64,000 bases of DNA from a virus (taxonomy: Duplodnaviria > Caudoviricetes). Under the pieces are notes generated by a model that did no database searches, had not been told where the DNA came from, and saw nothing but the letters and a program-made list of their open reading frames with translations. Below are positions 1-64,000 of this stretch, piece by piece. Each line of letters begins with the position of its first letter. The first letter of the stretch is position 1. Position numbers and translations under genes: made by a program. Location of the stretch: the IMG/VR virus record IMGVR_UViG_3300021387_000688; one strand, given 5' to 3'.

Positions 1-1
1 T

Positions 2-3000
2 GAAATCCCGGAAGATGAGCTTTGGGATAATGAAAATAAGAAAGTAGATCCTTCTAAATATACAAACGCTCAATTGATAGATATGTACAATGACATGAGT
101 CGTCAAGGTATGTATGAAAAATCTCAAACTATTGGGCACAGTAATGTATCTATTACAGATACAATGTATAGTATCAACACTATTGAATTGCCAATAGAAA
201 GTTTAGTATTTGTAAAAGATTTCATTAAAAACAATACACGTACTGAAAGGGTAAAGAAGTATAGTCCTACATTAAACGTAGATTACTTCTATAAAGAATA
301 TATTGTTAACGATCAAATTGAATGGGAAGGGGAATTAGTAGAAGCTCATGCCCTTGTAGATATTTCTACTTCTGGGTCTGATGTAAAAATGTATTCTTTG
401 AAAACTTATAAAGGTTCTATTTTCGGAGACGATGTAGTAACAGTAGAAGAAGATATTTCTAGGTTGGTAGAAGAAAGGGGTGAAATCTTAGCTTGTATTA
501 TTGATAACTACGAAGGAAAACATTTCGTAAAAGTTTATGAAACCTTTACAAGAAATGGAGATTGCTATGTTAAGTTCTACAAGATGGGTGAACCTGATTT
601 GAAAATGTCTACTTTTGAAAACAAAGATATTTATTTAATCTTGGACCTCGATGAAGAGTTGAGTGACGCAAAGGTAGAAGAATTTTCAAAAGAAAGAAGA
701 AAAACCAAGAAAGTAAATATTTATAGAAACGACCAGTTCTTCTTAATTTCTAGAAGTTGGGAGCCTATAACTCAAGAATCCCTAAACTATATGTTGGATA
801 ATACAGAATTGGATGCACCTGAAAATTATGCACGTACTTCAATTCTTTCTACAAAGACTACTGTTCCTAGAGTATTAACAGAATTGGAAGACACTGTAGT
901 ATTCGATGGTAGTGCAGATGATGCAAAAATTGGATTGGTAAAAGATTTAATAGCAGAAAACAAATCTTTGTATTTGGATTCTTCTATTCGTATATTGCAA
1001 CATGTTCCACTTAGTGTTAGTACAACTCAGTGGAGTGAGGATTATGGAGTACTTTCATTCTTATATGAAAGTGGAGACTTGCCTGCACAGATTTCTTTCT
1101 ATGATGTAGATATTTCTTTGTACGATCCTCTTCAAGAAAATGTAAACTTCTTAAAGAGGGATGACTTGCAAGACTTAGGAATGGATGAAGCTCAAAAGGT
1201 TTATAACAGAAGATATGTTGTTTGGGGTAGCGTTGTATGGGATGCAAATACAGATCGATCTGTTGAAGTTTTGAGAACTATTTGGGCATCTTATTTCAGT
1301 AACTTCGAAATATACTCTACTGAAGATATTATTCCTTCAGAGTTGGTTGCACAATCTTTAGGTGTAAAGAATACTTATTCTCAAAATATTTTGAATTATG
1401 ATTACGCAGAGAATGAAGCTAATCCTACAGAACACTGGAATGTTAGTGTCGTATCTAACTTGAGAAGTAATTCTGTTACAAGTGGTGTAATTGCAAACTG
1501 TGCAGCTATTAGATTCCAGGAAGAAAACTTAACTGGAGTAAATAAGGATGCAAATGGTAACATCCTTTTTGAAAACGTATTTGGTAGAACAAAAGCCCTT
1601 GATGTAGGAAACATGTTCTATAGAACAGGTGTTGACGATCCAAGTGCAGGTTTATCATTTGGTGAAGAGCCTATTACTTTTCATAACTTAATAACAGAAG
1701 ACTGTGACTTAACAATTTCTTACGATAACGATTTTAAAGATATCGTCTTTATGAAATATAACCCAGAAAATGCTACTGTTACATTGCATGTAAAGAAAGG
1801 TATCGAAGAAAAGAATAGTAAGTTTACAGAAGGTAGTTGTAGTTATAATAACTTGGATAAACTTATTTGGACAGATGTTACTTCTACAGGATTATTCTCT
1901 GGAGTGTTAGCTAAAGTAGATGTTTTACATGCTAAGATAGATATTGTAAAATATTTGGAATGTATACTTAAAAACTATTCTGTTTTGCACCAGCAAGAAT
2001 TAAAAGGTGAAGTAGGCACTTCTTATACAAATGTAGATGAAAACAATAATGTAAAGATGACCGACATCTTAAATTATACTTATACTTATGCAACTATTGG
2101 TTCTGTAATTCCAGTATTTGCAAGAATGGTAGGTAGTGAATTAGTTATTACAGGATTCTTGTTAGATAAGAAAGGTGAGAATAAATACCACTTACATGTT
2201 TTCCAATTCGGTGCTCCATTTATTGCTCCGGTTGCAAAGACTGTAATTAATACTGACAAATATAATAGATTCCCTGTATTGGAAAAAGACTTTGAAAAAG
2301 TTGTTAAAGAGATTTCTGTATATCCTATTTATATTCCTACTTCAACTTATGATTGTAACTTGAATTTTAAGACAACGGGTGGAGATATTATTCCTAATGC
2401 TATCACAAAAGATAGTCAAGTAGAAGTTTTGGATGAAACTTTAGACACTGAAGATGGGGACGAAGGTAAAATAGATAGAAGCCGTTTGCAGATATCTTAC
2501 TTAGATACAGATGGTAAAAAGAAAAATATCTTCTTGAATAATAACCTTAAGAGATTTAAGGAGTATAAGAATTGCACTGTTTCTTTAAGTACAAGGGCTG
2601 ATGAGGATAACGAAAATTACTTGGATTGTATAATGACTTTTGATGGAGAAGATTTAGATCTTTCTGCTGAAGGCCTTATATCTTTGTACGATATGAAAGT
2701 TCCTGATTTCCGTACAAGATATGATCGTGCATTAGACAATGAAATTAAAGTTGTAGAAAGAAATACAATCTTGGATGATTTACACATTACTGCTTTCAAG
2801 CCTAATGATTTAGATCCTTCTAAAACAGATTTGATTTTGATGAATCCTTTAGATGCAAGTAACTTTAATGTAACTAATGCAATTGAACAACTTACCCCTA
2901 TTGACGAGAATGTACACACTCAGAAGGTTGTAGGAGGAAAAGGTTATATTGCAGATTTGTGGGAAGATGCAGGTTATCCAAAGATTGGATATTCTTACTA

Positions 3001-6000
3001 TAAGAGAGCTTTCATTGCAAATGGCGTAATTTCTCCAAACGACATTACAAGGGTTACTTTAAGTGATGAATCTTTAATAGAAGATGGTATAGATTTGACT
3101 AAGCACATAACTGCAGATGACCCAGTTACTTTGATTTTACACAATCCTCCTTCTTACTATATTGGAGCAGGTGTTAATCTGGAATTGGATACAGGTACAT
3201 ATAGTACTGCAGATGGTCCTTATAAAATCTTGCATGAAGAAACAAAATATGAAGGAGAAGATAAGGGTTCTTCTATCAATTACATCTTGGCCGGTAAACA
3301 TTCTATTGTAGTTGTAAAGGTTAATTTTGAAAACACAAAAGTTCAAGTTACAAGCGTATTTGAACTTCCAGAAGATGTTTCAAACATTAATTACGTTAAT
3401 GGAATATTCACTTTAGAAAAGAATGGTGAAACATATGAATTAAGGTCTACTGGAAATGGTAATTTACCTATTACCACAGATATGTTCTATGCAGGTCAAG
3501 TAAATAATGATACTGCAACTTTCGATGGTTACGTAGCTGTAAAGACTGTATATGATGGAGAAAATACTCAAGATGTAAGAATTAATAAAGTTTCTCAATT
3601 GGTAAATGCGCATGCAGGGTATGAAGATTTAGGACCCGTTAGTATCAAAGCTATTACAACTGTAGGTAGATATACAATCAAGTTTGATGATAAAGATCGA
3701 GTTTACGGAGAAGCTAGATACGGTGGAGAACCTTTAAGATATGTTACAGATCCTGCAGCATTAGAGATATTTGATGCTAGTGGATTTAAAGGTCAAATAT
3801 TAACTGAAGGTTCTGAAGACGATCCAGGATCATTCTCTGTAGAAAGCATTGAAGGTCTTACAGATTTGGATAAATTGAAAGACTGGATTGTTAAAACATT
3901 GAGGAATCAATTCGGTGGAGACCCAACTTTAAGCGACCCTCAATTTGAAGGCTCTATGGAAAAGAGTCAGGATTACTATTACACTACTGCTCAAGGTTCT
4001 GGATTTGCAGCATCAAAGAGTGAATGGGTAAAAGATGAGTTGATGAGAACTCTTCTAAACATCACTGCAAATGATGTATACAATAAACCAGAAGGTACTA
4101 AGCGCTGGAGAAAGGTAATTTCTAAAGATACAATTTATGTACCTACTCTTGAAGAAAGAGACGTAGAAGTAGTTTACGATGATAACTTAACTAAATGGCA
4201 GAAAGTGTATGTAATAAATTCAATAGGTAATACTCTTCTTAAAGATTGTACAGACCCTGAAACATTACAGGCTTTCGTAAAGGCTATCTTGCCAACCAAC
4301 TTTATTACAAGAAAAAGACCTATCATAAGTACTGAAGCTTCTTTGGACGGTACAAAAGTATTATGGGATCAAGACGCTTGTGCACTTACAGTATTTGATA
4401 AAGATGGTAACATTTCTAACAGAATTGCATATCAATACTTAGGATTAAATTACCCTGTAGATCCTGATAAGAGTGGAAAGAATGCTACAGAAGATTGGCT
4501 CATACCTAATAGAATTTATTTGAAAGCAGATGGTACTACTTTCAACAAAGCATTTAATATGGAAACTAGTGATGGAGAAGGTACATCCGAATATGACCAA
4601 ATGTATAAAGAATTTGGAAAGTATGAAGTAAAGGATAAAGTAAATGGTACAATCACAATAGTGGATGGTGCTTTATATATGCCAACTCTGTTAGCTAATG
4701 TTAATGAGGATGACATAGAAATTGTTACTCCAGATGATATGAAGTTCCAGCAGTTAGTTGCAATTTCGAAGGACGTTGAAAAGTGGAACGCCTATGTAGA
4801 TTATATGAAGAAGTTGTCTTGGTTGGCACCTGATTATAGTAATTATATGGTTTTCAATTCTCCTAACGCTATAATCAACTTCCAGAAATTAGATAATAGA
4901 TTGGAAGGATTAAAGAACGCTGGCAAGATTACTGAAGCGCAATATAACAATGCTTCTAATGTGATTAAAAATATTAACACTACTGCAAAAGATGATGATT
5001 GTGCAACAGGTATTATTAAAGGTTCTCCTTATTTGTCTTTCGATAATTATAAGAGTAATCTCTACTTAACTTCTATAGGAGTAGGAGTAGATAGTGGAAC
5101 TAACAAACCTTTGTATTTCAAATCTTTAATTACCAACTCTGGTATATTAATGAGTAGTGGTAAAGAAGCTTACATTTACGGTACAATGAAGTGGCCTACA
5201 TTTACAGAGATTAGAAATCTTTGTGAAGATTCTATCAAGGCAAAATATTCAAAGATGGAAGGTACAGAAAAGGATAATGCTGTAAATGAAGATTTGAATA
5301 AGTTGGCAGATTCATTAAATGCTAGATATGCTAAGTTTGAAACTACTAGTGAAGATGGTATGGACCAATATAAAGTAGGAGAGAATGAAGATGTAGCTCC
5401 TGCAGATACTAAGTTCATGATAAGGGTTAATTTAGATACCGGAGCTATTACACCTATGGGAGGAATGGATGCAGGTAAGACTGCTTCATTCAACAACTTA
5501 TATGCTACTACAATTGTTAATAATAAGATTATGGCAATTACAGATGTAGGTATAGGAGAATTAGGATCTGTAGGTGGTAGTGAATTTAATCCTAGTGTAG
5601 CAGGCGGAGAACAGATTAATGCATTTACGGGAGAGTTGATAAGTGCATTAAAAGATGCTAAAGCCTTTAATGGAAAAATTTCAAGTGAAGGTTCTAAGTT
5701 AACTTTAGGATCAAGTGGAACAACTGTTCATAATCAGCCAGCCGTATTTACGAAGGTAGGTGTAGTAGGAGCTACTAGTTTCACTTTGGAAGACGATGTC
5801 ATTATGGCAGATGAGGGAGACAATACTCCTATCAATGTAACAATGGTTGTAATGGATACAACTAAAGATAACTTCCAATACGGTTATGGGGATGTAGAAG
5901 GTTTGGATCAATTAAATGCCGCAGGTTCTATCTTCCAAGTAAACAGTTCTGAATATGCAGACTTTGCAACTTATGAAATTGCAAACGGCGATCTTATAAG

Positions 6001-8071
6001 TTACTATGCACAGAAGACTGAAGGTGAAGAAAAAACTTGGATATCTGTAGGAAGTAAAATACAAGGATTGTTCGAACCTAGACAAATCGTCAATAGAGAA
6101 AGAGATGAAAATGATACCATCCAGATAGAAAATGTAAGCGTTGCCAAGAGTGTTTATCCTAAACCTTCAGATATTGATGATGAATTGTTAGGTAACTTCT
6201 ATGACTTAGATGCAGAAGGAAATATTAAAACTGTAAAGAATACTTATGGTAGAGAAATCTTAAGGCTTGCTGATTCTACAGAACAGTGGGGTAACTTAAT
6301 TAAGAAAGTTCCTGGACTTGAAGGAAAAGATAAAATATTAGGTGACTTAACAAGTATGGTAACTTACGAAACATTGGAAGGTGGTTCTATAAGTATAACC
6401 CCTACTGTATATCCTGAAGAAATAGATCCTTCGAAGGGAGTTGCTTGGCCAGGAGAGTTAATTGGAAAGGGCTATGATTATGTAAGTAAAATAGGTCAAC
6501 CTATTCCAAAGCTGGTAAAGGTACCTAAAAACAGTGTACAGAACCTTCCTTATACTCAAGCAGAATTTATGATAAATGGAGATTCTGACATTTATGTAGG
6601 AGAAGATTATTTGAAATTGACCGCCACATTCAATAAGCCAAATGCATTATCATCTGAAAAATTCGATGATAATAAAATGAATAATACCCAAGTAACTTCT
6701 ACAGAATTCTATAAAGATTTTACAGAGAATCATCCTTACACTGCTGCTAGGGATGGTTTAGTTACTAGACAGTTGAAAATTAAAGTAGTTAATCCTACTA
6801 CTCAATTGCCTAAATTGGTAGATATTTCAAATTATAGAGTTACAAATAGCAATATATCTAAAGTCTTTAGTATACTTGGTACAGAATCTACAGAAATTGT
6901 AATACCTGCAAACGGTTACGGACAATCTGTAAGAGGTGTTTATACAAAACCTTCTGAATGCAAGTTTGAAGATGATTTATTCTATATGAAAGGAGAAGTA
7001 CAAAACGAGTACGGCGAAACTATTTACTGGGTAGACGGTAGTGATTTGACAGTGAAAGAAAATGGATTACCTGCAAACTATGAACCTATGAGAAGAATGG
7101 TTTACAGATCTTTCAAACAGGCCGATGCACATTTACTTCCAAAGTTGGCTACTAAAGAAAAGACTTCTTATGAAAACCCAGCTGTTGTAATTGACTTGAC
7201 CCAAGAAAAACTTAGAGTAGATAATGCAAATACAATTGTATTTAAGTCTGAAGATGTTTATCCAGATTTCTTTATTAGTAAAGAACGTTCGGCTTCTGCC
7301 AATAAACAAGCTGCTTACAACCAATTCTATTCTAACGTAGAGTTCTCTTGTAGGGTTATGTACACCAAGTTAGGATTTGATGAATCTTCAAGACAAGTTG
7401 ATTTAATTGCAACAGCGGGATTAGATCGTCAGTATGCTACAAGATTGTATACAGATAAAAAGCATATTCCTACATTTACAAAGTATTCTATAGGTGGAGG
7501 AAAGTTTGCAAGAACTGGCGGTTCTTTCGTAGCAGATAATAAATTGTATAGAGTTAGCGAAGATGGTAGAAACCCAATGTACTTAAATGAAGAAGGTGAG
7601 TTAACTCAAACTCCTAATAGTTTAGGACCTGTACATGCAATTGACTATGAATACTTATTACAATTGTATAAGGGATTGGGAAACATCTTTACTTCTATTA
7701 AAGTAACAAACGATGTAGGTTCAAGTGCTTATGACTTGAGTGGTTTGAATATTTCTAACAACTGTTTGTTACCAGATTGGAAAACAAAGACTGTAGGATT
7801 TACTAACAACTCTAACTACAAGATCTTCGTAATGATGAAAGATTTGAATGAAGAAGATTTCGCTTACCAGACTGTAGAAAATGAGGCCGGAAGTAAATCT
7901 TTGTTGAAGATTACTACTCCAACTACAATCTCTGTAGAATATCCTAACACCTTTAAGGAATACAACTTAGCTTACATTAAAGATAAACAAGGAAATATTG
8001 TAGCTAAAGCTTACTTTGATAAGCATAAGGTTAAGGAAGATAGTTTGTTAGTATTCTCTAAATTAAGTTAA
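2..8071 (+). CDS. Giant putative virion structural protein (>2680 aa, 5' end outside the window)
   Basis: The reading frame is already open from position 2 (GAA ATC CCG...), upstream of the listed start at 74. Acidic, low-complexity-free composition typical of large phage virion proteins; no catalytic motif recognised. Confidence 0.6.
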   Translation, partial: EIPEDELWDNENKKVDPSKYTNAQLIDMYNDMSRQGMYEKSQTIGHSNVSITDTMYSINTIELPIESLVFVKDFIKNNTRTERVKKYSPTLNVDYFYKEYIVNDQIEWEGELVEAHALVDISTSGSDVKMYSLKTYKGSIFGDDVVTVEEDISRLVEERGEILACIIDNYEGKHFVKVYETFTRNGDCYVKFYKMGEPDLKMSTFENKDIYLILDLDEELSDAKVEEFSKERRKTKKVNIYRNDQFFLISRSWEPITQESLNYMLDNTELDAPENYARTSILSTKTTVPRVLTELEDTVVFDGSADDAKIGLVKDLIAENKSLYLDSSIRILQHVPLSVSTTQWSEDYGVLSFLYESGDLPAQISFYDVDISLYDPLQENVNFLKRDDLQDLGMDEAQKVYNRRYVVWGSVVWDANTDRSVEVLRTIWASYFSNFEIYSTEDIIPSELVAQSLGVKNTYSQNILNYDYAENEANPTEHWNVSVVSNLRSNSVTSGVIANCAAIRFQEENLTGVNKDANGNILFENVFGRTKALDVGNMFYRTGVDDPSAGLSFGEEPITFHNLITEDCDLTISYDNDFKDIVFMKYNPENATVTLHVKKGIEEKNSKFTEGSCSYNNLDKLIWTDVTSTGLFSGVLAKVDVLHAKIDIVKYLECILKNYSVLHQQELKGEVGTSYTNVDENNNVKMTDILNYTYTYATIGSVIPVFARMVGSELVITGFLLDKKGENKYHLHVFQFGAPFIAPVAKTVINTDKYNRFPVLEKDFEKVVKEISVYPIYIPTSTYDCNLNFKTTGGDIIPNAITKDSQVEVLDETLDTEDGDEGKIDRSRLQISYLDTDGKKKNIFLNNNLKRFKEYKNCTVSLSTRADEDNENYLDCIMTFDGEDLDLSAEGLISLYDMKVPDFRTRYDRALDNEIKVVERNTILDDLHITAFKPNDLDPSKTDLILMNPLDASNFNVTNAIEQLTPIDENVHTQKVVGGKGYIADLWEDAGYPKIGYSYYKRAFIANGVISPNDITRVTLSDESLIEDGIDLTKHITADDPVTLILHNPPSYYIGAGVNLELDTGTYSTADGPYKILHEETKYEGEDKGSSINYILAGKHSIVVVKVNFENTKVQVTSVFELPEDVSNINYVNGIFTLEKNGETYELRSTGNGNLPITTDMFYAGQVNNDTATFDGYVAVKTVYDGENTQDVRINKVSQLVNAHAGYEDLGPVSIKAITTVGRYTIKFDDKDRVYGEARYGGEPLRYVTDPAALEIFDASGFKGQILTEGSEDDPGSFSVESIEGLTDLDKLKDWIVKTLRNQFGGDPTLSDPQFEGSMEKSQDYYYTTAQGSGFAASKSEWVKDELMRTLLNITANDVYNKPEGTKRWRKVISKDTIYVPTLEERDVEVVYDDNLTKWQKVYVINSIGNTLLKDCTDPETLQAFVKAILPTNFITRKRPIISTEASLDGTKVLWDQDACALTVFDKDGNISNRIAYQYLGLNYPVDPDKSGKNATEDWLIPNRIYLKADGTTFNKAFNMETSDGEGTSEYDQMYKEFGKYEVKDKVNGTITIVDGALYMPTLLANVNEDDIEIVTPDDMKFQQLVAISKDVEKWNAYVDYMKKLSWLAPDYSNYMVFNSPNAIINFQKLDNRLEGLKNAGKITEAQYNNASNVIKNINTTAKDDDCATGIIKGSPYLSFDNYKSNLYLTSIGVGVDSGTNKPLYFKSLITNSGILMSSGKEAYIYGTMKWPTFTEIRNLCEDSIKAKYSKMEGTEKDNAVNEDLNKLADSLNARYAKFETTSEDGMDQYKVGENEDVAPADTKFMIRVNLDTGAITPMGGMDAGKTASFNNLYATTIVNNKIMAITDVGIGELGSVGGSEFNPSVAGGEQINAFTGELISALKDAKAFNGKISSEGSKLTLGSSGTTVHNQPAVFTKVGVVGATSFTLEDDVIMADEGDNTPINVTMVVMDTTKDNFQYGYGDVEGLDQLNAAGSIFQVNSSEYADFATYEIANGDLISYYAQKTEGEEKTWISVGSKIQGLFEPRQIVNRERDENDTIQIENVSVAKSVYPKPSDIDDELLGNFYDLDAEGNIKTVKNTYGREILRLADSTEQWGNLIKKVPGLEGKDKILGDLTSMVTYETLEGGSISITPTVYPEEIDPSKGVAWPGELIGKGYDYVSKIGQPIPKLVKVPKNSVQNLPYTQAEFMINGDSDIYVGEDYLKLTATFNKPNALSSEKFDDNKMNNTQVTSTEFYKDFTENHPYTAARDGLVTRQLKIKVVNPTTQLPKLVDISNYRVTNSNISKVFSILGTESTEIVIPANGYGQSVRGVYTKPSECKFEDDLFYMKGEVQNEYGETIYWVDGSDLTVKENGLPANYEPMRRMVYRSFKQADAHLLPKLATKEKTSYENPAVVIDLTQEKLRVDNANTIVFKSEDVYPDFFISKERSASANKQAAYNQFYSNVEFSCRVMYTKLGFDESSRQVDLIATAGLDRQYATRLYTDKKHIPTFTKYSIGGGKFARTGGSFVADNKLYRVSEDGRNPMYLNEEGELTQTPNSLGPVHAIDYEYLLQLYKGLGNIFTSIKVTNDVGSSAYDLSGLNISNNCLLPDWKTKTVGFTNNSNYKIFVMMKDLNEEDFAYQTVENEAGSKSLLKITTPTTISVEYPNTFKEYNLAYIKDKQGNIVAKAYFDKHKVKEDSLLVFSKLS

Positions 8072-8078
8072 TAAAAAG

Positions 8079-8103
8079 AAAAGGCTCCGTGAGGAGCCTT
8101 TTT
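8079..8103. terminator. Bidirectional intrinsic terminator
   Basis: AAAAGGCTCC-gtga-GGAGCCTTTT between convergent genes. Confidence 0.85.
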
Positions 8104-8121
8104 GTTTATTTTTTTAATCTT

Positions 8122-8835
8122 TTAGATTGAATTGATCAAACTGAACAATTCTGCTCTAGCTTCTGGCTGAGTTTCAAATACCCCGCGAAGTACTGAAGTT
8201 GTAGTTGTAGCATCTTCAGATTTAACACCACGAACTGCTACGCAGCTATGAGTAATATCTTTCATTACTACTGCACATCCTACTGGGTCCAATACATCTA
8301 CCATTGCATCTGCAATCTGTTCACTCAATTGTTCCTGAATCTGGAAACGATGTGCATAATCTCTTGCCATGCGAGGAATCTTTGACAATCCACATACTTT
8401 GTCTTTTGGAATATAAGCTACATAAACAAATGAATCATCTTTATATGTTCCAAACGGTGCAATATGATGTTCACATTGTGAGAATAACTTAAACTTGCAA
8501 ATAACAATACCATTCTGGAAGTAAGATGTTTTCTGTACTCCAGTCTTTTCTCCATTAATGGCATTACCGCGTTCAACGTCAAATACTTTTTTGATATGAC
8601 GTTTTGGATCTACCATGTATCCTGATGCAAATGCTTCAGTCCAATACTTTGCAAGACGATGAGGAGTTTCTTTCATTCCATCTGGAAGCTCTTCTTCATC
8701 TGTAAGTCCCATTGTTTTTTTAAGAAGATGTGCAAACATTGCTTCATCTTCTTTGTTAAAAATGTTTTTGATTTCTACCTCAGATTCGGTAGTTTCATAG
8801 ACAGGCTGTCCGCCTTTGTAATTAATGTGTTTCAT
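8122..8835 (-). CDS. folE: GTP cyclohydrolase I
   Basis: Motifs ETPHR, SQCEHH..PF, GLSKIPR, R.QIQE.L..QIA, H.C...RGV, T.T..LRG.F; AAGGAG RBS. Confidence 0.95.
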   Translation of the reverse strand: MKHINYKGGQPVYETTESEVEIKNIFNKEDEAMFAHLLKKTMGLTDEEELPDGMKETPHRLAKYWTEAFASGYMVDPKRHIKKVFDVERGNAINGEKTGVQKTSYFQNGIVICKFKLFSQCEHHIAPFGTYKDDSFVYVAYIPKDKVCGLSKIPRMARDYAHRFQIQEQLSEQIADAMVDVLDPVGCAVVMKDITHSCVAVRGVKSEDATTTTSVLRGVFETQPEARAELFSLINSI

Positions 8836-8951
8836 TCGGTTTTACTCCTTTGAGAGAAAATGAACAAGCTCTCATTTAATTAATAATTCTTTAGAAAAAA
8901 TATAGTAGAAGTTTCTGTAAAATATCAAAAATGACAATCTATATTTAGAAT

Positions 8952-9500
8952 ATGAAAGAAACAAAAACAGAAGCACAGAAAAGAATTTTTGAACATTACG
9001 TAAACTCATGTTGGCCGGTTTTGGATTTTGATAGTTTTACAAACTCTATTACTGATTCAAAAGATAAGAAAGTTTTTACTGCAAATACTTTTAAGACTTA
9101 CTTCTTGAAGAATTATAAACCTTCTGAAGATGCTAAACAGAATGCTTTGATTCTTAAAGATATAAAAGCTGACAAGTATAAGGTTGGAACCAATTGCGTG
9201 CAATCTGCTAAAACATTGTCAGGAGAAATTAGGATTGGGCAATATGGTAGCCCCAAGTCTTCTGAAAAAGTAATTACCAGTATCAATGGTAGCTTTACAT
9301 TAGATAAAACCTTATCTGATAAAAAGACTGGAGAAGTTTTAATGAAGGTTTATAAAATAAATTGGAATAGTAAATTCCCGGGTCAACCTTCTTGCTTCTT
9401 TGTATCTAATGAATGGGGTAACCATTTTAGAACAAGCCCTAACTTTGTCAAACAGTTTGTAGAATCTGCCGCTTTAAGGAAGAAATATAAGCTTGACTGA
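8952..9500 (+). CDS. Hypothetical protein
   Basis: 182-aa ORF; TATATT ends 6 nt before the ATG. Confidence 0.7.
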   Translation: MKETKTEAQKRIFEHYVNSCWPVLDFDSFTNSITDSKDKKVFTANTFKTYFLKNYKPSEDAKQNALILKDIKADKYKVGTNCVQSAKTLSGEIRIGQYGSPKSSEKVITSINGSFTLDKTLSDKKTGEVLMKVYKINWNSKFPGQPSCFFVSNEWGNHFRTSPNFVKQFVESAALRKKYKLD

Positions 9501-9516
9501 TCTGTCTAATTAAGAC

Positions 9517-9765
9517 ATGACAGAAAGTGAATTTAAGGATAAGATTTTAAGCAGCAAAGAGTTGGACGATCAAACTAAAAAAGATATCCTACTCTTTCTG
9601 TATAATTATGTAAACGAAAAAATTGTTAAAGCTGTTCAAAATATTTGCGACATTGTTATCAATAAATACGATAGACAATTCGAAAATGATTCTATAGCCC
9701 TCTCTCAATTAAAATCAGATTTAGAAAACCTCAAAAAAGATGTTTGGGTGGAAAACTTAGATTAA
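9517..9765 (+). CDS. Hypothetical protein
   Basis: 82-aa ORF preceded by CTAATT at 9506. Confidence 0.65.
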   Translation: MTESEFKDKILSSKELDDQTKKDILLFLYNYVNEKIVKAVQNICDIVINKYDRQFENDSIALSQLKSDLENLKKDVWVENLD

Positions 9766-9781
9766 GTCCTCTAATTAAGTT

Positions 9782-11569
9782 ATGAGAATTGTAACTTTAA
9801 AAGATGAGGATTTCAATCAAGAATTTGTTCCTTCAACAGATATCAAAGATATAAACGCAATAAATGCTAAATGGGATTTCTTGTTTAGAGATCCCTTCCA
9901 TTCAAATACAGACTATAACAATTGGCGTTTAGCGCATTACATTTTTAAACCTACTAGTAATAATTATACATGGGAAAATTATAACAATTCTTATTGTTCT
10001 ACTTATATTTTAAATGAAGATAATATATCCGGGTATGCTGAACCTTTTGACCCTGAATGTATATTTGCAAATTACAACGGGTCTTACGGTGCAAACATTG
10101 ATACTTTTGGAAAAGCTTATAATCCTTATTATATAAAAGATTTAGATGAGAAATTATCTAATTCTAGAATAAATATACCTAACTATACAAAGAAAATTTA
10201 TGTAAAAGGTTTTGACGAATTTGAGGTTATATCAACCAGTTACCGCCGAAATTACAATGATGATACGTACTCCGTAGTAGAATCTAAAGATTATTACAGG
10301 AACAATGGAAATAATTATAATTCAAATTTAGGGGCTTCTTTTAAGGACATAGATAAAACTCAAATAAGAGATTCTGTAGTCGAAGGGGGGTATACTATAA
10401 AATTGCCTTACTTAAAAGATTCTCAAATAAACGCAATGTTTACCGAAATCAAAAAGAAACCTTGGGAACCAGTTGTATTTAAACTAAATGCAGGTACTAT
10501 TACTATTAAAATAAAACCATTTGCACAAGAGATTACTTATGTATGGAAGCCTACTAAAAATATTGCAGTAAAAATTCCTAGGTATCATAACGACAACCCT
10601 GCTAATGGAGTATATGATTACCAATATATGTGTTACGATAAAGATGTAGAATATATTGTTACACCTAAGGTAACTTCAGATTTATTATCTAATAAAAACG
10701 TTTTTAAGTTTGAAAGTATTTCTTTCGGGAATACTTTGAAGGACCCTTGCGCCAATGTAAATATGAGTAATTATGAGTATGGTTTTATGTACATACCTAA
10801 TACTGAAAAATTACTTCATTTACCTGCATTAGATGTTGCTGTAGATATTAGAGATCAAATTACAGAAGAAACAAGGTTGAGGCAAGAGGGTGATACAGCT
10901 TTACTTCAAAAGATTAATAAAGAAGCTCAGGATAGAGCTACAGCTGTTAGTAATGAAGCTACTGCTAGGACTAATGCAGATAATTCTTTGGACCAGAAAA
11001 TTACTACAGAAAAGAATGATCGTATCAAAGATGTAGAGGATGAAGAAAACGCTCGTAAAAAAGCTATTGAAGAAGAAGCTAAAATTAGAAAAGAAGAAGA
11101 CGATAAACTTGAAGATAAAAAATTAAATCGTTATGATAAAGATGAAAAGGTTGATGGAGTTAAACCTGATTGGGATGAAGAACCTACTCGTAATTCTCAT
11201 AAGGCCGTAAATTCTGATGCCGTTTATAAGATGTGCAAAAACTTAAGATTGTATCAAGCCAATATTGGAAAAGATAAGATTGCAGTAGCTAAACTTAAGC
11301 CAGTAGATTATCCTTTCCAAGTAACAATCTTTAGTAAAGGAGAGATGGCTACCTTTGATATTCACTCTACTGTAATGGGAAGGGCTTTAACTCCTGGATG
11401 TAACTTAAGTGCAAAATACTATATGACTAGTGATTGGATTTATCTTTATTTCAAGCCTGCACAAGGTCCAGTTTCTTTAACTATAAGTGCAAACGACTCT
11501 GAAGGCATGGTGTTAACTGAAACTGATAAGTTCCCTGAATTAGCAACTACAGTTCCGTTGGCAAAATAA
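9782..11569 (+). CDS. Putative tail fibre/virion protein with coiled-coil repeats
   Basis: E..R...D repeats (EETRLRQEGD, NEATARTNAD, EEAKIRKEED) as seen in phage fibre coiled coils; CTAATT motif upstream. Confidence 0.55.
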   Translation: MRIVTLKDEDFNQEFVPSTDIKDINAINAKWDFLFRDPFHSNTDYNNWRLAHYIFKPTSNNYTWENYNNSYCSTYILNEDNISGYAEPFDPECIFANYNGSYGANIDTFGKAYNPYYIKDLDEKLSNSRINIPNYTKKIYVKGFDEFEVISTSYRRNYNDDTYSVVESKDYYRNNGNNYNSNLGASFKDIDKTQIRDSVVEGGYTIKLPYLKDSQINAMFTEIKKKPWEPVVFKLNAGTITIKIKPFAQEITYVWKPTKNIAVKIPRYHNDNPANGVYDYQYMCYDKDVEYIVTPKVTSDLLSNKNVFKFESISFGNTLKDPCANVNMSNYEYGFMYIPNTEKLLHLPALDVAVDIRDQITEETRLRQEGDTALLQKINKEAQDRATAVSNEATARTNADNSLDQKITTEKNDRIKDVEDEENARKKAIEEEAKIRKEEDDKLEDKKLNRYDKDEKVDGVKPDWDEEPTRNSHKAVNSDAVYKMCKNLRLYQANIGKDKIAVAKLKPVDYPFQVTIFSKGEMATFDIHSTVMGRALTPGCNLSAKYYMTSDWIYLYFKPAQGPVSLTISANDSEGMVLTETDKFPELATTVPLAK

Positions 11570-11570
11570 A

Positions 11571-11592
11571 ACCTCCTATTTTCTAGGAGGCT
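11571..11592. terminator. Intrinsic terminator
   Basis: CCTCCTA-ttttc-TAGGAGG between convergent genes. Confidence 0.7.
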
Positions 11593-11598
11593 TGTAAA

Positions 11599-11814
11599 TT
11601 ACTCTTCTTCTGTCTCGTCAGGTTCGTCTTCTACCATATCGGCAGCTGACTTTAATTCCTCTGCGAGCCCTCTAATATATTCGGCCAACTCTGCATTTGT
11701 TTCAGAATTTGTATAACAACCTCTTACACAGTTTCTAACTTCATACATTAGAGATTCAAGATTAGAGAATGATTCTTCCAAATCATCCCTTACATTTTCG
11801 CTCCAACCGTCCAT
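11599..11814 (-). CDS. Small acidic hypothetical protein
   Basis: 71-aa ORF with AAGGAG RBS, overlapping the upstream gene. Confidence 0.7.
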   Translation of the reverse strand: MDGWSENVRDDLEESFSNLESLMYEVRNCVRGCYTNSETNAELAEYIRGLAEELKSAADMVEDEPDETEEE

Positions 11815-12964
11815 AAACTTTACGCTCCTTTGGTTTAATATCTTTATTTAGTTGATCCTTCAAATCATCTTTTGTGAGAATACCTTCTTCCATCAATTCG
11901 TTTAAAGCTTCCAAAGCTTTTACTTTATTATCTTTCTTTGTTTCTTCTTCTGATTTAATAGATTCGTAACCCCTTATCAAAGAGAGTTTGCTATAAATAT
12001 CCTTTTTAGAAACATGGCAGAAATAATCTTTTACGCGAACAATGTATCCGAAATAATCTCCGGCTTCTTTATTTTCTTTATAAGATTCCCCATCCCTGTA
12101 ACAATGCCAAGTAATCCAAAGATTGTTCTTTTCTTTTAAGAGGTCACAAGAAGGATGATCCATCCCGTGTACAGGAATGACTACATCATATTTCTTTTCA
12201 AAATCTCTTACAACTTCTACATTCTCCCAATGCTTATATTTTCTCAAAGGGAATTCTAATTTAGGAGATTGTTCCCTTCGGTACAAAGCCATTCTTGCAT
12301 TATAAAGGTCTTTAAGATCTTCTTCATAAGAAAGTGCATCGTCATTCATAATAAAAGCACATTCAACGGCCTGTACATTATTCTTTACGGTTTCTGGAAT
12401 CATGGCTGCAAAGAAAGCGCTGAAAGGTTGCTGTTGCATTCCATTTGGATCGAAATTACGATTGTATAAGTCCGGTCCAATCATTGTTAGTCCTTTTACT
12501 CTTTGCTTACCATATACTTTTTGCAAAACCTTTGCAGCGAGACATGCGGCTAATACACTTTCTCCTCCAAAGTTTAATCCGTATAGAACTACATTTTCGC
12601 CTTTTTCTAGATGACGTATTGCAAGGGAAGTGGAATCGTATCCCCCAGAATACATGATTGCATAAGTAGGAACTTCATAAGAATAAGGTTCTCTGTCGCA
12701 AGAGAATATATTTAACAAACGGGTACCTTCAGTTTTAGAAGGATCTTCTTGTAGATACTCCATATTTAATTTCTTAAACATGTTGCCAATAAGTTTGTTA
12801 AAAACGCTTTCTTCGTTTGTAACCCTCCAGATGTCTATCCTTCCATAAGACCAAGATTCTGAAGGTAAAACACATTTTTGGTAACTTAAGTGTTTTGCAT
12901 AATAATCTTTATAAGGGGTTTCGGCCTCCATTACTTCAATTTTTTCTGATGGATTAGAACTCAT
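11783..12964 (-). CDS. QueC-like PP-loop ATP pyrophosphatase (divergent)
   Basis: AIMYSGGYDSTSLA PP-loop; lacks the C-terminal Zn-binding Cys cluster of canonical QueC. Confidence 0.6.
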   Translation of the reverse strand: MSSNPSEKIEVMEAETPYKDYYAKHLSYQKCVLPSESWSYGRIDIWRVTNEESVFNKLIGNMFKKLNMEYLQEDPSKTEGTRLLNIFSCDREPYSYEVPTYAIMYSGGYDSTSLAIRHLEKGENVVLYGLNFGGESVLAACLAAKVLQKVYGKQRVKGLTMIGPDLYNRNFDPNGMQQQPFSAFFAAMIPETVKNNVQAVECAFIMNDDALSYEEDLKDLYNARMALYRREQSPKLEFPLRKYKHWENVEVVRDFEKKYDVVIPVHGMDHPSCDLLKEKNNLWITWHCYRDGESYKENKEAGDYFGYIVRVKDYFCHVSKKDIYSKLSLIRGYESIKSEEETKKDNKVKALEALNELMEEGILTKDDLKDQLNKDIKPKERKVYGRLERKCKG

Positions 12965-13370
12965 CTTTTACTCCTAACTTCCTTCTTACTTTTAATATTT
13001 TGGGAAACATTTTGGCATTCCAATCAATCATGGTTTCATTTCTTGCCCAGCCGTTTTCACAGCCATCTGTTCCTGTACAAATGTCTAAACCAGCCTCCAT
13101 ATAAAAAGCATGGTATAGTTCGTGAGTGATGTCTTGATCTATGGCAGGGTTGTCGTCTGGCATTTGCTGAGAATCTTCTGTAGAAATGTAAGCGTCTGCA
13201 TCAACCCAAATCTCCCTTAAGTAAGCTTGAGTTAATGCATTAGCTTCCTGTTCTTCAAGAATCCTCTTTTCGTAACATTCCTTGTCAGAATCTACTACTT
13301 TGATGGTCCAAGATTCTCCTAAAATGGAAACTTTTTTGTTGTGCAGTTTTTTGAGTGCATCTATTGTCAT
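12954..13370 (-). CDS. Small HEXXH zinc-metallopeptidase-like phage protein
   Basis: ITHELYHAF motif. Confidence 0.6.
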   Translation of the reverse strand: MTIDALKKLHNKKVSILGESWTIKVVDSDKECYEKRILEEQEANALTQAYLREIWVDADAYISTEDSQQMPDDNPAIDQDITHELYHAFYMEAGLDICTGTDGCENGWARNETMIDWNAKMFPKILKVRRKLGVKDEF

Positions 13371-13382
13371 GCCGCATCCCCT

Positions 13383-13646
13383 TTAGTATAGAAAATCATC
13401 ACGCTCTTCTTCAAGGCGCTCCCACATCTCACTAACCCTGTCCTGATAAAGTTTTCTCATTTCAGGGTTATCTACCTTCCCTTTAATTTCTTTACGTTTT
13501 TCTTGAACGTGTTCGGCCGTTTCAAGATTCCTTTTATGCTCCAGCATCCTTCTTTGATTATCCATTTGCATTTGATGCATTCTTTGTTGCTGTTGCATAT
13601 TGGCGGCTATGATAATTGGCATAGCCATTATTGCAGGGTTGAGCAT
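13383..13646 (-). CDS. Hypothetical protein (Met/Gln-rich N-terminus)
   Basis: 87-aa ORF with GGAGGA RBS. Confidence 0.65.
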   Translation of the reverse strand: MLNPAIMAMPIIIAANMQQQQRMHQMQMDNQRRMLEHKRNLETAEHVQEKRKEIKGKVDNPEMRKLYQDRVSEMWERLEEERDDFLY

Positions 13647-13654
13647 TTATCCTC

Positions 13655-14320
13655 CTAACAACGATTTGCAACTACTTCACTATCTTCAGCGATAGCTGTC
13701 TGTCCACTATAATTAACATCAATAAAACTTGTACTGCGTCTCAGGTCTTCTGAAAAGATGTTAATTTCTGCCATTGCGGCTTCGTAATCTGCATAAGCGT
13801 CTCCGGTAACTCCGAAGTTGTATTCCTTCAGCAGATTTCTAAAATCATTTAAGAAATTCTTAGCCTTTTCCTTAAACATTTCGTCGTAACGGATCTGCTG
13901 GAAGTGCTCCTTAACAGGTTCTGTACTGAAATCCTTTGCAGTGTACTTACGAGCTGATTCCTTAGTGATACCTAACTTGCGGTTAACCCAAGCGGCCATC
14001 TTTCCAGCTTCGTGAGTAAAGAATTCTCCAAACTCTGCTCTTGATTCATCGTTTACAGAATAGCTCTTGTAAATCTCTACAAATTCGTTTTCAATGAAAA
14101 TGAACTTTACGTAAGCATCGATCTTAATACGCTTACCGTTTGTAGCACTGCAGTTAAAATTCAAATACCAACTTGTATCGTAATTTGTCATACAATACTC
14201 GTTCAGTTCATTCTTATATTTTTCAATGATTTCCTTCTTAGAGCAAGAAAAGATACGAGTAGTTCCTGGCTTAGAAATATCCACGCGATTGTCGATTACT
14301 AAAAATTCCTGATTTTCCAT
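13655..14320 (-). CDS. Hypothetical early protein (start revised to 14320, MENQEF)
   Basis: RBS GAGGTACAAATTATG; the promoter at 14341-14378 lies inside the longer listed ORF. Confidence 0.75.
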   Translation of the reverse strand: MENQEFLVIDNRVDISKPGTTRIFSCSKKEIIEKYKNELNEYCMTNYDTSWYLNFNCSATNGKRIKIDAYVKFIFIENEFVEIYKSYSVNDESRAEFGEFFTHEAGKMAAWVNRKLGITKESARKYTAKDFSTEPVKEHFQQIRYDEMFKEKAKNFLNDFRNLLKEYNFGVTGDAYADYEAAMAEINIFSEDLRRSTSFIDVNYSGQTAIAEDSEVVANRC

Positions 14321-14340
14321 AATTTGTACCTCTTGATAAT

Positions 14341-14378
14341 AATATAGCTTAAACCCGGAAATTAGATTTCTAAAATGT
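14341..14378 (-). promoter_or_regulatory. Early-type promoter (TTTAGAAA box plus TATATT -10)
   Basis: TTTAGAAATctaaTTTCCGGGTTTAAGCTATATTATTA, almost identical to the copy at 63686-63723. Confidence 0.75.
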
Positions 14379-14399
14379 GAAAATATTTTTAGCAAAATA

Positions 14400-14423
14400 A
14401 AACCCCCTATTTTTAGGGGGTTT
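14400..14423. terminator. Intrinsic terminator
   Basis: AAACCCCCTA-tttt-TAGGGGGTTT. Confidence 0.8.
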
Positions 14424-14447
14424 GTTTAGATTCGGAATCGGATTCCG

Positions 14448-14891
14448 TTAGTCATCGGTTACTTTTGTAATCTGAAGTTTTTCATGTTTAGGTTCAGCTT
14501 CCGGAGATTCTACTACAATTTCTACATCTTCCATAAACTTTTCAAGCTTCTTATTCTTGCGGCGAAGCTTCTTATTCTTCTGCTTAAGTTTACGATTCTT
14601 GCGGCGAAGCTTTTCATTACGTTCATTGTAAGCTGAAGTATTTCCATCAAAATAACCTGCATTGTAAGAAGCTTCACGTTCTCGTTTTGAACGATCCTTC
14701 ATTGCAATGTAAACAGGAATATCCATTGCATCGATGATTGATGCTCCAATCAAAACCCATCCTGCAATTTCAAAACCGAATGGAAGAATGTGATAACCGC
14801 GAGACAGTACAACTGCTGCGATTCCAGCTGCTACGAACAAAATCCAAATTGAGAAATACTTAAGTACTCTCTTCATAAAGTAACGATCCAT
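14448..14891 (-). CDS. Membrane protein with basic heptad repeats
   Basis: Two N-terminal hydrophobic helices; KLRRKN/KLKQKN repeats. Confidence 0.7.
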   Translation of the reverse strand: MDRYFMKRVLKYFSIWILFVAAGIAAVVLSRGYHILPFGFEIAGWVLIGASIIDAMDIPVYIAMKDRSKREREASYNAGYFDGNTSAYNERNEKLRRKNRKLKQKNKKLRRKNKKLEKFMEDVEIVVESPEAEPKHEKLQITKVTDD

Positions 14892-14906
14892 AATAGTCTC
14901 CTTTAA

Positions 14907-15197
14907 TTAAAGTGTATTTAAAAACTTTTCAAGTTTTTTGTTGCCTTTACGATTTGCTTCTTCTACTGAAGAGCATCTATATGTGTTAAGTGATTTGCTC
15001 CAAATTCCGCCGAACTGTCCATGTCGTCCAGATCCGTGAATTGTTATATGTGAAAAGTATGTATCATCCCAAGCTTTTCCTTCGTAGCGTTCAATCTGAA
15101 CAACGTCTCCATTACGCATAGTTTTGTAGCAGATATAGTTCGAGTTGTTAGGGTTCTTTCCTTCATTTGAGATGATTTCGATTTCGCCTTCTTTCAT
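14907..15197 (-). CDS. Hypothetical early protein
   Basis: 96-aa ORF; RBS GAGGTACAAA; TATAAT promoter upstream. Confidence 0.75.
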   Translation of the reverse strand: MKEGEIEIISNEGKNPNNSNYICYKTMRNGDVVQIERYEGKAWDDTYFSHITIHGSGRHGQFGGIWSKSLNTYRCSSVEEANRKGNKKLEKFLNTL

Positions 15198-15277
15198 TCT
15201 TTGTACCTCTTGATAATATTATAGCTTTTTCTGGATTCCAAGATAACTAAAATGTTTACTTTTTCTATACTTTTTTT

Positions 15278-15436
15278 ATGAGCCAATTTAAGACAGAAGA
15301 AGAAAGAAAAGAATTTATAAAGAAAGATTATGAAAGGCGAGCTAAAGAACTTTGCGAAGGTAAAACTTTAGAAGAAGTAGTTATAGGATTATTGAAAATA
15401 ATAGATAACAACGATCGTCATTTTTACCCCCTCTAA
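15278..15436 (+). CDS. Small hypothetical protein (52 aa, not in ORF track)
   Basis: MSQFKTEEERKEFIKK...HFYPL*; TATACT ends 6 nt before the ATG, the same leaderless geometry as other genes. Confidence 0.6.
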   Translation: MSQFKTEEERKEFIKKDYERRAKELCEGKTLEEVVIGLLKIIDNNDRHFYPL

Positions 15437-15454
15437 TATCCTCTAATTAATTCT

Positions 15455-16249
15455 ATGAGTGATTTCGTAGAATTATATAGGATTAGTCCTAAAGCATTTG
15501 TAGTTACAATTTCTATCGTTTCTTTGATAGTTGTATGTGCTGCTGTTGCTATTTTTTATTTCATTGCAAAGAATAAGATGTCTGTAAGGATCGGTTCCTT
15601 TAAAATCGATATGCATGAAAAGGAATCTGTAAAAGAACCTGAAGACAAATTAAACAAAGAAATCTACCAAGCTAAAAAGAATGTAGAAGATTATGTAAGA
15701 TCTGTTTTAGCTAAACAATACGATCAGGTAGTTCCTTTTTTACAGTCCCTCCGACCTATTTTTAATCGATTAGTTTTTAGTATTTTGAATGAAGCTGTAG
15801 CTGAAAGTTTAGGAGTTGAAAGAGAAATCCGGATTCCGAAGCCAGATGAAAAATGTAAAGTTCCAGGTAGTCATTATAAAGTAGAACTTGTAAAAACATA
15901 TATTACAGAACCTCAAACCAGATTGTTCACTAACCTTGTTGAAAGTACAGTAGATTCTTTAATTGGTAAACTTGAAAGAGAAATCTACAATATGTTAGTT
16001 AATAACAATATTGGAAAGAATAGAGATGAAGTTAGATCTTATATACATATGAAGAGTGAAAACATTGTCGGGGTTATAAGAAATGTTTTGTGCGATGCTT
16101 ATAATAATCTAAGTAATAAGAATTTATTTGATACTAAGAAGTGGTGGTTAGAAGTAGGTATTAACTATCCTGAAGATTGGATTGAAGATAAATTATATAA
16201 ACTATTCGCGCTTTGTATGCAATGCAGATATAGTGATTTTGATGAGTAG
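15455..16249 (+). CDS. Membrane-anchored hypothetical protein
   Basis: Single N-terminal TM helix; CTAATT motif upstream. Confidence 0.7.
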   Translation: MSDFVELYRISPKAFVVTISIVSLIVVCAAVAIFYFIAKNKMSVRIGSFKIDMHEKESVKEPEDKLNKEIYQAKKNVEDYVRSVLAKQYDQVVPFLQSLRPIFNRLVFSILNEAVAESLGVEREIRIPKPDEKCKVPGSHYKVELVKTYITEPQTRLFTNLVESTVDSLIGKLEREIYNMLVNNNIGKNRDEVRSYIHMKSENIVGVIRNVLCDAYNNLSNKNLFDTKKWWLEVGINYPEDWIEDKLYKLFALCMQCRYSDFDE

Positions 16250-16255
16250 AAAAAT

Positions 16256-16279
16256 AGCCTCCTTTTCAGGAGGCTTTTA
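16256..16279. terminator. Bidirectional intrinsic terminator
   Basis: AGCCTCCT-tttc-AGGAGGCT-TTT. Confidence 0.8.
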
Positions 16280-16293
16280 TTTTGGTTTTTTAA

Positions 16294-17136
16294 TTATTTT
16301 GCTTCTTCTTGAGTACCTTCAGTAGCCATCAAAGACTTGTTGTAAGCATCCTGGCGAAGATAGATTTCAATATTTCTACGAGTCCTGTCTTCAAGATCCT
16401 TACTTGCATTTACACCAAAGAGTTCATCCGCTTCTGCTCCACGTTCGTAAGCTTCAGGAGTAACTGCCTTATCATAAACCATTGTAATCTTTTTAATACC
16501 TACAATAGAGGTTGGGCTATACAACCAATCTCCTGGAGCCTGGTGAGTTACAACTTCAATTCTTGTTAGGCGGATATCTGTCATTTTCAAACCAGCTACT
16601 GGAATCTGCGCGGTAGATCTATTTTTAGGGTCTTTAACATATTCAGTAAAATCAATATGGGCTGTAAATTCTACCATTGATTCGATTGTAGATGTAGCAT
16701 CTGCGGCTTTGAATTTTCTTTTATTCTCTTTACCATTCTGTAACCAAAAGATTTCAACTTCATCATATCCACGATTAAGAGTCATTGTAATATCCATACT
16801 CTTAATGGCAGCTGCATTTGTGATATAACCTGCACCGTTATTAGCTTCATTGAAAGAAGGCTCTACGAATGCGATTGCATAACGGCTGTCTGAATATCTT
16901 GGAGCTGAATCAGTTCTAATACAAAGTCCATACTTTTCAGAAAGTACTGGATTAAAAAGATTTCTACCTGGCTCGTAAACACCTGAAATACCTACGGCTC
17001 TAGAATTTTCGATCCAATCATAACCTGTGTCAAGAACATCAGCTTTTGTATTACAATCAAATAAAGTTGCTTCATCTGCAAATACAATACCTGTAAACAT
17101 TACAAGCGCTACCAAAATTGAAATAAACTTCTTCAT
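16294..17136 (-). CDS. flaA: Spirochete flagellar filament sheath protein FlaA homolog (divergent)
   Basis: Sec signal peptide ending VFA|DEATL. Segments GAGYITNAAAIKSM, EYVKDPKNRSTAQIP, KKITMVYDKAV, DELFGV and LMATE parallel Treponema FlaA as recalled (GYGVVKNVGVLKSI, YISDVRSRE..YP, KIIYDKAV, EDLWGI, KLATE). Adjacent to flaB. Confidence 0.8.
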   Translation of the reverse strand: MKKFISILVALVMFTGIVFADEATLFDCNTKADVLDTGYDWIENSRAVGISGVYEPGRNLFNPVLSEKYGLCIRTDSAPRYSDSRYAIAFVEPSFNEANNGAGYITNAAAIKSMDITMTLNRGYDEVEIFWLQNGKENKRKFKAADATSTIESMVEFTAHIDFTEYVKDPKNRSTAQIPVAGLKMTDIRLTRIEVVTHQAPGDWLYSPTSIVGIKKITMVYDKAVTPEAYERGAEADELFGVNASKDLEDRTRRNIEIYLRQDAYNKSLMATEGTQEEAK

Positions 17137-17171
17137 TTTGTTTTATTTTCTCCTTTAATTTAATGCAATAT

Positions 17172-17193
17172 AGGGGAGGTAAAATCCTCCCCT
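17172..17193 (-). terminator. Hairpin between flaB and flaA overlapping a TATATT -10 for flaA
   Basis: On the minus strand AGGGGAGG-atttta-CCTCCCCT runs directly into TATATT. Confidence 0.55.
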
Positions 17194-17241
17194 TCAACTT
17201 TTTATTTTACTCTGGCACGAACCCACCTGTAGTTGGCGATT

Positions 17242-18093
17242 CTATTTTAACAAGGCAAGTACGTTCTGAGAAGAATTGTTTGCCTGAGCCAACATAGCTA
17301 CAGATGCCTGTTGCAATACTTGGTTCTTAGTATATTCTGTAATAGACTGAGCCATATCAGTATCGCGAATACGAGATTCTGCAGATTGTGTATTTTCGGC
17401 CGCAATGTTGATACCCTTCTGGGCCATCTCCATACGGTTCTGGTAAGCACCAAGATCTGCTCTTTGCTTTGTTACATTTTTCAAAGCTTCATCTACCGTT
17501 GCAAGGGTTGTACTTGCTTCATCTGGACTTGCGATAGAAATTACATTAGATTCCTCTCCCTGCTGCCCCTTCAATCCAAGCGCAGTAGCTGTCATTGTTC
17601 CAATGTAAGCTCTAATATTCTGATCCATATTAGCTCCAATCTGGAACTGCATAACCTGATCTGACTCCCTAGAGAATCTACCTGTCAAAAGGTTCATTCC
17701 ATTAAATTGTGCAGAAGATGCAATTCTATCTACTTCAGATACTAACTGGCTTACTTCAACTGCAATCTGCATGCGGTCTTCATCTGAATAAACTCCATTT
17801 GAAGCCTGTACTGCCAATTCTCTAATGCGCTGAAGTACATCTGTAGTTTCTGCAAGATAACCTTCTGCTACCTGAACAAATGAAACTGCATCACCGATGT
17901 TTCTTGAAGCCTGATTAAGACCCCTAATCTGAGATCTCATTTTCTCACTTACTGCCAAGCCTGAAGCATCGTTACCTGCTTTGTTAATTCTTTCTCCTGA
18001 AGAAAGAGCTTCTACTGATTTCTGAAGGTTCTGTGTGTTAAGACCTTCCATTCTGCTTGCGAACAAGCTACTCATGTTGTGATTAATGATCAT
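17242..18093 (-). CDS. flaB: Flagellin, spirochete FlaB type
   Basis: MIINHNMS start, [63 protein letters not shown]; 283 aa with no variable outer domain. Confidence 0.97.
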
Positions 18094-18122
18094 AAAATAA
18101 CCAACTCCTTTTGTATTTTATT

Positions 18123-18144
18123 TAAGTAACATCCCTGCTACTTA
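18123..18144 (-). promoter_or_regulatory. CsrA-type GGA hairpin in the flaB leader
   Basis: UAAGUAGCA-GGGA-UGUUACUUA 9-bp stem with GGA in the loop; second GGA in the RBS. Confidence 0.7.
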
Positions 18145-18152
18145 TATTTATA

Positions 18153-18180
18153 TTATCGGGACATTTCTTAAAAAACTTTA
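18153..18180 (-). promoter_or_regulatory. Sigma28 (FliA) promoter of flaB
   Basis: TAAA-N16-CCCGATAA versus consensus TAAA-N15/16-GCCGATAA; extended -35 TAAAGTTT. Confidence 0.85.
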
Positions 18181-18181
18181 A

Positions 18182-18346
18182 TTATACTAATAAGTCTATC
18201 AACTTTTCGGCCTTCTCTTCTTCTGTTAAAGGCTTTTCTTCTTTAGACTTCTCAACGTTAATCTTAATACTTTCTTTATTTGCATTAAGATTTTTTCCTT
18301 GCATTATGGAGGAGACCGGCTCCTTTATTATTGGATTTATTTTCAT
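18182..18346 (-). CDS. Small hypothetical protein (54 aa, not in ORF track)
   Basis: MKINPIIKEP...EKAEKLIDLLV*; RBS context CAAAAGGAGTTG identical to that of flaB. Confidence 0.65.
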   Translation of the reverse strand: MKINPIIKEPVSSIMQGKNLNANKESIKINVEKSKEEKPLTEEEKAEKLIDLLV

Positions 18347-18430
18347 ATGTCAACTCCTTTTGACTGCTACAAAATCCTTTTGGATACCAATTACTTAATT
18401 TAGTAATCCCCTCCATAACAATATAGAATG

Positions 18431-19894
18431 TTATACCTCAATGTTTGAATAATATTCGTTTAATTTATTTTTTCTCCAAACTCCTCTTATACAACCTGTT
18501 TCAAAGTCTAACGGGATTCCAATAATGAGTTCATCACTAAAATGTTCTTGTTCAGTCATTTTATGTAAAAGAGTTTCCAAATCGCAATAAAGTTTGTCGA
18601 TTACCTCCACTTGGGACTCTATTACTTGGTCCCCGTCATATCCTATAAACACGGAGCCCCACCTATTTAAAACTCTCCAATTACTACACATACCTATACG
18701 AGGTTCAATACTAGATTCAAAATCATCTCTAGAGAATATTTTTACAATATATTCAAGTACATCTGCTTCACTTTCAAGCTTAACATTTAAGATTTTTGAC
18801 AATTTTTCAAAGGTATCTCTTTTCTCTAAAGCAGTTTTATTAGTAAAATAATGAATCATGTATTTAGATTGGTTGGCAATCAATTGCGCGTATTTTTTAC
18901 CTTTCTTAATGAACTGTGTAATTTCAGATTCTTTTTCCTCTTTCTTTGGTTTTTCTACTTTCAAGTTAGGACCGTAATCCCAGCCTTTGTAAAGACCTAA
19001 GACCTCTCTTAGTATATCTTCTACATCATCTCCTTTTAATGGGCCAAACTCAGGAGGTAATAAAATAGAATCACTTAAAGAATTGTACATTTCTTGTTTA
19101 GTTTTCTTTAAATAATCGCATAAGACTGAAGAGGCTGCCAATCCATTACATTGCTTTTCGAGCATGGAGTTGAAAGGAGCTGCAGTAAATTCAATAGTAT
19201 CAATGTTATTAAATTCTACAGGTTCACATTTGAATACTTTTGAAGAATTTATAATACAGAAAGGAGTATAAGCATTACTCCATTTGTCTAATCTATAATC
19301 TGGGTGTTTATAAGCACCTTCTTTTACCAATTTATCAAAATCTTCATAGAATGGGTCTTCTTTTTCTGCCATAGGAGCGGCACCGTCATAGAGTTCATAT
19401 ACAATACCCATAACTTTATAAAGAGGGGTAGAGACCCCATTTTCCTCTTTACCTAAACGATCCATTTGCATTCGAGATGAGATGGTTAATTCTACCCCAT
19501 CGAATCTAAATCCATTTCCGCAAGGGTAATAATAAATATGCAATTTATCCAAATCTGAATTAGATTTTAATTCTTCGATTGTTTTTGTTTCAATGAATAA
19601 ACTACTGTTTTCCATTAATTCTTTTAGAGCTTTAAACACTAAATTTGGTTGCCAACTGTGCCAAATAATAGCATGATTTGTTATGCCACTTCTGTAAGGA
19701 CAAATTGTTAAGTTAGCTATTCTGTAAAGGGTTAAAAGATAAATAAAAGTGTTTGTACCTGAATTGTCTGGGGCTTTGCAAATATAAAGGCCATTTTGAC
19801 TATCTGCATTGTACAGATATTTGAGTGTGTTAGAATAAAAATTCTTTTGAGTAAAGGAATCGATAAATTCCTTTGGGGATAAGTTTCTTACCAT
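18431..19894 (-). CDS. Hypothetical protein
   Basis: 487-aa ORF with AAGGAG RBS; leader contains a GTATACGA/TCGTATAC hairpin. Confidence 0.75.
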   Translation of the reverse strand: MVRNLSPKEFIDSFTQKNFYSNTLKYLYNADSQNGLYICKAPDNSGTNTFIYLLTLYRIANLTICPYRSGITNHAIIWHSWQPNLVFKALKELMENSSLFIETKTIEELKSNSDLDKLHIYYYPCGNGFRFDGVELTISSRMQMDRLGKEENGVSTPLYKVMGIVYELYDGAAPMAEKEDPFYEDFDKLVKEGAYKHPDYRLDKWSNAYTPFCIINSSKVFKCEPVEFNNIDTIEFTAAPFNSMLEKQCNGLAASSVLCDYLKKTKQEMYNSLSDSILLPPEFGPLKGDDVEDILREVLGLYKGWDYGPNLKVEKPKKEEKESEITQFIKKGKKYAQLIANQSKYMIHYFTNKTALEKRDTFEKLSKILNVKLESEADVLEYIVKIFSRDDFESSIEPRIGMCSNWRVLNRWGSVFIGYDGDQVIESQVEVIDKLYCDLETLLHKMTEQEHFSDELIIGIPLDFETGCIRGVWRKNKLNEYYSNIEV

Positions 19895-19971
19895 ATAAAT
19901 TCTCCTTATATATGTTCTTGTATACGAAAGTCTCGTTATCGTATACCTTTTTAATATAGTAAGGAGTTTAA

Positions 19972-20616
19972 TTAACGGCGTTCTTTAGCTATTTCTTTCC
20001 AACTTCTAGAATCTATTTCTTCTTCTGATATTTTATACTTTTTAAAAAGTTCCATGATAGATTTCTTTATATCATTTGTGCCTTTATTTGCCGACCATCT
20101 TTTACTTACAGAGAAATAAATATCTGAATTATTCATATTGGTAAATTCAAATTTGAAACCGGAATTTGTATAAAGGGTTGCGCTTCTTTTAACTGCAGTT
20201 AAGTAAGGCTGATATTGAGTCAAGTTTGCTAATAACTGAAAAGCTTCAAAAGCATGTTTATCCAAATTGGCTTCTTTAGATTCAGAACTAGATATTATCT
20301 GTATTTTGATTTCTTGGGCTGCAATAAGAGAATTGTCTAACTTTTCTTTTGTTAAGAAATCTACTATTTGTTGCATTCTATTGTATGCCGCGAAATTCTT
20401 ATCTTTGTTTTCGATCAAACTTGTAGAAGGTGGAGGTAATTGATAATCAGTTACATCTTTAATACGTACATCGTTTTTAGGATTAACTAATTCTTCTCCA
20501 TTATGGGAGTAATAAGATATACTAGTTACTGAATATTCCAATTGGTCCACATCAACATCTTTTAGGATAGCTTGTATTTGTTCTTTAGATGTTTTTACTT
20601 TTAATTCTACTTCCAT
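19972..20616 (-). CDS. CYTH (class IV adenylate cyclase/triphosphatase)-like protein, degenerate
   Basis: N-terminal EVELK (ExExK) motif, YY, VRI, KR and a C-terminal RSW.EI pattern. Confidence 0.55.
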   Translation of the reverse strand: MEVELKVKTSKEQIQAILKDVDVDQLEYSVTSISYYSHNGEELVNPKNDVRIKDVTDYQLPPPSTSLIENKDKNFAAYNRMQQIVDFLTKEKLDNSLIAAQEIKIQIISSSESKEANLDKHAFEAFQLLANLTQYQPYLTAVKRSATLYTNSGFKFEFTNMNNSDIYFSVSKRWSANKGTNDIKKSIMELFKKYKISEEEIDSRSWKEIAKERR

Positions 20617-20624
20617 TTTTTATA

Positions 20625-21611
20625 TCAACCCCCTACGGGCCAAATTACTTTACCTTCATTAACGTGAAGAGTTTTCTTTTGCCTTTCCAAACATTTAGCA
20701 TATTCTTCTTTATCTTCTTCGTAAACCCAATCAGGTACAGTTGCATCCTTTTCAGCGAAATACTTATAAGATTGATTAAATGCATTTTCTATACATCTTC
20801 TGGCTTCAGTTTCCTGTTCCATTTTCTCATCATCGTCTTCTTCATCACTACCTGCAAGTACACAAGAATATGGGTTGCAAAGCCATTCACCTGCTTTAGG
20901 CCTACCATCTTTTGGTTTACGACATACGGCTGCATAAAACTCTTCATGGTCATAACAACCTAAACTAAACCAATCGTTTTCATCTGAAGTTTCACTAAGG
21001 TAATGGTCTTTTATATAATACTTAAATTCAATTTCGACTTTTGGTCCTTCTTCAATTTCTTCGTTTTCTTTTAAGAAATATGAAATAACCCATTCCACGC
21101 TACCCTTAAGTATTGTTAAGTACTCCTGAAATTCTTCAATTAATTTATCATTTTCAGGCGCCAATTCTTTTTCATATTTTTTAAGGTCTTCTACATATTC
21201 ATTATAACGTTTTGCTTTTTCTTCAGTTAGTTCGAGTTTCTTCTTTTCATCTTTTGCATTTTCAGGATGTACCCATTGGGATTTGTCATAAGGAATTGTA
21301 TGCATCCTATCTGTAAAGAAGTGTTCTAATACAGTGCCGTAAAGATAAATGAATTTATCATTTAAAGTTTTATGGGGTACATAGCGTCTAACGGAAAAAG
21401 GAGCGTCGTCCAAATAGATATCATTACATTCCACTTTTATGTAGTAAGAACCATCTTCCTTCTTCCATCGTTCGCATTCCTTAAGAACATATTTATGATA
21501 TTCTTTCCAATCTTTCAAAGGGGATGCAACTACTAGTGCATGCGTACTGGAAGAATTTGTTTCAAAAACCCCTTCACGTATAGAAATAAACTTTTTCAAA
21601 AAATCAAACAT
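20625..21611 (-). CDS. Conserved phage protein of the R.GVFETNSSS.H type
   Basis: IREGVFETNSSSTH N-terminal motif; function unknown. Confidence 0.75.
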   Translation of the reverse strand: MFDFLKKFISIREGVFETNSSSTHALVVASPLKDWKEYHKYVLKECERWKKEDGSYYIKVECNDIYLDDAPFSVRRYVPHKTLNDKFIYLYGTVLEHFFTDRMHTIPYDKSQWVHPENAKDEKKKLELTEEKAKRYNEYVEDLKKYEKELAPENDKLIEEFQEYLTILKGSVEWVISYFLKENEEIEEGPKVEIEFKYYIKDHYLSETSDENDWFSLGCYDHEEFYAAVCRKPKDGRPKAGEWLCNPYSCVLAGSDEEDDDEKMEQETEARRCIENAFNQSYKYFAEKDATVPDWVYEEDKEEYAKCLERQKKTLHVNEGKVIWPVGG

Positions 21612-21621
21612 TTGAACTCCA

Positions 21622-21948
21622 TTAGAAATAAGGATCGTAATCGTCTACGGTGTTTCTTAAGCTGTTATAAAAATCACATCCAGAAAGTCCTTCTTCATAT
21701 TTGTCTAAGATATCAGAGATGTCGTTTTTGAATTCAATTGCACTATCTCTTGCACTTTCAACCTCATCTTCGAGATCTTCTATTCGGCCTGAATAGTCTT
21801 CAATTTCGACTTGATTTACTTTATCATAAATCTTTTGGGCCATATCTTCAATATCTGAATAATTATAAGGATACTCTTTATCTTTCTGTTCTTTAAGAAA
21901 ATCAATCAAAAGGTTTTCAACCTGCTTTAATACTACACCTTCTTCCAT
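21622..21948 (-). CDS. Acidic hypothetical protein
   Basis: 108-aa ORF, overlapping stop/start with the upstream gene. Confidence 0.7.
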   Translation of the reverse strand: MEEGVVLKQVENLLIDFLKEQKDKEYPYNYSDIEDMAQKIYDKVNQVEIEDYSGRIEDLEDEVESARDSAIEFKNDISDILDKYEEGLSGCDFYNSLRNTVDDYDPYF

Positions 21949-22205
21949 TATTTCTTACTCCTTTTTTCTTTGATTGTTCCGTATTTATGTTTACCATTGT
22001 TCCAGTCATCATACAACTCTTTTGGAGTAGCATCTACGTCTATTTTGAAAACTTCTGGAGCTGGACCTTCTTTGAAAGAAAGTTTAACATAATCACTGCC
22101 GCCGTCAATTGCTACGTTTTGACAACTACACCAATGCATATCATGACGAGATCTTGAATAAATTGTGTCTCCGCACTTTGGGCATTTAATTGCATTTACT
22201 TTCAT
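21948..22205 (-). CDS. Small zinc-ribbon protein
   Basis: CPKCGD..YS....D...CSC....IDGG motif common in phage ORFs. Confidence 0.75.
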   Translation of the reverse strand: MKVNAIKCPKCGDTIYSRSRHDMHWCSCQNVAIDGGSDYVKLSFKEGPAPEVFKIDVDATPKELYDDWNNGKHKYGTIKEKRSKK

Positions 22206-22241
22206 TTTCGCTACCTTCCTTCATATTAATATAGAAGTTAA

Positions 22242-22508
22242 TTATTTGAATATTTCTTCTAAAGCTTCTTTATGTTCTTTCCAAAATTTATCTTCTTGTT
22301 CATTATACTTTTCTAAGGCTTGACGGTCAATTTCTTCAAGTTCTTTTAATCTTCTTTTGATATAAGCTTTAGTTCTTTTACAACCGTAAGTTCCATCTGC
22401 ATATTCAGTTCCAGGGTCTCTTTCTCCTGTAATGTTGCAAAAGATATCATCTGAATAACCATCCGGATCATAACAAACATGTAAGGCCGGGCATACTTCA
22501 CATCTCAT
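22242..22508 (-). CDS. Small Cys-containing hypothetical protein
   Basis: 88 aa, CxxC, GGAG RBS. Confidence 0.7.
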   Translation of the reverse strand: MRCEVCPALHVCYDPDGYSDDIFCNITGERDPGTEYADGTYGCKRTKAYIKRRLKELEEIDRQALEKYNEQEDKFWKEHKEALEEIFK

Positions 22509-22520
22509 AATTTCTCCAAT

Positions 22521-22617
22521 AAAAAAGGTCCTAGAATTTCTCCTAGGACCCTAAGGGAGGTACAAAACCTACATCTCCGAAGGAGTTCGTTGTAGATAAG
22601 ATCTACCGTTTTAGAAT
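22521..22617 (-). ncRNA. Candidate ~97-nt small RNA with an anti-Shine-Dalgarno motif
   Basis: Own TATAAT (22624-22629) and upstream TTTAGAAA box, internal hairpins, UUUUGUACCUCCC, then terminator GGUCCUAG-N8-CUAGGACC-UUUUUU; no credible ORF. Confidence 0.6.
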
Positions 22618-22651
22618 ATTCTTATTATAGAATATGCTCCCTTGTCCTTTT

Positions 22652-22930
22652 CTAAAGATCGAGTAATTCTTTAACTCTCTCTGTTACATAAAATCTTTTC
22701 TTTGAGTTTGGACCAGGCTGAGTGATGATGTATAGTTCACCATCTTTCTCTTTAATCAAACCTGTAGTAGTTGGAATACACTGACAGGTTGGTACCCATT
22801 TATTGTCCCCACTCAAATCTTTAGAATCCATGTCCATTACATAATCTACGTAGTGTGGCGTGTTCTGGACGGCAATGTGTGCTTCAGTAAGTTTGGTAAG
22901 CATCGCATCTGTAAATTCTCTAACTTCCAT
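22652..22930 (-). CDS. Hypothetical early protein
   Basis: 92 aa, GGAGG RBS, early-type promoter at about 22955-22990. Confidence 0.75.
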   Translation of the reverse strand: MEVREFTDAMLTKLTEAHIAVQNTPHYVDYVMDMDSKDLSGDNKWVPTCQCIPTTTGLIKEKDGELYIITQPGPNSKKRFYVTERVKELLDL

Positions 22931-23212
22931 ATGCAGACCTCCTCTACGTTATCAATATAGCTATTCTCGGAGCGGTAAATTTCAAAAATGTGAATAAATG
23001 TTTAGGTAAAAAAGTAACAAACAATATTTATATAAATTTAAAATTTTAAAATAAATATTTAGGGAATATTTTTACACATACATTTCAATAGTAATTCTAT
23101 ATAATATAAGGAATTAAGCCCGATTCCAGGAAATACCACCCTCATACATTTCAATTGAAAATAATTGAATAAAGTTAGAAACCCATCTATATAATTTAAT
23201 GAAAGGAATATT

Positions 23213-23815
23213 ATGAGCGAATTACTAAATGTGAAAGTAGATAGTTTGGAAAAAATCAATGAATATTTTTCTAATGAAGTTAAAAAACTAACTGGCGAAA
23301 ATTATAATTTATTTGATGATACTCTTGAAGGATTAGAAAAAGAAATTACTTTCGTAGAGGCCGAAGATTGCACCTACAATGTACCTGGCAATAATTCTAC
23401 TTATAAAAATGTAGTAAGAATGTCAGGGCTATGGTTACCAGATGATAGGTTTAATAAAATAAAAGAAGCTATAGATTATTTCTTTGATGATTATAAAGCT
23501 AAAACTATTTCTCAATTACAATTTAACCTTTTAGTTAAAGATTTAGAAAGCGGAAAAGAGTCTGCTACAATGTTAGAGAACAGGGATACTATCCATATAG
23601 CTTTTGTATCTTTAGGTGGTAGAATAACTAAAAGTTTTAGAAGGTCAATTATTTCTATTATATTTCAAGATGTAGAATATTATATTGTCAAAGTAGATAA
23701 AAGTATTTATTTTATGGTAAATGATGATACCGCAGATCTTTCTATAAAGAAGTCATTTGAAGAATTTGGTTTTAAAGATTTTATTGATAAGGACTTTGAC
23801 GAATTGGTAAATTAA
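23213..23815 (+). CDS. Hypothetical protein
   Basis: 200-aa ORF with AAGGA RBS. Confidence 0.7.
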   Translation: MSELLNVKVDSLEKINEYFSNEVKKLTGENYNLFDDTLEGLEKEITFVEAEDCTYNVPGNNSTYKNVVRMSGLWLPDDRFNKIKEAIDYFFDDYKAKTISQLQFNLLVKDLESGKESATMLENRDTIHIAFVSLGGRITKSFRRSIISIIFQDVEYYIVKVDKSIYFMVNDDTADLSIKKSFEEFGFKDFIDKDFDELVN

Positions 23816-23839
23816 AGGACCCCTCCACTATATATAAAA

Positions 23840-24100
23840 AAGAAAGCGGTACGACAGGTAGTTGCAATACCTGTACAGTCTATAGAATTTGCAACATTCG
23901 TGATAGACAAGAGCCCTATGAACTTAGTAACGGTTAGTAGTAAAACGAAGCTTTATGACTTCTAGGATGTATATGCCTAGGGGCCAGACGGGACGCGAAG
24001 AGTTGACAATGGTTCCGATGATGCAATAGGCCGATTGGCGCGGAGGAATTAGAGGCTACAGAGAGTTGACGTTCGCAATGGATGAAGGCTCTCATTTTTC
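23840..24100 (+). ncRNA. Candidate structured non-coding RNA or DNA element (unassigned)
   Basis: GC-richer than its flanks, no long ORF, several stems; strand inferred from the upstream TATATA and downstream T-tract. Confidence 0.45.
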
Positions 24101-24135
24101 TTTTCTATTATTTATCCTTCCTAACTAAATAATTC

Positions 24136-25587
24136 ATGAGCGAAGAAATAACTAAACAGGAAACTCCCCCTGAAGAACAAGTAGAAAAAACAGAAGTTAA
24201 AAAAATAAAAATAAAGAAATATAAGGATCAATCTGGTCAACTTGTTAAACCTGAAGCTCTCACAATCAAAAAAGTAACTACAAAAAAGGATGATGAAGGA
24301 AAGGAAACTTCAAAGACTGAGATTTTACCTTATGAAAACCCTACATTAAGTTTAGATACTACTTCACTCACTATAACTTCTGAGATACCTACATTATATA
24401 CTTCTCCTGAGCTTTCACTCGTTTCTAATGAACTAAACTCCTTTCAATCTCTTTTACCTGCAAATTCTATAAAGACTGAATCTTGGGATTGGGTAAAAAG
24501 TATGAGGGGTACAGACAATAATTGGTTAACAAATTTTGAAAAAGGGTGGAAAACATATTCTTTTGGTATACTAGATAATGCCGTGGAGGAATTTTCAAAA
24601 GGTACTCGATTATTAGCAGATGGCTTCGATGTTTCTAAATACCTTTGGGAAGATCTTTCTAAAGAACTTTCCAGGGAATTTGAAAGTTGGAAAAATCTTT
24701 TTACCGATTGGGATAATAATTATTGGAATGCTAACAATTGGTTAGGTGTAGTCGGAATCAATAAAGGTAAAAGTGATATAATGAAAGAAGCGCAGTACGA
24801 ATATTATATGACTGCGCAAAGAGATTTTGATTCCCCTGAATTAAAAGAAGAACTTGATAAAAAATTAGCTAAAAAATATACTACTGAAAAATTAGAAGAT
24901 TTAATTCCTAACAGCATGTATAATATCTTCTCTGATATTATGATGGATCCTGATGCAGAATTACAATATTTTATTGCATGGATATCTAGATCTAGAGAAG
25001 AGACTCCTATTAAAATATCAAAAGGAGGGCAAGAAGCAAAAGATGGAAAAAATGCAAATTATTTCTTTTATTTAAATGATATTGATTTTGCACCAGCCAC
25101 GAAATCTACTTCTACATTAAATTATGGGGGTATGGAAATTCAAGTATTCACAAACCACGTAGAAGGAAAGAATATAGGTAAGTTCAGTATGTTAGGGGAC
25201 TTAGGATTAAGTTTTTACAACTATGTGTTGAAAAACGGGTTAGGATATAATACAGAAAAAGGAACTTATTCTGATGTCATTGATACTAGAAAGTTTAGTA
25301 ATAGTAGTGAAGAATCTTCTTATGCAGTTAGAACAAAAGTAAAAGCGGAAGAAGAAACAAGTGCGCCTAAAGATTCTGGATTAGATTTGCACGTTATGAT
25401 TCCTGGTTGGTACCGTGACTCTACTAAAACATTTTACGTAAACCATTTTATTTTAAGGTCTATTAAGTTTACTAATATCAGTAATTTAGGATTTAGCCAG
25501 GAAGCTAAACAAATGGTACATTCTGTAGAATTTGATTATCTTAAAGCTTTATGGATTCATAACAGGCCTTTGACTTTTAAAGGCTAG
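24136..25587 (+). CDS. Putative virion protein, C-terminal half tail-tube/baseplate-like
   Basis: C-terminal pattern I.F..IS.L.F.......SVEFDY resembles gp19/gp54-type tube proteins; CTAAAT motif upstream. Confidence 0.45.
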   Translation: MSEEITKQETPPEEQVEKTEVKKIKIKKYKDQSGQLVKPEALTIKKVTTKKDDEGKETSKTEILPYENPTLSLDTTSLTITSEIPTLYTSPELSLVSNELNSFQSLLPANSIKTESWDWVKSMRGTDNNWLTNFEKGWKTYSFGILDNAVEEFSKGTRLLADGFDVSKYLWEDLSKELSREFESWKNLFTDWDNNYWNANNWLGVVGINKGKSDIMKEAQYEYYMTAQRDFDSPELKEELDKKLAKKYTTEKLEDLIPNSMYNIFSDIMMDPDAELQYFIAWISRSREETPIKISKGGQEAKDGKNANYFFYLNDIDFAPATKSTSTLNYGGMEIQVFTNHVEGKNIGKFSMLGDLGLSFYNYVLKNGLGYNTEKGTYSDVIDTRKFSNSSEESSYAVRTKVKAEEETSAPKDSGLDLHVMIPGWYRDSTKTFYVNHFILRSIKFTNISNLGFSQEAKQMVHSVEFDYLKALWIHNRPLTFKG

Positions 25588-27142
25588 TATAAGTAGCTGA
25601 TTTATTATCCTGTTGAGGTTTTTCTCCCTTAAATGCATTAACCATACTATTGTAAGATTTAGATACTTGTGTGGCATTAGATTTAATATTCTTAACAGAA
25701 GTAATTACATCATTTACTTTACCCCTAATTTCTGCAGGAACAGCATTGGAATATAATTTATGAGGATCAGTAAACATATCTGTAAAGTCTGACCAGGCCC
25801 CTCCAATATCTCCAAGATAACTGTTTGGATCAGACCACTTATTCTTTAAGTCTTCTACTTGTTCTGTCAAATCATTTTTCAAGTGATCAATAGCTTCTTT
25901 CCATGCATTTCCAGTTTCCCCAAATTCAATAGCAGTAGCTTCTACTGCACCGAATGTACTGGACAAACCTGCAAGGGTTGCATTAATTTGGTTTACAAGA
26001 TCAACAGAGGTTGCAGAAATACAATCGAAGTTTAATAAAGACCATAAGTATAATAATAACATTGCTACAATTTGGAATATAATAGCAGATACCCTTTGCA
26101 AACAATAAGAAATCAAAGAAGCTAGACATGGAGGGTTAATCCAACACAATTGAGCATCCTTTGCAATTGCAGCAGCTGCTTTTGCAATATTCAACATAGT
26201 AACAAATACTTGTATTAATATTTTTATAATCTTCAAAACGATTAAGATAATTCTCAACCAACTTAATTCAAGTTCTGGACAATCTGGGTTTGCATTAGCT
26301 CCAGGAGGTAAAGAATTGTCAAAATCCTCTTCTCCCTCTTCTGTACTATCTCCTAGATCTAGATCTACTTTTGCATATAAAGTAATATCCTTTCCTTTGA
26401 AGTGAAGTTTATTGTTAGTTAATTTTGTGTTGTAAGCTTCATCAAAATACCATCCTTTAAACTTGTAATTATTATTAGTAATTTGGAGAATGGCAATATT
26501 TTTAGGGCATTCATCTTTTGTATAAGTAGTAGGGTTACTAGAAGGGTTAGTACCTATTGCATTATCAAACACATAGGTAATGTTATAAGTTTTCTTAGAA
26601 GGGTCTTCTGGAGTAGTAGTGTTTGCACCTGAATCATCTTTTTCAACTTCATCCGGATTGTACTCAACTTCTACTTCTTCCATAAGAGGATCTTCTTCAT
26701 CTTCCTCTTCGATATCGAATTCATCTTTTTTACCAAGAGGAGACACTCCCTCGCAATTTAATTTAAAAGGTTTATTAAAAACATCGTCTCCATCGTCTGG
26801 ATCTTCAATGAAAGGTGTTAATTGACCGGCTTCAATAGAAAGGCCTTGATTTTCAACCAAACCAATTAAAGGGTTTTTATTGTAGAGTCTTTCAAGATTA
26901 TCTAAAGCAGATTGTAAACCTTCTACTGTAGGAATATCAATACTTGTAAGATTATCATCAGGTTCAATACCTAAAGACTCATAAGCATTTAATATCCTAT
27001 TTTTAACTCCACCTAATATTTCATTGAATTGGGATTCCAATTGAGTGTTTGAAGTAGGGTTTAAGTTATCAGTTGCTATTAAATTATAATCTGTAGCTGT
27101 ATATTTGTCATATACCCTTTTGGTTACCTTTCTAACGATCAT
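25577..27142 (-). CDS. Membrane-associated protein with one InlB B-repeat-like domain
   Basis: YNITY..NP..YT..Y.FKGWY..ITLYAK repeat, acidic linkers, hydrophobic helices. Confidence 0.6.
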   Translation of the reverse strand: MIVRKVTKRVYDKYTATDYNLIATDNLNPTSNTQLESQFNEILGGVKNRILNAYESLGIEPDDNLTSIDIPTVEGLQSALDNLERLYNKNPLIGLVENQGLSIEAGQLTPFIEDPDDGDDVFNKPFKLNCEGVSPLGKKDEFDIEEEDEEDPLMEEVEVEYNPDEVEKDDSGANTTTPEDPSKKTYNITYVFDNAIGTNPSSNPTTYTKDECPKNIAILQITNNNYKFKGWYFDEAYNTKLTNNKLHFKGKDITLYAKVDLDLGDSTEEGEEDFDNSLPPGANANPDCPELELSWLRIILIVLKIIKILIQVFVTMLNIAKAAAAIAKDAQLCWINPPCLASLISYCLQRVSAIIFQIVAMLLLYLWSLLNFDCISATSVDLVNQINATLAGLSSTFGAVEATAIEFGETGNAWKEAIDHLKNDLTEQVEDLKNKWSDPNSYLGDIGGAWSDFTDMFTDPHKLYSNAVPAEIRGKVNDVITSVKNIKSNATQVSKSYNSMVNAFKGEKPQQDNKSATYTSL

Positions 27143-27202
27143 TGTATTTTCAATTAGTCGATATCCTAGTTTTAAAATACGGGTTAAGCACTAATATAAG
27201 AT

Positions 27203-27643
27203 ATGAGCGAGCAAAATAAAATATTTGAAAAAGAAACGAGGATATATAAACATTACATAAATTCAGTGGAGAGGGACGCGGCATCTATTGATTTTATCAA
27301 AACCTTGTTCAAACTAGAACTTATCAATATGGACAAAACAGAAGAACAAGATTTAGTCCAATTGTATAACATTGTTGGTTTCGATGCATTCTTTGAAATG
27401 ATTGCATTGTTTAATTCTAAACCTATCAAGCTTCCAAGAGCAGATAAAATTAAAAAACTTTTAATAGTTGCGATTGCATATTACCATGTAGTTATGTTAG
27501 GCATTCCTCCAAAAGAAGTTGGAAAGATTTTAACAGACAAGCTTGGGGCATGCAATCTTAAACAAAAGAGTGTTAAAGCAATTGTTAATAAGTTACAGAA
27601 AGAATTGGAAGAGTTAGGATCTAAATACCGTAGAGAGGCATAA
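27203..27643 (+). CDS. Hypothetical protein (weakly Mor-like)
   Basis: LY..VG.D.F..MI..F....IKLP pattern; assignment tentative. Confidence 0.5.
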   Translation: MSEQNKIFEKETRIYKHYINSVERDAASIDFIKTLFKLELINMDKTEEQDLVQLYNIVGFDAFFEMIALFNSKPIKLPRADKIKKLLIVAIAYYHVVMLGIPPKEVGKILTDKLGACNLKQKSVKAIVNKLQKELEELGSKYRREA

Positions 27644-27644
27644 G

Positions 27645-28217
27645 ATGAGTGAGAATTTGATAAACGATGAAAATCAATTGGACTTAGCAACTCGTGCTCT
27701 TGCCACTATGGAAAAACAAGAACAAAAATCTGAAACATCAATGGAGCGCCTAGAAAACACTTTGATAGATTTTACCAAAGAATCTATGGCCCTTACTATA
27801 AAAAGTAACCATCTAACGGATGTATTGGAAAACGATTTTGCTAAAGGCGTGGAAGATGGTTCTTTATCTAATACAGAAAAGATAACAATTTACAATATTA
27901 AGAAATCAGCAGACAATGATAGGTTGTTTAAGATTATGTCAACTTCATTTGGAGTTATTAGTAATAAACAACAAGCTGAAATTCAAGCCGCTGCAAGAAG
28001 AGATGAGCAAGTTGCAAATCAAACACAAATCAACATTCATACAGGTAATACTAAAGATGCTGAAATAGCTTCTTCTGTGTCCGCCGCTGTAGTAAACGGT
28101 TCTAATGCTTTTAGTGGATTGTTAGCCGCTTTAGAGGATAGAGCTAAAAGAAGAGAAGCAGAAAAACAAAATGCCACTACAGTAGAAGTTGAAGTAAAAG
28201 ATGAAGAAAATGAATAA
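27645..28217 (+). CDS. Hypothetical helical protein
   Basis: 190-aa ORF coupled to the upstream gene. Confidence 0.7.
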   Translation: MSENLINDENQLDLATRALATMEKQEQKSETSMERLENTLIDFTKESMALTIKSNHLTDVLENDFAKGVEDGSLSNTEKITIYNIKKSADNDRLFKIMSTSFGVISNKQQAEIQAAARRDEQVANQTQINIHTGNTKDAEIASSVSAAVVNGSNAFSGLLAALEDRAKRREAEKQNATTVEVEVKDEENE

Positions 28218-28295
28218 AAATTAAAAGCCATTTAGGATACTCCTTCTATATTGTTCAACAAGATGCAGCACAAGCTGCGAAAAGGAGAAAAATAA

Positions 28296-30422
28296 ATGGC
28301 TTTTAGTTTGAACAAAAAAGCGAACCAAGCCGTTTCATCAGAATCAGTATGGAGAGTAGACCATATTGTTGGAAACGAGTTTGTAACCGTCGTTCTCGAT
28401 TTACCTATTCGAGAAATGTCTAGTCTTGATAAAGAAATCCTAAAATATCTAGAAAGTATTTTATCTAAAGCAGGAATTGCTTCTTATGTAATTACTTCTG
28501 CGCTTTCTAAATATCCTAACGAAAAAGAGCTTAAAAAAGGTCTTACAGATTATTACATCAATCACAATTCGGGTTGGTTTGAACAGATTGTTAAACCTGC
28601 AAGAGAAAAAGGAATGACGGCAGATGTTATTGTAGCATTCGGTCCAGCCTTATATCAAATTACAAAAACAGCAACAGACTTCACAGTAGATGATTTAATC
28701 TATCCTGCATTTGAAAATTATGTTTATGTAGGACACGGATATGTAGGAGATTATGATGCATTTATATTCCCGCAGTATCCAATTCAGGAAGTTTTCGTTC
28801 CAGGACTTCAAGATGGAGTTGAACAAGTAGAACTTGGTTGTTGGAAAATGAATTTCATGGTTTCTGTATTTAAGAAAATTGCAGCTCGTAAATATCAGTT
28901 ACCGGACGACATGGGTCCAGTTGAATTAAGAGAGATTGGGGAGAATTACGATACAGATAAAGAAGGTGCAGTAAAAGAAACTGAAGAGTTTTTGAAAACA
29001 CATTTCAATGAAGATGTATGCGCATTCGACTTGGAAACATCTGGTTTCAATGCATGGAAATGTAAGATTAGATGTATTACACTTTCATTTGATGGTAACG
29101 TAGGTTATTATTTGGAATGGAAGATTTTCAAAGAAAATCCTTATTTAATTGATTTACTTTCTGAAATGATGTTAACTGCTAAGCATCGTGTAACAGTTAA
29201 TGGAAAGTTCGATATTAAGTTCCTTTGGGTTAATGGCTTAAGTTTGGATGTAAATGTAAACGAAGATGCAATGACATTGAGCCATGTATTATGTTCTGGA
29301 AGACATAAAGGTTTGAAAACGAATGCATTCTTCTGGACCCCATATGGTGGTTACGATCACAAACTTGATGAGTATCGTGATAACTTGAAAAAGAAAGGAA
29401 TTAAGGACCCATCATTCTATGATATTCCAAAAATAATTCTTAGACCATATGCGACTATGGATGCTATCATAACAGTTCGTATTTGGAGAGCAGGTCTTAA
29501 ACGTATTCAGAAATTCGATTTTGAATATCCTACAGAATATCCAATCGAGTATACAGGCGGACATGCATATGGTGCTTATGAATGGTACCAGAACGTTATG
29601 CAGATTTATCCAATCATTTGTAGAATGGAATATGATGGCATGTATGTAGATGAAGAAATCATCGAAATGCATAGAAACATTTTCAGAAGAAAGATTGATG
29701 AAGCTCGTAAAGAGTTGAGTAAGATTTTTGGAACACCTTATGATTTCAAATATGGTTCAGCTGCAGCTTTAGGAAGACTTTTGGAAGAAAAAGGTTGGCC
29801 ATGTCATGGTAGAGCCAAAGATGGTTCATATGAAACATCGGATGATTGTTTCGTAGAATGGACAAGAGATGGTATGCCAGGAGTTAAATGGCTTAAGAAG
29901 TTCCGTGTAGCAAATACATGTTTGAGATCTTATCTTGGAGTAACTGAAAAGACAGTAGATCAGAAAAGAGGAACAATTAAAGTTGAACAAACTGGTTGGC
30001 CTCAGTATTGGGTAAAACATCCAGATGGAAGTACTCGTATTCATTGTAACTTTACAGTATGTGGAACAGAAACTTTCCGTATGATTTCTCGTGAACCAAA
30101 CTTGCAGAATGTGCCAACTCATTCACAGGAAGGTTCTATTACAAAGATGTCATTTACAGTTCCTCCTGCAGCCGCTGCAACTATTACAGATGAAAATGGA
30201 AAGAAGTGGTGGATTACAGAGTTAGGAATTATTAATACAGAACGTGGTTATGTAGCAATGAAGGCTTTGACAGAAGACGATACTATTGTAGATATCGGAG
30301 AAGAAACTACTTTGGAATTTGATGAATGGATGGCTAAAGGAATTAAGCCAATTGGAATGGAAACAATGTTAGGTAAACACAATCAAATTCTTGAAGGAAA
30401 GTTTGTATTACAGGAGGAATAA
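28296..30422 (+). CDS. polA: Family A DNA polymerase, fragment 1 (UDG-like N-domain, 3'-5' exonuclease, thumb) plus a non-polymerase tail
   Basis: ExoI FDLETSG, ExoII NGKFD, ExoIII YATMD, RIH.NF...TETFR..SREPNLQNVP; polymerase homology ends at MSFTVPP just before motif A. Confidence 0.92.
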   Translation: MAFSLNKKANQAVSSESVWRVDHIVGNEFVTVVLDLPIREMSSLDKEILKYLESILSKAGIASYVITSALSKYPNEKELKKGLTDYYINHNSGWFEQIVKPAREKGMTADVIVAFGPALYQITKTATDFTVDDLIYPAFENYVYVGHGYVGDYDAFIFPQYPIQEVFVPGLQDGVEQVELGCWKMNFMVSVFKKIAARKYQLPDDMGPVELREIGENYDTDKEGAVKETEEFLKTHFNEDVCAFDLETSGFNAWKCKIRCITLSFDGNVGYYLEWKIFKENPYLIDLLSEMMLTAKHRVTVNGKFDIKFLWVNGLSLDVNVNEDAMTLSHVLCSGRHKGLKTNAFFWTPYGGYDHKLDEYRDNLKKKGIKDPSFYDIPKIILRPYATMDAIITVRIWRAGLKRIQKFDFEYPTEYPIEYTGGHAYGAYEWYQNVMQIYPIICRMEYDGMYVDEEIIEMHRNIFRRKIDEARKELSKIFGTPYDFKYGSAAALGRLLEEKGWPCHGRAKDGSYETSDDCFVEWTRDGMPGVKWLKKFRVANTCLRSYLGVTEKTVDQKRGTIKVEQTGWPQYWVKHPDGSTRIHCNFTVCGTETFRMISREPNLQNVPTHSQEGSITKMSFTVPPAAAATITDENGKKWWITELGIINTERGYVAMKALTEDDTIVDIGEETTLEFDEWMAKGIKPIGMETMLGKHNQILEGKFVLQEE

Positions 30423-30425
30423 AAG

Positions 30426-31388
30426 ATGTTAAAGATTACTAAAAGATCTGCTACAATAGATGATTTTTTGAAAATGAAAAAGAAAGAGCCATTTGCAACA
30501 TGGCGACAGACATCTAAGCTTGAAAACTTCGGTTTGATGTTCGGTGCACAGTATTCAACATTCGCCCACATTCTTCAGACAGCAGAACCACCTTTTACAA
30601 TTGAAGATTGTAAAAACTATATCAAACTTGCACATGCAGAAGATGTTTATAATGAAATGTTGATGAAGGCTCAGAAAGGAAGACACCGTCTTTATGAAAT
30701 GAGACCTAATGTAGAATGTTGGTATTATGCAACAGCAAAAGTAATGCGTGAAGCATTCTTGAATGGATATAGTGGATTGAAAGAACGTATTGAACGTGAA
30801 CATAAGTTTGCTATTAAACATTACTATACAAGAAACTGGTATGGTTCTGTAAGATGGTACCCTGAGTTAGCTTATATGAATATTGATCCAATTGAGAAAA
30901 CATTGAAGGGTGCAGATAAAAAGTATTTTGCATATATCTTCTCTCATTTAATGAACAACGCCGCAAACGGTCCTGTACAGAGTGGAGAGACGGTATTTAT
31001 TTACAATGGTTGGATTCATGCAAATAAAAAGATGAAGGAATGGGATTTAAGATCTCAGATTTGTAATACAATTCATGACTCTTTGGATGCATATTTGTGG
31101 AAGCCAGAAAAAGAATTAATGAAGGCTTTGATTAATGCAAGTGTACATGATAAGATTCGTTATCCTCATGAAAATGTATTCCACTTCATGGAACCTGAAA
31201 TCTCTGACATTAGAGATTATGAACATATTACAGGTTATAAAGAAGGGGAGTTTACAGGAGATGAAAAGATCTTAGGACACTTCTATAAACATGGTGAAGA
31301 AGAGAAAGCAGCCCCAATTGCAGATGCTCTTAAAGCTTATAATGAAACTTGGGGAACCAATTGGGAATGGACATTGCCATTAATTTAA
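30426..31388 (+). CDS. polA: Family A DNA polymerase, C-terminal fragment (motifs B and C)
   Basis: RQTSKLENFGLMFG (motif B), AANGPVQS, TIHDSL (motif C); own GGAGG RBS. Confidence 0.92.
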   Translation: MLKITKRSATIDDFLKMKKKEPFATWRQTSKLENFGLMFGAQYSTFAHILQTAEPPFTIEDCKNYIKLAHAEDVYNEMLMKAQKGRHRLYEMRPNVECWYYATAKVMREAFLNGYSGLKERIEREHKFAIKHYYTRNWYGSVRWYPELAYMNIDPIEKTLKGADKKYFAYIFSHLMNNAANGPVQSGETVFIYNGWIHANKKMKEWDLRSQICNTIHDSLDAYLWKPEKELMKALINASVHDKIRYPHENVFHFMEPEISDIRDYEHITGYKEGEFTGDEKILGHFYKHGEEEKAAPIADALKAYNETWGTNWEWTLPLI

Positions 31389-31398
31389 GGAGAATAAT

Positions 31399-31785
31399 AT
31401 GAGTTGTAAAATTGAAATAGATCCATTTAATAAAAAAGCAGGTAAGTTATGTTATTTGTTAATGACTCAGGATGCTGCGTCATTGGAGGCTCGTGTATGC
31501 ACAAGTGATACTGTTCTTAATAAGAATGGTATTGATAAAGTTTTGTTCTCGGTATATGATCCAGTACATGGAAATAACGACTTACATAGTACTACAAGTT
31601 TCGCTACATTCGGTTCATCTGTAAACTTACAGATTAATGAAATAGTAGACGATAACGGAAAAACATGGTTGTGTTTGGATGACCAGTCTATTGTAATTAA
31701 AAGAGATGGCCAGCAGATCACGGTTTTAGGAAAAGAATTAAAAGAAACAGATGAAATTGTTGGTTATGTAGAGGATGTAGCTTAA
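31399..31785 (+). CDS. polA: Family A DNA polymerase, middle fragment (motif A) plus a non-polymerase tail
   Basis: LLMTQDAASLEARV (motif A, cf. DYSQIELRV) and DLHSTTS (cf. DLH..TA); own AAGGAG RBS. Confidence 0.88.
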   Translation: MSCKIEIDPFNKKAGKLCYLLMTQDAASLEARVCTSDTVLNKNGIDKVLFSVYDPVHGNNDLHSTTSFATFGSSVNLQINEIVDDNGKTWLCLDDQSIVIKRDGQQITVLGKELKETDEIVGYVEDVA

Positions 31786-32153
31786 AAATTAAATCCGTAA
31801 GGAGTCATTCTTTTAGCTTGTTGCTTTTTCACTTGGTTGAACGCTTTTAAAGTTTGACTAAGTGTAGGCACAACATTATATTCTATCTCATTTGTAAATT
31901 CAATTGGTTTACATTTTGTAGGACTAACATAAGTTATGTGACCATCTTTAAGGTAAGCCAACAACATGGAACAATTTATGTTAGGACAAATTGAAGGCAA
32001 TACTTTAGGTAAATCTTCTGTATAAATTTTTACCTTCATTTCTTTTTCACAATTAATCCAAATATCTATTTTACCCTTCATTGGCGGGAACATTAAATAA
32101 TCTTTAGCCGCCATTAAATCTACCAAATCATTTTCTTCTATTTCGTTTGCCAT
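31782..32153 (-). CDS. Hypothetical protein
   Basis: 123 aa, GAGGA RBS. Confidence 0.7.
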   Translation of the reverse strand: MANEIEENDLVDLMAAKDYLMFPPMKGKIDIWINCEKEMKVKIYTEDLPKVLPSICPNINCSMLLAYLKDGHITYVSPTKCKPIEFTNEIEYNVVPTLSQTLKAFNQVKKQQAKRMTPYGFNF

Positions 32154-32198
32154 CTCAATAGTCCTCTTTACTAATTATTCTAATTAAATAGTCAAGGA

Positions 32199-32537
32199 AT
32201 GGTTATGAAGAGTAGATACGATTATATGAGAGAAAGTTGGATCGCTAAAGATATAGACGGAGAAGCTTATCCTGATCCTCTTACAATCGACTATAAAAGT
32301 TTAACAGATAATGCAGATGGAGTACCTTCTACCTATACACTTACCGAACCTGACGTTTTGAAGTTATGGAAATCCTATTACAAAGCCACCGGTAAAACAG
32401 AAATGGATGATGTACTATATACACTTAATGGTATAGAACATGTAGGAGTATTAGAACCTTTGGATCAAATATATTTGTTTGATGTAGATTCTATTCATCA
32501 ATATAAATTTAAGGACCTAACAAATCCAACTAACTAA
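32199..32537 (+). CDS. Putative baseplate wedge protein (gp53/LysM-like)
   Basis: SRY start, SY...G....D.L...NGI......L pattern. Confidence 0.55.
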   Translation: MVMKSRYDYMRESWIAKDIDGEAYPDPLTIDYKSLTDNADGVPSTYTLTEPDVLKLWKSYYKATGKTEMDDVLYTLNGIEHVGVLEPLDQIYLFDVDSIHQYKFKDLTNPTN

Positions 32538-32558
32538 AAGGAAGAGGAATAATCGTAT

Positions 32559-35500
32559 ATGCAAAAGAAACAAAACGATTCTTACACAGGAGATGCAATC
32601 ACAAATAACATCAAATATGCAGATAATGAATGGCAGGCTCATGGTACAGTAGACCGTGGTTCTATGTTCTTAACTGAGCCTCTTTTAGGTTTGTTATATG
32701 CAGGTAAGAAATATGATAAAGATTTAGGGGATTATAAAGATTATGTACCTCGTGGTAGTATGTCTAGTACTGCAGGTTTGGATGCAAATGCAACTGCATT
32801 AGCAAGAGCAAAATTTCAGATTGAACCAGCCCGTTTAAGTCATGACTTGCTATTATTAGATGCAACCTATTATGTATCTACTGCTAACAGTTCATTAGTA
32901 AACATTTTCGATGTCGATACATATATCAAAAAAGCTATTTCTATAGCTAACCCTATTTACGACGATCACGTAAATTACAAAGTTATACACTTAATTGATC
33001 CAGACAATGTAGATGAAAACCTTACTGTAAAGGATTTCTTAAAACAAGTGCATCCAAAAGCCGCTTTAGGTAAAGATATAAATGACGAGGATTTAGGTGT
33101 AGTATTTGAAAGATATTCTGTAAAAAGGACCGATAACTCTCAATTTACGTTAAACCCAAATACAAAAATTAAAGAGTTTTTAAGCCATAAGGATGAAGAT
33201 ACTCTTGAAGGAATTGCAGCAAAAGTATTCTATGAAGACTTTACATTACATGAACACGATCCTCTTTCTATTAGAAATCCTTTTGATGTAAGATCTGAAG
33301 AAAGGCGTCAATATTATCTTTCAAGATTCTTAGCCAATACAGTATCTCATTCTTTAGGAGTATCTGAAAACGGTTTAGGATATTATGAAATCTTAAATAA
33401 CATGATTGAAGATGCTACCTTCCATTCATATGGTACTGCAGAAGATACATGGCCAAAAAGGGTTTTCGGAGACGAAGCTCTTCAATGGAACCTAGAAAAT
33501 GCATATTCTTGGACATCTAATCTAGTAGGGGAGGATGATGAACATTTACCAATAGAAGATACTACAGAAACCCAAGATAATAAATACATAGAAGTGTTTA
33601 GAAGATTCTTAGGGGATAAATCTTCCAGAGCAAACTATAAAGAGTATTTGAGAAGAATGAATACTGCTATTTCTTCTATCTCAAAATACTGTATCGATGT
33701 ATATGTAGACTGGGATACAAGTGATCCTGGATCTATCAAAGACTCTTGGGGTATTCACCTTTTGAATGAAGAGTCTACTACAAACTTGTTCCAGGATAAC
33801 AGCCACAACTATAGGCTTTTCAATACTGCAGCTTTAGGTTATAAATTGGCAGATGCTCTTATTTCTTTAAGAACATTCTTAGGTGGTTTCTATCACATGT
33901 TCTCTGCTTCAGGAGGAGATTCTGAACAAGCTACATATGTTATCCCTTATGATACCCCTATTTATGAAAGATCTGTTAACACTACTCCTATAGGAGCATT
34001 ATGTGAAGGTAACGTAGATTGGAATGGTTCAGGAGAAAATCCATTTTATAGACAAAATACTTATGTTACAATAGATACATTAAACAACTTGTATAGATTG
34101 GGACATGGCATTAAAGGAGACATCGTCGCCAGTGATGATTATCCAAGTTCTTATGCATTTGAAGCTGAAATTAAAGAATGGTTGTCAAACGAAACTCTTA
34201 TGATTAAAGCACCTGTATATGGTGACTATGTAGAAGAGTTGAACTTCATGCAGGATTTGAACCCAGATTCTGATGTTAACTTCGCCAACTTAAGGATTAA
34301 GAAAACTTCTATTCCTTATAAAAATTCTCAGGATTCTAAATATGAAGAACCCTTCGTAATGAGAACTAATCCTCTTGTCAACCGGGAAAAGGAAAACAAA
34401 AAAGGATATGGAGTACATGCATCTGAAGCTTTGGCAGCTGTAGGTGATAACCCAGATGGATTAAATTGGGGAGAAAATGAACCCAAAACTTCTCATGTTA
34501 TCCCTCCTTTCTTATATGACTATGATAAGAGAAATGAAGAAGATTTCTTAGAGGCAGATGAAAGGCTTTTAAGTAAAGAAGGGGCTAAACAAAGGGTTGC
34601 AAACCCAGCAGGTAATTCTGTAATAGAATCTAGAATAGAATCTCCTACAATTGATGAATTGTGGACATTCTTGAAATACTTAACAGAATCTGACGGTAAT
34701 GTAAATGATTCTAATAGATTACCTTCTTTCTATGGTATCGATAAAAAGTTTATCAAAAACAGCTTAATAACAAAAGAGGATTTTGCAAATACAGTAAACC
34801 CAATGGCCGCTGAAGATAACAATCGTAAGATTATTGATATCTTAAACTGGCACATTATTCCAGATACTAGCAAACCTCCTTACTATAGTTCTGAAGCCGA
34901 GAATGAAATACGTTTAGGTGGATATGAAGTTACAGAGTATATCGATAAGATTTACGACTATGAAATAAATCCATTCTCAAGAAGGGTTGTTAAGAAGGAC
35001 GGGGATAAGTATGAATATGATACAGAGGCCCAGTTCGATCAAGATGTTAACGGAAAGTATTCTAACAGTCATGATGAACCTACAGGTTATCTTGAAAAGT
35101 TGTACAACGAAACAATTGCAAACTTTGCTTTGTATAATGCATTAGAGGGAGATGAATCTTTATCAAATGCCGCAGAAATTGTTAGCATATTTGAAGATGA
35201 AAACTATGATAATTACTTTAATGCAGAAGCAGATAAACTTATCAAGACCCCTACTTCAGAAAAGAAGCTAGCTTATGCACAAGCCCAATGGTCTAATCAA
35301 AGAGTTAAAGCTTTCACTTTATTGAGTAGGATTTTGAATTATCATAAAGCTGATGGGGAAAATGATTTAGTAGATGGTAAAGATACTTCTTATCACAACC
35401 ACTATAAACATTATATGAACCATCCAAAAAACTTGAAATCTATCGAAAGGGATTTGGAAGCTATTCGTCAAAACTTGCAGAGCTTAGCTGAATTTGCTTT

Positions 35501-36008
35501 AGCTACCTTCACTTCTATGGGTTATGCAGATAGATCTACAAACCGTGGCACATTACATCAATTGCATAGAAACAGTTTTGATTTCAATTCTACTTTGATA
35601 GGTACAGATAAGTTTAATGGACCTATTAGCTTAGCAGATTTGAACAATACAATTGCAGATCCTGAACCAAATACTCTTTACAACTTTGCAGTTACCGTTT
35701 ACAAAGGAGAAGATTTAGCAAACTCTTTAAACAACTTAGTTGAACCAAAGGTAGATGGCGACTTGTTAGTATCTGCAATGGATAGAAAAGTTGTATTTGA
35801 AGATGGTGAGTTTGCAGAAAGATATAAAGAAGATGTTTATGATCATAATATCATAGATTTAAGAGGACCTGTAGTTAATACAAGGGCTCTTAAAGAAAGG
35901 TATAGTCCTAATGAGACTTTACTAAGTGAAGTATACTTGGCCGCAGACGGTACATGGAGAAGTATCCACGAACACCCAGTTGCACCTATTTTGGATTGCG
36001 AATTTTAA
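32559..36008 (+). CDS. Large putative virion protein
   Basis: 1149-aa acidic ORF between baseplate-like and tube-like genes. Confidence 0.6.
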   Translation: MQKKQNDSYTGDAITNNIKYADNEWQAHGTVDRGSMFLTEPLLGLLYAGKKYDKDLGDYKDYVPRGSMSSTAGLDANATALARAKFQIEPARLSHDLLLLDATYYVSTANSSLVNIFDVDTYIKKAISIANPIYDDHVNYKVIHLIDPDNVDENLTVKDFLKQVHPKAALGKDINDEDLGVVFERYSVKRTDNSQFTLNPNTKIKEFLSHKDEDTLEGIAAKVFYEDFTLHEHDPLSIRNPFDVRSEERRQYYLSRFLANTVSHSLGVSENGLGYYEILNNMIEDATFHSYGTAEDTWPKRVFGDEALQWNLENAYSWTSNLVGEDDEHLPIEDTTETQDNKYIEVFRRFLGDKSSRANYKEYLRRMNTAISSISKYCIDVYVDWDTSDPGSIKDSWGIHLLNEESTTNLFQDNSHNYRLFNTAALGYKLADALISLRTFLGGFYHMFSASGGDSEQATYVIPYDTPIYERSVNTTPIGALCEGNVDWNGSGENPFYRQNTYVTIDTLNNLYRLGHGIKGDIVASDDYPSSYAFEAEIKEWLSNETLMIKAPVYGDYVEELNFMQDLNPDSDVNFANLRIKKTSIPYKNSQDSKYEEPFVMRTNPLVNREKENKKGYGVHASEALAAVGDNPDGLNWGENEPKTSHVIPPFLYDYDKRNEEDFLEADERLLSKEGAKQRVANPAGNSVIESRIESPTIDELWTFLKYLTESDGNVNDSNRLPSFYGIDKKFIKNSLITKEDFANTVNPMAAEDNNRKIIDILNWHIIPDTSKPPYYSSEAENEIRLGGYEVTEYIDKIYDYEINPFSRRVVKKDGDKYEYDTEAQFDQDVNGKYSNSHDEPTGYLEKLYNETIANFALYNALEGDESLSNAAEIVSIFEDENYDNYFNAEADKLIKTPTSEKKLAYAQAQWSNQRVKAFTLLSRILNYHKADGENDLVDGKDTSYHNHYKHYMNHPKNLKSIERDLEAIRQNLQSLAEFALATFTSMGYADRSTNRGTLHQLHRNSFDFNSTLIGTDKFNGPISLADLNNTIADPEPNTLYNFAVTVYKGEDLANSLNNLVEPKVDGDLLVSAMDRKVVFEDGEFAERYKEDVYDHNIIDLRGPVVNTRALKERYSPNETLLSEVYLAADGTWRSIHEHPVAPILDCEF

Positions 36009-36068
36009 TTTTGCAATACACTAAATAAATACAAGTATACTTAAAAAACTTCAATTGGAGGAAATTAA

Positions 36069-36752
36069 ATGGCACAAAAAACAGCTAATGGTACTTTTAC
36101 CGGAGTTACAGCAGGAGCTATACTACCCGGACACACACCAGCTAGTACATTGATGATGGCTACAGGCGATGCAATGGATAACATATTCGATGTTATGGTG
36201 GGTTGGCCAAGTGGATTAGACACTAGTGCTCCTATTGCAGAAGCATCTTATAGATGTGAAGGATTCAATGTACCTCAGGCAAAAACAAACACTCACAATG
36301 TAACATGGCATGGAGTTACAGTAAAGAAAGTAAGCTCTGGTATCAAGTTAGACAGAGAGCAGAAATTGAAATTCAGATATGATGCAAACTATGCACTATA
36401 TATGAGATTTAAAGCATGGAAGAGAATTACTGGAGATGTTAACACTAGTGGTGTAGCAAACACAGAATCCGCTTTAGGATGGTTTGCAGTAGTAGCACCT
36501 GGACAGGAATATAACTCTCAAAGTTTCTATAACATGATCACAAGTAACACAGATGATTCTGGTGATAATATCATGATTAATGATATGCAAAATATCAGGT
36601 TACTTTATTGGATTTTGAACAGTGCACAGGTAATAGATGTAGGAACCCCTCAATTCAAAAATCAAGGGGATGGTAAGGAAATGTGGTACGAGGTATCATT
36701 CATTTACGGTGATATGGCAGATCCATTTGAATCAGCTACTAAGGCAAGCTAA
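36069..36752 (+). CDS. Putative tail tube protein (gp19-like)
   Basis: N.FDV, C.GF.VP, L.FR.D.NY.LY..F.AW, V.F.Y pattern; strong GGAGG RBS; CTAAAT motif. Confidence 0.6.
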   Translation: MAQKTANGTFTGVTAGAILPGHTPASTLMMATGDAMDNIFDVMVGWPSGLDTSAPIAEASYRCEGFNVPQAKTNTHNVTWHGVTVKKVSSGIKLDREQKLKFRYDANYALYMRFKAWKRITGDVNTSGVANTESALGWFAVVAPGQEYNSQSFYNMITSNTDDSGDNIMINDMQNIRLLYWILNSAQVIDVGTPQFKNQGDGKEMWYEVSFIYGDMADPFESATKAS

Positions 36753-36770
36753 AAATTAAAATTGCAATAA

Positions 36771-36798
36771 AAAAGCTCCTCATTGAGGAGCTTTTTTT
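36771..36798. terminator. Bidirectional intrinsic terminator
   Basis: AAAAGCTCCTC-att-GAGGAGCTTTTTTT. Confidence 0.85.
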
Positions 36799-36819
36799 AT
36801 GCTTAAAAGTTTTTACTTA

Positions 36820-37173
36820 TTAGCAAGATGCTTTCCAAGTTTCCTGTGCACGGTAACCAGAACCTGCATTGATATCGCGGCCATATTTCATAACCTGATA
36901 TTCATAACCTTTAAGAGCATCATCCTTAAGGTGAAGTTTCTTGCGCTGTTCTGAGAAGTAAATATCTTCTGGAGTTTCAGTACCAGCTTCTTTTGCAATT
37001 ACTTTTGTACCGTCTCTCAAAGTATATTCACCTGGGCCCCATCCACCAAGTGCTGGATCGATGCGCCAACCCCAACGACGAATGATTGATTTCAACTGAC
37101 CCTCAGTTGGATATGGTATACCATCTTCTGTGTACTGAATTTCTTCCTGAACCTGTGAATTTGCCTTTGACAT
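36820..37173 (-). CDS. Hypothetical early protein
   Basis: 117 aa; RBS GAGGTACAAATTATG; early-type promoter at about 37216-37250. Confidence 0.8.
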   Translation of the reverse strand: MSKANSQVQEEIQYTEDGIPYPTEGQLKSIIRRWGWRIDPALGGWGPGEYTLRDGTKVIAKEAGTETPEDIYFSEQRKKLHLKDDALKGYEYQVMKYGRDINAGSGYRAQETWKASC

Positions 37174-37327
37174 AATTTGTACCTCGTGTTATATTAAGTT
37201 ATAATTTATGATTATAATATAGCTAAACTTTGGGACAATTTTTCGAAAATGTTTGAAAAAGTTACCAAATCTATATTAAAAATGGAACCCACTACTAATT
37301 TGAAAATAAAAGGAGTTATTACATATA

Positions 37328-38398
37328 ATGAAAGAAGAGAAACAAGTTGACACTGAATTGATCAATGTAGAAGAAATTGCAAGAGACGCTGACGTACCTG
37401 CAGGTTACGTAAAAGTAGCAATGTCTACTAAAGGATTTGGTTATGCTCCTAAAACCTTTCATATAAGAGACTTATCAGTAGAAGAAACATTACAATTGGG
37501 AATGACTGCTCCAGAAGAGATTCCTGTAAAGTTCCCGGCAATGATGGATAAGCTTATTTACGAAAAAGATGTGCATGTAGGAGACTTCATGGATGGTGAA
37601 GTTTCTGAATTTATGATTTGGTTTTATGTAAACTTCTATCAGCATAAATTGAAGGACATTGATTATAAGTTGGATGAAAAAACTAAACAATGGGCTTTGA
37701 AAAATATGTTCGGTGGAGTAGATGGACAACCATATCAAAACTGGTTGAGAGGTATTGAAAGGGGAGATATTCCACTTCATTTTGATATCGACCTTTATAA
37801 GATTAGATTTTATTCTATTACTGAAAAGATTAAAACAACTGTAGAGTACGAACATAAAGGTTTCAAAGCAGTGTTTGCTTATCCAAGGTTTGGAGATGCT
37901 GCAATACTTCAAAAAGCCGTAAAAGATAAGTTTAGAGAACAGGATGCCCAGATCGGTCCTTTATACGATATCTATAAAAGAAAGATGGATATGGAAAAAG
38001 CCATAAGAAGGGGCGAAAGAATTGACCAATCTCAGATTCCTTATTTGGATGAAGAAGATCTAAACGCTGCCCGTCAATATGAAATTGAAAAAACAGTATA
38101 TACCATTTCTTTGATGAAAGGTATGTATCTTAGAAGTATTGATGGTAGAGATGTAAGTAATTTATCGCTCGCAGAAAGAGTAGAGATTGCAAAAGATAAT
38201 CGTATCGATTATCCATGCTATCAAACCATTCAGGAAGCCTTTAAGGATATGAAAGTAGGTCCAGTACCTCTTGTAGAGATTACAAATCCTGTAACAGGGG
38301 AGGTTGAAAAAGATTACGAGTATCCCTTTCGGGCCCTTGAGTTGCTTGCCTTTATTAAGAACTACAGACCTGACGACGCAACTGTTAAGTATGTCTAG
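37328..38398 (+). CDS. Putative baseplate hub/tail assembly chaperone (gp26-like)
   Basis: F.IR.L.V.E..., YPR..D, C-terminal ..PF pattern; lies between the tube and tape-measure genes. Confidence 0.55.
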   Translation: MKEEKQVDTELINVEEIARDADVPAGYVKVAMSTKGFGYAPKTFHIRDLSVEETLQLGMTAPEEIPVKFPAMMDKLIYEKDVHVGDFMDGEVSEFMIWFYVNFYQHKLKDIDYKLDEKTKQWALKNMFGGVDGQPYQNWLRGIERGDIPLHFDIDLYKIRFYSITEKIKTTVEYEHKGFKAVFAYPRFGDAAILQKAVKDKFREQDAQIGPLYDIYKRKMDMEKAIRRGERIDQSQIPYLDEEDLNAARQYEIEKTVYTISLMKGMYLRSIDGRDVSNLSLAERVEIAKDNRIDYPCYQTIQEAFKDMKVGPVPLVEITNPVTGEVEKDYEYPFRALELLAFIKNYRPDDATVKYV

Positions 38399-38594
38399 AC
38401 ATACTTCTAACAATTATATGACTTGCATGAAAATGCCGGTACATATGTTTATTTCGTTAGGTAACATTCTTTCTGAGCAATTCAGGAAAGAACAAGAAGA
38501 GCAGGAAAAGGCACAAGAAGAAGCTGAATCTCATGCACCAAGATTTGATATGCCAGACTATAGTTCCATGTTGAATAATTTTAACATAAGGTAG
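38304..38594 (+). CDS. Putative second tail chaperone (gp51-like); start uncertain (38391 or frameshift fusion)
   Basis: Y...M.MP..MF..L...L......EQEE pattern; overlaps the upstream gene in the +1 frame. Confidence 0.55.
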   Translation: MKKITSIPFGPLSCLPLLRTTDLTTQLLSMSRHTSNNYMTCMKMPVHMFISLGNILSEQFRKEQEEQEKAQEEAESHAPRFDMPDYSSMLNNFNIR

Positions 38595-38607
38595 GCTAAA
38601 TAATATT

Positions 38608-38802
38608 ATGAAAGGTATAGATTTAGACACCTTGTATGAATACAAGTTGAAGGCAGAAAAAGCTACTTCTTTATACGAAGATAGAAGAGTTAGATGTACA
38701 GGAGACTTCTTAGTAGAAGATGATTTTGTAGGGTTTGAAGACGCTCTTACAGAAATAGATTCTCCTGAAGATGATTATGACTTTTCTTTCTTAACGCGTT
38801 AA
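38608..38802 (+). CDS. Small acidic hypothetical protein
   Basis: 64 aa, CTAAAT motif at 38596. Confidence 0.6.
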   Translation: MKGIDLDTLYEYKLKAEKATSLYEDRRVRCTGDFLVEDDFVGFEDALTEIDSPEDDYDFSFLTR

Positions 38803-38872
38803 ATATTAATTTAAAATAAAACGCCTCCTAGAAATGGGAGGCTTTCTTTTTACCATTTTCTATATTGTAAGT

Positions 38873-39433
38873 ATGAGAATAGCAATTATAGGAATGCAGG
38901 GTACTGGAAAAACAACATTACTTGAAGCCCTTAAAAAAGATTGGAATGTAGATTGGGAAATCATGCCTTCTATTGGAAGAACAATGAAGAGTATGGGTTT
39001 ACCAATTAATGAAATGGGATCGGACAAAACTCAATATGAAGCTTTGTTTTTGACTTTGGAACAACTTAAATACAAAGATGGTTTTTATGCAAGAACATTT
39101 GTAGATGGATTTGTTTATACAAAATATCTTGCAGAAAGAGGATTAGTACATCCGGATATTTTGGAAACTTGGGCAAGATATTTAGAAAGAAACCAAAAAG
39201 AATATGATTACCAATTTTATCTTAAGCCAGAATTTGATTTAGAAAAAGATGGTACAAGATCTGAAGATGATGATTTTAATTATAATTCAGAAAGGTTGTT
39301 TAATGAAACTGTAGAATATTTGAAATCTATAGGAGTAAAGATTTATGAGCTTACAGGATCTGTAGAAGAAAGGGTAGCTCAAGTTAATGAAATTGTTAAG
39401 AAAGCAAAAGGAGAAGTAAATGAAGAAGTATAA
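38873..39433 (+). CDS. P-loop nucleotide kinase-like protein (NadR/AAA_28 type); start revised to 38873
   Basis: MRIAIIGMQGTGKTT, R..VD...Y, DGTR, G.VEER; the listed start lies inside a terminator hairpin. Confidence 0.8.
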   Translation: MRIAIIGMQGTGKTTLLEALKKDWNVDWEIMPSIGRTMKSMGLPINEMGSDKTQYEALFLTLEQLKYKDGFYARTFVDGFVYTKYLAERGLVHPDILETWARYLERNQKEYDYQFYLKPEFDLEKDGTRSEDDDFNYNSERLFNETVEYLKSIGVKIYELTGSVEERVAQVNEIVKKAKGEVNEEV

Positions 39434-40091
39434 GTTCGTTGGTTATGAACGTACCACTATGGAGGACTTTCCTTTAAGTCCTGGCCAGATGTGCGTCAAA
39501 ATAGTAGAAGATGAAAACGGTAAATTGTTTTCAGAAGTAATGTCAGAGTACCTCGATTCAAAAGGTAAAAGTATTAAAGACATGGCAGAAATGGCCAACC
39601 TGTTAAAGATGAAATATGGGGTACATGTAGTAATCAATTCCGGAGAATTGGAAGATGACGATATTGCAGAAATAGCATTTGGTTTCAAGCCTTTGGATGA
39701 AAAATCTAAAGAACATAGAGTATCATTGACAAATGACCCTACTATGCAGATCTTGCAGAATGCAAAACGTCCTTACGCAGCTCTTACATATAAAGGAATT
39801 CCAGTAGGTAATGTAAAGAAACTTTGCAACCAGTTTGATGGAGTAACTTTCGATTTGAGGAATAGTACCGTAGAAGAATTAAATGACAACATTGTTCCAT
39901 TGATGGCTATCTTCCAGCGTGAACAGCCTGCAATGTATATTATTTCTGCAGAAGTAGCAAATGCAATGAAGAGTGCAATTGATGCTAAAGAAAGTCCGGC
40001 TCTTAAACAGTTGGAATTTAAAGCAACTGTATTCAAGAATGTATTTGCTCCAAAAGAAGGATTGGAAAATAATTTTATTAGGTCGCTCTAA
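39420..40091 (+). CDS. Hypothetical protein
   Basis: 223 aa, AAGGAG RBS. Confidence 0.75.
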   Translation: MKKYKFVGYERTTMEDFPLSPGQMCVKIVEDENGKLFSEVMSEYLDSKGKSIKDMAEMANLLKMKYGVHVVINSGELEDDDIAEIAFGFKPLDEKSKEHRVSLTNDPTMQILQNAKRPYAALTYKGIPVGNVKKLCNQFDGVTFDLRNSTVEELNDNIVPLMAIFQREQPAMYIISAEVANAMKSAIDAKESPALKQLEFKATVFKNVFAPKEGLENNFIRSL

Positions 40092-40111
40092 TTAAAAGTT
40101 TTTTAAGTATT

Positions 40112-40136
40112 AAACCCCTAGAATTTCTAGGGGTTT
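40112..40136. terminator. Intrinsic terminator
   Basis: AAACCCCTAGAA-t-TTCTAGGGGTTT. Confidence 0.8.
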
Positions 40137-40168
40137 TCTTTTGCCTACGATTTCAGACTAATTGAGAT

Positions 40169-43100
40169 ATGGCTAAAGTAACTAACGAAACTGTTAATAA
40201 ACTCAATAGTACTGTTTCAAAAAACACCTCAGCAGTTGATAAAAGTACAAACGCTAGCAAGAAGAGTGCTTCTTCTAGTGATAAGAATACTTCTGCCGCA
40301 AATAAATTAGATAATACAATAAAAGCAAATACAAAAGCAAGTAATGCAAATGCAAACACTATAGATAAAGCTGCAGATTCAATAGAGAAATCTGTAGGCA
40401 TTTTAAAAGATGAAGGTATTAATCTTACAGAGTCTATAGATAATGTTAAAAAAGAAATTCAAGAACTTCCAGAAAAATGGCAAGAACTCCTCCAAACTGT
40501 TATGGAGATGAATAATAAGATTTTAGACTTAAATGAATCTAAACCTGAAATACCTGAAGGTAGTACAGATAATCCTAAAAGGGAAGAAGATGAAGAAAAA
40601 GAGTCTGAAAATCCTTTAGAAAAAGAATTTGAAAAATTGTCATTTGATACTAGCGGTACAGATATATCTATTTTAACTTCAGCTAACAATTTACCTAATA
40701 TGATGGGGGCCGGATTGGCTTTAATCCATAATAGCTTGCAACAAGTAGTAGGAGCTATTACAGATGGCTTCTCTCAAATGACCTCATTGTTAGTAGGTAA
40801 CTTAAATAAAGTAAACAATTCAGAAGAAGCTAAAAATACTGAAGCAGGGGAGAATCAAGTCACTCCATTAAAATCTTCAATCGCAGAATTCTTTAATGGA
40901 TTAGCTGGACCAATGCAATCAATTGCATCTGCCTTGTTGTTGGTATCTTTGGCCGCAGCTGTATTAAATGCAATACCTTTGGAAAGTATGACAGTTACGG
41001 TAACCATGCAATTGTTTACCTTCCTTACGGCCACCTTTACGGCCTTATCATTGATATCTTTAGGCTATCAAAAAGTAGCTCATATAGTTGATCCAGAACA
41101 ACAAGACAATCCTGCAAACCTTATGAATATGGTAAACCAGTTGTCTAAGATGATGTTGAGTATAGGAGCTATGGTTGCAGTTTCTGTAGCAATAGTAACT
41201 GTATTGAAATCTAATATGAGTTATGTAATGGCCGGTTTGGCTATGTCATTTGGAACAATGGCTTTGTCATTGATTTCTATTTCTTTACTTTCCGAAATGG
41301 CTTTACCAGAAGTACAAGAAGGTTCTAAACCAAATCAATTAATGCAAGATTTCAATAAGATGTTGTTAATTACATCTGCAATATTTTTGGTTAATGCTTT
41401 GTTGTTCCCTATCATAAGAGAAGGTGCTATTGCCTCTATGGTTATAATGGGAGTTATGTCTTTTGCAATTATCAAAATGATGGAATCTGTAAAAGAGTTG
41501 GCCGAAATAGATCCAGAAGTGCTAGAACAATTAAATGGTTTATTTACTAGAATAACAGTATTGTTTGGTATTATGGGTGCAATGGTTATTATATTAGGCT
41601 TATTACCTCTTAATGTAGTCATTCAAGGAACAATTACCGTAATGGCCATGACCGGTTTAATAGCCGGCCTTGTATATATGTTAACAACTTCTGCAAAGAA
41701 ATTAGATAGCTTAAAACCAGATACATTAGAGCAATTAAATACAATGATTATAGCATCCACTGTTATGATTGGATTGTTAGGATTGTTGGTAATTGTTTTA
41801 GGATTAATGCCTCTAACTGCTGTAATTCAAGGTATAGTGGCTGTAACAATTATTGCAGCTTTACCAATTGCCTTGATTAAAATATTTGCAAAAGTAGCTC
41901 AACAATCTTCCCAGTTGGTACAAGCCTTAGAAGGTATAGTTATTGCAACTGTAGTATCCCTTGCTACTGCAGGTTTAGCTTGGTTGTTAATTACATTACT
42001 TGGGGGATTTACAATTCAGCAAGTATTAACTACTATGGCCACAATGGGATTGATGTTAGCTTTATCTTTAGTAGTTACTGGAGCCATTGTAATATTAGGA
42101 GTAATATTTGCAGCATTGATTAGTGGACCTCAAGCCGCTCTAATACCTATGGCTATTGTAGGTATAGCGATTGCAGGTACTGTTTCATTAGCTATTGCAG
42201 GATTTGCTAGACTACTTTCTTCCATATTTGGTAGCGAAGAAGAAGCTATCAAAGCTCAACAAGCTGCAAAAGCAGTTATGATGACAGCCATTGCATTAAC
42301 TACAATTGCAGTATCTATTGTAACTATTGGTGCTTTAGCTATTCCAATGATGATTGCTATGCCATTAGCTCTTACGGCTTTGGAAGGACTAACAAGATTT
42401 ATAAATACATTAAATGCACCAGAAGGTATTTTAGCTATATTGGCCGCTAGTGGTCAAATGGACTTATCTGGCGTATACGCTCAGGTAGCTAACATTTCTA
42501 GACTTTGTATCGCATTAGCCACATTGAATATACCCCTTTCAATATTGGCACTTAATGCACCTTTGTTGTTAATATCTTTAAGTATTTGTACCACCTCAAT
42601 GTTTATGATAGGTGCAAGTTTAGTATTACTTTCAGGCTCATTGAGAGTAATTCAAGCTTTAACATTTGTAGATGTAAGTCCAAAGATTACAGAATTAAGT
42701 AATGCCATCCAATCATTGAATAATTTGGCTCAGGTTGTTAGCAACTTTACAGGAATGGATATAGCTAAAGTATTAATGGTAAAAGCAGCTCTTGGCTATG
42801 TAGCATCCTTTGAAAAATCTTTAGGTAGAATTGGCAATAATGCCGCAACTGAAAATATTGTAAACTTAACAAATAATTTATCAAACTTGGCTAATACAGC
42901 TCCAGGATTGAATGCACTTGCCGAAGCTATTACAAGAGTATCTGCCGCCACTGCAAGTCTAAATCAAGTTCAAAATTCAAATGCTCAAAGTATAGAAAGA
43001 CTTACAGGTCAAGCCGCAAGTAGGAATGAATTCTTAAGCAACCCTTCTTTGAGACAAGAAAGTTCTAATAAATCCAATTCATCTAACTTTGAACCAATCT

Positions 43101-43231
43101 TGGATGCATTAAACAAAGTGGTTAGTAGATTAGAGGATTTGAAGAATTCCCAAGACGCTAACAATTCAAGATTGAATTCTTTGATAGTAACTATGGATGG
43201 TATCGGTCAAAGGATGAGTCTCAATATATAA
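40169..43231 (+). CDS. Putative tail tape-measure protein
   Basis: 1020 aa, Ala/Leu/Ile-rich repeated hydrophobic helices, downstream of tube and chaperone genes. Confidence 0.7.
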   Translation: MAKVTNETVNKLNSTVSKNTSAVDKSTNASKKSASSSDKNTSAANKLDNTIKANTKASNANANTIDKAADSIEKSVGILKDEGINLTESIDNVKKEIQELPEKWQELLQTVMEMNNKILDLNESKPEIPEGSTDNPKREEDEEKESENPLEKEFEKLSFDTSGTDISILTSANNLPNMMGAGLALIHNSLQQVVGAITDGFSQMTSLLVGNLNKVNNSEEAKNTEAGENQVTPLKSSIAEFFNGLAGPMQSIASALLLVSLAAAVLNAIPLESMTVTVTMQLFTFLTATFTALSLISLGYQKVAHIVDPEQQDNPANLMNMVNQLSKMMLSIGAMVAVSVAIVTVLKSNMSYVMAGLAMSFGTMALSLISISLLSEMALPEVQEGSKPNQLMQDFNKMLLITSAIFLVNALLFPIIREGAIASMVIMGVMSFAIIKMMESVKELAEIDPEVLEQLNGLFTRITVLFGIMGAMVIILGLLPLNVVIQGTITVMAMTGLIAGLVYMLTTSAKKLDSLKPDTLEQLNTMIIASTVMIGLLGLLVIVLGLMPLTAVIQGIVAVTIIAALPIALIKIFAKVAQQSSQLVQALEGIVIATVVSLATAGLAWLLITLLGGFTIQQVLTTMATMGLMLALSLVVTGAIVILGVIFAALISGPQAALIPMAIVGIAIAGTVSLAIAGFARLLSSIFGSEEEAIKAQQAAKAVMMTAIALTTIAVSIVTIGALAIPMMIAMPLALTALEGLTRFINTLNAPEGILAILAASGQMDLSGVYAQVANISRLCIALATLNIPLSILALNAPLLLISLSICTTSMFMIGASLVLLSGSLRVIQALTFVDVSPKITELSNAIQSLNNLAQVVSNFTGMDIAKVLMVKAALGYVASFEKSLGRIGNNAATENIVNLTNNLSNLANTAPGLNALAEAITRVSAATASLNQVQNSNAQSIERLTGQAASRNEFLSNPSLRQESSNKSNSSNFEPILDALNKVVSRLEDLKNSQDANNSRLNSLIVTMDGIGQRMSLNI

Positions 43232-43258
43232 AAAATCCACCGCTATACTAATTGAAAT

Positions 43259-46200
43259 ATGAACATCATAACAGATATACATGAACGAGCGGCCTACAAT
43301 AAGCCTATAACACACTTTGATTCCCCTAAAGGAATAGGTCAAATTACTGCAAAAGATGTAGCAGGTTGGGCAGAATTAAACAGCTTAGTATACGGTGCCG
43401 AGAATTATAGTTCTTTAACTTATAACAATAATGTTGATGCAAATCCAGATATGGTAAAATCTACAAGTGCTGCAATTATGCAAGCACCTGACGAAACTTT
43501 TAGTACCATTTTAACAGAAGAAGCTCAACAAGTACAGGGTCAAGTTAATAGTTATGTATCTAAGAACTTTGTACAAATGTTCTATGAAACTTACATGGCC
43601 CCAATCAATACAAAAGATGTAAATAATCGTTTAGGAAAAGTATTAGGAGTTGTATCAGATATGCACTCCTTAATACCAAATGGTGTTCCTGGTATTATGG
43701 CGGCAGATAATACTGCATCTTGGAAAACTACTGAAAACTTTTCTTTTAAGTTCTCTGAAGGATTGTCTAAATCCCACCCAGACCCTTATAAAACAAGAAC
43801 ATTAGATGGAGCCAAATGGGTAACCACTGCTTATAGAGCTTGGTGGGCTCCAGGAGGTTGGATAGGAAATCCTGCAGCAACAGATGAATGGAGGTGGCAA
43901 AACGGTAGATGGGAAAGAGGACATTTTGACGGTGGAGAAGAAATATTTACAGAATATCACTCTTTAGCTTTCCCTCCATATCATAGTCATGAAGTTGTAA
44001 ATACTGAAAACTTATTTGAACCTAAAGCATCTGAAACTGAAAATGCTACTGTATCTTTAAGAGAGTATAAGGCAGATAGAACTTACGATATGGAAAACCT
44101 TCTTTATAAGAAAGGTATCGGTACATATCGTACACCTGCTTTTAAGGCAATCAATGATAACATTCAAACATTGCAATTGTTTTTCAACAGGTGTTTTGGA
44201 ATAGAATCTACCTATATCAATGAGTGGGATGAATCTCTTTACATTCAGGAAGGTTTGTGTAACGTAAGACAAACTACAGATGCAGATGGTAACACCATTA
44301 GTGCACCTTCATTCGTAACTACATTAACTTATGGTTTGTTAGACGATGCTCCAGTACCAGGGGTTAAAGGAAGTTCTGAAGTAGACTTAAATAAAATTAC
44401 TCCTTTCGCTTCTTGGAATATGGCAGTATCTACAAGGTCCGGAGTAGATTATGTAACCACAGCTCAACATTGTAATGAGATGGATTATATGATCAAAGAG
44501 TATCCTCTTTCTACCTATTGGTATCCAGAATATTCTGGACAGAATTTAGGCGACATGAATGTATCTAGATACATTGATGATATGTTTGCTTATAGGGAAA
44601 ATGGAGCGAACTGGGATAAAAATGTTTCTAGAAATTATACAAGTGCTATAAAATACGGTAGTTTGGATTCTTCTACAAAATCTTTACTTGAAGTTATAAA
44701 CTATACAGATGATAAGCAAGCAGTGTTGTCAGGAATGAACGCCACCGATAAAGATGGTAAACTTTATTTATTACGTACAGATGGTGCCTACGTCAATGAT
44801 GGTTATGGAGGTAACGCTTATAGTTATTTACCTTTCTGGAGACAATTCTTTACATCTGCAGAAGACGGATTATCCGATATCGATATCTTGATGCAAGATG
44901 TTTTATACAATGATCAAGATTACAATTCATATTTGGATATTGGTCACAGAATTATAGAAATGACTACAAGTGATAATTCTAAATTCTGGGATTACTTAAA
45001 TCAAAGATCTGCTACATTTAATCCTTTACCCCCAGCTGCCTCTCAAATATCTCAAGATAATAATGCAAGTCTAATACAGGATGCTTCTAGTTATGGTAAT
45101 ATAAAAATTGATATTGGAATCGCGTCATTTGAAATTCCTCATACAGCTCTTCTTAAAGCTTGGGCAAATAAAGATAAAAATACTAGAGCTGCAATGAACA
45201 AGGCTAACCAAACAGGTGGTATGGATAATGCAGTATCTGTAGTCAACAGTAATTTGAAACCTACTAAGAAGAAAGCTTCTTATGTAGAAGATGTAAATGG
45301 TGCGCCTCAAGTAGTAAATGAATATACCCCAGAAGAGGATGATGACGAGGCTGCAAAATCTGCATTAAGTTATGGTGCAGGTGTAAATAATTATTCTCCA
45401 TTCTTGTATGGAGGACCTCACGGTCAATATTTAAGTCCTTTAACATTGGAAGGATATTGTCAAGATGAAAATAGATTTTTAGCAACTGTTCCTACTCAAG
45501 ACTCTTATACGTATTATCACAATGGTATTGATAAAAACTATTTGAACCGCACTTATAGTAACTTTACAAAGAACTATAAGAATAGAGGTAATTTCTATGA
45601 TAAGATAACCGCAGTTACTCCTAATGAAAGAGAATTGCTGTTGACAGGTAATGTCAACTTTGGTTTCCTTCCTAAACCCCAACCAAATAATTATAGATGG
45701 GTTTACTATTCAAATTACTACTACAACTATGAAATGGTTACTGGAGGGGAATATACTTCTAATGCAGGCACAGAAAGCGCCCCTCGTAGATATTGGGATT
45801 ATGCAGGTCGTAGAAATCATTATCATAATGGTCAATTAATACCTGCAACCCCTAGCTGGATGAACAATTGGTGGGGCAATGCAATTTGGGGATGGATAGT
45901 TACTTTTAGTAATTCCTCAAAGAGTACTTACAGTTCTGGTTACTTAAATGATGGGTATGACGATCACCACCATTATAGCAATACTTATGTATTAAGACAT
46001 TTTGGTAAATATTATTGGGAAGAAGATGTAAACTTGGCTCCAGACTTCCCTTATCAAGATTTTATGCTTTTACCTGTAGGCCAAAGTTTAAGTGATAGAG
46101 GTAACATCAATTGGGATTATATCAAATCTACAATAAACACAGATCATAACAACAGAATACAAACTGATCAATTTATATCTCATGAAACTTGGGAAGTAGA

Positions 46201-49200
46201 AGATAAATCTAAACCATGGAGATACCAGAGATTAATTAAAGTACAACACTACAATCCAGTTGAAAATATAGTAGATTGGAATGCACATTGTTGGTATTTA
46301 GTTACTCCAGATAAACACCCTTCTAACACTTGGGTAGATGGTACAAGATATGTTACATATTCCGAAAGAGGAAGCGCTTGGTATAATGCACTTGAAAGAA
46401 TGTGGAGGCCTAGCGCAGGTAACGAAATCTTGTGTACATTGCCTATAAATTCAGGCGGAGGCATTACTAACGTAGTTTGTGCTGTAGGTAGAATTATAAA
46501 AGACTTTACTTATGTATATAGATATGTATGGAGACTTCATTTAGGTTGGAGATGGAGTTGGAGATGGAGTTGGCACTGGTTCCATTTCCATTGGTGGGGT
46601 GGATTCTATTGGTATTGGAAGTTACACAGAATTGTTGGAACTGAAACAACCTACAACTTGTACATTGATACTAACCGTACAAGATATAACATACCTACAA
46701 AATACTTGATAGATAGAGAGGCTAAGGTAAACTCTTCAAGGAAGTTTGAATCTTCAAACCCAGTAGAAAGATATGCAACAGGGGAAACTGGAGGAGAATC
46801 TGGACATTTAGGCACTACTGGTGCACCTCTTTTATGCCCATGGGAACCTAGGTTTAAAGATTATTATGGATGGTATAATAACAGTAAGGCAATGCCAGGA
46901 GCTTATTGGAGTGACGAAGGTAACCAATATTACAGAGGTGGATATCATAGTGGTGCATTCTTAATGAGTAAAGGTATCTTCTTTGCAGATATGATTGAAA
47001 ATTATAGGAAGCACGGTCAGGAAGCTTGGTATTGTACTTCTACTGTTCCTATTGTAAAATCTAAGATAGAACATTTCTATATCACTGCAAGGACTAAGCA
47101 GTCTGTAGGTTGTAACAGATGGGGTTATGGAACTACTTCTTATGTTAATAACTACAACTATAGAACTGGTAGATATACTTACGGTCTTACAAATGATAAC
47201 TATTGGAAATATAGTGACTTCTATACTTATGATGATACCCATTATCATACATTATTGTGTTGGGCAGATAGAGCAAACTGGGTACCAAATAGATGGGCTA
47301 CTCATTGGACTTTGACAAATATCTTTAGAGAAATGCCAAGAACCAAATCTCTCATAGAATATTGCAAAGATGGAAATAACCCTACATTAGCTTGGTATCA
47401 TGCTACAGACCCATTTGATGTATATATCGACACTGCGCAACAGCAAATTCAATGGATGAAGCAGTTACACGGATATGTTGTTAATAATATAACTGATAAA
47501 AACATTTGGGATGTTTATCAAAAAGTTACAGATAAAAAGATTAAAAATGTAACTAAGATGAAGAATACCGCAGGTAGTTGGGATAGTAGTAAAATGGGAC
47601 CTAGTCCTTACTTTACAAATTCTTTTACAGAAGATGTAAATTACTTTGATGCTTTAGATGTAGTATATCGAGTATTCGGTGTTAACGCTTGGAACCCTAA
47701 GAAGAATACTATTGCAGAATTATTGGCAGAAAGAATTTATTACTTAGAGAAGTTTAGAAACAGAGCCCTTTATTTGAGAAATCAATTGTTAGTAGATTCA
47801 TTGCCAGCTGACATTGTAAGGCAATTCTCAATATTAGTTTCTAATACTAGGTTGTATCTAAACTGTGCACAGTGTTATGGAAGGACTGTAGAAAACACTT
47901 CTTATTGGGGTAATGAATGGTATTTAAGTAATGTATTGATGTATAGTGATCACAATACTCGCTACGACCTTACGAGACATCCAGGTACTGTATTATGGGC
48001 TTACTTAAACGTATTGTACCAGGCCAGAAAGTATTGGGTTAACTTAAGATTGGATAAATCTTTTGGATCTTATTGGTTGTTGAGGGGATTGGAAAGAGTA
48101 TTGGTATTTACTATGGCTCAAGACACCGCCGTTGTACCTAACTTACAAGAAGCTTCTTCTGCAATTGATGTAGAAGATTCTACAAAGAAAACTTCTAGAA
48201 AGATACATTTCGTAGAATCTAGATCTAAGCTGGGAGAACTTATAGACAGTAATAATATAGAACCTACTTATACAAACGCCGTTTACATAAAAGTAGATTA
48301 CTTGAATGTATCAGATCCTACTACAAATGAGTTGTATAAAAATGGTAAGTTTGACAATAAGGAAATAAGATATATACCTGAAGTTTATAAGTGGGCTTAT
48401 AAACCTACAGACCAGGAATACTACGTAATGAGTGCTTACATTACCAGCCACTTGAAAGAATATACTCAAACAAGAAAACAAGTATTGGATGAAATATACG
48501 CTTGTTCTTATAGATTGACTGCAAATGATTATGACAAGCTCAGAACTTCTTTAACTTATTTGCAAGAGAGTTATATCGATAAGACTTTGTCTTCTTTAGG
48601 TACATTACCTGAAATGGAATACAGGCTTGAAGAATTGCAAAATGCATTACTTCAAGAAAAGTCCACTTACTATAACGGCCTTATTGAAGATTTGTTATAT
48701 CCTGTTTACATTAAGTTCGAACCAGAACATGTATGGACTGGTAATTATAAGGACGACGAGAAGGACGGAAACTACTATATCGATGAATGGCAGAAAGAAG
48801 AAACTGCTTATAAGGAAAGAACTCGTAGAGACTCTTTCGGAGAAAAACATAAACACACCGCTCCAATTTCTGCAGGTATTACATTCGATGTAATGGCTTC
48901 TATTGATGTTAACAAATTGTTAAATAACATTGGGGCATTGCAGACTGCTACTACTGCAGAAATATTATGTGAATGTAAAAACACAATAGACTTATGGAGA
49001 ATTGAGTTACCTAAGAATATGAAAGTACCTACAGCTTATTTGGAAGATAAGCCAATATTGGTACCAGCATTCTTAATAGACTTATCTGTTAATGGCGTAT
49101 TAGCTAAAGAAAAGGAACCAACTCCAAGGGACGTTTTGGTGGGTGTAAGTAGTACAGAAATGCTTCCTATCTTGGAACCAAGTGCAGGATTATTAACAGT

Positions 49201-49282
49201 TAATACTCAAGCCGCTTTAGGTATCGTAGATAAAGTTGACTTTGGAATTAATGTTAACGTTCAAGAGTTGAAAGATAAATAA
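43259..49282 (+). CDS. Giant putative virion protein (Trp/Tyr/Asn-rich)
   Basis: 2007-aa ORF following the tape measure; CTAATT motif upstream. Confidence 0.6.
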   Translation: MNIITDIHERAAYNKPITHFDSPKGIGQITAKDVAGWAELNSLVYGAENYSSLTYNNNVDANPDMVKSTSAAIMQAPDETFSTILTEEAQQVQGQVNSYVSKNFVQMFYETYMAPINTKDVNNRLGKVLGVVSDMHSLIPNGVPGIMAADNTASWKTTENFSFKFSEGLSKSHPDPYKTRTLDGAKWVTTAYRAWWAPGGWIGNPAATDEWRWQNGRWERGHFDGGEEIFTEYHSLAFPPYHSHEVVNTENLFEPKASETENATVSLREYKADRTYDMENLLYKKGIGTYRTPAFKAINDNIQTLQLFFNRCFGIESTYINEWDESLYIQEGLCNVRQTTDADGNTISAPSFVTTLTYGLLDDAPVPGVKGSSEVDLNKITPFASWNMAVSTRSGVDYVTTAQHCNEMDYMIKEYPLSTYWYPEYSGQNLGDMNVSRYIDDMFAYRENGANWDKNVSRNYTSAIKYGSLDSSTKSLLEVINYTDDKQAVLSGMNATDKDGKLYLLRTDGAYVNDGYGGNAYSYLPFWRQFFTSAEDGLSDIDILMQDVLYNDQDYNSYLDIGHRIIEMTTSDNSKFWDYLNQRSATFNPLPPAASQISQDNNASLIQDASSYGNIKIDIGIASFEIPHTALLKAWANKDKNTRAAMNKANQTGGMDNAVSVVNSNLKPTKKKASYVEDVNGAPQVVNEYTPEEDDDEAAKSALSYGAGVNNYSPFLYGGPHGQYLSPLTLEGYCQDENRFLATVPTQDSYTYYHNGIDKNYLNRTYSNFTKNYKNRGNFYDKITAVTPNERELLLTGNVNFGFLPKPQPNNYRWVYYSNYYYNYEMVTGGEYTSNAGTESAPRRYWDYAGRRNHYHNGQLIPATPSWMNNWWGNAIWGWIVTFSNSSKSTYSSGYLNDGYDDHHHYSNTYVLRHFGKYYWEEDVNLAPDFPYQDFMLLPVGQSLSDRGNINWDYIKSTINTDHNNRIQTDQFISHETWEVEDKSKPWRYQRLIKVQHYNPVENIVDWNAHCWYLVTPDKHPSNTWVDGTRYVTYSERGSAWYNALERMWRPSAGNEILCTLPINSGGGITNVVCAVGRIIKDFTYVYRYVWRLHLGWRWSWRWSWHWFHFHWWGGFYWYWKLHRIVGTETTYNLYIDTNRTRYNIPTKYLIDREAKVNSSRKFESSNPVERYATGETGGESGHLGTTGAPLLCPWEPRFKDYYGWYNNSKAMPGAYWSDEGNQYYRGGYHSGAFLMSKGIFFADMIENYRKHGQEAWYCTSTVPIVKSKIEHFYITARTKQSVGCNRWGYGTTSYVNNYNYRTGRYTYGLTNDNYWKYSDFYTYDDTHYHTLLCWADRANWVPNRWATHWTLTNIFREMPRTKSLIEYCKDGNNPTLAWYHATDPFDVYIDTAQQQIQWMKQLHGYVVNNITDKNIWDVYQKVTDKKIKNVTKMKNTAGSWDSSKMGPSPYFTNSFTEDVNYFDALDVVYRVFGVNAWNPKKNTIAELLAERIYYLEKFRNRALYLRNQLLVDSLPADIVRQFSILVSNTRLYLNCAQCYGRTVENTSYWGNEWYLSNVLMYSDHNTRYDLTRHPGTVLWAYLNVLYQARKYWVNLRLDKSFGSYWLLRGLERVLVFTMAQDTAVVPNLQEASSAIDVEDSTKKTSRKIHFVESRSKLGELIDSNNIEPTYTNAVYIKVDYLNVSDPTTNELYKNGKFDNKEIRYIPEVYKWAYKPTDQEYYVMSAYITSHLKEYTQTRKQVLDEIYACSYRLTANDYDKLRTSLTYLQESYIDKTLSSLGTLPEMEYRLEELQNALLQEKSTYYNGLIEDLLYPVYIKFEPEHVWTGNYKDDEKDGNYYIDEWQKEETAYKERTRRDSFGEKHKHTAPISAGITFDVMASIDVNKLLNNIGALQTATTAEILCECKNTIDLWRIELPKNMKVPTAYLEDKPILVPAFLIDLSVNGVLAKEKEPTPRDVLVGVSSTEMLPILEPSAGLLTVNTQAALGIVDKVDFGINVNVQELKDK

Positions 49283-49290
49283 CCAATAAA

Positions 49291-49315
49291 AAAGCCTCTC
49301 GAAAGAGAGGCTTTA
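49291..49315. terminator. Bidirectional intrinsic terminator
   Basis: AAAGCCTCTC-gaaa-GAGAGGCTTT. Confidence 0.85.
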
Positions 49316-49334
49316 TTTTTACCAATTAAAAAAG

Positions 49335-50372
49335 TTAAGCTGAAACTTCTTCAATAATCTGAAGGCATTCAGTATATTCTTCGTCTGTAAGTTGCAATCT
49401 ATCTTTATAAGCTGTTAAAATATCGGCTGGATTTTGAGAAGTATATTTCTTATCAATTGAAAATTCTTTAACTGAACCTGAAACTATTTCTTCATCTTCT
49501 TCTCTTAAAACTTCTGTTTTGTAAACATGTAAGCCTAACAAACGTGCCTGAATGTAAACGTCTTTTCCATCGATAATAGGAGAATGAATAATCTTATAGA
49601 AAACGTTTTCGCTAGTTTCAAGATTTTTCAAATCTGTTAAAGATTGAATAGTATATTTCTTAAGTGTTAAGAAACTTGGAATAGTTATTTCTGCTTGTTT
49701 AATATTACCAGTGTCCATATCTTTTGCTAACAATCTAATAACAGAATGGTCATAGTCTTTATTTTCTGCTACAGAGTTTGGTAAGATAGATCCTAAGTAT
49801 TGAGGGTTAGTATCGTGAGAATGAATATGCCCGCAGAAATAAGCTTTTGTATTAATAGAAGAAATATCAATATGAGGAGAACCTGCAACTGACTCTAATT
49901 CCCAATGTGCAACTAAAGCGTCATAAACTTTATCTTTAGTATTTTCTTCTATATACTTTTGTACTTTTGAATGAGAGCTACCATATACCCAAGGTAAGCA
50001 GCAAAGCTTAAAACCATTCTTAGTTTCATAGTCGCAGAATTTGTTAATTACAATAACCCCTAATTTCTCTAAGAATACTTGAGAGTTTTCTACTTTGTAT
50101 TTATTCAAACCGTAATCGTGATTGCCTAGAATAGCATAGATAGTAGAAGCTTTTTTATGAAGCATTTCAAATAATTCAAGAGCCAATGCACTTACAGTTG
50201 GTAGCATATAAATTCTATGAAGTACATCTCCGGCTAATACTATTTCAGTATCTTCTTTTTTAGAATCAGGTAATGTTTGATCGATCCAATTGATAAAATC
50301 TCTTAAACCTTTTTTATAAAAGGCTCTGTTACGTAAATGAGCGTCCCCTATACCTACAAGTATCTTTTTCAA
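49335..50372 (-). CDS. Mre11/SbcD/gp47-like recombination nuclease
   Basis: Metallophosphoesterase motifs GDAH, AGDVLH, GNHD, GHIH, YLGS. Confidence 0.9.
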   Translation of the reverse strand: MKKILVGIGDAHLRNRAFYKKGLRDFINWIDQTLPDSKKEDTEIVLAGDVLHRIYMLPTVSALALELFEMLHKKASTIYAILGNHDYGLNKYKVENSQVFLEKLGVIVINKFCDYETKNGFKLCCLPWVYGSSHSKVQKYIEENTKDKVYDALVAHWELESVAGSPHIDISSINTKAYFCGHIHSHDTNPQYLGSILPNSVAENKDYDHSVIRLLAKDMDTGNIKQAEITIPSFLTLKKYTIQSLTDLKNLETSENVFYKIIHSPIIDGKDVYIQARLLGLHVYKTEVLREEDEEIVSGSVKEFSIDKKYTSQNPADILTAYKDRLQLTDEEYTECLQIIEEVSA

Positions 50373-50373
50373 T

Positions 50374-51333
50374 TTAATTCATCCTTGTCTTACTTAATGA
50401 GAATTTTTTAGCTGGCTGAGGCACGGTTTGCATGTCTAACTTAACTTTAAATTTCTCTATTGGAATATCGCAATTGCGTGGCAATTTACTTTCAATTACG
50501 TCAAAGTTTGCTTCACTAAAATCCAACAACCTTTCATAAGATTTTGAAGTATTAGACAATAATAAGAGTTCTTTAAGTCTTGCAAAGCTGCCTTGACCGT
50601 AGAAGAACAATCTTTTAGATTCAAACAAATCCCAATTTTCTTCTCCCATTCTCTTAAGAAGTTCTTTCATTTCATTTGAGGCCTGGGTAATCACTTTAGT
50701 CTTTTCGTGTTGGAAAGCGCCCACTACGTTATCACTTTCGTCCCCGTACATAACTTTCCAGAAGGTAACAGAAGTAATATTAGGCTTAAATCCATATTTC
50801 TTTTTGAAGTTCTTTTCAGTAAACAAATTATCTTTCTTAATAGAAAGGCCTTGATTTAACATTTCTACTCTATCTTCTTCAAGATATCTACAGAAGTCTT
50901 CGTCAGAAGTTACCATTAAACATTTTCCAGTTTCCGTTAATTTTTCTACAAAGTCGTCTGCTTCATATTCACAATCATGGTATACAGAAACTCTTTTAGT
51001 ACCTTCTAGAATATAATGGGTGTATAATTTTTCAAGGGTATTTATTCTTAATTTAACAATAGGGCTATTCTTGTCGCGATTTGATTTATAACCTTCTTTG
51101 ATTTTTTGGCGTTCACTAATAGAACCATCTGAAAGTAAAGGATCAAACAATAAACAAACTTCTCCTAAAGTACTTTGTACAAACTTGTCTATTACAGATT
51201 TGTAATAATTGAATAAAAGATTATTTTTGATTAATGTTTTACAAGTAGCTTCTGAAGCATCTTTTACATAAAAAGCTGCCACTCTATAAAAAACATTAGA
51301 TGTGTCAATAATTATTTTATCGTAATTTAACAT
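50374..51333 (-). CDS. 5'-3' exonuclease/flap endonuclease (T4 RNase H-like)
   Basis: IIDTSN..YR, YKSNR, EADD, TSDEDF, GDESDNV.G. Confidence 0.9.
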   Translation of the reverse strand: MLNYDKIIIDTSNVFYRVAAFYVKDASEATCKTLIKNNLLFNYYKSVIDKFVQSTLGEVCLLFDPLLSDGSISERQKIKEGYKSNRDKNSPIVKLRINTLEKLYTHYILEGTKRVSVYHDCEYEADDFVEKLTETGKCLMVTSDEDFCRYLEEDRVEMLNQGLSIKKDNLFTEKNFKKKYGFKPNITSVTFWKVMYGDESDNVVGAFQHEKTKVITQASNEMKELLKRMGEENWDLFESKRLFFYGQGSFARLKELLLLSNTSKSYERLLDFSEANFDVIESKLPRNCDIPIEKFKVKLDMQTVPQPAKKFSLSKTRMN

Positions 51334-51388
51334 ACCTTACCAATTCCTATATAGAAAAATATAGTGTAGGGATCGGTAAAGTCAGTTT

Positions 51389-52147
51389 TTACATTGTAAC
51401 GTCAGTAAATCCTACAATCGGTGAACCATCTACCGCAGTTGGCGCACCCAATATACCGCAAACCTTAAATCCATGTTTACCTAATGCAGTTTTCTTTCTA
51501 CCATAAATAGATATTTCGTTTGCCACAATTTCTATTTTATTAGGAGTCATACTTATAGTAGAACTTTGTTTACTAGGAGAACCTACACGTAGATATATTT
51601 GATTTTGGAAAACACTTATAGCAGTACCAGATTGCATCATATACCATCTTTCACCTGTACGTACATTTACAAGGTCCATGGCGACTGCAGTTGGTACCCC
51701 TCCTTTAGAAGAAATGCCCTTGTCATTATAAAGGTTTGTAAGAGATTGGTTACTAAACAATACTTTTAATTCTGCATAATTAAAACTATTTGTGTTTAAG
51801 TTTTGGCGACGAATGTGGGTAAACAATTGCTTGAAGTTGTAAGGTTGCATAATTTTCTTTACAGAAGTGTCATACTCTTCCATAGATTCTGACATTACAA
51901 AACCAATCTTAAAATCGTCTGTACATATTACCCATACTTGAGTCGCTTTTGTGGGATCTTTAGTATCTTCTTCTGATACGCCTTTTATGAGTTGAGTAGG
52001 AGAGAACATAGGATATTTAGGTAAGTCTTCTTTTTTCCAACCTACCATATCTGGCAATATCCTTATAGTAAGAACATCTGAACCTACTTTATTATTTGAA
52101 TATATAGCTCCTCTTCTAAACTTTAATTCGCAATCTTTACTAACCAT
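51389..52147 (-). CDS. Putative baseplate spike/hub (gp5/gpV OB-fold-like)
   Basis: G.I......IRILP, VWV.C.D..K.G, followed by short beta-repeat C-terminus. Confidence 0.5.
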   Translation of the reverse strand: MVSKDCELKFRRGAIYSNNKVGSDVLTIRILPDMVGWKKEDLPKYPMFSPTQLIKGVSEEDTKDPTKATQVWVICTDDFKIGFVMSESMEEYDTSVKKIMQPYNFKQLFTHIRRQNLNTNSFNYAELKVLFSNQSLTNLYNDKGISSKGGVPTAVAMDLVNVRTGERWYMMQSGTAISVFQNQIYLRVGSPSKQSSTISMTPNKIEIVANEISIYGRKKTALGKHGFKVCGILGAPTAVDGSPIVGFTDVTM

Positions 52148-52699
52148 TTAATATGCCTCTACATATGGATGATTTTCTATTTCAGGATCTGGGATTGCAT
52201 TATAAATATCATCTCCATCTAATTGCACGCCTGAAATATAAACATTATCTCCATATACATTTTCTATATATAGTCCACCGTATAAAAATTTAACGCAGAT
52301 TATTTGATATTCATTTATGTACTTTGCAACCTTTTCTATTTTCCAATCGTCGTCAATCCCTTCAGGCTTAACCAATTGTATAAATTCTTCAAGTCTATTA
52401 GTAAAGTAAAAACGTTTTGGGGCTTTAGGTAATTTAATTTTTTGAGTGCATAAAGGTCTTTCGACGTTAGTAATATAATTGAATTTACCTTCTGAAGAAA
52501 TTAAATAATCCCCTATCTTAAAATCTTTAGGATATAATTTTTTACACTTCTTAGTATCACCTTTTTGATAGACTTTATATTTTTTACGACCGTCAAGATA
52601 GATGTAACGGTTTTGTCCTTTTACCGAAAATGTAATTTCCCAACCTGCTATCTGCAAAGTTGGGTAATAAATTCTAATATATAATTTCGCACGATTCAT
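52148..52699 (-). CDS. Hypothetical protein (possible degenerate Hint fold)
   Basis: 183 aa; KDFKIGDYLISSEG...ITNVE segment. Confidence 0.6.
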   Translation of the reverse strand: MNRAKLYIRIYYPTLQIAGWEITFSVKGQNRYIYLDGRKKYKVYQKGDTKKCKKLYPKDFKIGDYLISSEGKFNYITNVERPLCTQKIKLPKAPKRFYFTNRLEEFIQLVKPEGIDDDWKIEKVAKYINEYQIICVKFLYGGLYIENVYGDNVYISGVQLDGDDIYNAIPDPEIENHPYVEAY

Positions 52700-52720
52700 C
52701 TTTATATTATAGTAAAGCTA

Positions 52721-54247
52721 TCATTCCCCATACAATTTACCGTTGTTATCCAATATTAAACCTTTTCCAAATGGTGCGAGAGGCCATAATTTATTAAAAG
52801 TAATAGTGCCTGCCATTGGATAACCATCTTTATCCGTATGTACCATGTCATATACAAAATCTACATCTTCCGGAATGAAAGGCCCCATTTTTATTTTGGC
52901 ATTTGAAGTATTTTTACAGAAAGTTTCTATTGAAGTTTGGTTATGCACGTATGTAGGTGCATAACCAAAATATAAATAGAAAAATGACCCTGTACCTGAT
53001 AATGTATTGAACACAGATTCTGCTGCAGCTCCTTCCAAATACATTTCATAATTAACCATTTCTTTCAAAATAGATAAAAGTCCGTCCCCAGATGCCTCAT
53101 CTTTATCGCTTTTTATTACTTGGAAATCTTGACCGTCTTCTCCTTTTTGTTTCAAAGTTACTTGGTTCCCTTCATATTTTGTTTTACCATCTTCAGTTGT
53201 ATAACCGTTTCTAAAAGCATTTTGCCAACCTATCCAAGTTGCACGTACCTTATCTGTAGCCCCAGTGCTCCAGTCATCCCAATCCTTTGCATATCTAGCT
53301 ATATCCCCTTCACTGTCCCCTTTAGGATTTATTTTAGGTAATAATTTTTTTAAATTCTTAAAAGCTGCTTTGGCATCTTTCTTTGCGGCGTTTTTAGCAT
53401 CTCTGCCAGATCCAGAGTCTGTAGATACTGTTACATAGTTATCTAAATGACCCAACAATTCGTCCATGTATTTATCTGCTGCGTCTAAGGCCTCAGATTC
53501 TTTAGATTCAGATATAAGGGATTTTGAAGCGGCTTGCAATTTTCTAGTGTATTCAGCTAATCCTTTTGCATCTCCTTTAACTATAGTTCCAGTGGCTTTT
53601 ACAATATGTCCTAAAGCTTGTTGGGTGTAAGGTACGCTATTAGTAGAAGCAACAGATACTAAACCTGGGCGAGGAGTAGTACCATCAGGGTAGTATACAT
53701 CGGATACCCCTGGTAATAAAGCATCCTTTATGGTTTTTATAGGTTCCCATACTTCTGCTTTTGCATCAAAAAGGTTGCATTTACCATATGCAAATTCAAC
53801 TGTAAGTTTTCCTCCGGCTTGAGTTATTGCAGGAGCAGCCTTTCTATAGGGGACTTTATATTTTAAACCCAACGCGAATTGATCGAAAAAGTCTGCAATA
53901 CTAGCATCATCTTTTCCGCTCATTTGTAAGGCCATAGACATTAAAGATAATATTTGCCCTTTTGTATCTGTACTAGAAGCATGACCCAAACTACCAGATA
54001 TGTTTCCTGAAAGAGAATCAGTCATTATCTTTTCTATTACAGCTTTAGTCTGATTAGAAAATTTATTATAAGCACCTTTTATTGTAGTTGCTCCATCTTC
54101 AAATTCTTCTTTATACCCAAAACCTATATGCTTTAAAGCTTCTATTTTTATATCACCTTTGAGTAATGCAGGCCCTACCGAAGTGTAGTTGCCACCGGTT
54201 TTCATGTATATTTTTTTACTAGTATCTATTAAAAAATTACTTGCCAT
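52721..54247 (-). CDS. Putative virion protein (tube cap/baseplate-like)
   Basis: 508 aa; C-terminal V.F.Y...D.DGYPM.G.ITF pattern; CTAATT motif upstream. Confidence 0.5.
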   Translation of the reverse strand: MASNFLIDTSKKIYMKTGGNYTSVGPALLKGDIKIEALKHIGFGYKEEFEDGATTIKGAYNKFSNQTKAVIEKIMTDSLSGNISGSLGHASSTDTKGQILSLMSMALQMSGKDDASIADFFDQFALGLKYKVPYRKAAPAITQAGGKLTVEFAYGKCNLFDAKAEVWEPIKTIKDALLPGVSDVYYPDGTTPRPGLVSVASTNSVPYTQQALGHIVKATGTIVKGDAKGLAEYTRKLQAASKSLISESKESEALDAADKYMDELLGHLDNYVTVSTDSGSGRDAKNAAKKDAKAAFKNLKKLLPKINPKGDSEGDIARYAKDWDDWSTGATDKVRATWIGWQNAFRNGYTTEDGKTKYEGNQVTLKQKGEDGQDFQVIKSDKDEASGDGLLSILKEMVNYEMYLEGAAAESVFNTLSGTGSFFYLYFGYAPTYVHNQTSIETFCKNTSNAKIKMGPFIPEDVDFVYDMVHTDKDGYPMAGTITFNKLWPLAPFGKGLILDNNGKLYGE

Positions 54248-54479
54248 AAATCAATTAGTTTATCTTGGCGCGTATTTAAAACATTTGCGCTAATTAACTA
54301 TGTCTTATTTGTTTTATATTCTTTTACAATTTTTATTAACCTGAAAAACATGGATTGTTTTTAATTTACTAATAACGATTGTAGAGAAGTCATCAAATGA
54401 ATAGTTGATGTAAATAATTGTAAACTTCGATTTTTAAGAAGAGAAGCAAAAGGCAAAATTAAATAGGAGATAAGTAATA

Positions 54480-56189
54480 ATGATGGTTTCAAAGATCAAC
54501 AAGCGTCCAGTAGCAAAACCAACAATTGCTAAAAAGGAAGCTGTTAAGAAAATGACAGAGAAAGCAGCACGTGCAGAAAAAGCTGCTTTAGTATGGAACA
54601 ACCACCCATTGTTTAAAGGTGAGTTGTCATCTATCAAGGAAGCAAAAGTTCGTCAGAATGCTGCTATCAACTTGACAAACCAGGCTCGTTATATGAAACA
54701 GTTGAACGAGCAGGAAACATCTACAGAGTTCCAGAGAATGGCACCTGCTAACATGATGAGATTGGTTCAGTTAACAATGACCAACTTGAATCGTGGAAAC
54801 GTATTCGCAGAGTACTCAATGGAAACTGCTCGTGATGCTATCTACTACATCAAGACATTCTTCTCTAAGAGCTCAGGTCCAAACGCTGGATTGATGGCTG
54901 AAAGATCTATGTCATATGATGGATCAGAAGGACAGGATCCATTCGGATTTGGTCCAAACGCTGATGAAGAATATCAGGTAGGTGGATACAATGGACGTAA
55001 TCCAATCTACGGTGGAAAGAAACGTGCTAACAACAACTACACAAACACAAACGCTCGTAAGGCTGTTTATGAAACTGTAGAATCTCGTTATGCTAACGAG
55101 TTGGCAAATGGTAAAGTAGAAGGTCTTACAATTTCTTGGGTTGGTGGTCCATTCGGAACTAACGGTGAATTGTATGTTCCAGGACAGTCTACAATTTATG
55201 CAGGAACAAATGAACAGGATGTAATCGCTATTCAGGATCCTTCAACTCTTGAGTATTTCGTAGCTCAGAAGTATAAGGGAGCAACTGTAGTAGAATCTCC
55301 AAGATCTGCTGAAGGTGGTCCAGTTACTGTAACTGTTGACTTCTCTGGTCTTGTAGAAGGTGAAGCACCTGCTACTATTAACGGATATGCTCGTTTCGAT
55401 TCAGAAACAGACTATGAAGGAAATCACCTCGGTGAAGTAAACTTGATGATGAGCGTTGCTGAGCTTCGTCCTCACAGAACATCTATTGGTGTATCTTGGA
55501 CAAAGTTGGCTGAGATTACTCTTGATGCTTCTTTCAACACTCAGATCGACGAAATCCTTTTGACATCTGCAGCTGATACAATTCACGCTCAGATGGATTA
55601 TCAGGCATTCAAGGAAGCTTATGCTTTCGCTTGTACAAACCCTAAGACATACACAGTTCACTTCGATGCTGCTTACTCAACAGACACAACTGGTGACAAG
55701 GGTACAAAAGATAGCTATACACAGACTGCTCAGACATTGTCTTCTGCAATCGAATTAGCTGGTGCTGCTCTTTACAGCGACATCAAACGTGGTGCTATCA
55801 ACAAGATGGTAGTTGGTGTATCTGTAGCTCCATATTTGAAACTTAACTTAGGTTTCGAACCAAAGGGACTTCAGGATCCAACAGGTGTTTACAAGATCGG
55901 TGAATTGGACGGAATCGAAGTATTCAAGGCTCCAGTAGAAGTTATCCCAGATAACGAGATCTTGTGTGTATACAAGAACGCTAAGGTAGAAAACGACGTT
56001 GCAATCGTATATGGTACATTAGTTCCATTCGTAAGCAACAAGTTGGAATATCCTACATTCTATACACGTGCTGGTCTTGCTTCATTCGGTGATCGTGCCG
56101 TATTGAACAGAAAGTATCTTGCACGTATCGTAATCGATAACTTGAAGGATCGTTTCAAGGGAACAGCTACAAACCCAACAGGTGAGTAA
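54480..56189 (+). CDS. Major capsid protein, T4 gp23-like
   Basis: IYYIK, E.NL......L......I.VSWT..AE..L, IG.LDG..V, ILC.YK....D.A..YG..VP; strongly biased codon usage; AGGAG RBS. Confidence 0.85.
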   Translation: MMVSKINKRPVAKPTIAKKEAVKKMTEKAARAEKAALVWNNHPLFKGELSSIKEAKVRQNAAINLTNQARYMKQLNEQETSTEFQRMAPANMMRLVQLTMTNLNRGNVFAEYSMETARDAIYYIKTFFSKSSGPNAGLMAERSMSYDGSEGQDPFGFGPNADEEYQVGGYNGRNPIYGGKKRANNNYTNTNARKAVYETVESRYANELANGKVEGLTISWVGGPFGTNGELYVPGQSTIYAGTNEQDVIAIQDPSTLEYFVAQKYKGATVVESPRSAEGGPVTVTVDFSGLVEGEAPATINGYARFDSETDYEGNHLGEVNLMMSVAELRPHRTSIGVSWTKLAEITLDASFNTQIDEILLTSAADTIHAQMDYQAFKEAYAFACTNPKTYTVHFDAAYSTDTTGDKGTKDSYTQTAQTLSSAIELAGAALYSDIKRGAINKMVVGVSVAPYLKLNLGFEPKGLQDPTGVYKIGELDGIEVFKAPVEVIPDNEILCVYKNAKVENDVAIVYGTLVPFVSNKLEYPTFYTRAGLASFGDRAVLNRKYLARIVIDNLKDRFKGTATNPTGE

Positions 56190-56238
56190 TTGATCGAGGC
56201 CGAATAGGCCTCTCCTGAAAGTAAGATATAGAATAAAA

Positions 56239-56266
56239 AAAACCTCTACTGAAAAGTAGAGGTTTT
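56239..56266. terminator. Bidirectional intrinsic terminator
   Basis: AAAACCTCTACT-gaaa-AGTAGAGGTTTT. Confidence 0.85.
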
Positions 56267-56274
56267 ATTTTTGG

Positions 56275-56781
56275 TTATAACAAATCTTCCCAATCATTAA
56301 CGCAATATGCATAACTTAAACCAGCTATGGCGCTTTCAACGGGTGTTTCAAAATCTTTAACTCTAAACTTAATACCCATTCTCTTTTCGAGATCTAGTAT
56401 CATTTCTCCTTTATAGCCTATTATTAGTCCTGGGCGTTGACATAATACTCTAGGACCTTTTTTAGTAAACTCTACATCAGATATTCCAAACTGCCGGATA
56501 TCGTTAATAGTTTTATCAACTACGTTACGGTCATAATATTTTCTGTATTCAGGAGAAGCCCAAGACATGTAAGTTTCTCCTGTAGTAGAAGTTTCATATT
56601 TACAGCCTGTCTCTTCTGCAAGTTTTAATAGATTTTCTTTTTCACTTTCTTGCATCTTATGCAAGTAAGCATTACAAAAATCTCTCATAAAGGCTTCTAC
56701 TTTTCCTGCATGAGAATGTTTCTTCTTAAAAGAATGATACCTATACTTAAGGCATTTTATATGGGCAATTATTCTATTCAT
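56275..56781 (-). CDS. Protein with ribosomal S3-like KH motif; start revised to 56781
   Basis: RPGLIIGYKGEMI..LEK; TATATT ends 6 nt before the ATG at 56781. Confidence 0.65.
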   Translation of the reverse strand: MNRIIAHIKCLKYRYHSFKKKHSHAGKVEAFMRDFCNAYLHKMQESEKENLLKLAEETGCKYETSTTGETYMSWASPEYRKYYDRNVVDKTINDIRQFGISDVEFTKKGPRVLCQRPGLIIGYKGEMILDLEKRMGIKFRVKDFETPVESAIAGLSYAYCVNDWEDLL

Positions 56782-56984
56782 GATTATAATATAGATAAAT
56801 CCGGTTTGGATAATTTCATAAAAGATCGGTTTCGACAAAAATAAAGAAGCTAATTATAATGTATTTTAACCGGTAAAGCCTGCCTCGAATAGCTGGCAGT
56901 TTACATATAATGAAAAAACTTAGGTTGCAAGTTTTTCTCTTTATTGAGTTAAAGTTTTTAAAGCAACCCTCTTTGTCAAAAGAA

Positions 56985-57010
56985 AAGCCCTATCTTTTTG
57001 ATAGGGCTTA
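56985..57010. terminator. Intrinsic terminator
   Basis: AAGCCCTATC-ttttt-GATAGGGCTT. Confidence 0.8.
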
Positions 57011-57048
57011 TCTTTTTGTTTTTTAAATACCTTGTTTTGAAATTATTT

Positions 57049-57351
57049 TTAAATCAAGTTTTTGAAATAAAGAAGAGTTATCTCTTTAGGATCTAATCCT
57101 TCGTTAGTTTTCTCTTCATAAAACTTTTTATAATCTTTTCTTTCTTCTAAAAGGTAATGACTGATTGCTCCTGTTTTTAATATGGACTTCGCACATTTAT
57201 CAAAGTCGCTAGGAGATTTGGTTCCGTACACTCTTCCTTTAGAACCATGTAACTCAATATAATTATCTTCCCCAGCCTCTACTGTAAGTTGATATCCGTA
57301 CTTTTTATTAGCAGAGCTAATAGTCCCTTTGAAGCAATCTAGTTTAATCAT
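57049..57351 (-). CDS. Hypothetical protein
   Basis: 100 aa, in an operon downstream of nrdG. Confidence 0.7.
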   Translation of the reverse strand: MIKLDCFKGTISSANKKYGYQLTVEAGEDNYIELHGSKGRVYGTKSPSDFDKCAKSILKTGAISHYLLEERKDYKKFYEEKTNEGLDPKEITLLYFKNLI

Positions 57352-57359
57352 TTCAGTCC

Positions 57360-57887
57360 TTAAATTCGTCCTGTAAAATCAATATAGCTATTAACTTTAT
57401 TACCTTTTTCTATTTTCAAAACCCTCTGATTTGTTGAACCTCTAAACTTCAAATTGATTAGATGCTTATCTTCTTCAAAAGGCCCATCTACTACCATATC
57501 TACATAAGACAATAATTGCTGCACTTTAGGTTCATTAATCCTATCGTCTAAATTGTAACCTGTCCACAACCAAATGTCTTTTGTAGATCCAAATTCTTCT
57601 TTACACTTTTTAACTAACTCAATGACTCCATCGATGTTAAAATCTGATAAAGGTTCTCCGCCTAATACAGATAATCCTGAGATGTAACTTTTTGACAAAG
57701 ACCTTATTACCTTATTTTCCGAATCTGCATCCCATTTCTTTCCAGACCTTGGGTCCCATGCTTTTGAATTATGGCATCCTTTACAAGCATGTCCTTCCAT
57801 AGCCAATTGACATCCAGAAAAATATACAGAAACCCTTAAACCAGGGCCATCTGCAGTACTACAGACTCTTATCAATGAATAGTTCAA
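57360..57887 (-). CDS. nrdG: Anaerobic ribonucleotide reductase activating enzyme (radical SAM)
   Basis: DGPGLRVS..FSGC, CKGCHN..W, LGGEP, WLWTGY, VDGPF, FRGSTNQR. Confidence 0.93.
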   Translation of the reverse strand: MNYSLIRVCSTADGPGLRVSVYFSGCQLAMEGHACKGCHNSKAWDPRSGKKWDADSENKVIRSLSKSYISGLSVLGGEPLSDFNIDGVIELVKKCKEEFGSTKDIWLWTGYNLDDRINEPKVQQLLSYVDMVVDGPFEEDKHLINLKFRGSTNQRVLKIEKGNKVNSYIDFTGRI

Positions 57888-57890
57888 ACC

Positions 57891-58535
57891 TTACTCCTTT
57901 AACGCGTCGTTAGCATCATTAATTGCTTTTTCCATGGCAGACAAATAGGAAGCCTTGGCACTAGCGTCATCCATTTCTTTACGAGATTGTTGTTCCTTTA
58001 ATTGAACCAACTCATTGCGAAGGTTATTTATCACTGATTGACTTTCATTGTTTTCAATTCGAGCCTTTTCAAGTTCTCCAGATATACGTTTTGTACTTTC
58101 CTCTAGATCGTTATAACGATTAAGTAATTCATTTAATTCATTATTTTTAAGTTCCTTATCATGAATTACATTTTGAAAGTCTTTCTTCAATCCCTCTACA
58201 TATTCGTCAGAGTATTTTTGAATAACGTTAATTCCGAACTTTTCTTGTAAACGAGAAACGAGGGAATCTTTGTCAGACAGTAAATCATTCAGAGATTCGA
58301 TATCCTTTCTCAAATCAGCAATCTCTTCCTCCTTTGGTTCAATATTGTCCTCAACGAGATGTTTCACTGTTAAGTATGTTTTATTTTTCAAATCGAGGTA
58401 TTTATCCCTTTCTTCCTTGGCCTGAGATTCCCACTTTTGCCACTCCTCAGAACAATGGTCTCGATCTGCTTTCAATTTAAGTATGGCATCTTTGAACGAT
58501 GATAATTTTTCAAGTACTTCTGCTTCTGTCAACAT
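57891..58535 (-). CDS. Coiled-coil hypothetical protein
   Basis: Heptad-rich 214 aa. Confidence 0.75.
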   Translation of the reverse strand: MLTEAEVLEKLSSFKDAILKLKADRDHCSEEWQKWESQAKEERDKYLDLKNKTYLTVKHLVEDNIEPKEEEIADLRKDIESLNDLLSDKDSLVSRLQEKFGINVIQKYSDEYVEGLKKDFQNVIHDKELKNNELNELLNRYNDLEESTKRISGELEKARIENNESQSVINNLRNELVQLKEQQSRKEMDDASAKASYLSAMEKAINDANDALKE

Positions 58536-58537
58536 TT

Positions 58538-58852
58538 TTACTTATTCTGTTCTCCGTATATTTGACCGTATGTAGGATAATCAGTAATAGGTTTCGGCCC
58601 TTTATATTCTTTTGAATTAGTTAGTTCATTGTCATCCTTTTTATACAAGAGGAGCTGAGTTAACAAAATTTGGGACCCTAATGGAATACTTATATCTTTG
58701 CAATTAGAATTCCAATCTCCATTAATCATTGGATGAGTTTCAATATGTTTTACTTCCCAACCTTCCTCTAATAACTTATCTACTTCTCCGCCGTTACAAA
58801 ATATATCACCGGCTTGATTTGCTTTAATTGTAAATCTAACTAACTTAAACAT
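58538..58852 (-). CDS. Hypothetical protein
   Basis: 104 aa, L.EGWEV motif. Confidence 0.7.
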   Translation of the reverse strand: MFKLVRFTIKANQAGDIFCNGGEVDKLLEEGWEVKHIETHPMINGDWNSNCKDISIPLGSQILLTQLLLYKKDDNELTNSKEYKGPKPITDYPTYGQIYGEQNK

Positions 58853-60650
58853 TTTTTTCCTCTTTAAGTAAATCTTCTATTTCAGCCACTGCTTTATCTA
58901 CATCAGGCCCATAACCTTCAACTTCTGAATTATCCGCAATATCCTTTTGGAGCGCTTCAATCTTCTTTTGAACATTATCGGCTTGTTTAAGTACTTCTTC
59001 ATCTTCTACTTCTACTGCAGGTTCTTCTTTTATCTCAGGTATTTCGGAATCTTCTTCTGCAGTTAAAGGCCTAGGTTTCTTAGTTTTCTTAGGCTTCTCA
59101 TCTACAGATTCCGATTCCTTTTCTGGTTCTCCAGAATACATTTTTACATAAGCTTCAGTACGTCTTTCAATTTCGTGTTCAATCCATTTAGACTGTCTCT
59201 TAGCAATTACATCAATTACTTTATCCATTTTGAAATCATACTTAGCTTGACTATAAGAACCGTCATCCAAATAGTTGTTATAAATCTTAATTAAGAAGTG
59301 ATTAATATCTAACCCTTTACTCTCCATTGATTTAAGATCTAAGTATTCAGAGAATTGAGAAAGTGCGCGCCTATCAATAGTTGACTTTGGAGTATAAAGT
59401 GCAATAATAAGTTCCTGTACAATACCAAATACCATGATTAAAATCATCATCATAACTTCAGTTGTACCAAACGAATTCGTAGACACTTTCTGTTCTGTAA
59501 TGTTTTCCAAAGTAGCTTTATTAGTAAACTTACTTTCAAGTGCAGGACCAATAATCATAAACATCTTGGCAGATTGTCCAACATCTCCACTATCGTTTTC
59601 GTAAGCGGATTGTATATCCCCTAGCGTCTGTAAAGACTTTGAAATGTTATCAGGATCGAATACAACTGGGCTACCATCTGGCCAAGTAAATCTTCCTTCT
59701 AGGTTTTCAATTTCTTGTTTAGCTTTATTATTTGTTTTATCTGCCAATTCGGTTAAACTATCCAAAGAAGTATTTGCAACAGAAGCTTCGATTTCTTTTT
59801 TAATAGTTGTAGCTAATTGGGCTTCGGAAGTAATGTTACGAATTTGATAAAGGCTTAAGTTTCTATAAACATTTACATCTTTTTGAACTTTTGCATTTCT
59901 TTCAGTCCAGTAATCGTCTGGAATAATTTCTTTACCTTTCCATTCAATTGGTTCTCTGGAATCACGTGCAACTGGGAACTCAGCCATTTCTGCACGATAC
60001 TCTTCAATGATTGGCCAAATCTTTGCGGCTTGAGTTGCAGCAGTATCAGCTGCATTGCTTGATGCATTTGTTCCTTTTACCAATGCCTTAAACTGTTCTT
60101 CATCTGAAACGTCTGCGGTACTACTATACTTTGCAATCTTTTCATAAGCTTGTTTAGCTTTCAAGATTTCATTTTGATTCTTACGTACAGCATCTCCAAT
60201 AGAAACAACTGACAAAGATATTGCAGTAATAAGAGATACTGTAATTAAGAATTTGTGCGCAAAGTTCCATCTTAGTTTAGGCTTATTTAATGCCAAAAAT
60301 GGTAAATCATTTTCCTTTAAACGAGCTTGTAATTCTTTAATTACACTTAACTGGGTTGCACACCAGAACTTAGCTGATGTAAAACCAATAGACATTAAAG
60401 TATAAACAATTCCTGCGGCAACTGAGATTGTAGCAATCTTAAAAATAGATTTTGATAATTCTGAGAAGAATACCAAATCGATGATCCCGGATACGAAAGA
60501 CAAAATAAGTAATGTCACTATCTTTCCTGATATCAGGATTTCAGTTGAATCGATAGTTGGTTTTTCAAAAAACTTTTCGCCTTTCTTACTTCCCCATTTC
60601 CAATGAATGGTTGGTAACTTAATTGTTCTTTTCTTTTTCGTATTTTTCAT
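58845..60650 (-). CDS. Multi-pass membrane protein with large soluble domain
   Basis: Three N-terminal and one central hydrophobic helices; acidic tail. Confidence 0.75.
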   Translation of the reverse strand: MKNTKKKRTIKLPTIHWKWGSKKGEKFFEKPTIDSTEILISGKIVTLLILSFVSGIIDLVFFSELSKSIFKIATISVAAGIVYTLMSIGFTSAKFWCATQLSVIKELQARLKENDLPFLALNKPKLRWNFAHKFLITVSLITAISLSVVSIGDAVRKNQNEILKAKQAYEKIAKYSSTADVSDEEQFKALVKGTNASSNAADTAATQAAKIWPIIEEYRAEMAEFPVARDSREPIEWKGKEIIPDDYWTERNAKVQKDVNVYRNLSLYQIRNITSEAQLATTIKKEIEASVANTSLDSLTELADKTNNKAKQEIENLEGRFTWPDGSPVVFDPDNISKSLQTLGDIQSAYENDSGDVGQSAKMFMIIGPALESKFTNKATLENITEQKVSTNSFGTTEVMMMILIMVFGIVQELIIALYTPKSTIDRRALSQFSEYLDLKSMESKGLDINHFLIKIYNNYLDDGSYSQAKYDFKMDKVIDVIAKRQSKWIEHEIERRTEAYVKMYSGEPEKESESVDEKPKKTKKPRPLTAEEDSEIPEIKEEPAVEVEDEEVLKQADNVQKKIEALQKDIADNSEVEGYGPDVDKAVAEIEDLLKEEKNV

Positions 60651-60728
60651 GATAATCTTATTTAGTTTTCCTTAAAATCTGAATATCAATATAGAAAAAG
60701 AAACGGGATGGGAATTAAAAATGGCAAT

Positions 60729-60755
60729 AAAAAAGGCCTATACAACGTATAGGCC
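60729..60755 (-). terminator. Terminator of the topoisomerase gene
   Basis: GGCCUAUAC-guu-GUAUAGGCC-UUUUUU. Confidence 0.85.
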
Positions 60756-60774
60756 CGGAGGTACAAATTATAAC

Positions 60775-62475
60775 TTATTTGAACAATTTTTCAAACTGTT
60801 CCATCTGAGTTTTGCTATAAATTCTTTCAAGTGGCATATCGATTTTACGACACCACTTAGATACGATAGCTGGATCGATATAAGCACCTTTTGAAGTAGA
60901 TGCTGTAAAGTTCTGAGTCTTTTCTTTCTGAGAAAGATTCATTTTTGCAATATCGTACTTCTGCTTTGTATTTTCATTCTGTTCCTGAAGTTTCTTAACC
61001 TTATCTTTCCAACCTTCTTTCTTTGCAGCTTTCAAAGCTTTAATCTTAGCTTCGCGTTTTGCAATTGTTTCTTCAACTTTTGCTTCACGTTCTTTAAGAC
61101 TTTCTTCCTTCTCGGCAAACTTTGCTTTACGCTTTTCTTCTGCAACTTTGTTAACACCGCGCTGATGATTCAGTCTCTTTGCAACTTCCATATTTGCTTC
61201 TTCAAATGCAAGTTTCTTAAGAGCAATTGGAGAATCCTTAGTTACATGGAACTTCTTAACAGCTTCTTCCAATGCATTTGTCATTGTATAAGCGGCTACT
61301 GCAGTACGAGCAAGTTTAGGAGAGAAGATTCCGTCAAGCTCAGGTACAATTGCACCTATATAAGCCTTAATATCATTTTTGTCAGTTTTGAGCTGTCCAA
61401 ATTCTTTCCAATGCTCTTCAATTTTAGCAGCAAATTCTGTTTCGATTTCAGATACGTCGTGAACCGAATCCTTTCCAAGGAAGTCAAATTTGATTTTGTT
61501 ACCAGAACGTTTTACATCCTTTCCCCATACAAGTGAAAGAAGTCCTTTTGTTCCATTTGTAGTTGCTTTCTTTTCTCCGATACGGATACCTTTTTCAAAA
61601 AGAAGGAATACAGCAATTACAGTTCCTAAATCCTTTGCTTTCTTAGAATTGAAATCGTTCTTAACAGTTTCAAGAATCTTTCCGTAAGATTCTCCAAGTT
61701 CTGCACCAGCATCGTATTTTTTCATCTGTCCTTCAGTCTTTACAGAAGACTTTGCACTAAACATAATCTTCTTACGAGTTGAAGAATAAACTTTAATCAT
61801 TCCACCTTGAGCGTTTGGTACACCAACGACGCTCGGATAATCTGCACAGTGATGAGATTCTGGACGCCATTCATTATGCCATTTTGATTTTTTAGTTTTT
61901 GGATCAACGTAATTAATTACTTCATCCCCGCTGATCAATACTGGATGCTTTTCTGAATTTGTATTCAATACAACATCTTCTGCGGTTACTGCCATTTTCC
62001 AATAACCTGCATAAGGGCAACCTGGGCGACCTGCGTAAATTCCTTCAGGCTCCAATACCCAAGACTGTAAAGGCTCTTTCTCCCCATCTACTATTGCAAA
62101 GCCATATTTTTCTTTACGAAGCTTGTTTGCTTCTTTAGTTTTTTCTTTTCCTTCTTTATCAGCGTCTTTTGCAGCCTTTACTTCTGCATACCATGCACGC
62201 CATTTTTTGATTTCTGGATCTTCGTTTACAAATGCTGGAAGATTAAGATGTCTAGATTTTGTCAACCAATCAGGTCCACCGGCAGCTTCGATACATTCGA
62301 AAACATGTTTAATCCAATTTTCGTCTTGGAAACAAGGAAGTTCTGGATTCCTTCTACAGAAGTCTCCGAAAATTCTATTATAAAGAAGAGAGCCATCAGC
62401 GAAAGGAGGAACAGGTACGAGACCTGGTACTTCCACTGCTTCAAGTTCCAAAGATTTCATAGGTTCAAGTTTCAT
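60775..62475 (-). CDS. DNA topoisomerase IB, long eukaryote/archaeal type
   Basis: Catalytic pentad contexts GIRIG, FDFLGKD, K.ART, LNHQR and TSKGAYIDP; core motif EPEGIYAGR; coiled-coil linker; IYSKTQ end. Confidence 0.93.
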   Translation of the reverse strand: MKLEPMKSLELEAVEVPGLVPVPPFADGSLLYNRIFGDFCRRNPELPCFQDENWIKHVFECIEAAGGPDWLTKSRHLNLPAFVNEDPEIKKWRAWYAEVKAAKDADKEGKEKTKEANKLRKEKYGFAIVDGEKEPLQSWVLEPEGIYAGRPGCPYAGYWKMAVTAEDVVLNTNSEKHPVLISGDEVINYVDPKTKKSKWHNEWRPESHHCADYPSVVGVPNAQGGMIKVYSSTRKKIMFSAKSSVKTEGQMKKYDAGAELGESYGKILETVKNDFNSKKAKDLGTVIAVFLLFEKGIRIGEKKATTNGTKGLLSLVWGKDVKRSGNKIKFDFLGKDSVHDVSEIETEFAAKIEEHWKEFGQLKTDKNDIKAYIGAIVPELDGIFSPKLARTAVAAYTMTNALEEAVKKFHVTKDSPIALKKLAFEEANMEVAKRLNHQRGVNKVAEEKRKAKFAEKEESLKEREAKVEETIAKREAKIKALKAAKKEGWKDKVKKLQEQNENTKQKYDIAKMNLSQKEKTQNFTASTSKGAYIDPAIVSKWCRKIDMPLERIYSKTQMEQFEKLFK

Positions 62476-62531
62476 TATATTCTCCTATGTTAAAAATATA
62501 GCTTTTGCGGGTTTAAGAATTTTCGGAAAAA

Positions 62532-62687
62532 TTAAGACCAAGCCAAAGTTTCTGGATTTTCTACAATCTTTTCTGCGGTAGCTTCAATGGCTTCTTCCAA
62601 ATCGTATTGATTGGTTGCAATCAAATATTTAATACGCTGAATACGGATCATGCGATCTGAAATAGTTTTACTTACCTTTTTGAACAT
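62532..62687 (-). CDS. FlgM-like (anti-sigma28) small protein, 51 aa, not in ORF track
   Basis: MFKKVSKTISDRMIRIQRIKYLIATNQYDLEEAIEATAEKIVENPETLAWS; perfect AAGGAGG RBS; R..I..IK..I....Y......A.KI pattern. Confidence 0.55.
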   Translation of the reverse strand: MFKKVSKTISDRMIRIQRIKYLIATNQYDLEEAIEATAEKIVENPETLAWS

Positions 62688-62698
62688 AAAATACCTCC

Positions 62699-62989
62699 TT
62701 AGTTTTTATGTAATGCATAAATCAAATAGTTTTTAGCTCCGGCTACTCTTTTTGCAAATTCGGAATCATTTAGCGGAATCAATTCTGCATAAATGTTTAG
62801 AGTTTCCAACTGCCCGTTTTTGTCGTAAACTTTTGAAGCATAAATTACATGATCTACTCCAGTTTTCTTCAAAACCTTTTTAGCCTGCATTTCATACTTT
62901 TGAATCTGTTTCGGAATCTGATCCAATTTAATAGTTCCAAAAGATGTATAATACTGGTGATGTTCCTGATACTCTACAGCTCTAAACAT
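62699..62989 (-). CDS. Hypothetical protein (start revised to 62989, MFRAVEY)
   Basis: AGGGGGT RBS at the end of the upstream gene. Confidence 0.7.
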   Translation of the reverse strand: MFRAVEYQEHHQYYTSFGTIKLDQIPKQIQKYEMQAKKVLKKTGVDHVIYASKVYDKNGQLETLNIYAELIPLNDSEFAKRVAGAKNYLIYALHKN

Positions 62990-62993
62990 TTTA

Positions 62994-63683
62994 TTACCCC
63001 CTATATTCAATTCCGGTTGCACCGAACTGGCGATTAAGAGAAATGTTATTTCCCTCTACCATTCCGCTTGTATAAGCAATTGAATCTCTTATAGCTGCTC
63101 CGTTCATTTTATAATCACCAAGTTTGCCATAAGAATTATTAATCCAATTTTCTACTTCATCAAGTGGTACTAAACCCCACTTGTCAGTTTTTGGAGCAGT
63201 TGATTTAATTTCATTGATTTTAGTTCTAACAGAATCTACTACACCAGTACAGTAAGCATTTCTAGAAGAAGGGCAATCTCCAACTCTTCTAGCTTCTTTA
63301 ATAGTTTTGTCACGAATCCAATTATACATCAACTTTGCAGTCAATCTGTTGCCTTCGCGACCAATTACTACAAGATGACATTTCTTATCCCAATAAGTTC
63401 CCAAACCAGATCTTAATACTTTACAATCGAACAACTTACTGATGGATACAAAAAGATTGATTTCCCATTTACGATACTGTTTTTTATCTTCGTCCAATGT
63501 TTCTTGATCCAAGCAACCCAAGATTTCGTCTCTTGAATATTTCTGGACATCTTCCATAGATATTCCGTGCTCGCGCATCAAATCATAAGCTCTTTTTAAA
63601 GCTGTTTCTGCTTCGCCAGCATAATCAGTACCGTTTCCAAGATTTATAAGTTTTTCAATTTTCGAAAGTAATTTGTCATCCAT
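62994..63683 (-). CDS. DUF2786-type protein
   Basis: KIEKL..L......EA..A...A..LM..HGI N-terminus; G...G..I.L C-terminus. Confidence 0.8.
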   Translation of the reverse strand: MDDKLLSKIEKLINLGNGTDYAGEAETALKRAYDLMREHGISMEDVQKYSRDEILGCLDQETLDEDKKQYRKWEINLFVSISKLFDCKVLRSGLGTYWDKKCHLVVIGREGNRLTAKLMYNWIRDKTIKEARRVGDCPSSRNAYCTGVVDSVRTKINEIKSTAPKTDKWGLVPLDEVENWINNSYGKLGDYKMNGAAIRDSIAYTSGMVEGNNISLNRQFGATGIEYRG

Positions 63684-63685
63684 GT

Positions 63686-63723
63686 TAATAATATAGCTTA
63701 AACCCGGAAACTGAATTTCTAAA
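63686..63723 (-). promoter_or_regulatory. Early-type promoter, near-duplicate of 14341-14378
   Basis: TTTAGAAATtcagTTTCCGGGTTTAAGCTATATTATTA, with ATG 6 nt after the -10. Confidence 0.75.
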
Positions 63724-63735
63724 AAGGCAAAAGAA

Positions 63736-63757
63736 AAGGACTCTTTTTAGAGTCCTT
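63736..63757 (-). terminator. Intrinsic terminator
   Basis: AAGGACTCT-N4-AGAGTCCTT with T-tract on the minus strand. Confidence 0.75.
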
Positions 63758-63761
63758 GAAT

Positions 63762-63917
63762 CTACTTAGATGCTTCTACCTTTGCCCAAAGCTTAAAGCC
63801 TTCATAAGCTTCGACAAAATCTGCAGGATCATCATAGTACCAAATAATACCATTGTAACAAATTCCATTACAATGTTCGATCTTAGTTTTCTTAGATTTC
63901 TTCTTATTCTTTGCCAT
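63762..63917 (-). CDS. Small hypothetical protein (51 aa, not in ORF track)
   Basis: MAKNKKKSKKTKIEHCNGICYNG...VEASK*; TATATT ends 6 nt before the ATG; followed by a terminator. Confidence 0.65.
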   Translation of the reverse strand: MAKNKKKSKKTKIEHCNGICYNGIIWYYDDPADFVEAYEGFKLWAKVEASK

Positions 63918-64000
63918 ATTAAAAATATAGATTTAGGCTCCGAATCCGATTCGTTTAGATTCTGTTTTTTGTAACTTTTCTTTTTGACAGAAATCTATCA

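Follow-up and report, generated by a model that had tools for sequence, protein, structure and literature searches.

The window, the whole 64-kb stretch of DNA analysed here, contains on its minus strand an ATG-initiated open reading frame for a type IB topoisomerase (TopIB) with the domain composition of the long form (Table 1). The 566-residue frame coincides exactly with the one proposed from the sequence alone. All the Top1 motifs quoted in that sequence-only reading are present in the translation, namely KYGFAIVDGEKE (residues 123–134), EPEGIYAGR (142–150), EDVVLN (166–171), FDFLGKDS (330–337), ANMEVAKRLNHQR (427–439), TSKGAYIDP (527–535) and WCRKIDMPLERIYSKTQ (541–557), a match that far exceeds chance. 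At E ≤ 1 the protein matches three Pfam families, all of them Top1 families: Topoisom_I_N (PF02919; E 1.7e-13; 51.1 bits, cut-off 25; residues 94–204), Topoisom_I (1.2e-24, above the curated cut-off, residues 243–469) and Topo_C_assoc (PF14370; E 8.4e-14; 51.7 bits, cut-off 25.1; residues 505–562). The best sequence match in the PDB is human Top1 (phmmer, 6e-37, residues 95–561).

Table 1. Features of the TopIB locus and its surroundings; borders of the TopIB domains are approximate.
Feature	Coordinates	Strand	Basis
TopIB coding sequence (P0001), 566 aa plus stop	60775..62475	−	ORF list, translation, three Top1 Pfam domains
Cap region (~aa 1–235), core subdomains I and II	61771..62475	−	Topoisom_I_N match, AF2 alignment with human cap
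Catalytic core (~aa 236–442) with R298, K335, D336, R390, H437	61150..61770	−	Topoisom_I match, alignments
Coiled-coil linker (~aa 443–519)	60919..61149	−	AF2 helices, alignment to human linker
C-terminal domain (~aa 520–566) with active-site Y532	60778..60918	−	Topo_C_assoc match
Shine-Dalgarno AGGAG, 6 nt before the TopIB ATG	62482..62486	−	Read from sequence
Intrinsic terminator, 19 nt past the TopIB stop codon	60726..60756	−	Terminator scan
Three co-oriented ORFs upstream of TopIB (229, 107 and 51 aa)	62532..63683	−	ORF list
Terminator closing the transcription unit before the putative operon, whose upstream border it marks	63736..63757	−	Terminator scan
T4 Gp23-type major capsid protein, 569 aa	54480..56189	+	Identity to IMG/VR ORF, protein-atlas features

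The catalytic pentad of the phage protein, R298, K335, R390, H437, and Y532, aligns with R488, K532, R590, H632, and Y723 of human Top1. Both the pentad and D336 are invariant in 32 clade members that are 36–83% identical (alignment A1) and throughout an 87-row alignment, in all six of its groups. The equivalents of human R364 and D533, residues with DNA-contacting or catalytic roles, are retained as well, the former as R150 in the cap. The cap also contains a cluster specific to the clade, C40/C48/C61/H208, which is conserved in 30–32 of the 32 members and absent from the archaeal and eukaryotic rows of the 87-row alignment. Only 94 residues lie ahead of the conserved cap block, compared with a eukaryotic median of 276, and the eukaryotic N-terminal extension is therefore missing. 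Judged by its domains and catalytic residues, the protein is a complete and apparently active long-form TopIB.

The AF2 model of the protein (pLDDT 90.7, pTM 0.79) superposes on human Topo70, its best fold match, over ∼600 columns, linker included, with TM scores of 0.76/0.76 in Foldseek. Within this whole-chain match the N-terminal third of the model falls on the human cap. The long linker claimed from the sequence is borne out by two modelled helices (residues 443–484 and 489–519), whose pLDDT, averaged in 10-residue blocks, is mostly 83–94 and drops to 72 in one of them. In the phmmer alignment this region pairs with the linker of human Top1. The catalytic His and Tyr are 95 residues apart, close to the eukaryotic median of 90 and the human value of 91 and well above the archaeal median of 68. 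The short variola and Deinococcus enzymes cover the catalytic half of the model only, with a query-normalised TM of ∼0.3. Membership in the short form, whether of poxviral, bacterial or phiRSL1 type, is ruled out by the presence of the cap, the linker and Topo_C_assoc. Identity as a tyrosine recombinase or phage integrase is likewise ruled out, as the Pfam matches are confined to Top1 families and the fold matches to XerH and Cre are weak (low rank, E ∼0.2, TM 0.18).

The expression signals around the gene are of bacterial type. The terminator behind TopIB has a 10-bp stem with five G–C pairs, a 3-nt loop and a T-run; the scan that returned it found five terminators where 1.9 were expected from shuffled sequences. 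The largest of the three upstream ORFs, 229 aa in length, matches phrog_421 (unknown function) at 7e-32. No minus-strand terminator is predicted between these ORFs and TopIB, which is probably the last gene of a four-gene operon closed by a strong terminator. RNA libraries of the sheep gut from three studies contain contigs that cover the gene, and the ends of these contigs lie near the predicted unit borders: one stops at 60756, and another of 2,361 nt spans 61370 to ∼63729, the upper end being deduced from its length. The RNA runs consist of assembled contigs, and RNA libraries can contain DNA, so this coverage is at most suggestive of transcription. Runs X17–X20 contain only small parts of the gene and are read as presence in RNA libraries, not as a sign of habitat or expression.

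A phage carrier, as proposed by the earlier reading, is confirmed by the Gp23-type capsid gene situated 4.6 kb from TopIB. The capsid protein is 67.5% identical to an ORF of an IMG/VR contig, which itself matches Pfam Gp23 weakly (E 1.4e-4). It has a protein-atlas feature score of 0.97 and shares 225 of 256 features with Gp23 capsid clusters, which are 100% viral. The window also encodes NrdG, which matches a phage family, a split family-A polymerase, a 5′–3′ exonuclease, GTP cyclohydrolase I, a QueC-like protein and a weak match to a tail tube. Most of its ORFs carry no annotation, and no terminase, portal or type II topoisomerase is encoded within the 64 kb. The IMG/VR relative that carries TopIB is a 140-kb fragment, 35% complete by CheckV. 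The carrier is best described as a T4-like huge phage of the sheep gut, with a genome of probably about 400 kb. One relative was binned in a Treponema MAG, and Treponema is one possible host. The window also encodes a bacterial-type flagellin, and fragments of a flagellin with 68% identity to it occur in the Treponema MAG.

A carrier other than a bacteriophage, be it a giant plasmid-like element of the Inocle type, an archaeal or eukaryotic virus or a mis-assembled cellular contig, could explain the many unannotated ORFs and the relative in the Treponema MAG. Terminase_6N has no match in the 140-kb relative, a fragment, or in the Treponema MAG, and at least one long-form lineage, P0172, has a context of LRR, Macro and SNF2 genes unlike that of a phage. 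Against such a carrier stand the capsid gene and the tail-tube match, the phage-family matches of NrdG and of the phrog_421 protein, and the classification of the 140-kb relative as viral in IMG/VR. The Shine-Dalgarno sequence and intrinsic terminator at TopIB and the bacterial character of the flagellin point the same way, and we consider a non-phage carrier highly unlikely. According to their description (PMC12340149), Inocles carry VirB4/VirD4, Pol III and gyrase, and the window shows none of these. The Inocle type in particular is ruled out by the capsid gene, and the description of these elements contains the term topoisomerase IB only in a Deinococcus reference.

About 55 close relatives of TopIB were found, mostly from animal gut, on contigs of up to 425 kb. 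They are 45–98% identical and every one is full length, which we count as evidence of selection on the protein. In relatives, TopIB has genes for replication and nucleotide metabolism as its neighbours. The 140-kb contig of the related phage in IMG/VR carries a type II topoisomerase of the T4 type alongside TopIB. The earlier remark that T4-like phages usually carry topoisomerase II is thereby refined: because both enzymes occur on that contig, TopIB does not replace the T4-type enzyme. Seven further long-form lineages, all outside the Archaea+Eukarya clade described below, were also found in phage-like modules, carriers having been sampled for about ten lineages only. Three of the seven have T4-type genes: the first a clamp loader, a UvsX-like protein and rIIB; the second a Gp44-type clamp loader, RNase H, UvsY, UvsW and a UvsX-like protein; and the third a clamp loader and NrdD/NrdG. 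Among 50,697 GenBank phage records, no TopIB match was obtained by tblastn at 1e-5. In IMG/VR, a single-protein scan returned no relative and an alignment-based scan returned one. A homologue search with residues 95–566 for longer relatives found none, which is weak evidence.

A phylogeny, one of the checks named in the earlier reading, was computed under LG+C20 PMSF from 87 rows, mostly metagenomic proteins. The phage super-clade (100/100), the Archaea (100/100) and a eukaryote-like group (97/84) are all recovered; the last may include Asgard, bacterial or giant-virus sequences, and among 30 cluster representatives only Capsaspora and Schistocerca carried names. Archaea and the eukaryote-like group are joined in one clade (100/99), with the phage proteins outside it. 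In AU tests a sister relationship of the phage clade with the eukaryote-like group, with Archaea or with both is rejected (p ≤ 1.6e-4), the alternatives being regrafts under LG+F+G4 in which the remaining topology was not re-optimised, a less thorough comparison. Membership in or beside the eukaryotic Top1 or archaeal TopIB clade is ruled out by these results. The gene is thus one of a broad radiation of long-form TopIBs, found in huge phages that are mostly T4-like, and this radiation is separate from the Archaea+Eukarya clade.

These trees bear directly on whether the gene is a recent passenger, captured horizontally from a rumen eukaryote such as a ciliate or fungus, or from an archaeon. 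The rumen abounds in ciliates, fungi and archaea, and the eukaryote-like architecture and linker length, with human Top1 as the best PDB match, would fit such a source. Identity to any archaeal or eukaryotic sequence is merely 25–29%, however, and the eukaryotic N-terminal extension is missing. The ∼55 clade members reach down to 45% identity and are joined by deeper phage-borne sister lineages, and the Archaea+Eukarya clade leaves the phage proteins outside. The AU rejection of placements beside the eukaryote-like group, Archaea or both therefore excludes recent capture from a sampled eukaryote or archaeon, and we regard recent capture in general as extremely unlikely. Of the two origins offered from the sequence alone, a cross-domain acquisition or a deep viral lineage, the second is supported.

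A catalytic-core tree rooted with an outgroup places the root, tentatively, among phage-borne lineages. In this tree the Archaea+Eukarya clade is nested, with a lineage containing a T4-like phage contig as its neighbour (SH-aLRT 95). AU tests reject a root on the stem of Archaea or on that of the eukaryotes (0.005–0.03), and a root on the Archaea+Eukarya stem, separating cells from phages, is borderline disfavoured (0.036–0.068). A root that splits the cellular clade and its nearest lineage from the other phage lineages is not rejected (AU 0.05–0.11). The outgroup to which these values refer consists of three distant, long-branched phage enzymes, and long-branch attraction is a real risk. That long-form TopIB is primarily a gene of huge T4-like phages, with archaeal and eukaryotic Top1 descending from within phage diversity, is a speculative reading that we consider rather unlikely. 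If it is true, phages would be the viral origin or a viral reservoir of eukaryotic Top1.

As to function, we propose that the gene encodes a functional long-form TopIB of a T4-like huge phage from the sheep gut, and we put the probability of this whole account, in which activity and role are deduced from homology and context, at roughly 85%. By homology, the cap and catalytic core would clamp duplex DNA. Y532 would nick one strand and form a 3′-phosphotyrosyl link, with R298, K335, R390, and H437 as catalytic partners. The broken strand would then swivel, with the cap and the coiled-coil linker exerting friction, before the nick is resealed, and relaxation would proceed without ATP or Mg. Such an enzyme could remove the positive and negative supercoils produced by replication and transcription of a very large genome, presumably working alongside the T4-type topoisomerase II and not instead of it.

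The enzyme may alternatively be no general swivelase but a specialised DNA-breaking and rejoining enzyme. It might, for example, act at specific sequences and be packaged in the virion, serve as a recombinase or resolve telomeres, or counter host defences. The poxvirus TopIB is site-specific and packaged, TopIB chemistry is common to tyrosine recombinases, and XerH and Cre appear among the low-rank fold matches. The clade-specific Cys3-His cluster could signal an additional feature of the cap, and the gene lies near virion genes. A general role is nevertheless favoured by the whole-chain architecture, which fits the general relaxers human Top1 and, by sequence, archaeal CsTOP1. The restriction of Pfam matches to the three Top1 families, the retention of the pentad and of the R364 and D533 equivalents, and the replication and nucleotide-metabolism genes around TopIB in the relatives also argue for general relaxation, and a specialised role is very unlikely.

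In the searchable literature long TopIB is placed only in eukaryotes, Thaumarchaeota, Aigarchaeota and Bathyarchaeota, with viral and bacterial enzymes called short (PMC4824112, PMC8748870, PMC8185306), and this distribution has been used to argue that the ancestor shared by Archaea and Eukarya already had the enzyme (PMC2621148). No paper on long-form TopIB in phages was found in that literature, nor any described clade of long phage or bacterial enzymes to which the protein would belong; such a grouping is what the sequence-only reading had named as its refutation. The Jug phage paper names topoisomerase IV only and not TopIB (PMC12880540), and a 2024 review of archaeal topology (PMC11894792) yielded nothing usable on TopIB. 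A large and deeply diverged set of long-form genes in huge bacteriophages alters the known distribution of TopIB and provides non-cellular sequences that rooting of the family has so far lacked. A viral origin or reservoir of Top1 becomes directly testable, in parallel to proposals for type IIA topoisomerases. As in eukaryotic nuclei, a swivelase and a type II enzyme would work side by side in giant phages, and compact, tail-less Top1 orthologues from mesophilic phages may be of use for mechanistic and inhibitor studies.

Compared with human TOP1/Topo70 (PDB 1A36, 1K4T, 1RRJ), the phage enzyme has the same cap, catalytic core, coiled-coil linker and C-terminal domain, the same pentad and R364/D533 equivalents, a linker of similar length (95 versus 91 residues from His to Tyr) and a TM score of 0.76. 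It differs in its sequence (∼22–29% identity), in the absence of the charged N-terminal extension, in the C40/C48/C61/H208 cluster, and in being encoded by a bacteriophage and placed outside the eukaryote clade. Another difference lies just before the active-site tyrosine, where the phage enzyme has Ala in place of human N722. This position, occupied by A or S across the phage clade and by N in 21 of the 22 eukaryote-like rows, is tied to the camptothecin response, and the title of PDB entry 1RRJ refers to a camptothecin-resistance mutant; the phage enzyme would be expected to be less sensitive to camptothecin than human Top1.

The archaeal long TopIBs, represented by Caldiarchaeum CsTOP1 (6Z01/6Z03) and by enzymes of Nitrososphaerota and Bathyarchaeia (Dahmane 2016, PMC4824112; Takahashi 2022, PMC8748870), are of similar size (∼540–570 aa). 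They share with the phage protein a prokaryotic context, the lack of the eukaryotic N-terminal tail, the domains and the pentad. They are 25–28% identical to it and have a shorter linker (median His-to-Tyr distance 68 versus 95), and their own 100/100 clade has the eukaryote-like group, rather than the phage clade, as its sister.

TopIBs of ∼560 aa were already known from the cultured jumbo phages phiRSL1 (ORF108), PaBG and Lu11 (Iyer et al. 2021, PMC7824862). They are phage-encoded and have the same pentad and Topoisom_I core, but the catalytic core, in their C-terminal half, is all that matches. The Topoisom_I_N cap and Topo_C_assoc are missing, the His-to-Tyr distance of ∼20 residues leaves no room for a linker, and the N-terminal part of ∼300 aa is unrelated; none of these enzymes was found with the query by tblastn at 1e-5. 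The size contrast drawn earlier with short enzymes is refined here: because ∼560-aa phage TopIBs have the catalytic core alone, length by itself is not distinctive, and the distinction lies in the cap, the linker and the C-terminal domain. The short enzymes of poxviruses and bacteria (variola 2H7F, vaccinia 1A41, Deinococcus 2F4Q/3M4A) share the catalytic fold and chemistry with the phage protein; they are ∼310 aa in length, have a small and different N-terminal domain and no linker, and cover ∼240 columns of the model.

The TopIB ORF of the window encodes 566 residues (ORF list and translation), and every motif cited for it in the sequence-only reading is found in the translation. Three Pfam domains, each exceeding its curated cut-off, jointly form the full eukaryote-type Top1 set (see table). 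Human Top1 entries are the top PDB sequence matches (6e-37, a single alignment over residues 95–561), followed by 6Z01 from the archaeon Caldiarchaeum (5e-21) and by Leishmania Top1. The domains and the PDB ranking bear out the proposed eukaryote-type Top1 identity. The catalytic pentad (R298, K335, R390, H437, and Y532) shows no variation in 32 aligned members of the query clade, that is, the protein and its close relatives. The query adds a member, from an unexpected carrier, to a known enzyme family and, by homology, would act as a controlled-rotation swivelase.

An AlphaFold2 model built on the 32-member alignment was confident, with a pLDDT of 90.7 and a pTM of 0.79. In Foldseek comparisons the whole model matched human Topo70 (1RRJ, 1K4T) with a TM-score of 0.76 by either length over ∼600 columns. 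The model contains two long helices (443–484 and 489–519). In the query clade His and Tyr lie 95 residues apart, against medians of 90 (eukaryote-like group) and 68 (archaea). The linker is therefore of eukaryotic length; helices and spacing together confirm the long coiled-coil linker noticed in the sequence-only reading.

Since three upstream ORFs are co-oriented with TopIB and a predicted terminator closes the preceding unit, TopIB probably stands last in an operon of four genes. In sheep-gut metatranscriptomes the gene is covered by RNA-library contigs: one, 2,361 nt long, extends from 61370 up to ∼63729 (upper end from its length) and another stops at 60756. These ends fit the predicted transcription unit, the contigs being no proof of transcription.

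Coordinates of features in the window and in related loci
Feature	Location	Strand	Details
TopIB	60775-62475	-	query, P0001
Topoisom_I_N	aa 94-204		1.7e-13
Topoisom_I	aa 243-469		1.2e-24
Topo_C_assoc	aa 505-562		8.4e-14
C40 / C48 / C61 / H208 codons	~62358-62356 / 62334-62332 / 62295-62293 / 61854-61852		in P0001
AGGAG	6 nt upstream of TopIB ATG
Terminator	begins 19 nt past TopIB stop		predicted; 10-bp stem + T-run
Terminator of preceding unit	63757-63736		predicted
Very large ORF	74-8071	+	2,665 aa; no Pfam or PHROG match
Very large ORF	43259-49282	+	2,007 aa; no Pfam or PHROG match
Very large ORF	40169-43231	+	1,020 aa; no Pfam or PHROG match
Very large ORF	32559-36008	+	1,149 aa; no Pfam or PHROG match
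Tail-tube	36069-36752		weak match
Family-A DNA polymerase, part 1	28296-30422	+	exonuclease and polymerase-domain start, profile positions 5-149
Family-A DNA polymerase, part 2	30426-31388	+	polymerase-domain end, profile positions 235-358
GTP cyclohydrolase I and weak QueC-like match	8122-8835, 11783-12964	-	cyclohydrolase 7.6e-44
Flagellin	17242-18093	-	283 aa; Flagellin_N 2.9e-40, Flagellin_C 1.4e-24
Flagellin, contig L001	4227-4508 and 5684-6535
HATPase_c_3 protein and T4 rIIB homologue	L091 (P0128 lineage) 7455-11424		directly after TopIB
Giant-ORF pair	L085 946-9936; L087 1-6623		precedes TopIB, opposite strand
Outgroup TopIB, phiRSL1 ORF108	L104 592-2271
Outgroup TopIB	L105 1267-2955	-
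Outgroup TopIB	L106 457-2142

The window has a G+C content of 33–38% and its ORFs mostly lack annotation. ORF 54480-56189 shares 67.5% identity with an IMG/VR-contig ORF that weakly matches Pfam Gp23, and by protein-language-model features it groups with 100% viral Gp23 capsid clusters (score 0.97, 225 of 256 features). The evidence on the carrier agrees with a phage of the T4 kind, from sheep gut. That IMG/VR contig, which has a related TopIB (53% identity to the query), is 140 kb long and 35% complete by CheckV, which puts that phage genome at ∼400 kb. The same contig also encodes 632-aa GyrB-like and 455-aa TopoIV-A-like ORFs ∼46 kb from TopIB; because both types lie on it, this phage lineage pairs a type IB with a T4-style type II enzyme. 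The window also codes for a 5'-3' exonuclease, a metallophosphoesterase, and NrdG, and its family-A DNA polymerase seems to be divided between two neighbouring ORFs with a 3-nt gap. The four very large ORFs may be virion or injected proteins, as their block includes a weak tail-tube match. GTP cyclohydrolase I together with the QueC-like match suggests a 7-deazaguanine DNA-modification pathway.

The window flagellin is full-length and bacterial, and relatives retain it at 77% identity. In 185,579 species genomes, the only clade-level TopIB match was a 65-kb contig in a Treponema MAG, which also has flagellin fragments at contig ends with 68% identity to the phage flagellin. This is a weak hint of Treponema as host; the phage flagellin may be either such a hint or simply a phage-borne protein.

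A word-indexed search returned ∼55 full-length TopIB relatives (45–98% identity, contigs up to 425 kb), below which identity fell to 25–29%. An exhaustive search of 1.84 billion representatives gave 815 matches at E ≤ 0.001, including intermediate lineages 30–40% identical to the query. Named cellular matches were archaeal (Bathyarchaeia, Nitrososphaerota, and Aenigmatarchaeota), and four representatives were named as eukaryotes (Camelina, Mugil, Capsaspora, and Schistocerca). At the extreme end of a 722-kb Acidobacteriota MAG contig lies a long TopIB fragment of archaeal type; contamination, an assembly error, or a copy in the bacterium itself could account for it. Carriers of the intermediate lineages were sampled, and two sampled contigs were too short to judge. 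Around long-form representatives outside the query clade, neighbours include giant ORFs, an amidase, and a radical-SAM protein (P0081, P0303); a clamp loader and NrdD/NrdG (P0282); GroEL, ClpP, and a weak sheath match (P0269); RNase H, an NAD-dependent ligase, and a methyltransferase (P0295); a clamp loader, a UvsX-like recombinase, and an rIIA-like ATPase beside T4 rIIB (P0128); a Gp44-type clamp loader, T4 RNase H, UvsY, UvsW, a UvsX-like recombinase, and a ligase (P0221); and LRR, Macro, and SNF2 proteins, an ambiguous setting (P0172). No annotated neighbours were found on the P0059 contig. In L091 the 922-aa HATPase_c_3 protein and the rIIB homologue look like an rIIA-rIIB pair; in locus L085 a HATPase_c_3 protein lies two genes downstream of TopIB. 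L085 and L087 share a corresponding unannotated giant-ORF pair (2,239 or 2,241 aa plus 751 or 758 aa), a conserved synteny between two distant phage lineages.

An overview tree (FastTree, 242 rows) and a careful unrooted tree (IQ-TREE, LG+C20+F+G4 by PMSF, 87 rows, 534 columns) were concordant. In the latter, the query clade (100/100) joins phage-borne sisters (100/100), apart from Archaea+Eukarya (100/99), which comprises Archaea (100/100) and a eukaryote-like group (97/84) that may include bacterial or giant-virus sequences. The remaining unlabelled phage-like lineages fall between these two poles. Trees with the phage clade regrafted next to eukaryotes, archaea, or both were 100–116 log-likelihood units worse, and the AU test rejected all three positions (p ≤ 1.6e-4; 42 rows, LG+F+G4). 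This excludes recent capture from any eukaryote or archaeon sampled. Between the cross-domain acquisition and the deep viral lineage that the sequence-only reading had offered, the deep viral lineage is supported, and acquisition fails as recent capture from a sampled donor.

Whether phage and cellular enzymes are reciprocally monophyletic depends on the root, which was placed with the TopIB of phiRSL1, PaBG, and Lu11 (559–562 aa) as outgroup over 243 catalytic-core columns. The outgroup joined the tree among phage-borne lineages, with Archaea+Eukarya nested beside the lineage including P0221 (SH-aLRT 95 and 96). AU values were 0.005–0.008 for a root at the archaeal stem, 0.025–0.030 at the eukaryote stem, 0.036–0.068 at the Archaea+Eukarya stem, 0.05–0.11 at the stem of Archaea+Eukarya plus its nearest lineage, and 0.037–0.074 at the stem of the query's super-clade. 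A root among phage lineages is taken as a lead because the outgroup sits on a long branch and is of a single kind.

Long TopIB has been assigned to eukaryotes and to Thaumarchaeota, Aigarchaeota, and Bathyarchaeota, and viral and bacterial TopIB termed short (PMC2621148, PMC4824112, PMC8748870, PMC8185306). A literature search on TopIB with jumbo, huge, megaphage, or Caudoviricetes, which covered few subscription journals and leaves absence unproven, found no long form in phages; in the searchable literature, then, the query belongs to no described clade of long phage or bacterial TopIB. The main interest of the phage long form is evolutionary. The short variola and Deinococcus enzymes match only the catalytic half of the query model (query-normalised TM ∼0.3). 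The phage-specific TopIB described in phiRSL1-type jumbo phages (Iyer et al., 2021; PMC7824862) also differs in architecture: in phiRSL1, PaBG, and Lu11 only the C-terminal 250 aa form a TopIB core, with ∼20 residues from His to Tyr and without cap, linker, or Topo_C_assoc, and the N-terminal ∼300 aa gave no Pfam match. Unlike human Top1, the query lacks the N-terminal tail, and its clade has Ala or Ser in place of N722 just before the tyrosine. It also keeps C40, C48, C61, and H208 (30–32 of 32 members, partly in sister lineages), positions at which human Top1 differs and archaea and eukaryotes have Ala/Tyr/Asp/Thr-type residues; this Cys3-His set may be a metal-binding site of the cap that is peculiar to the clade.
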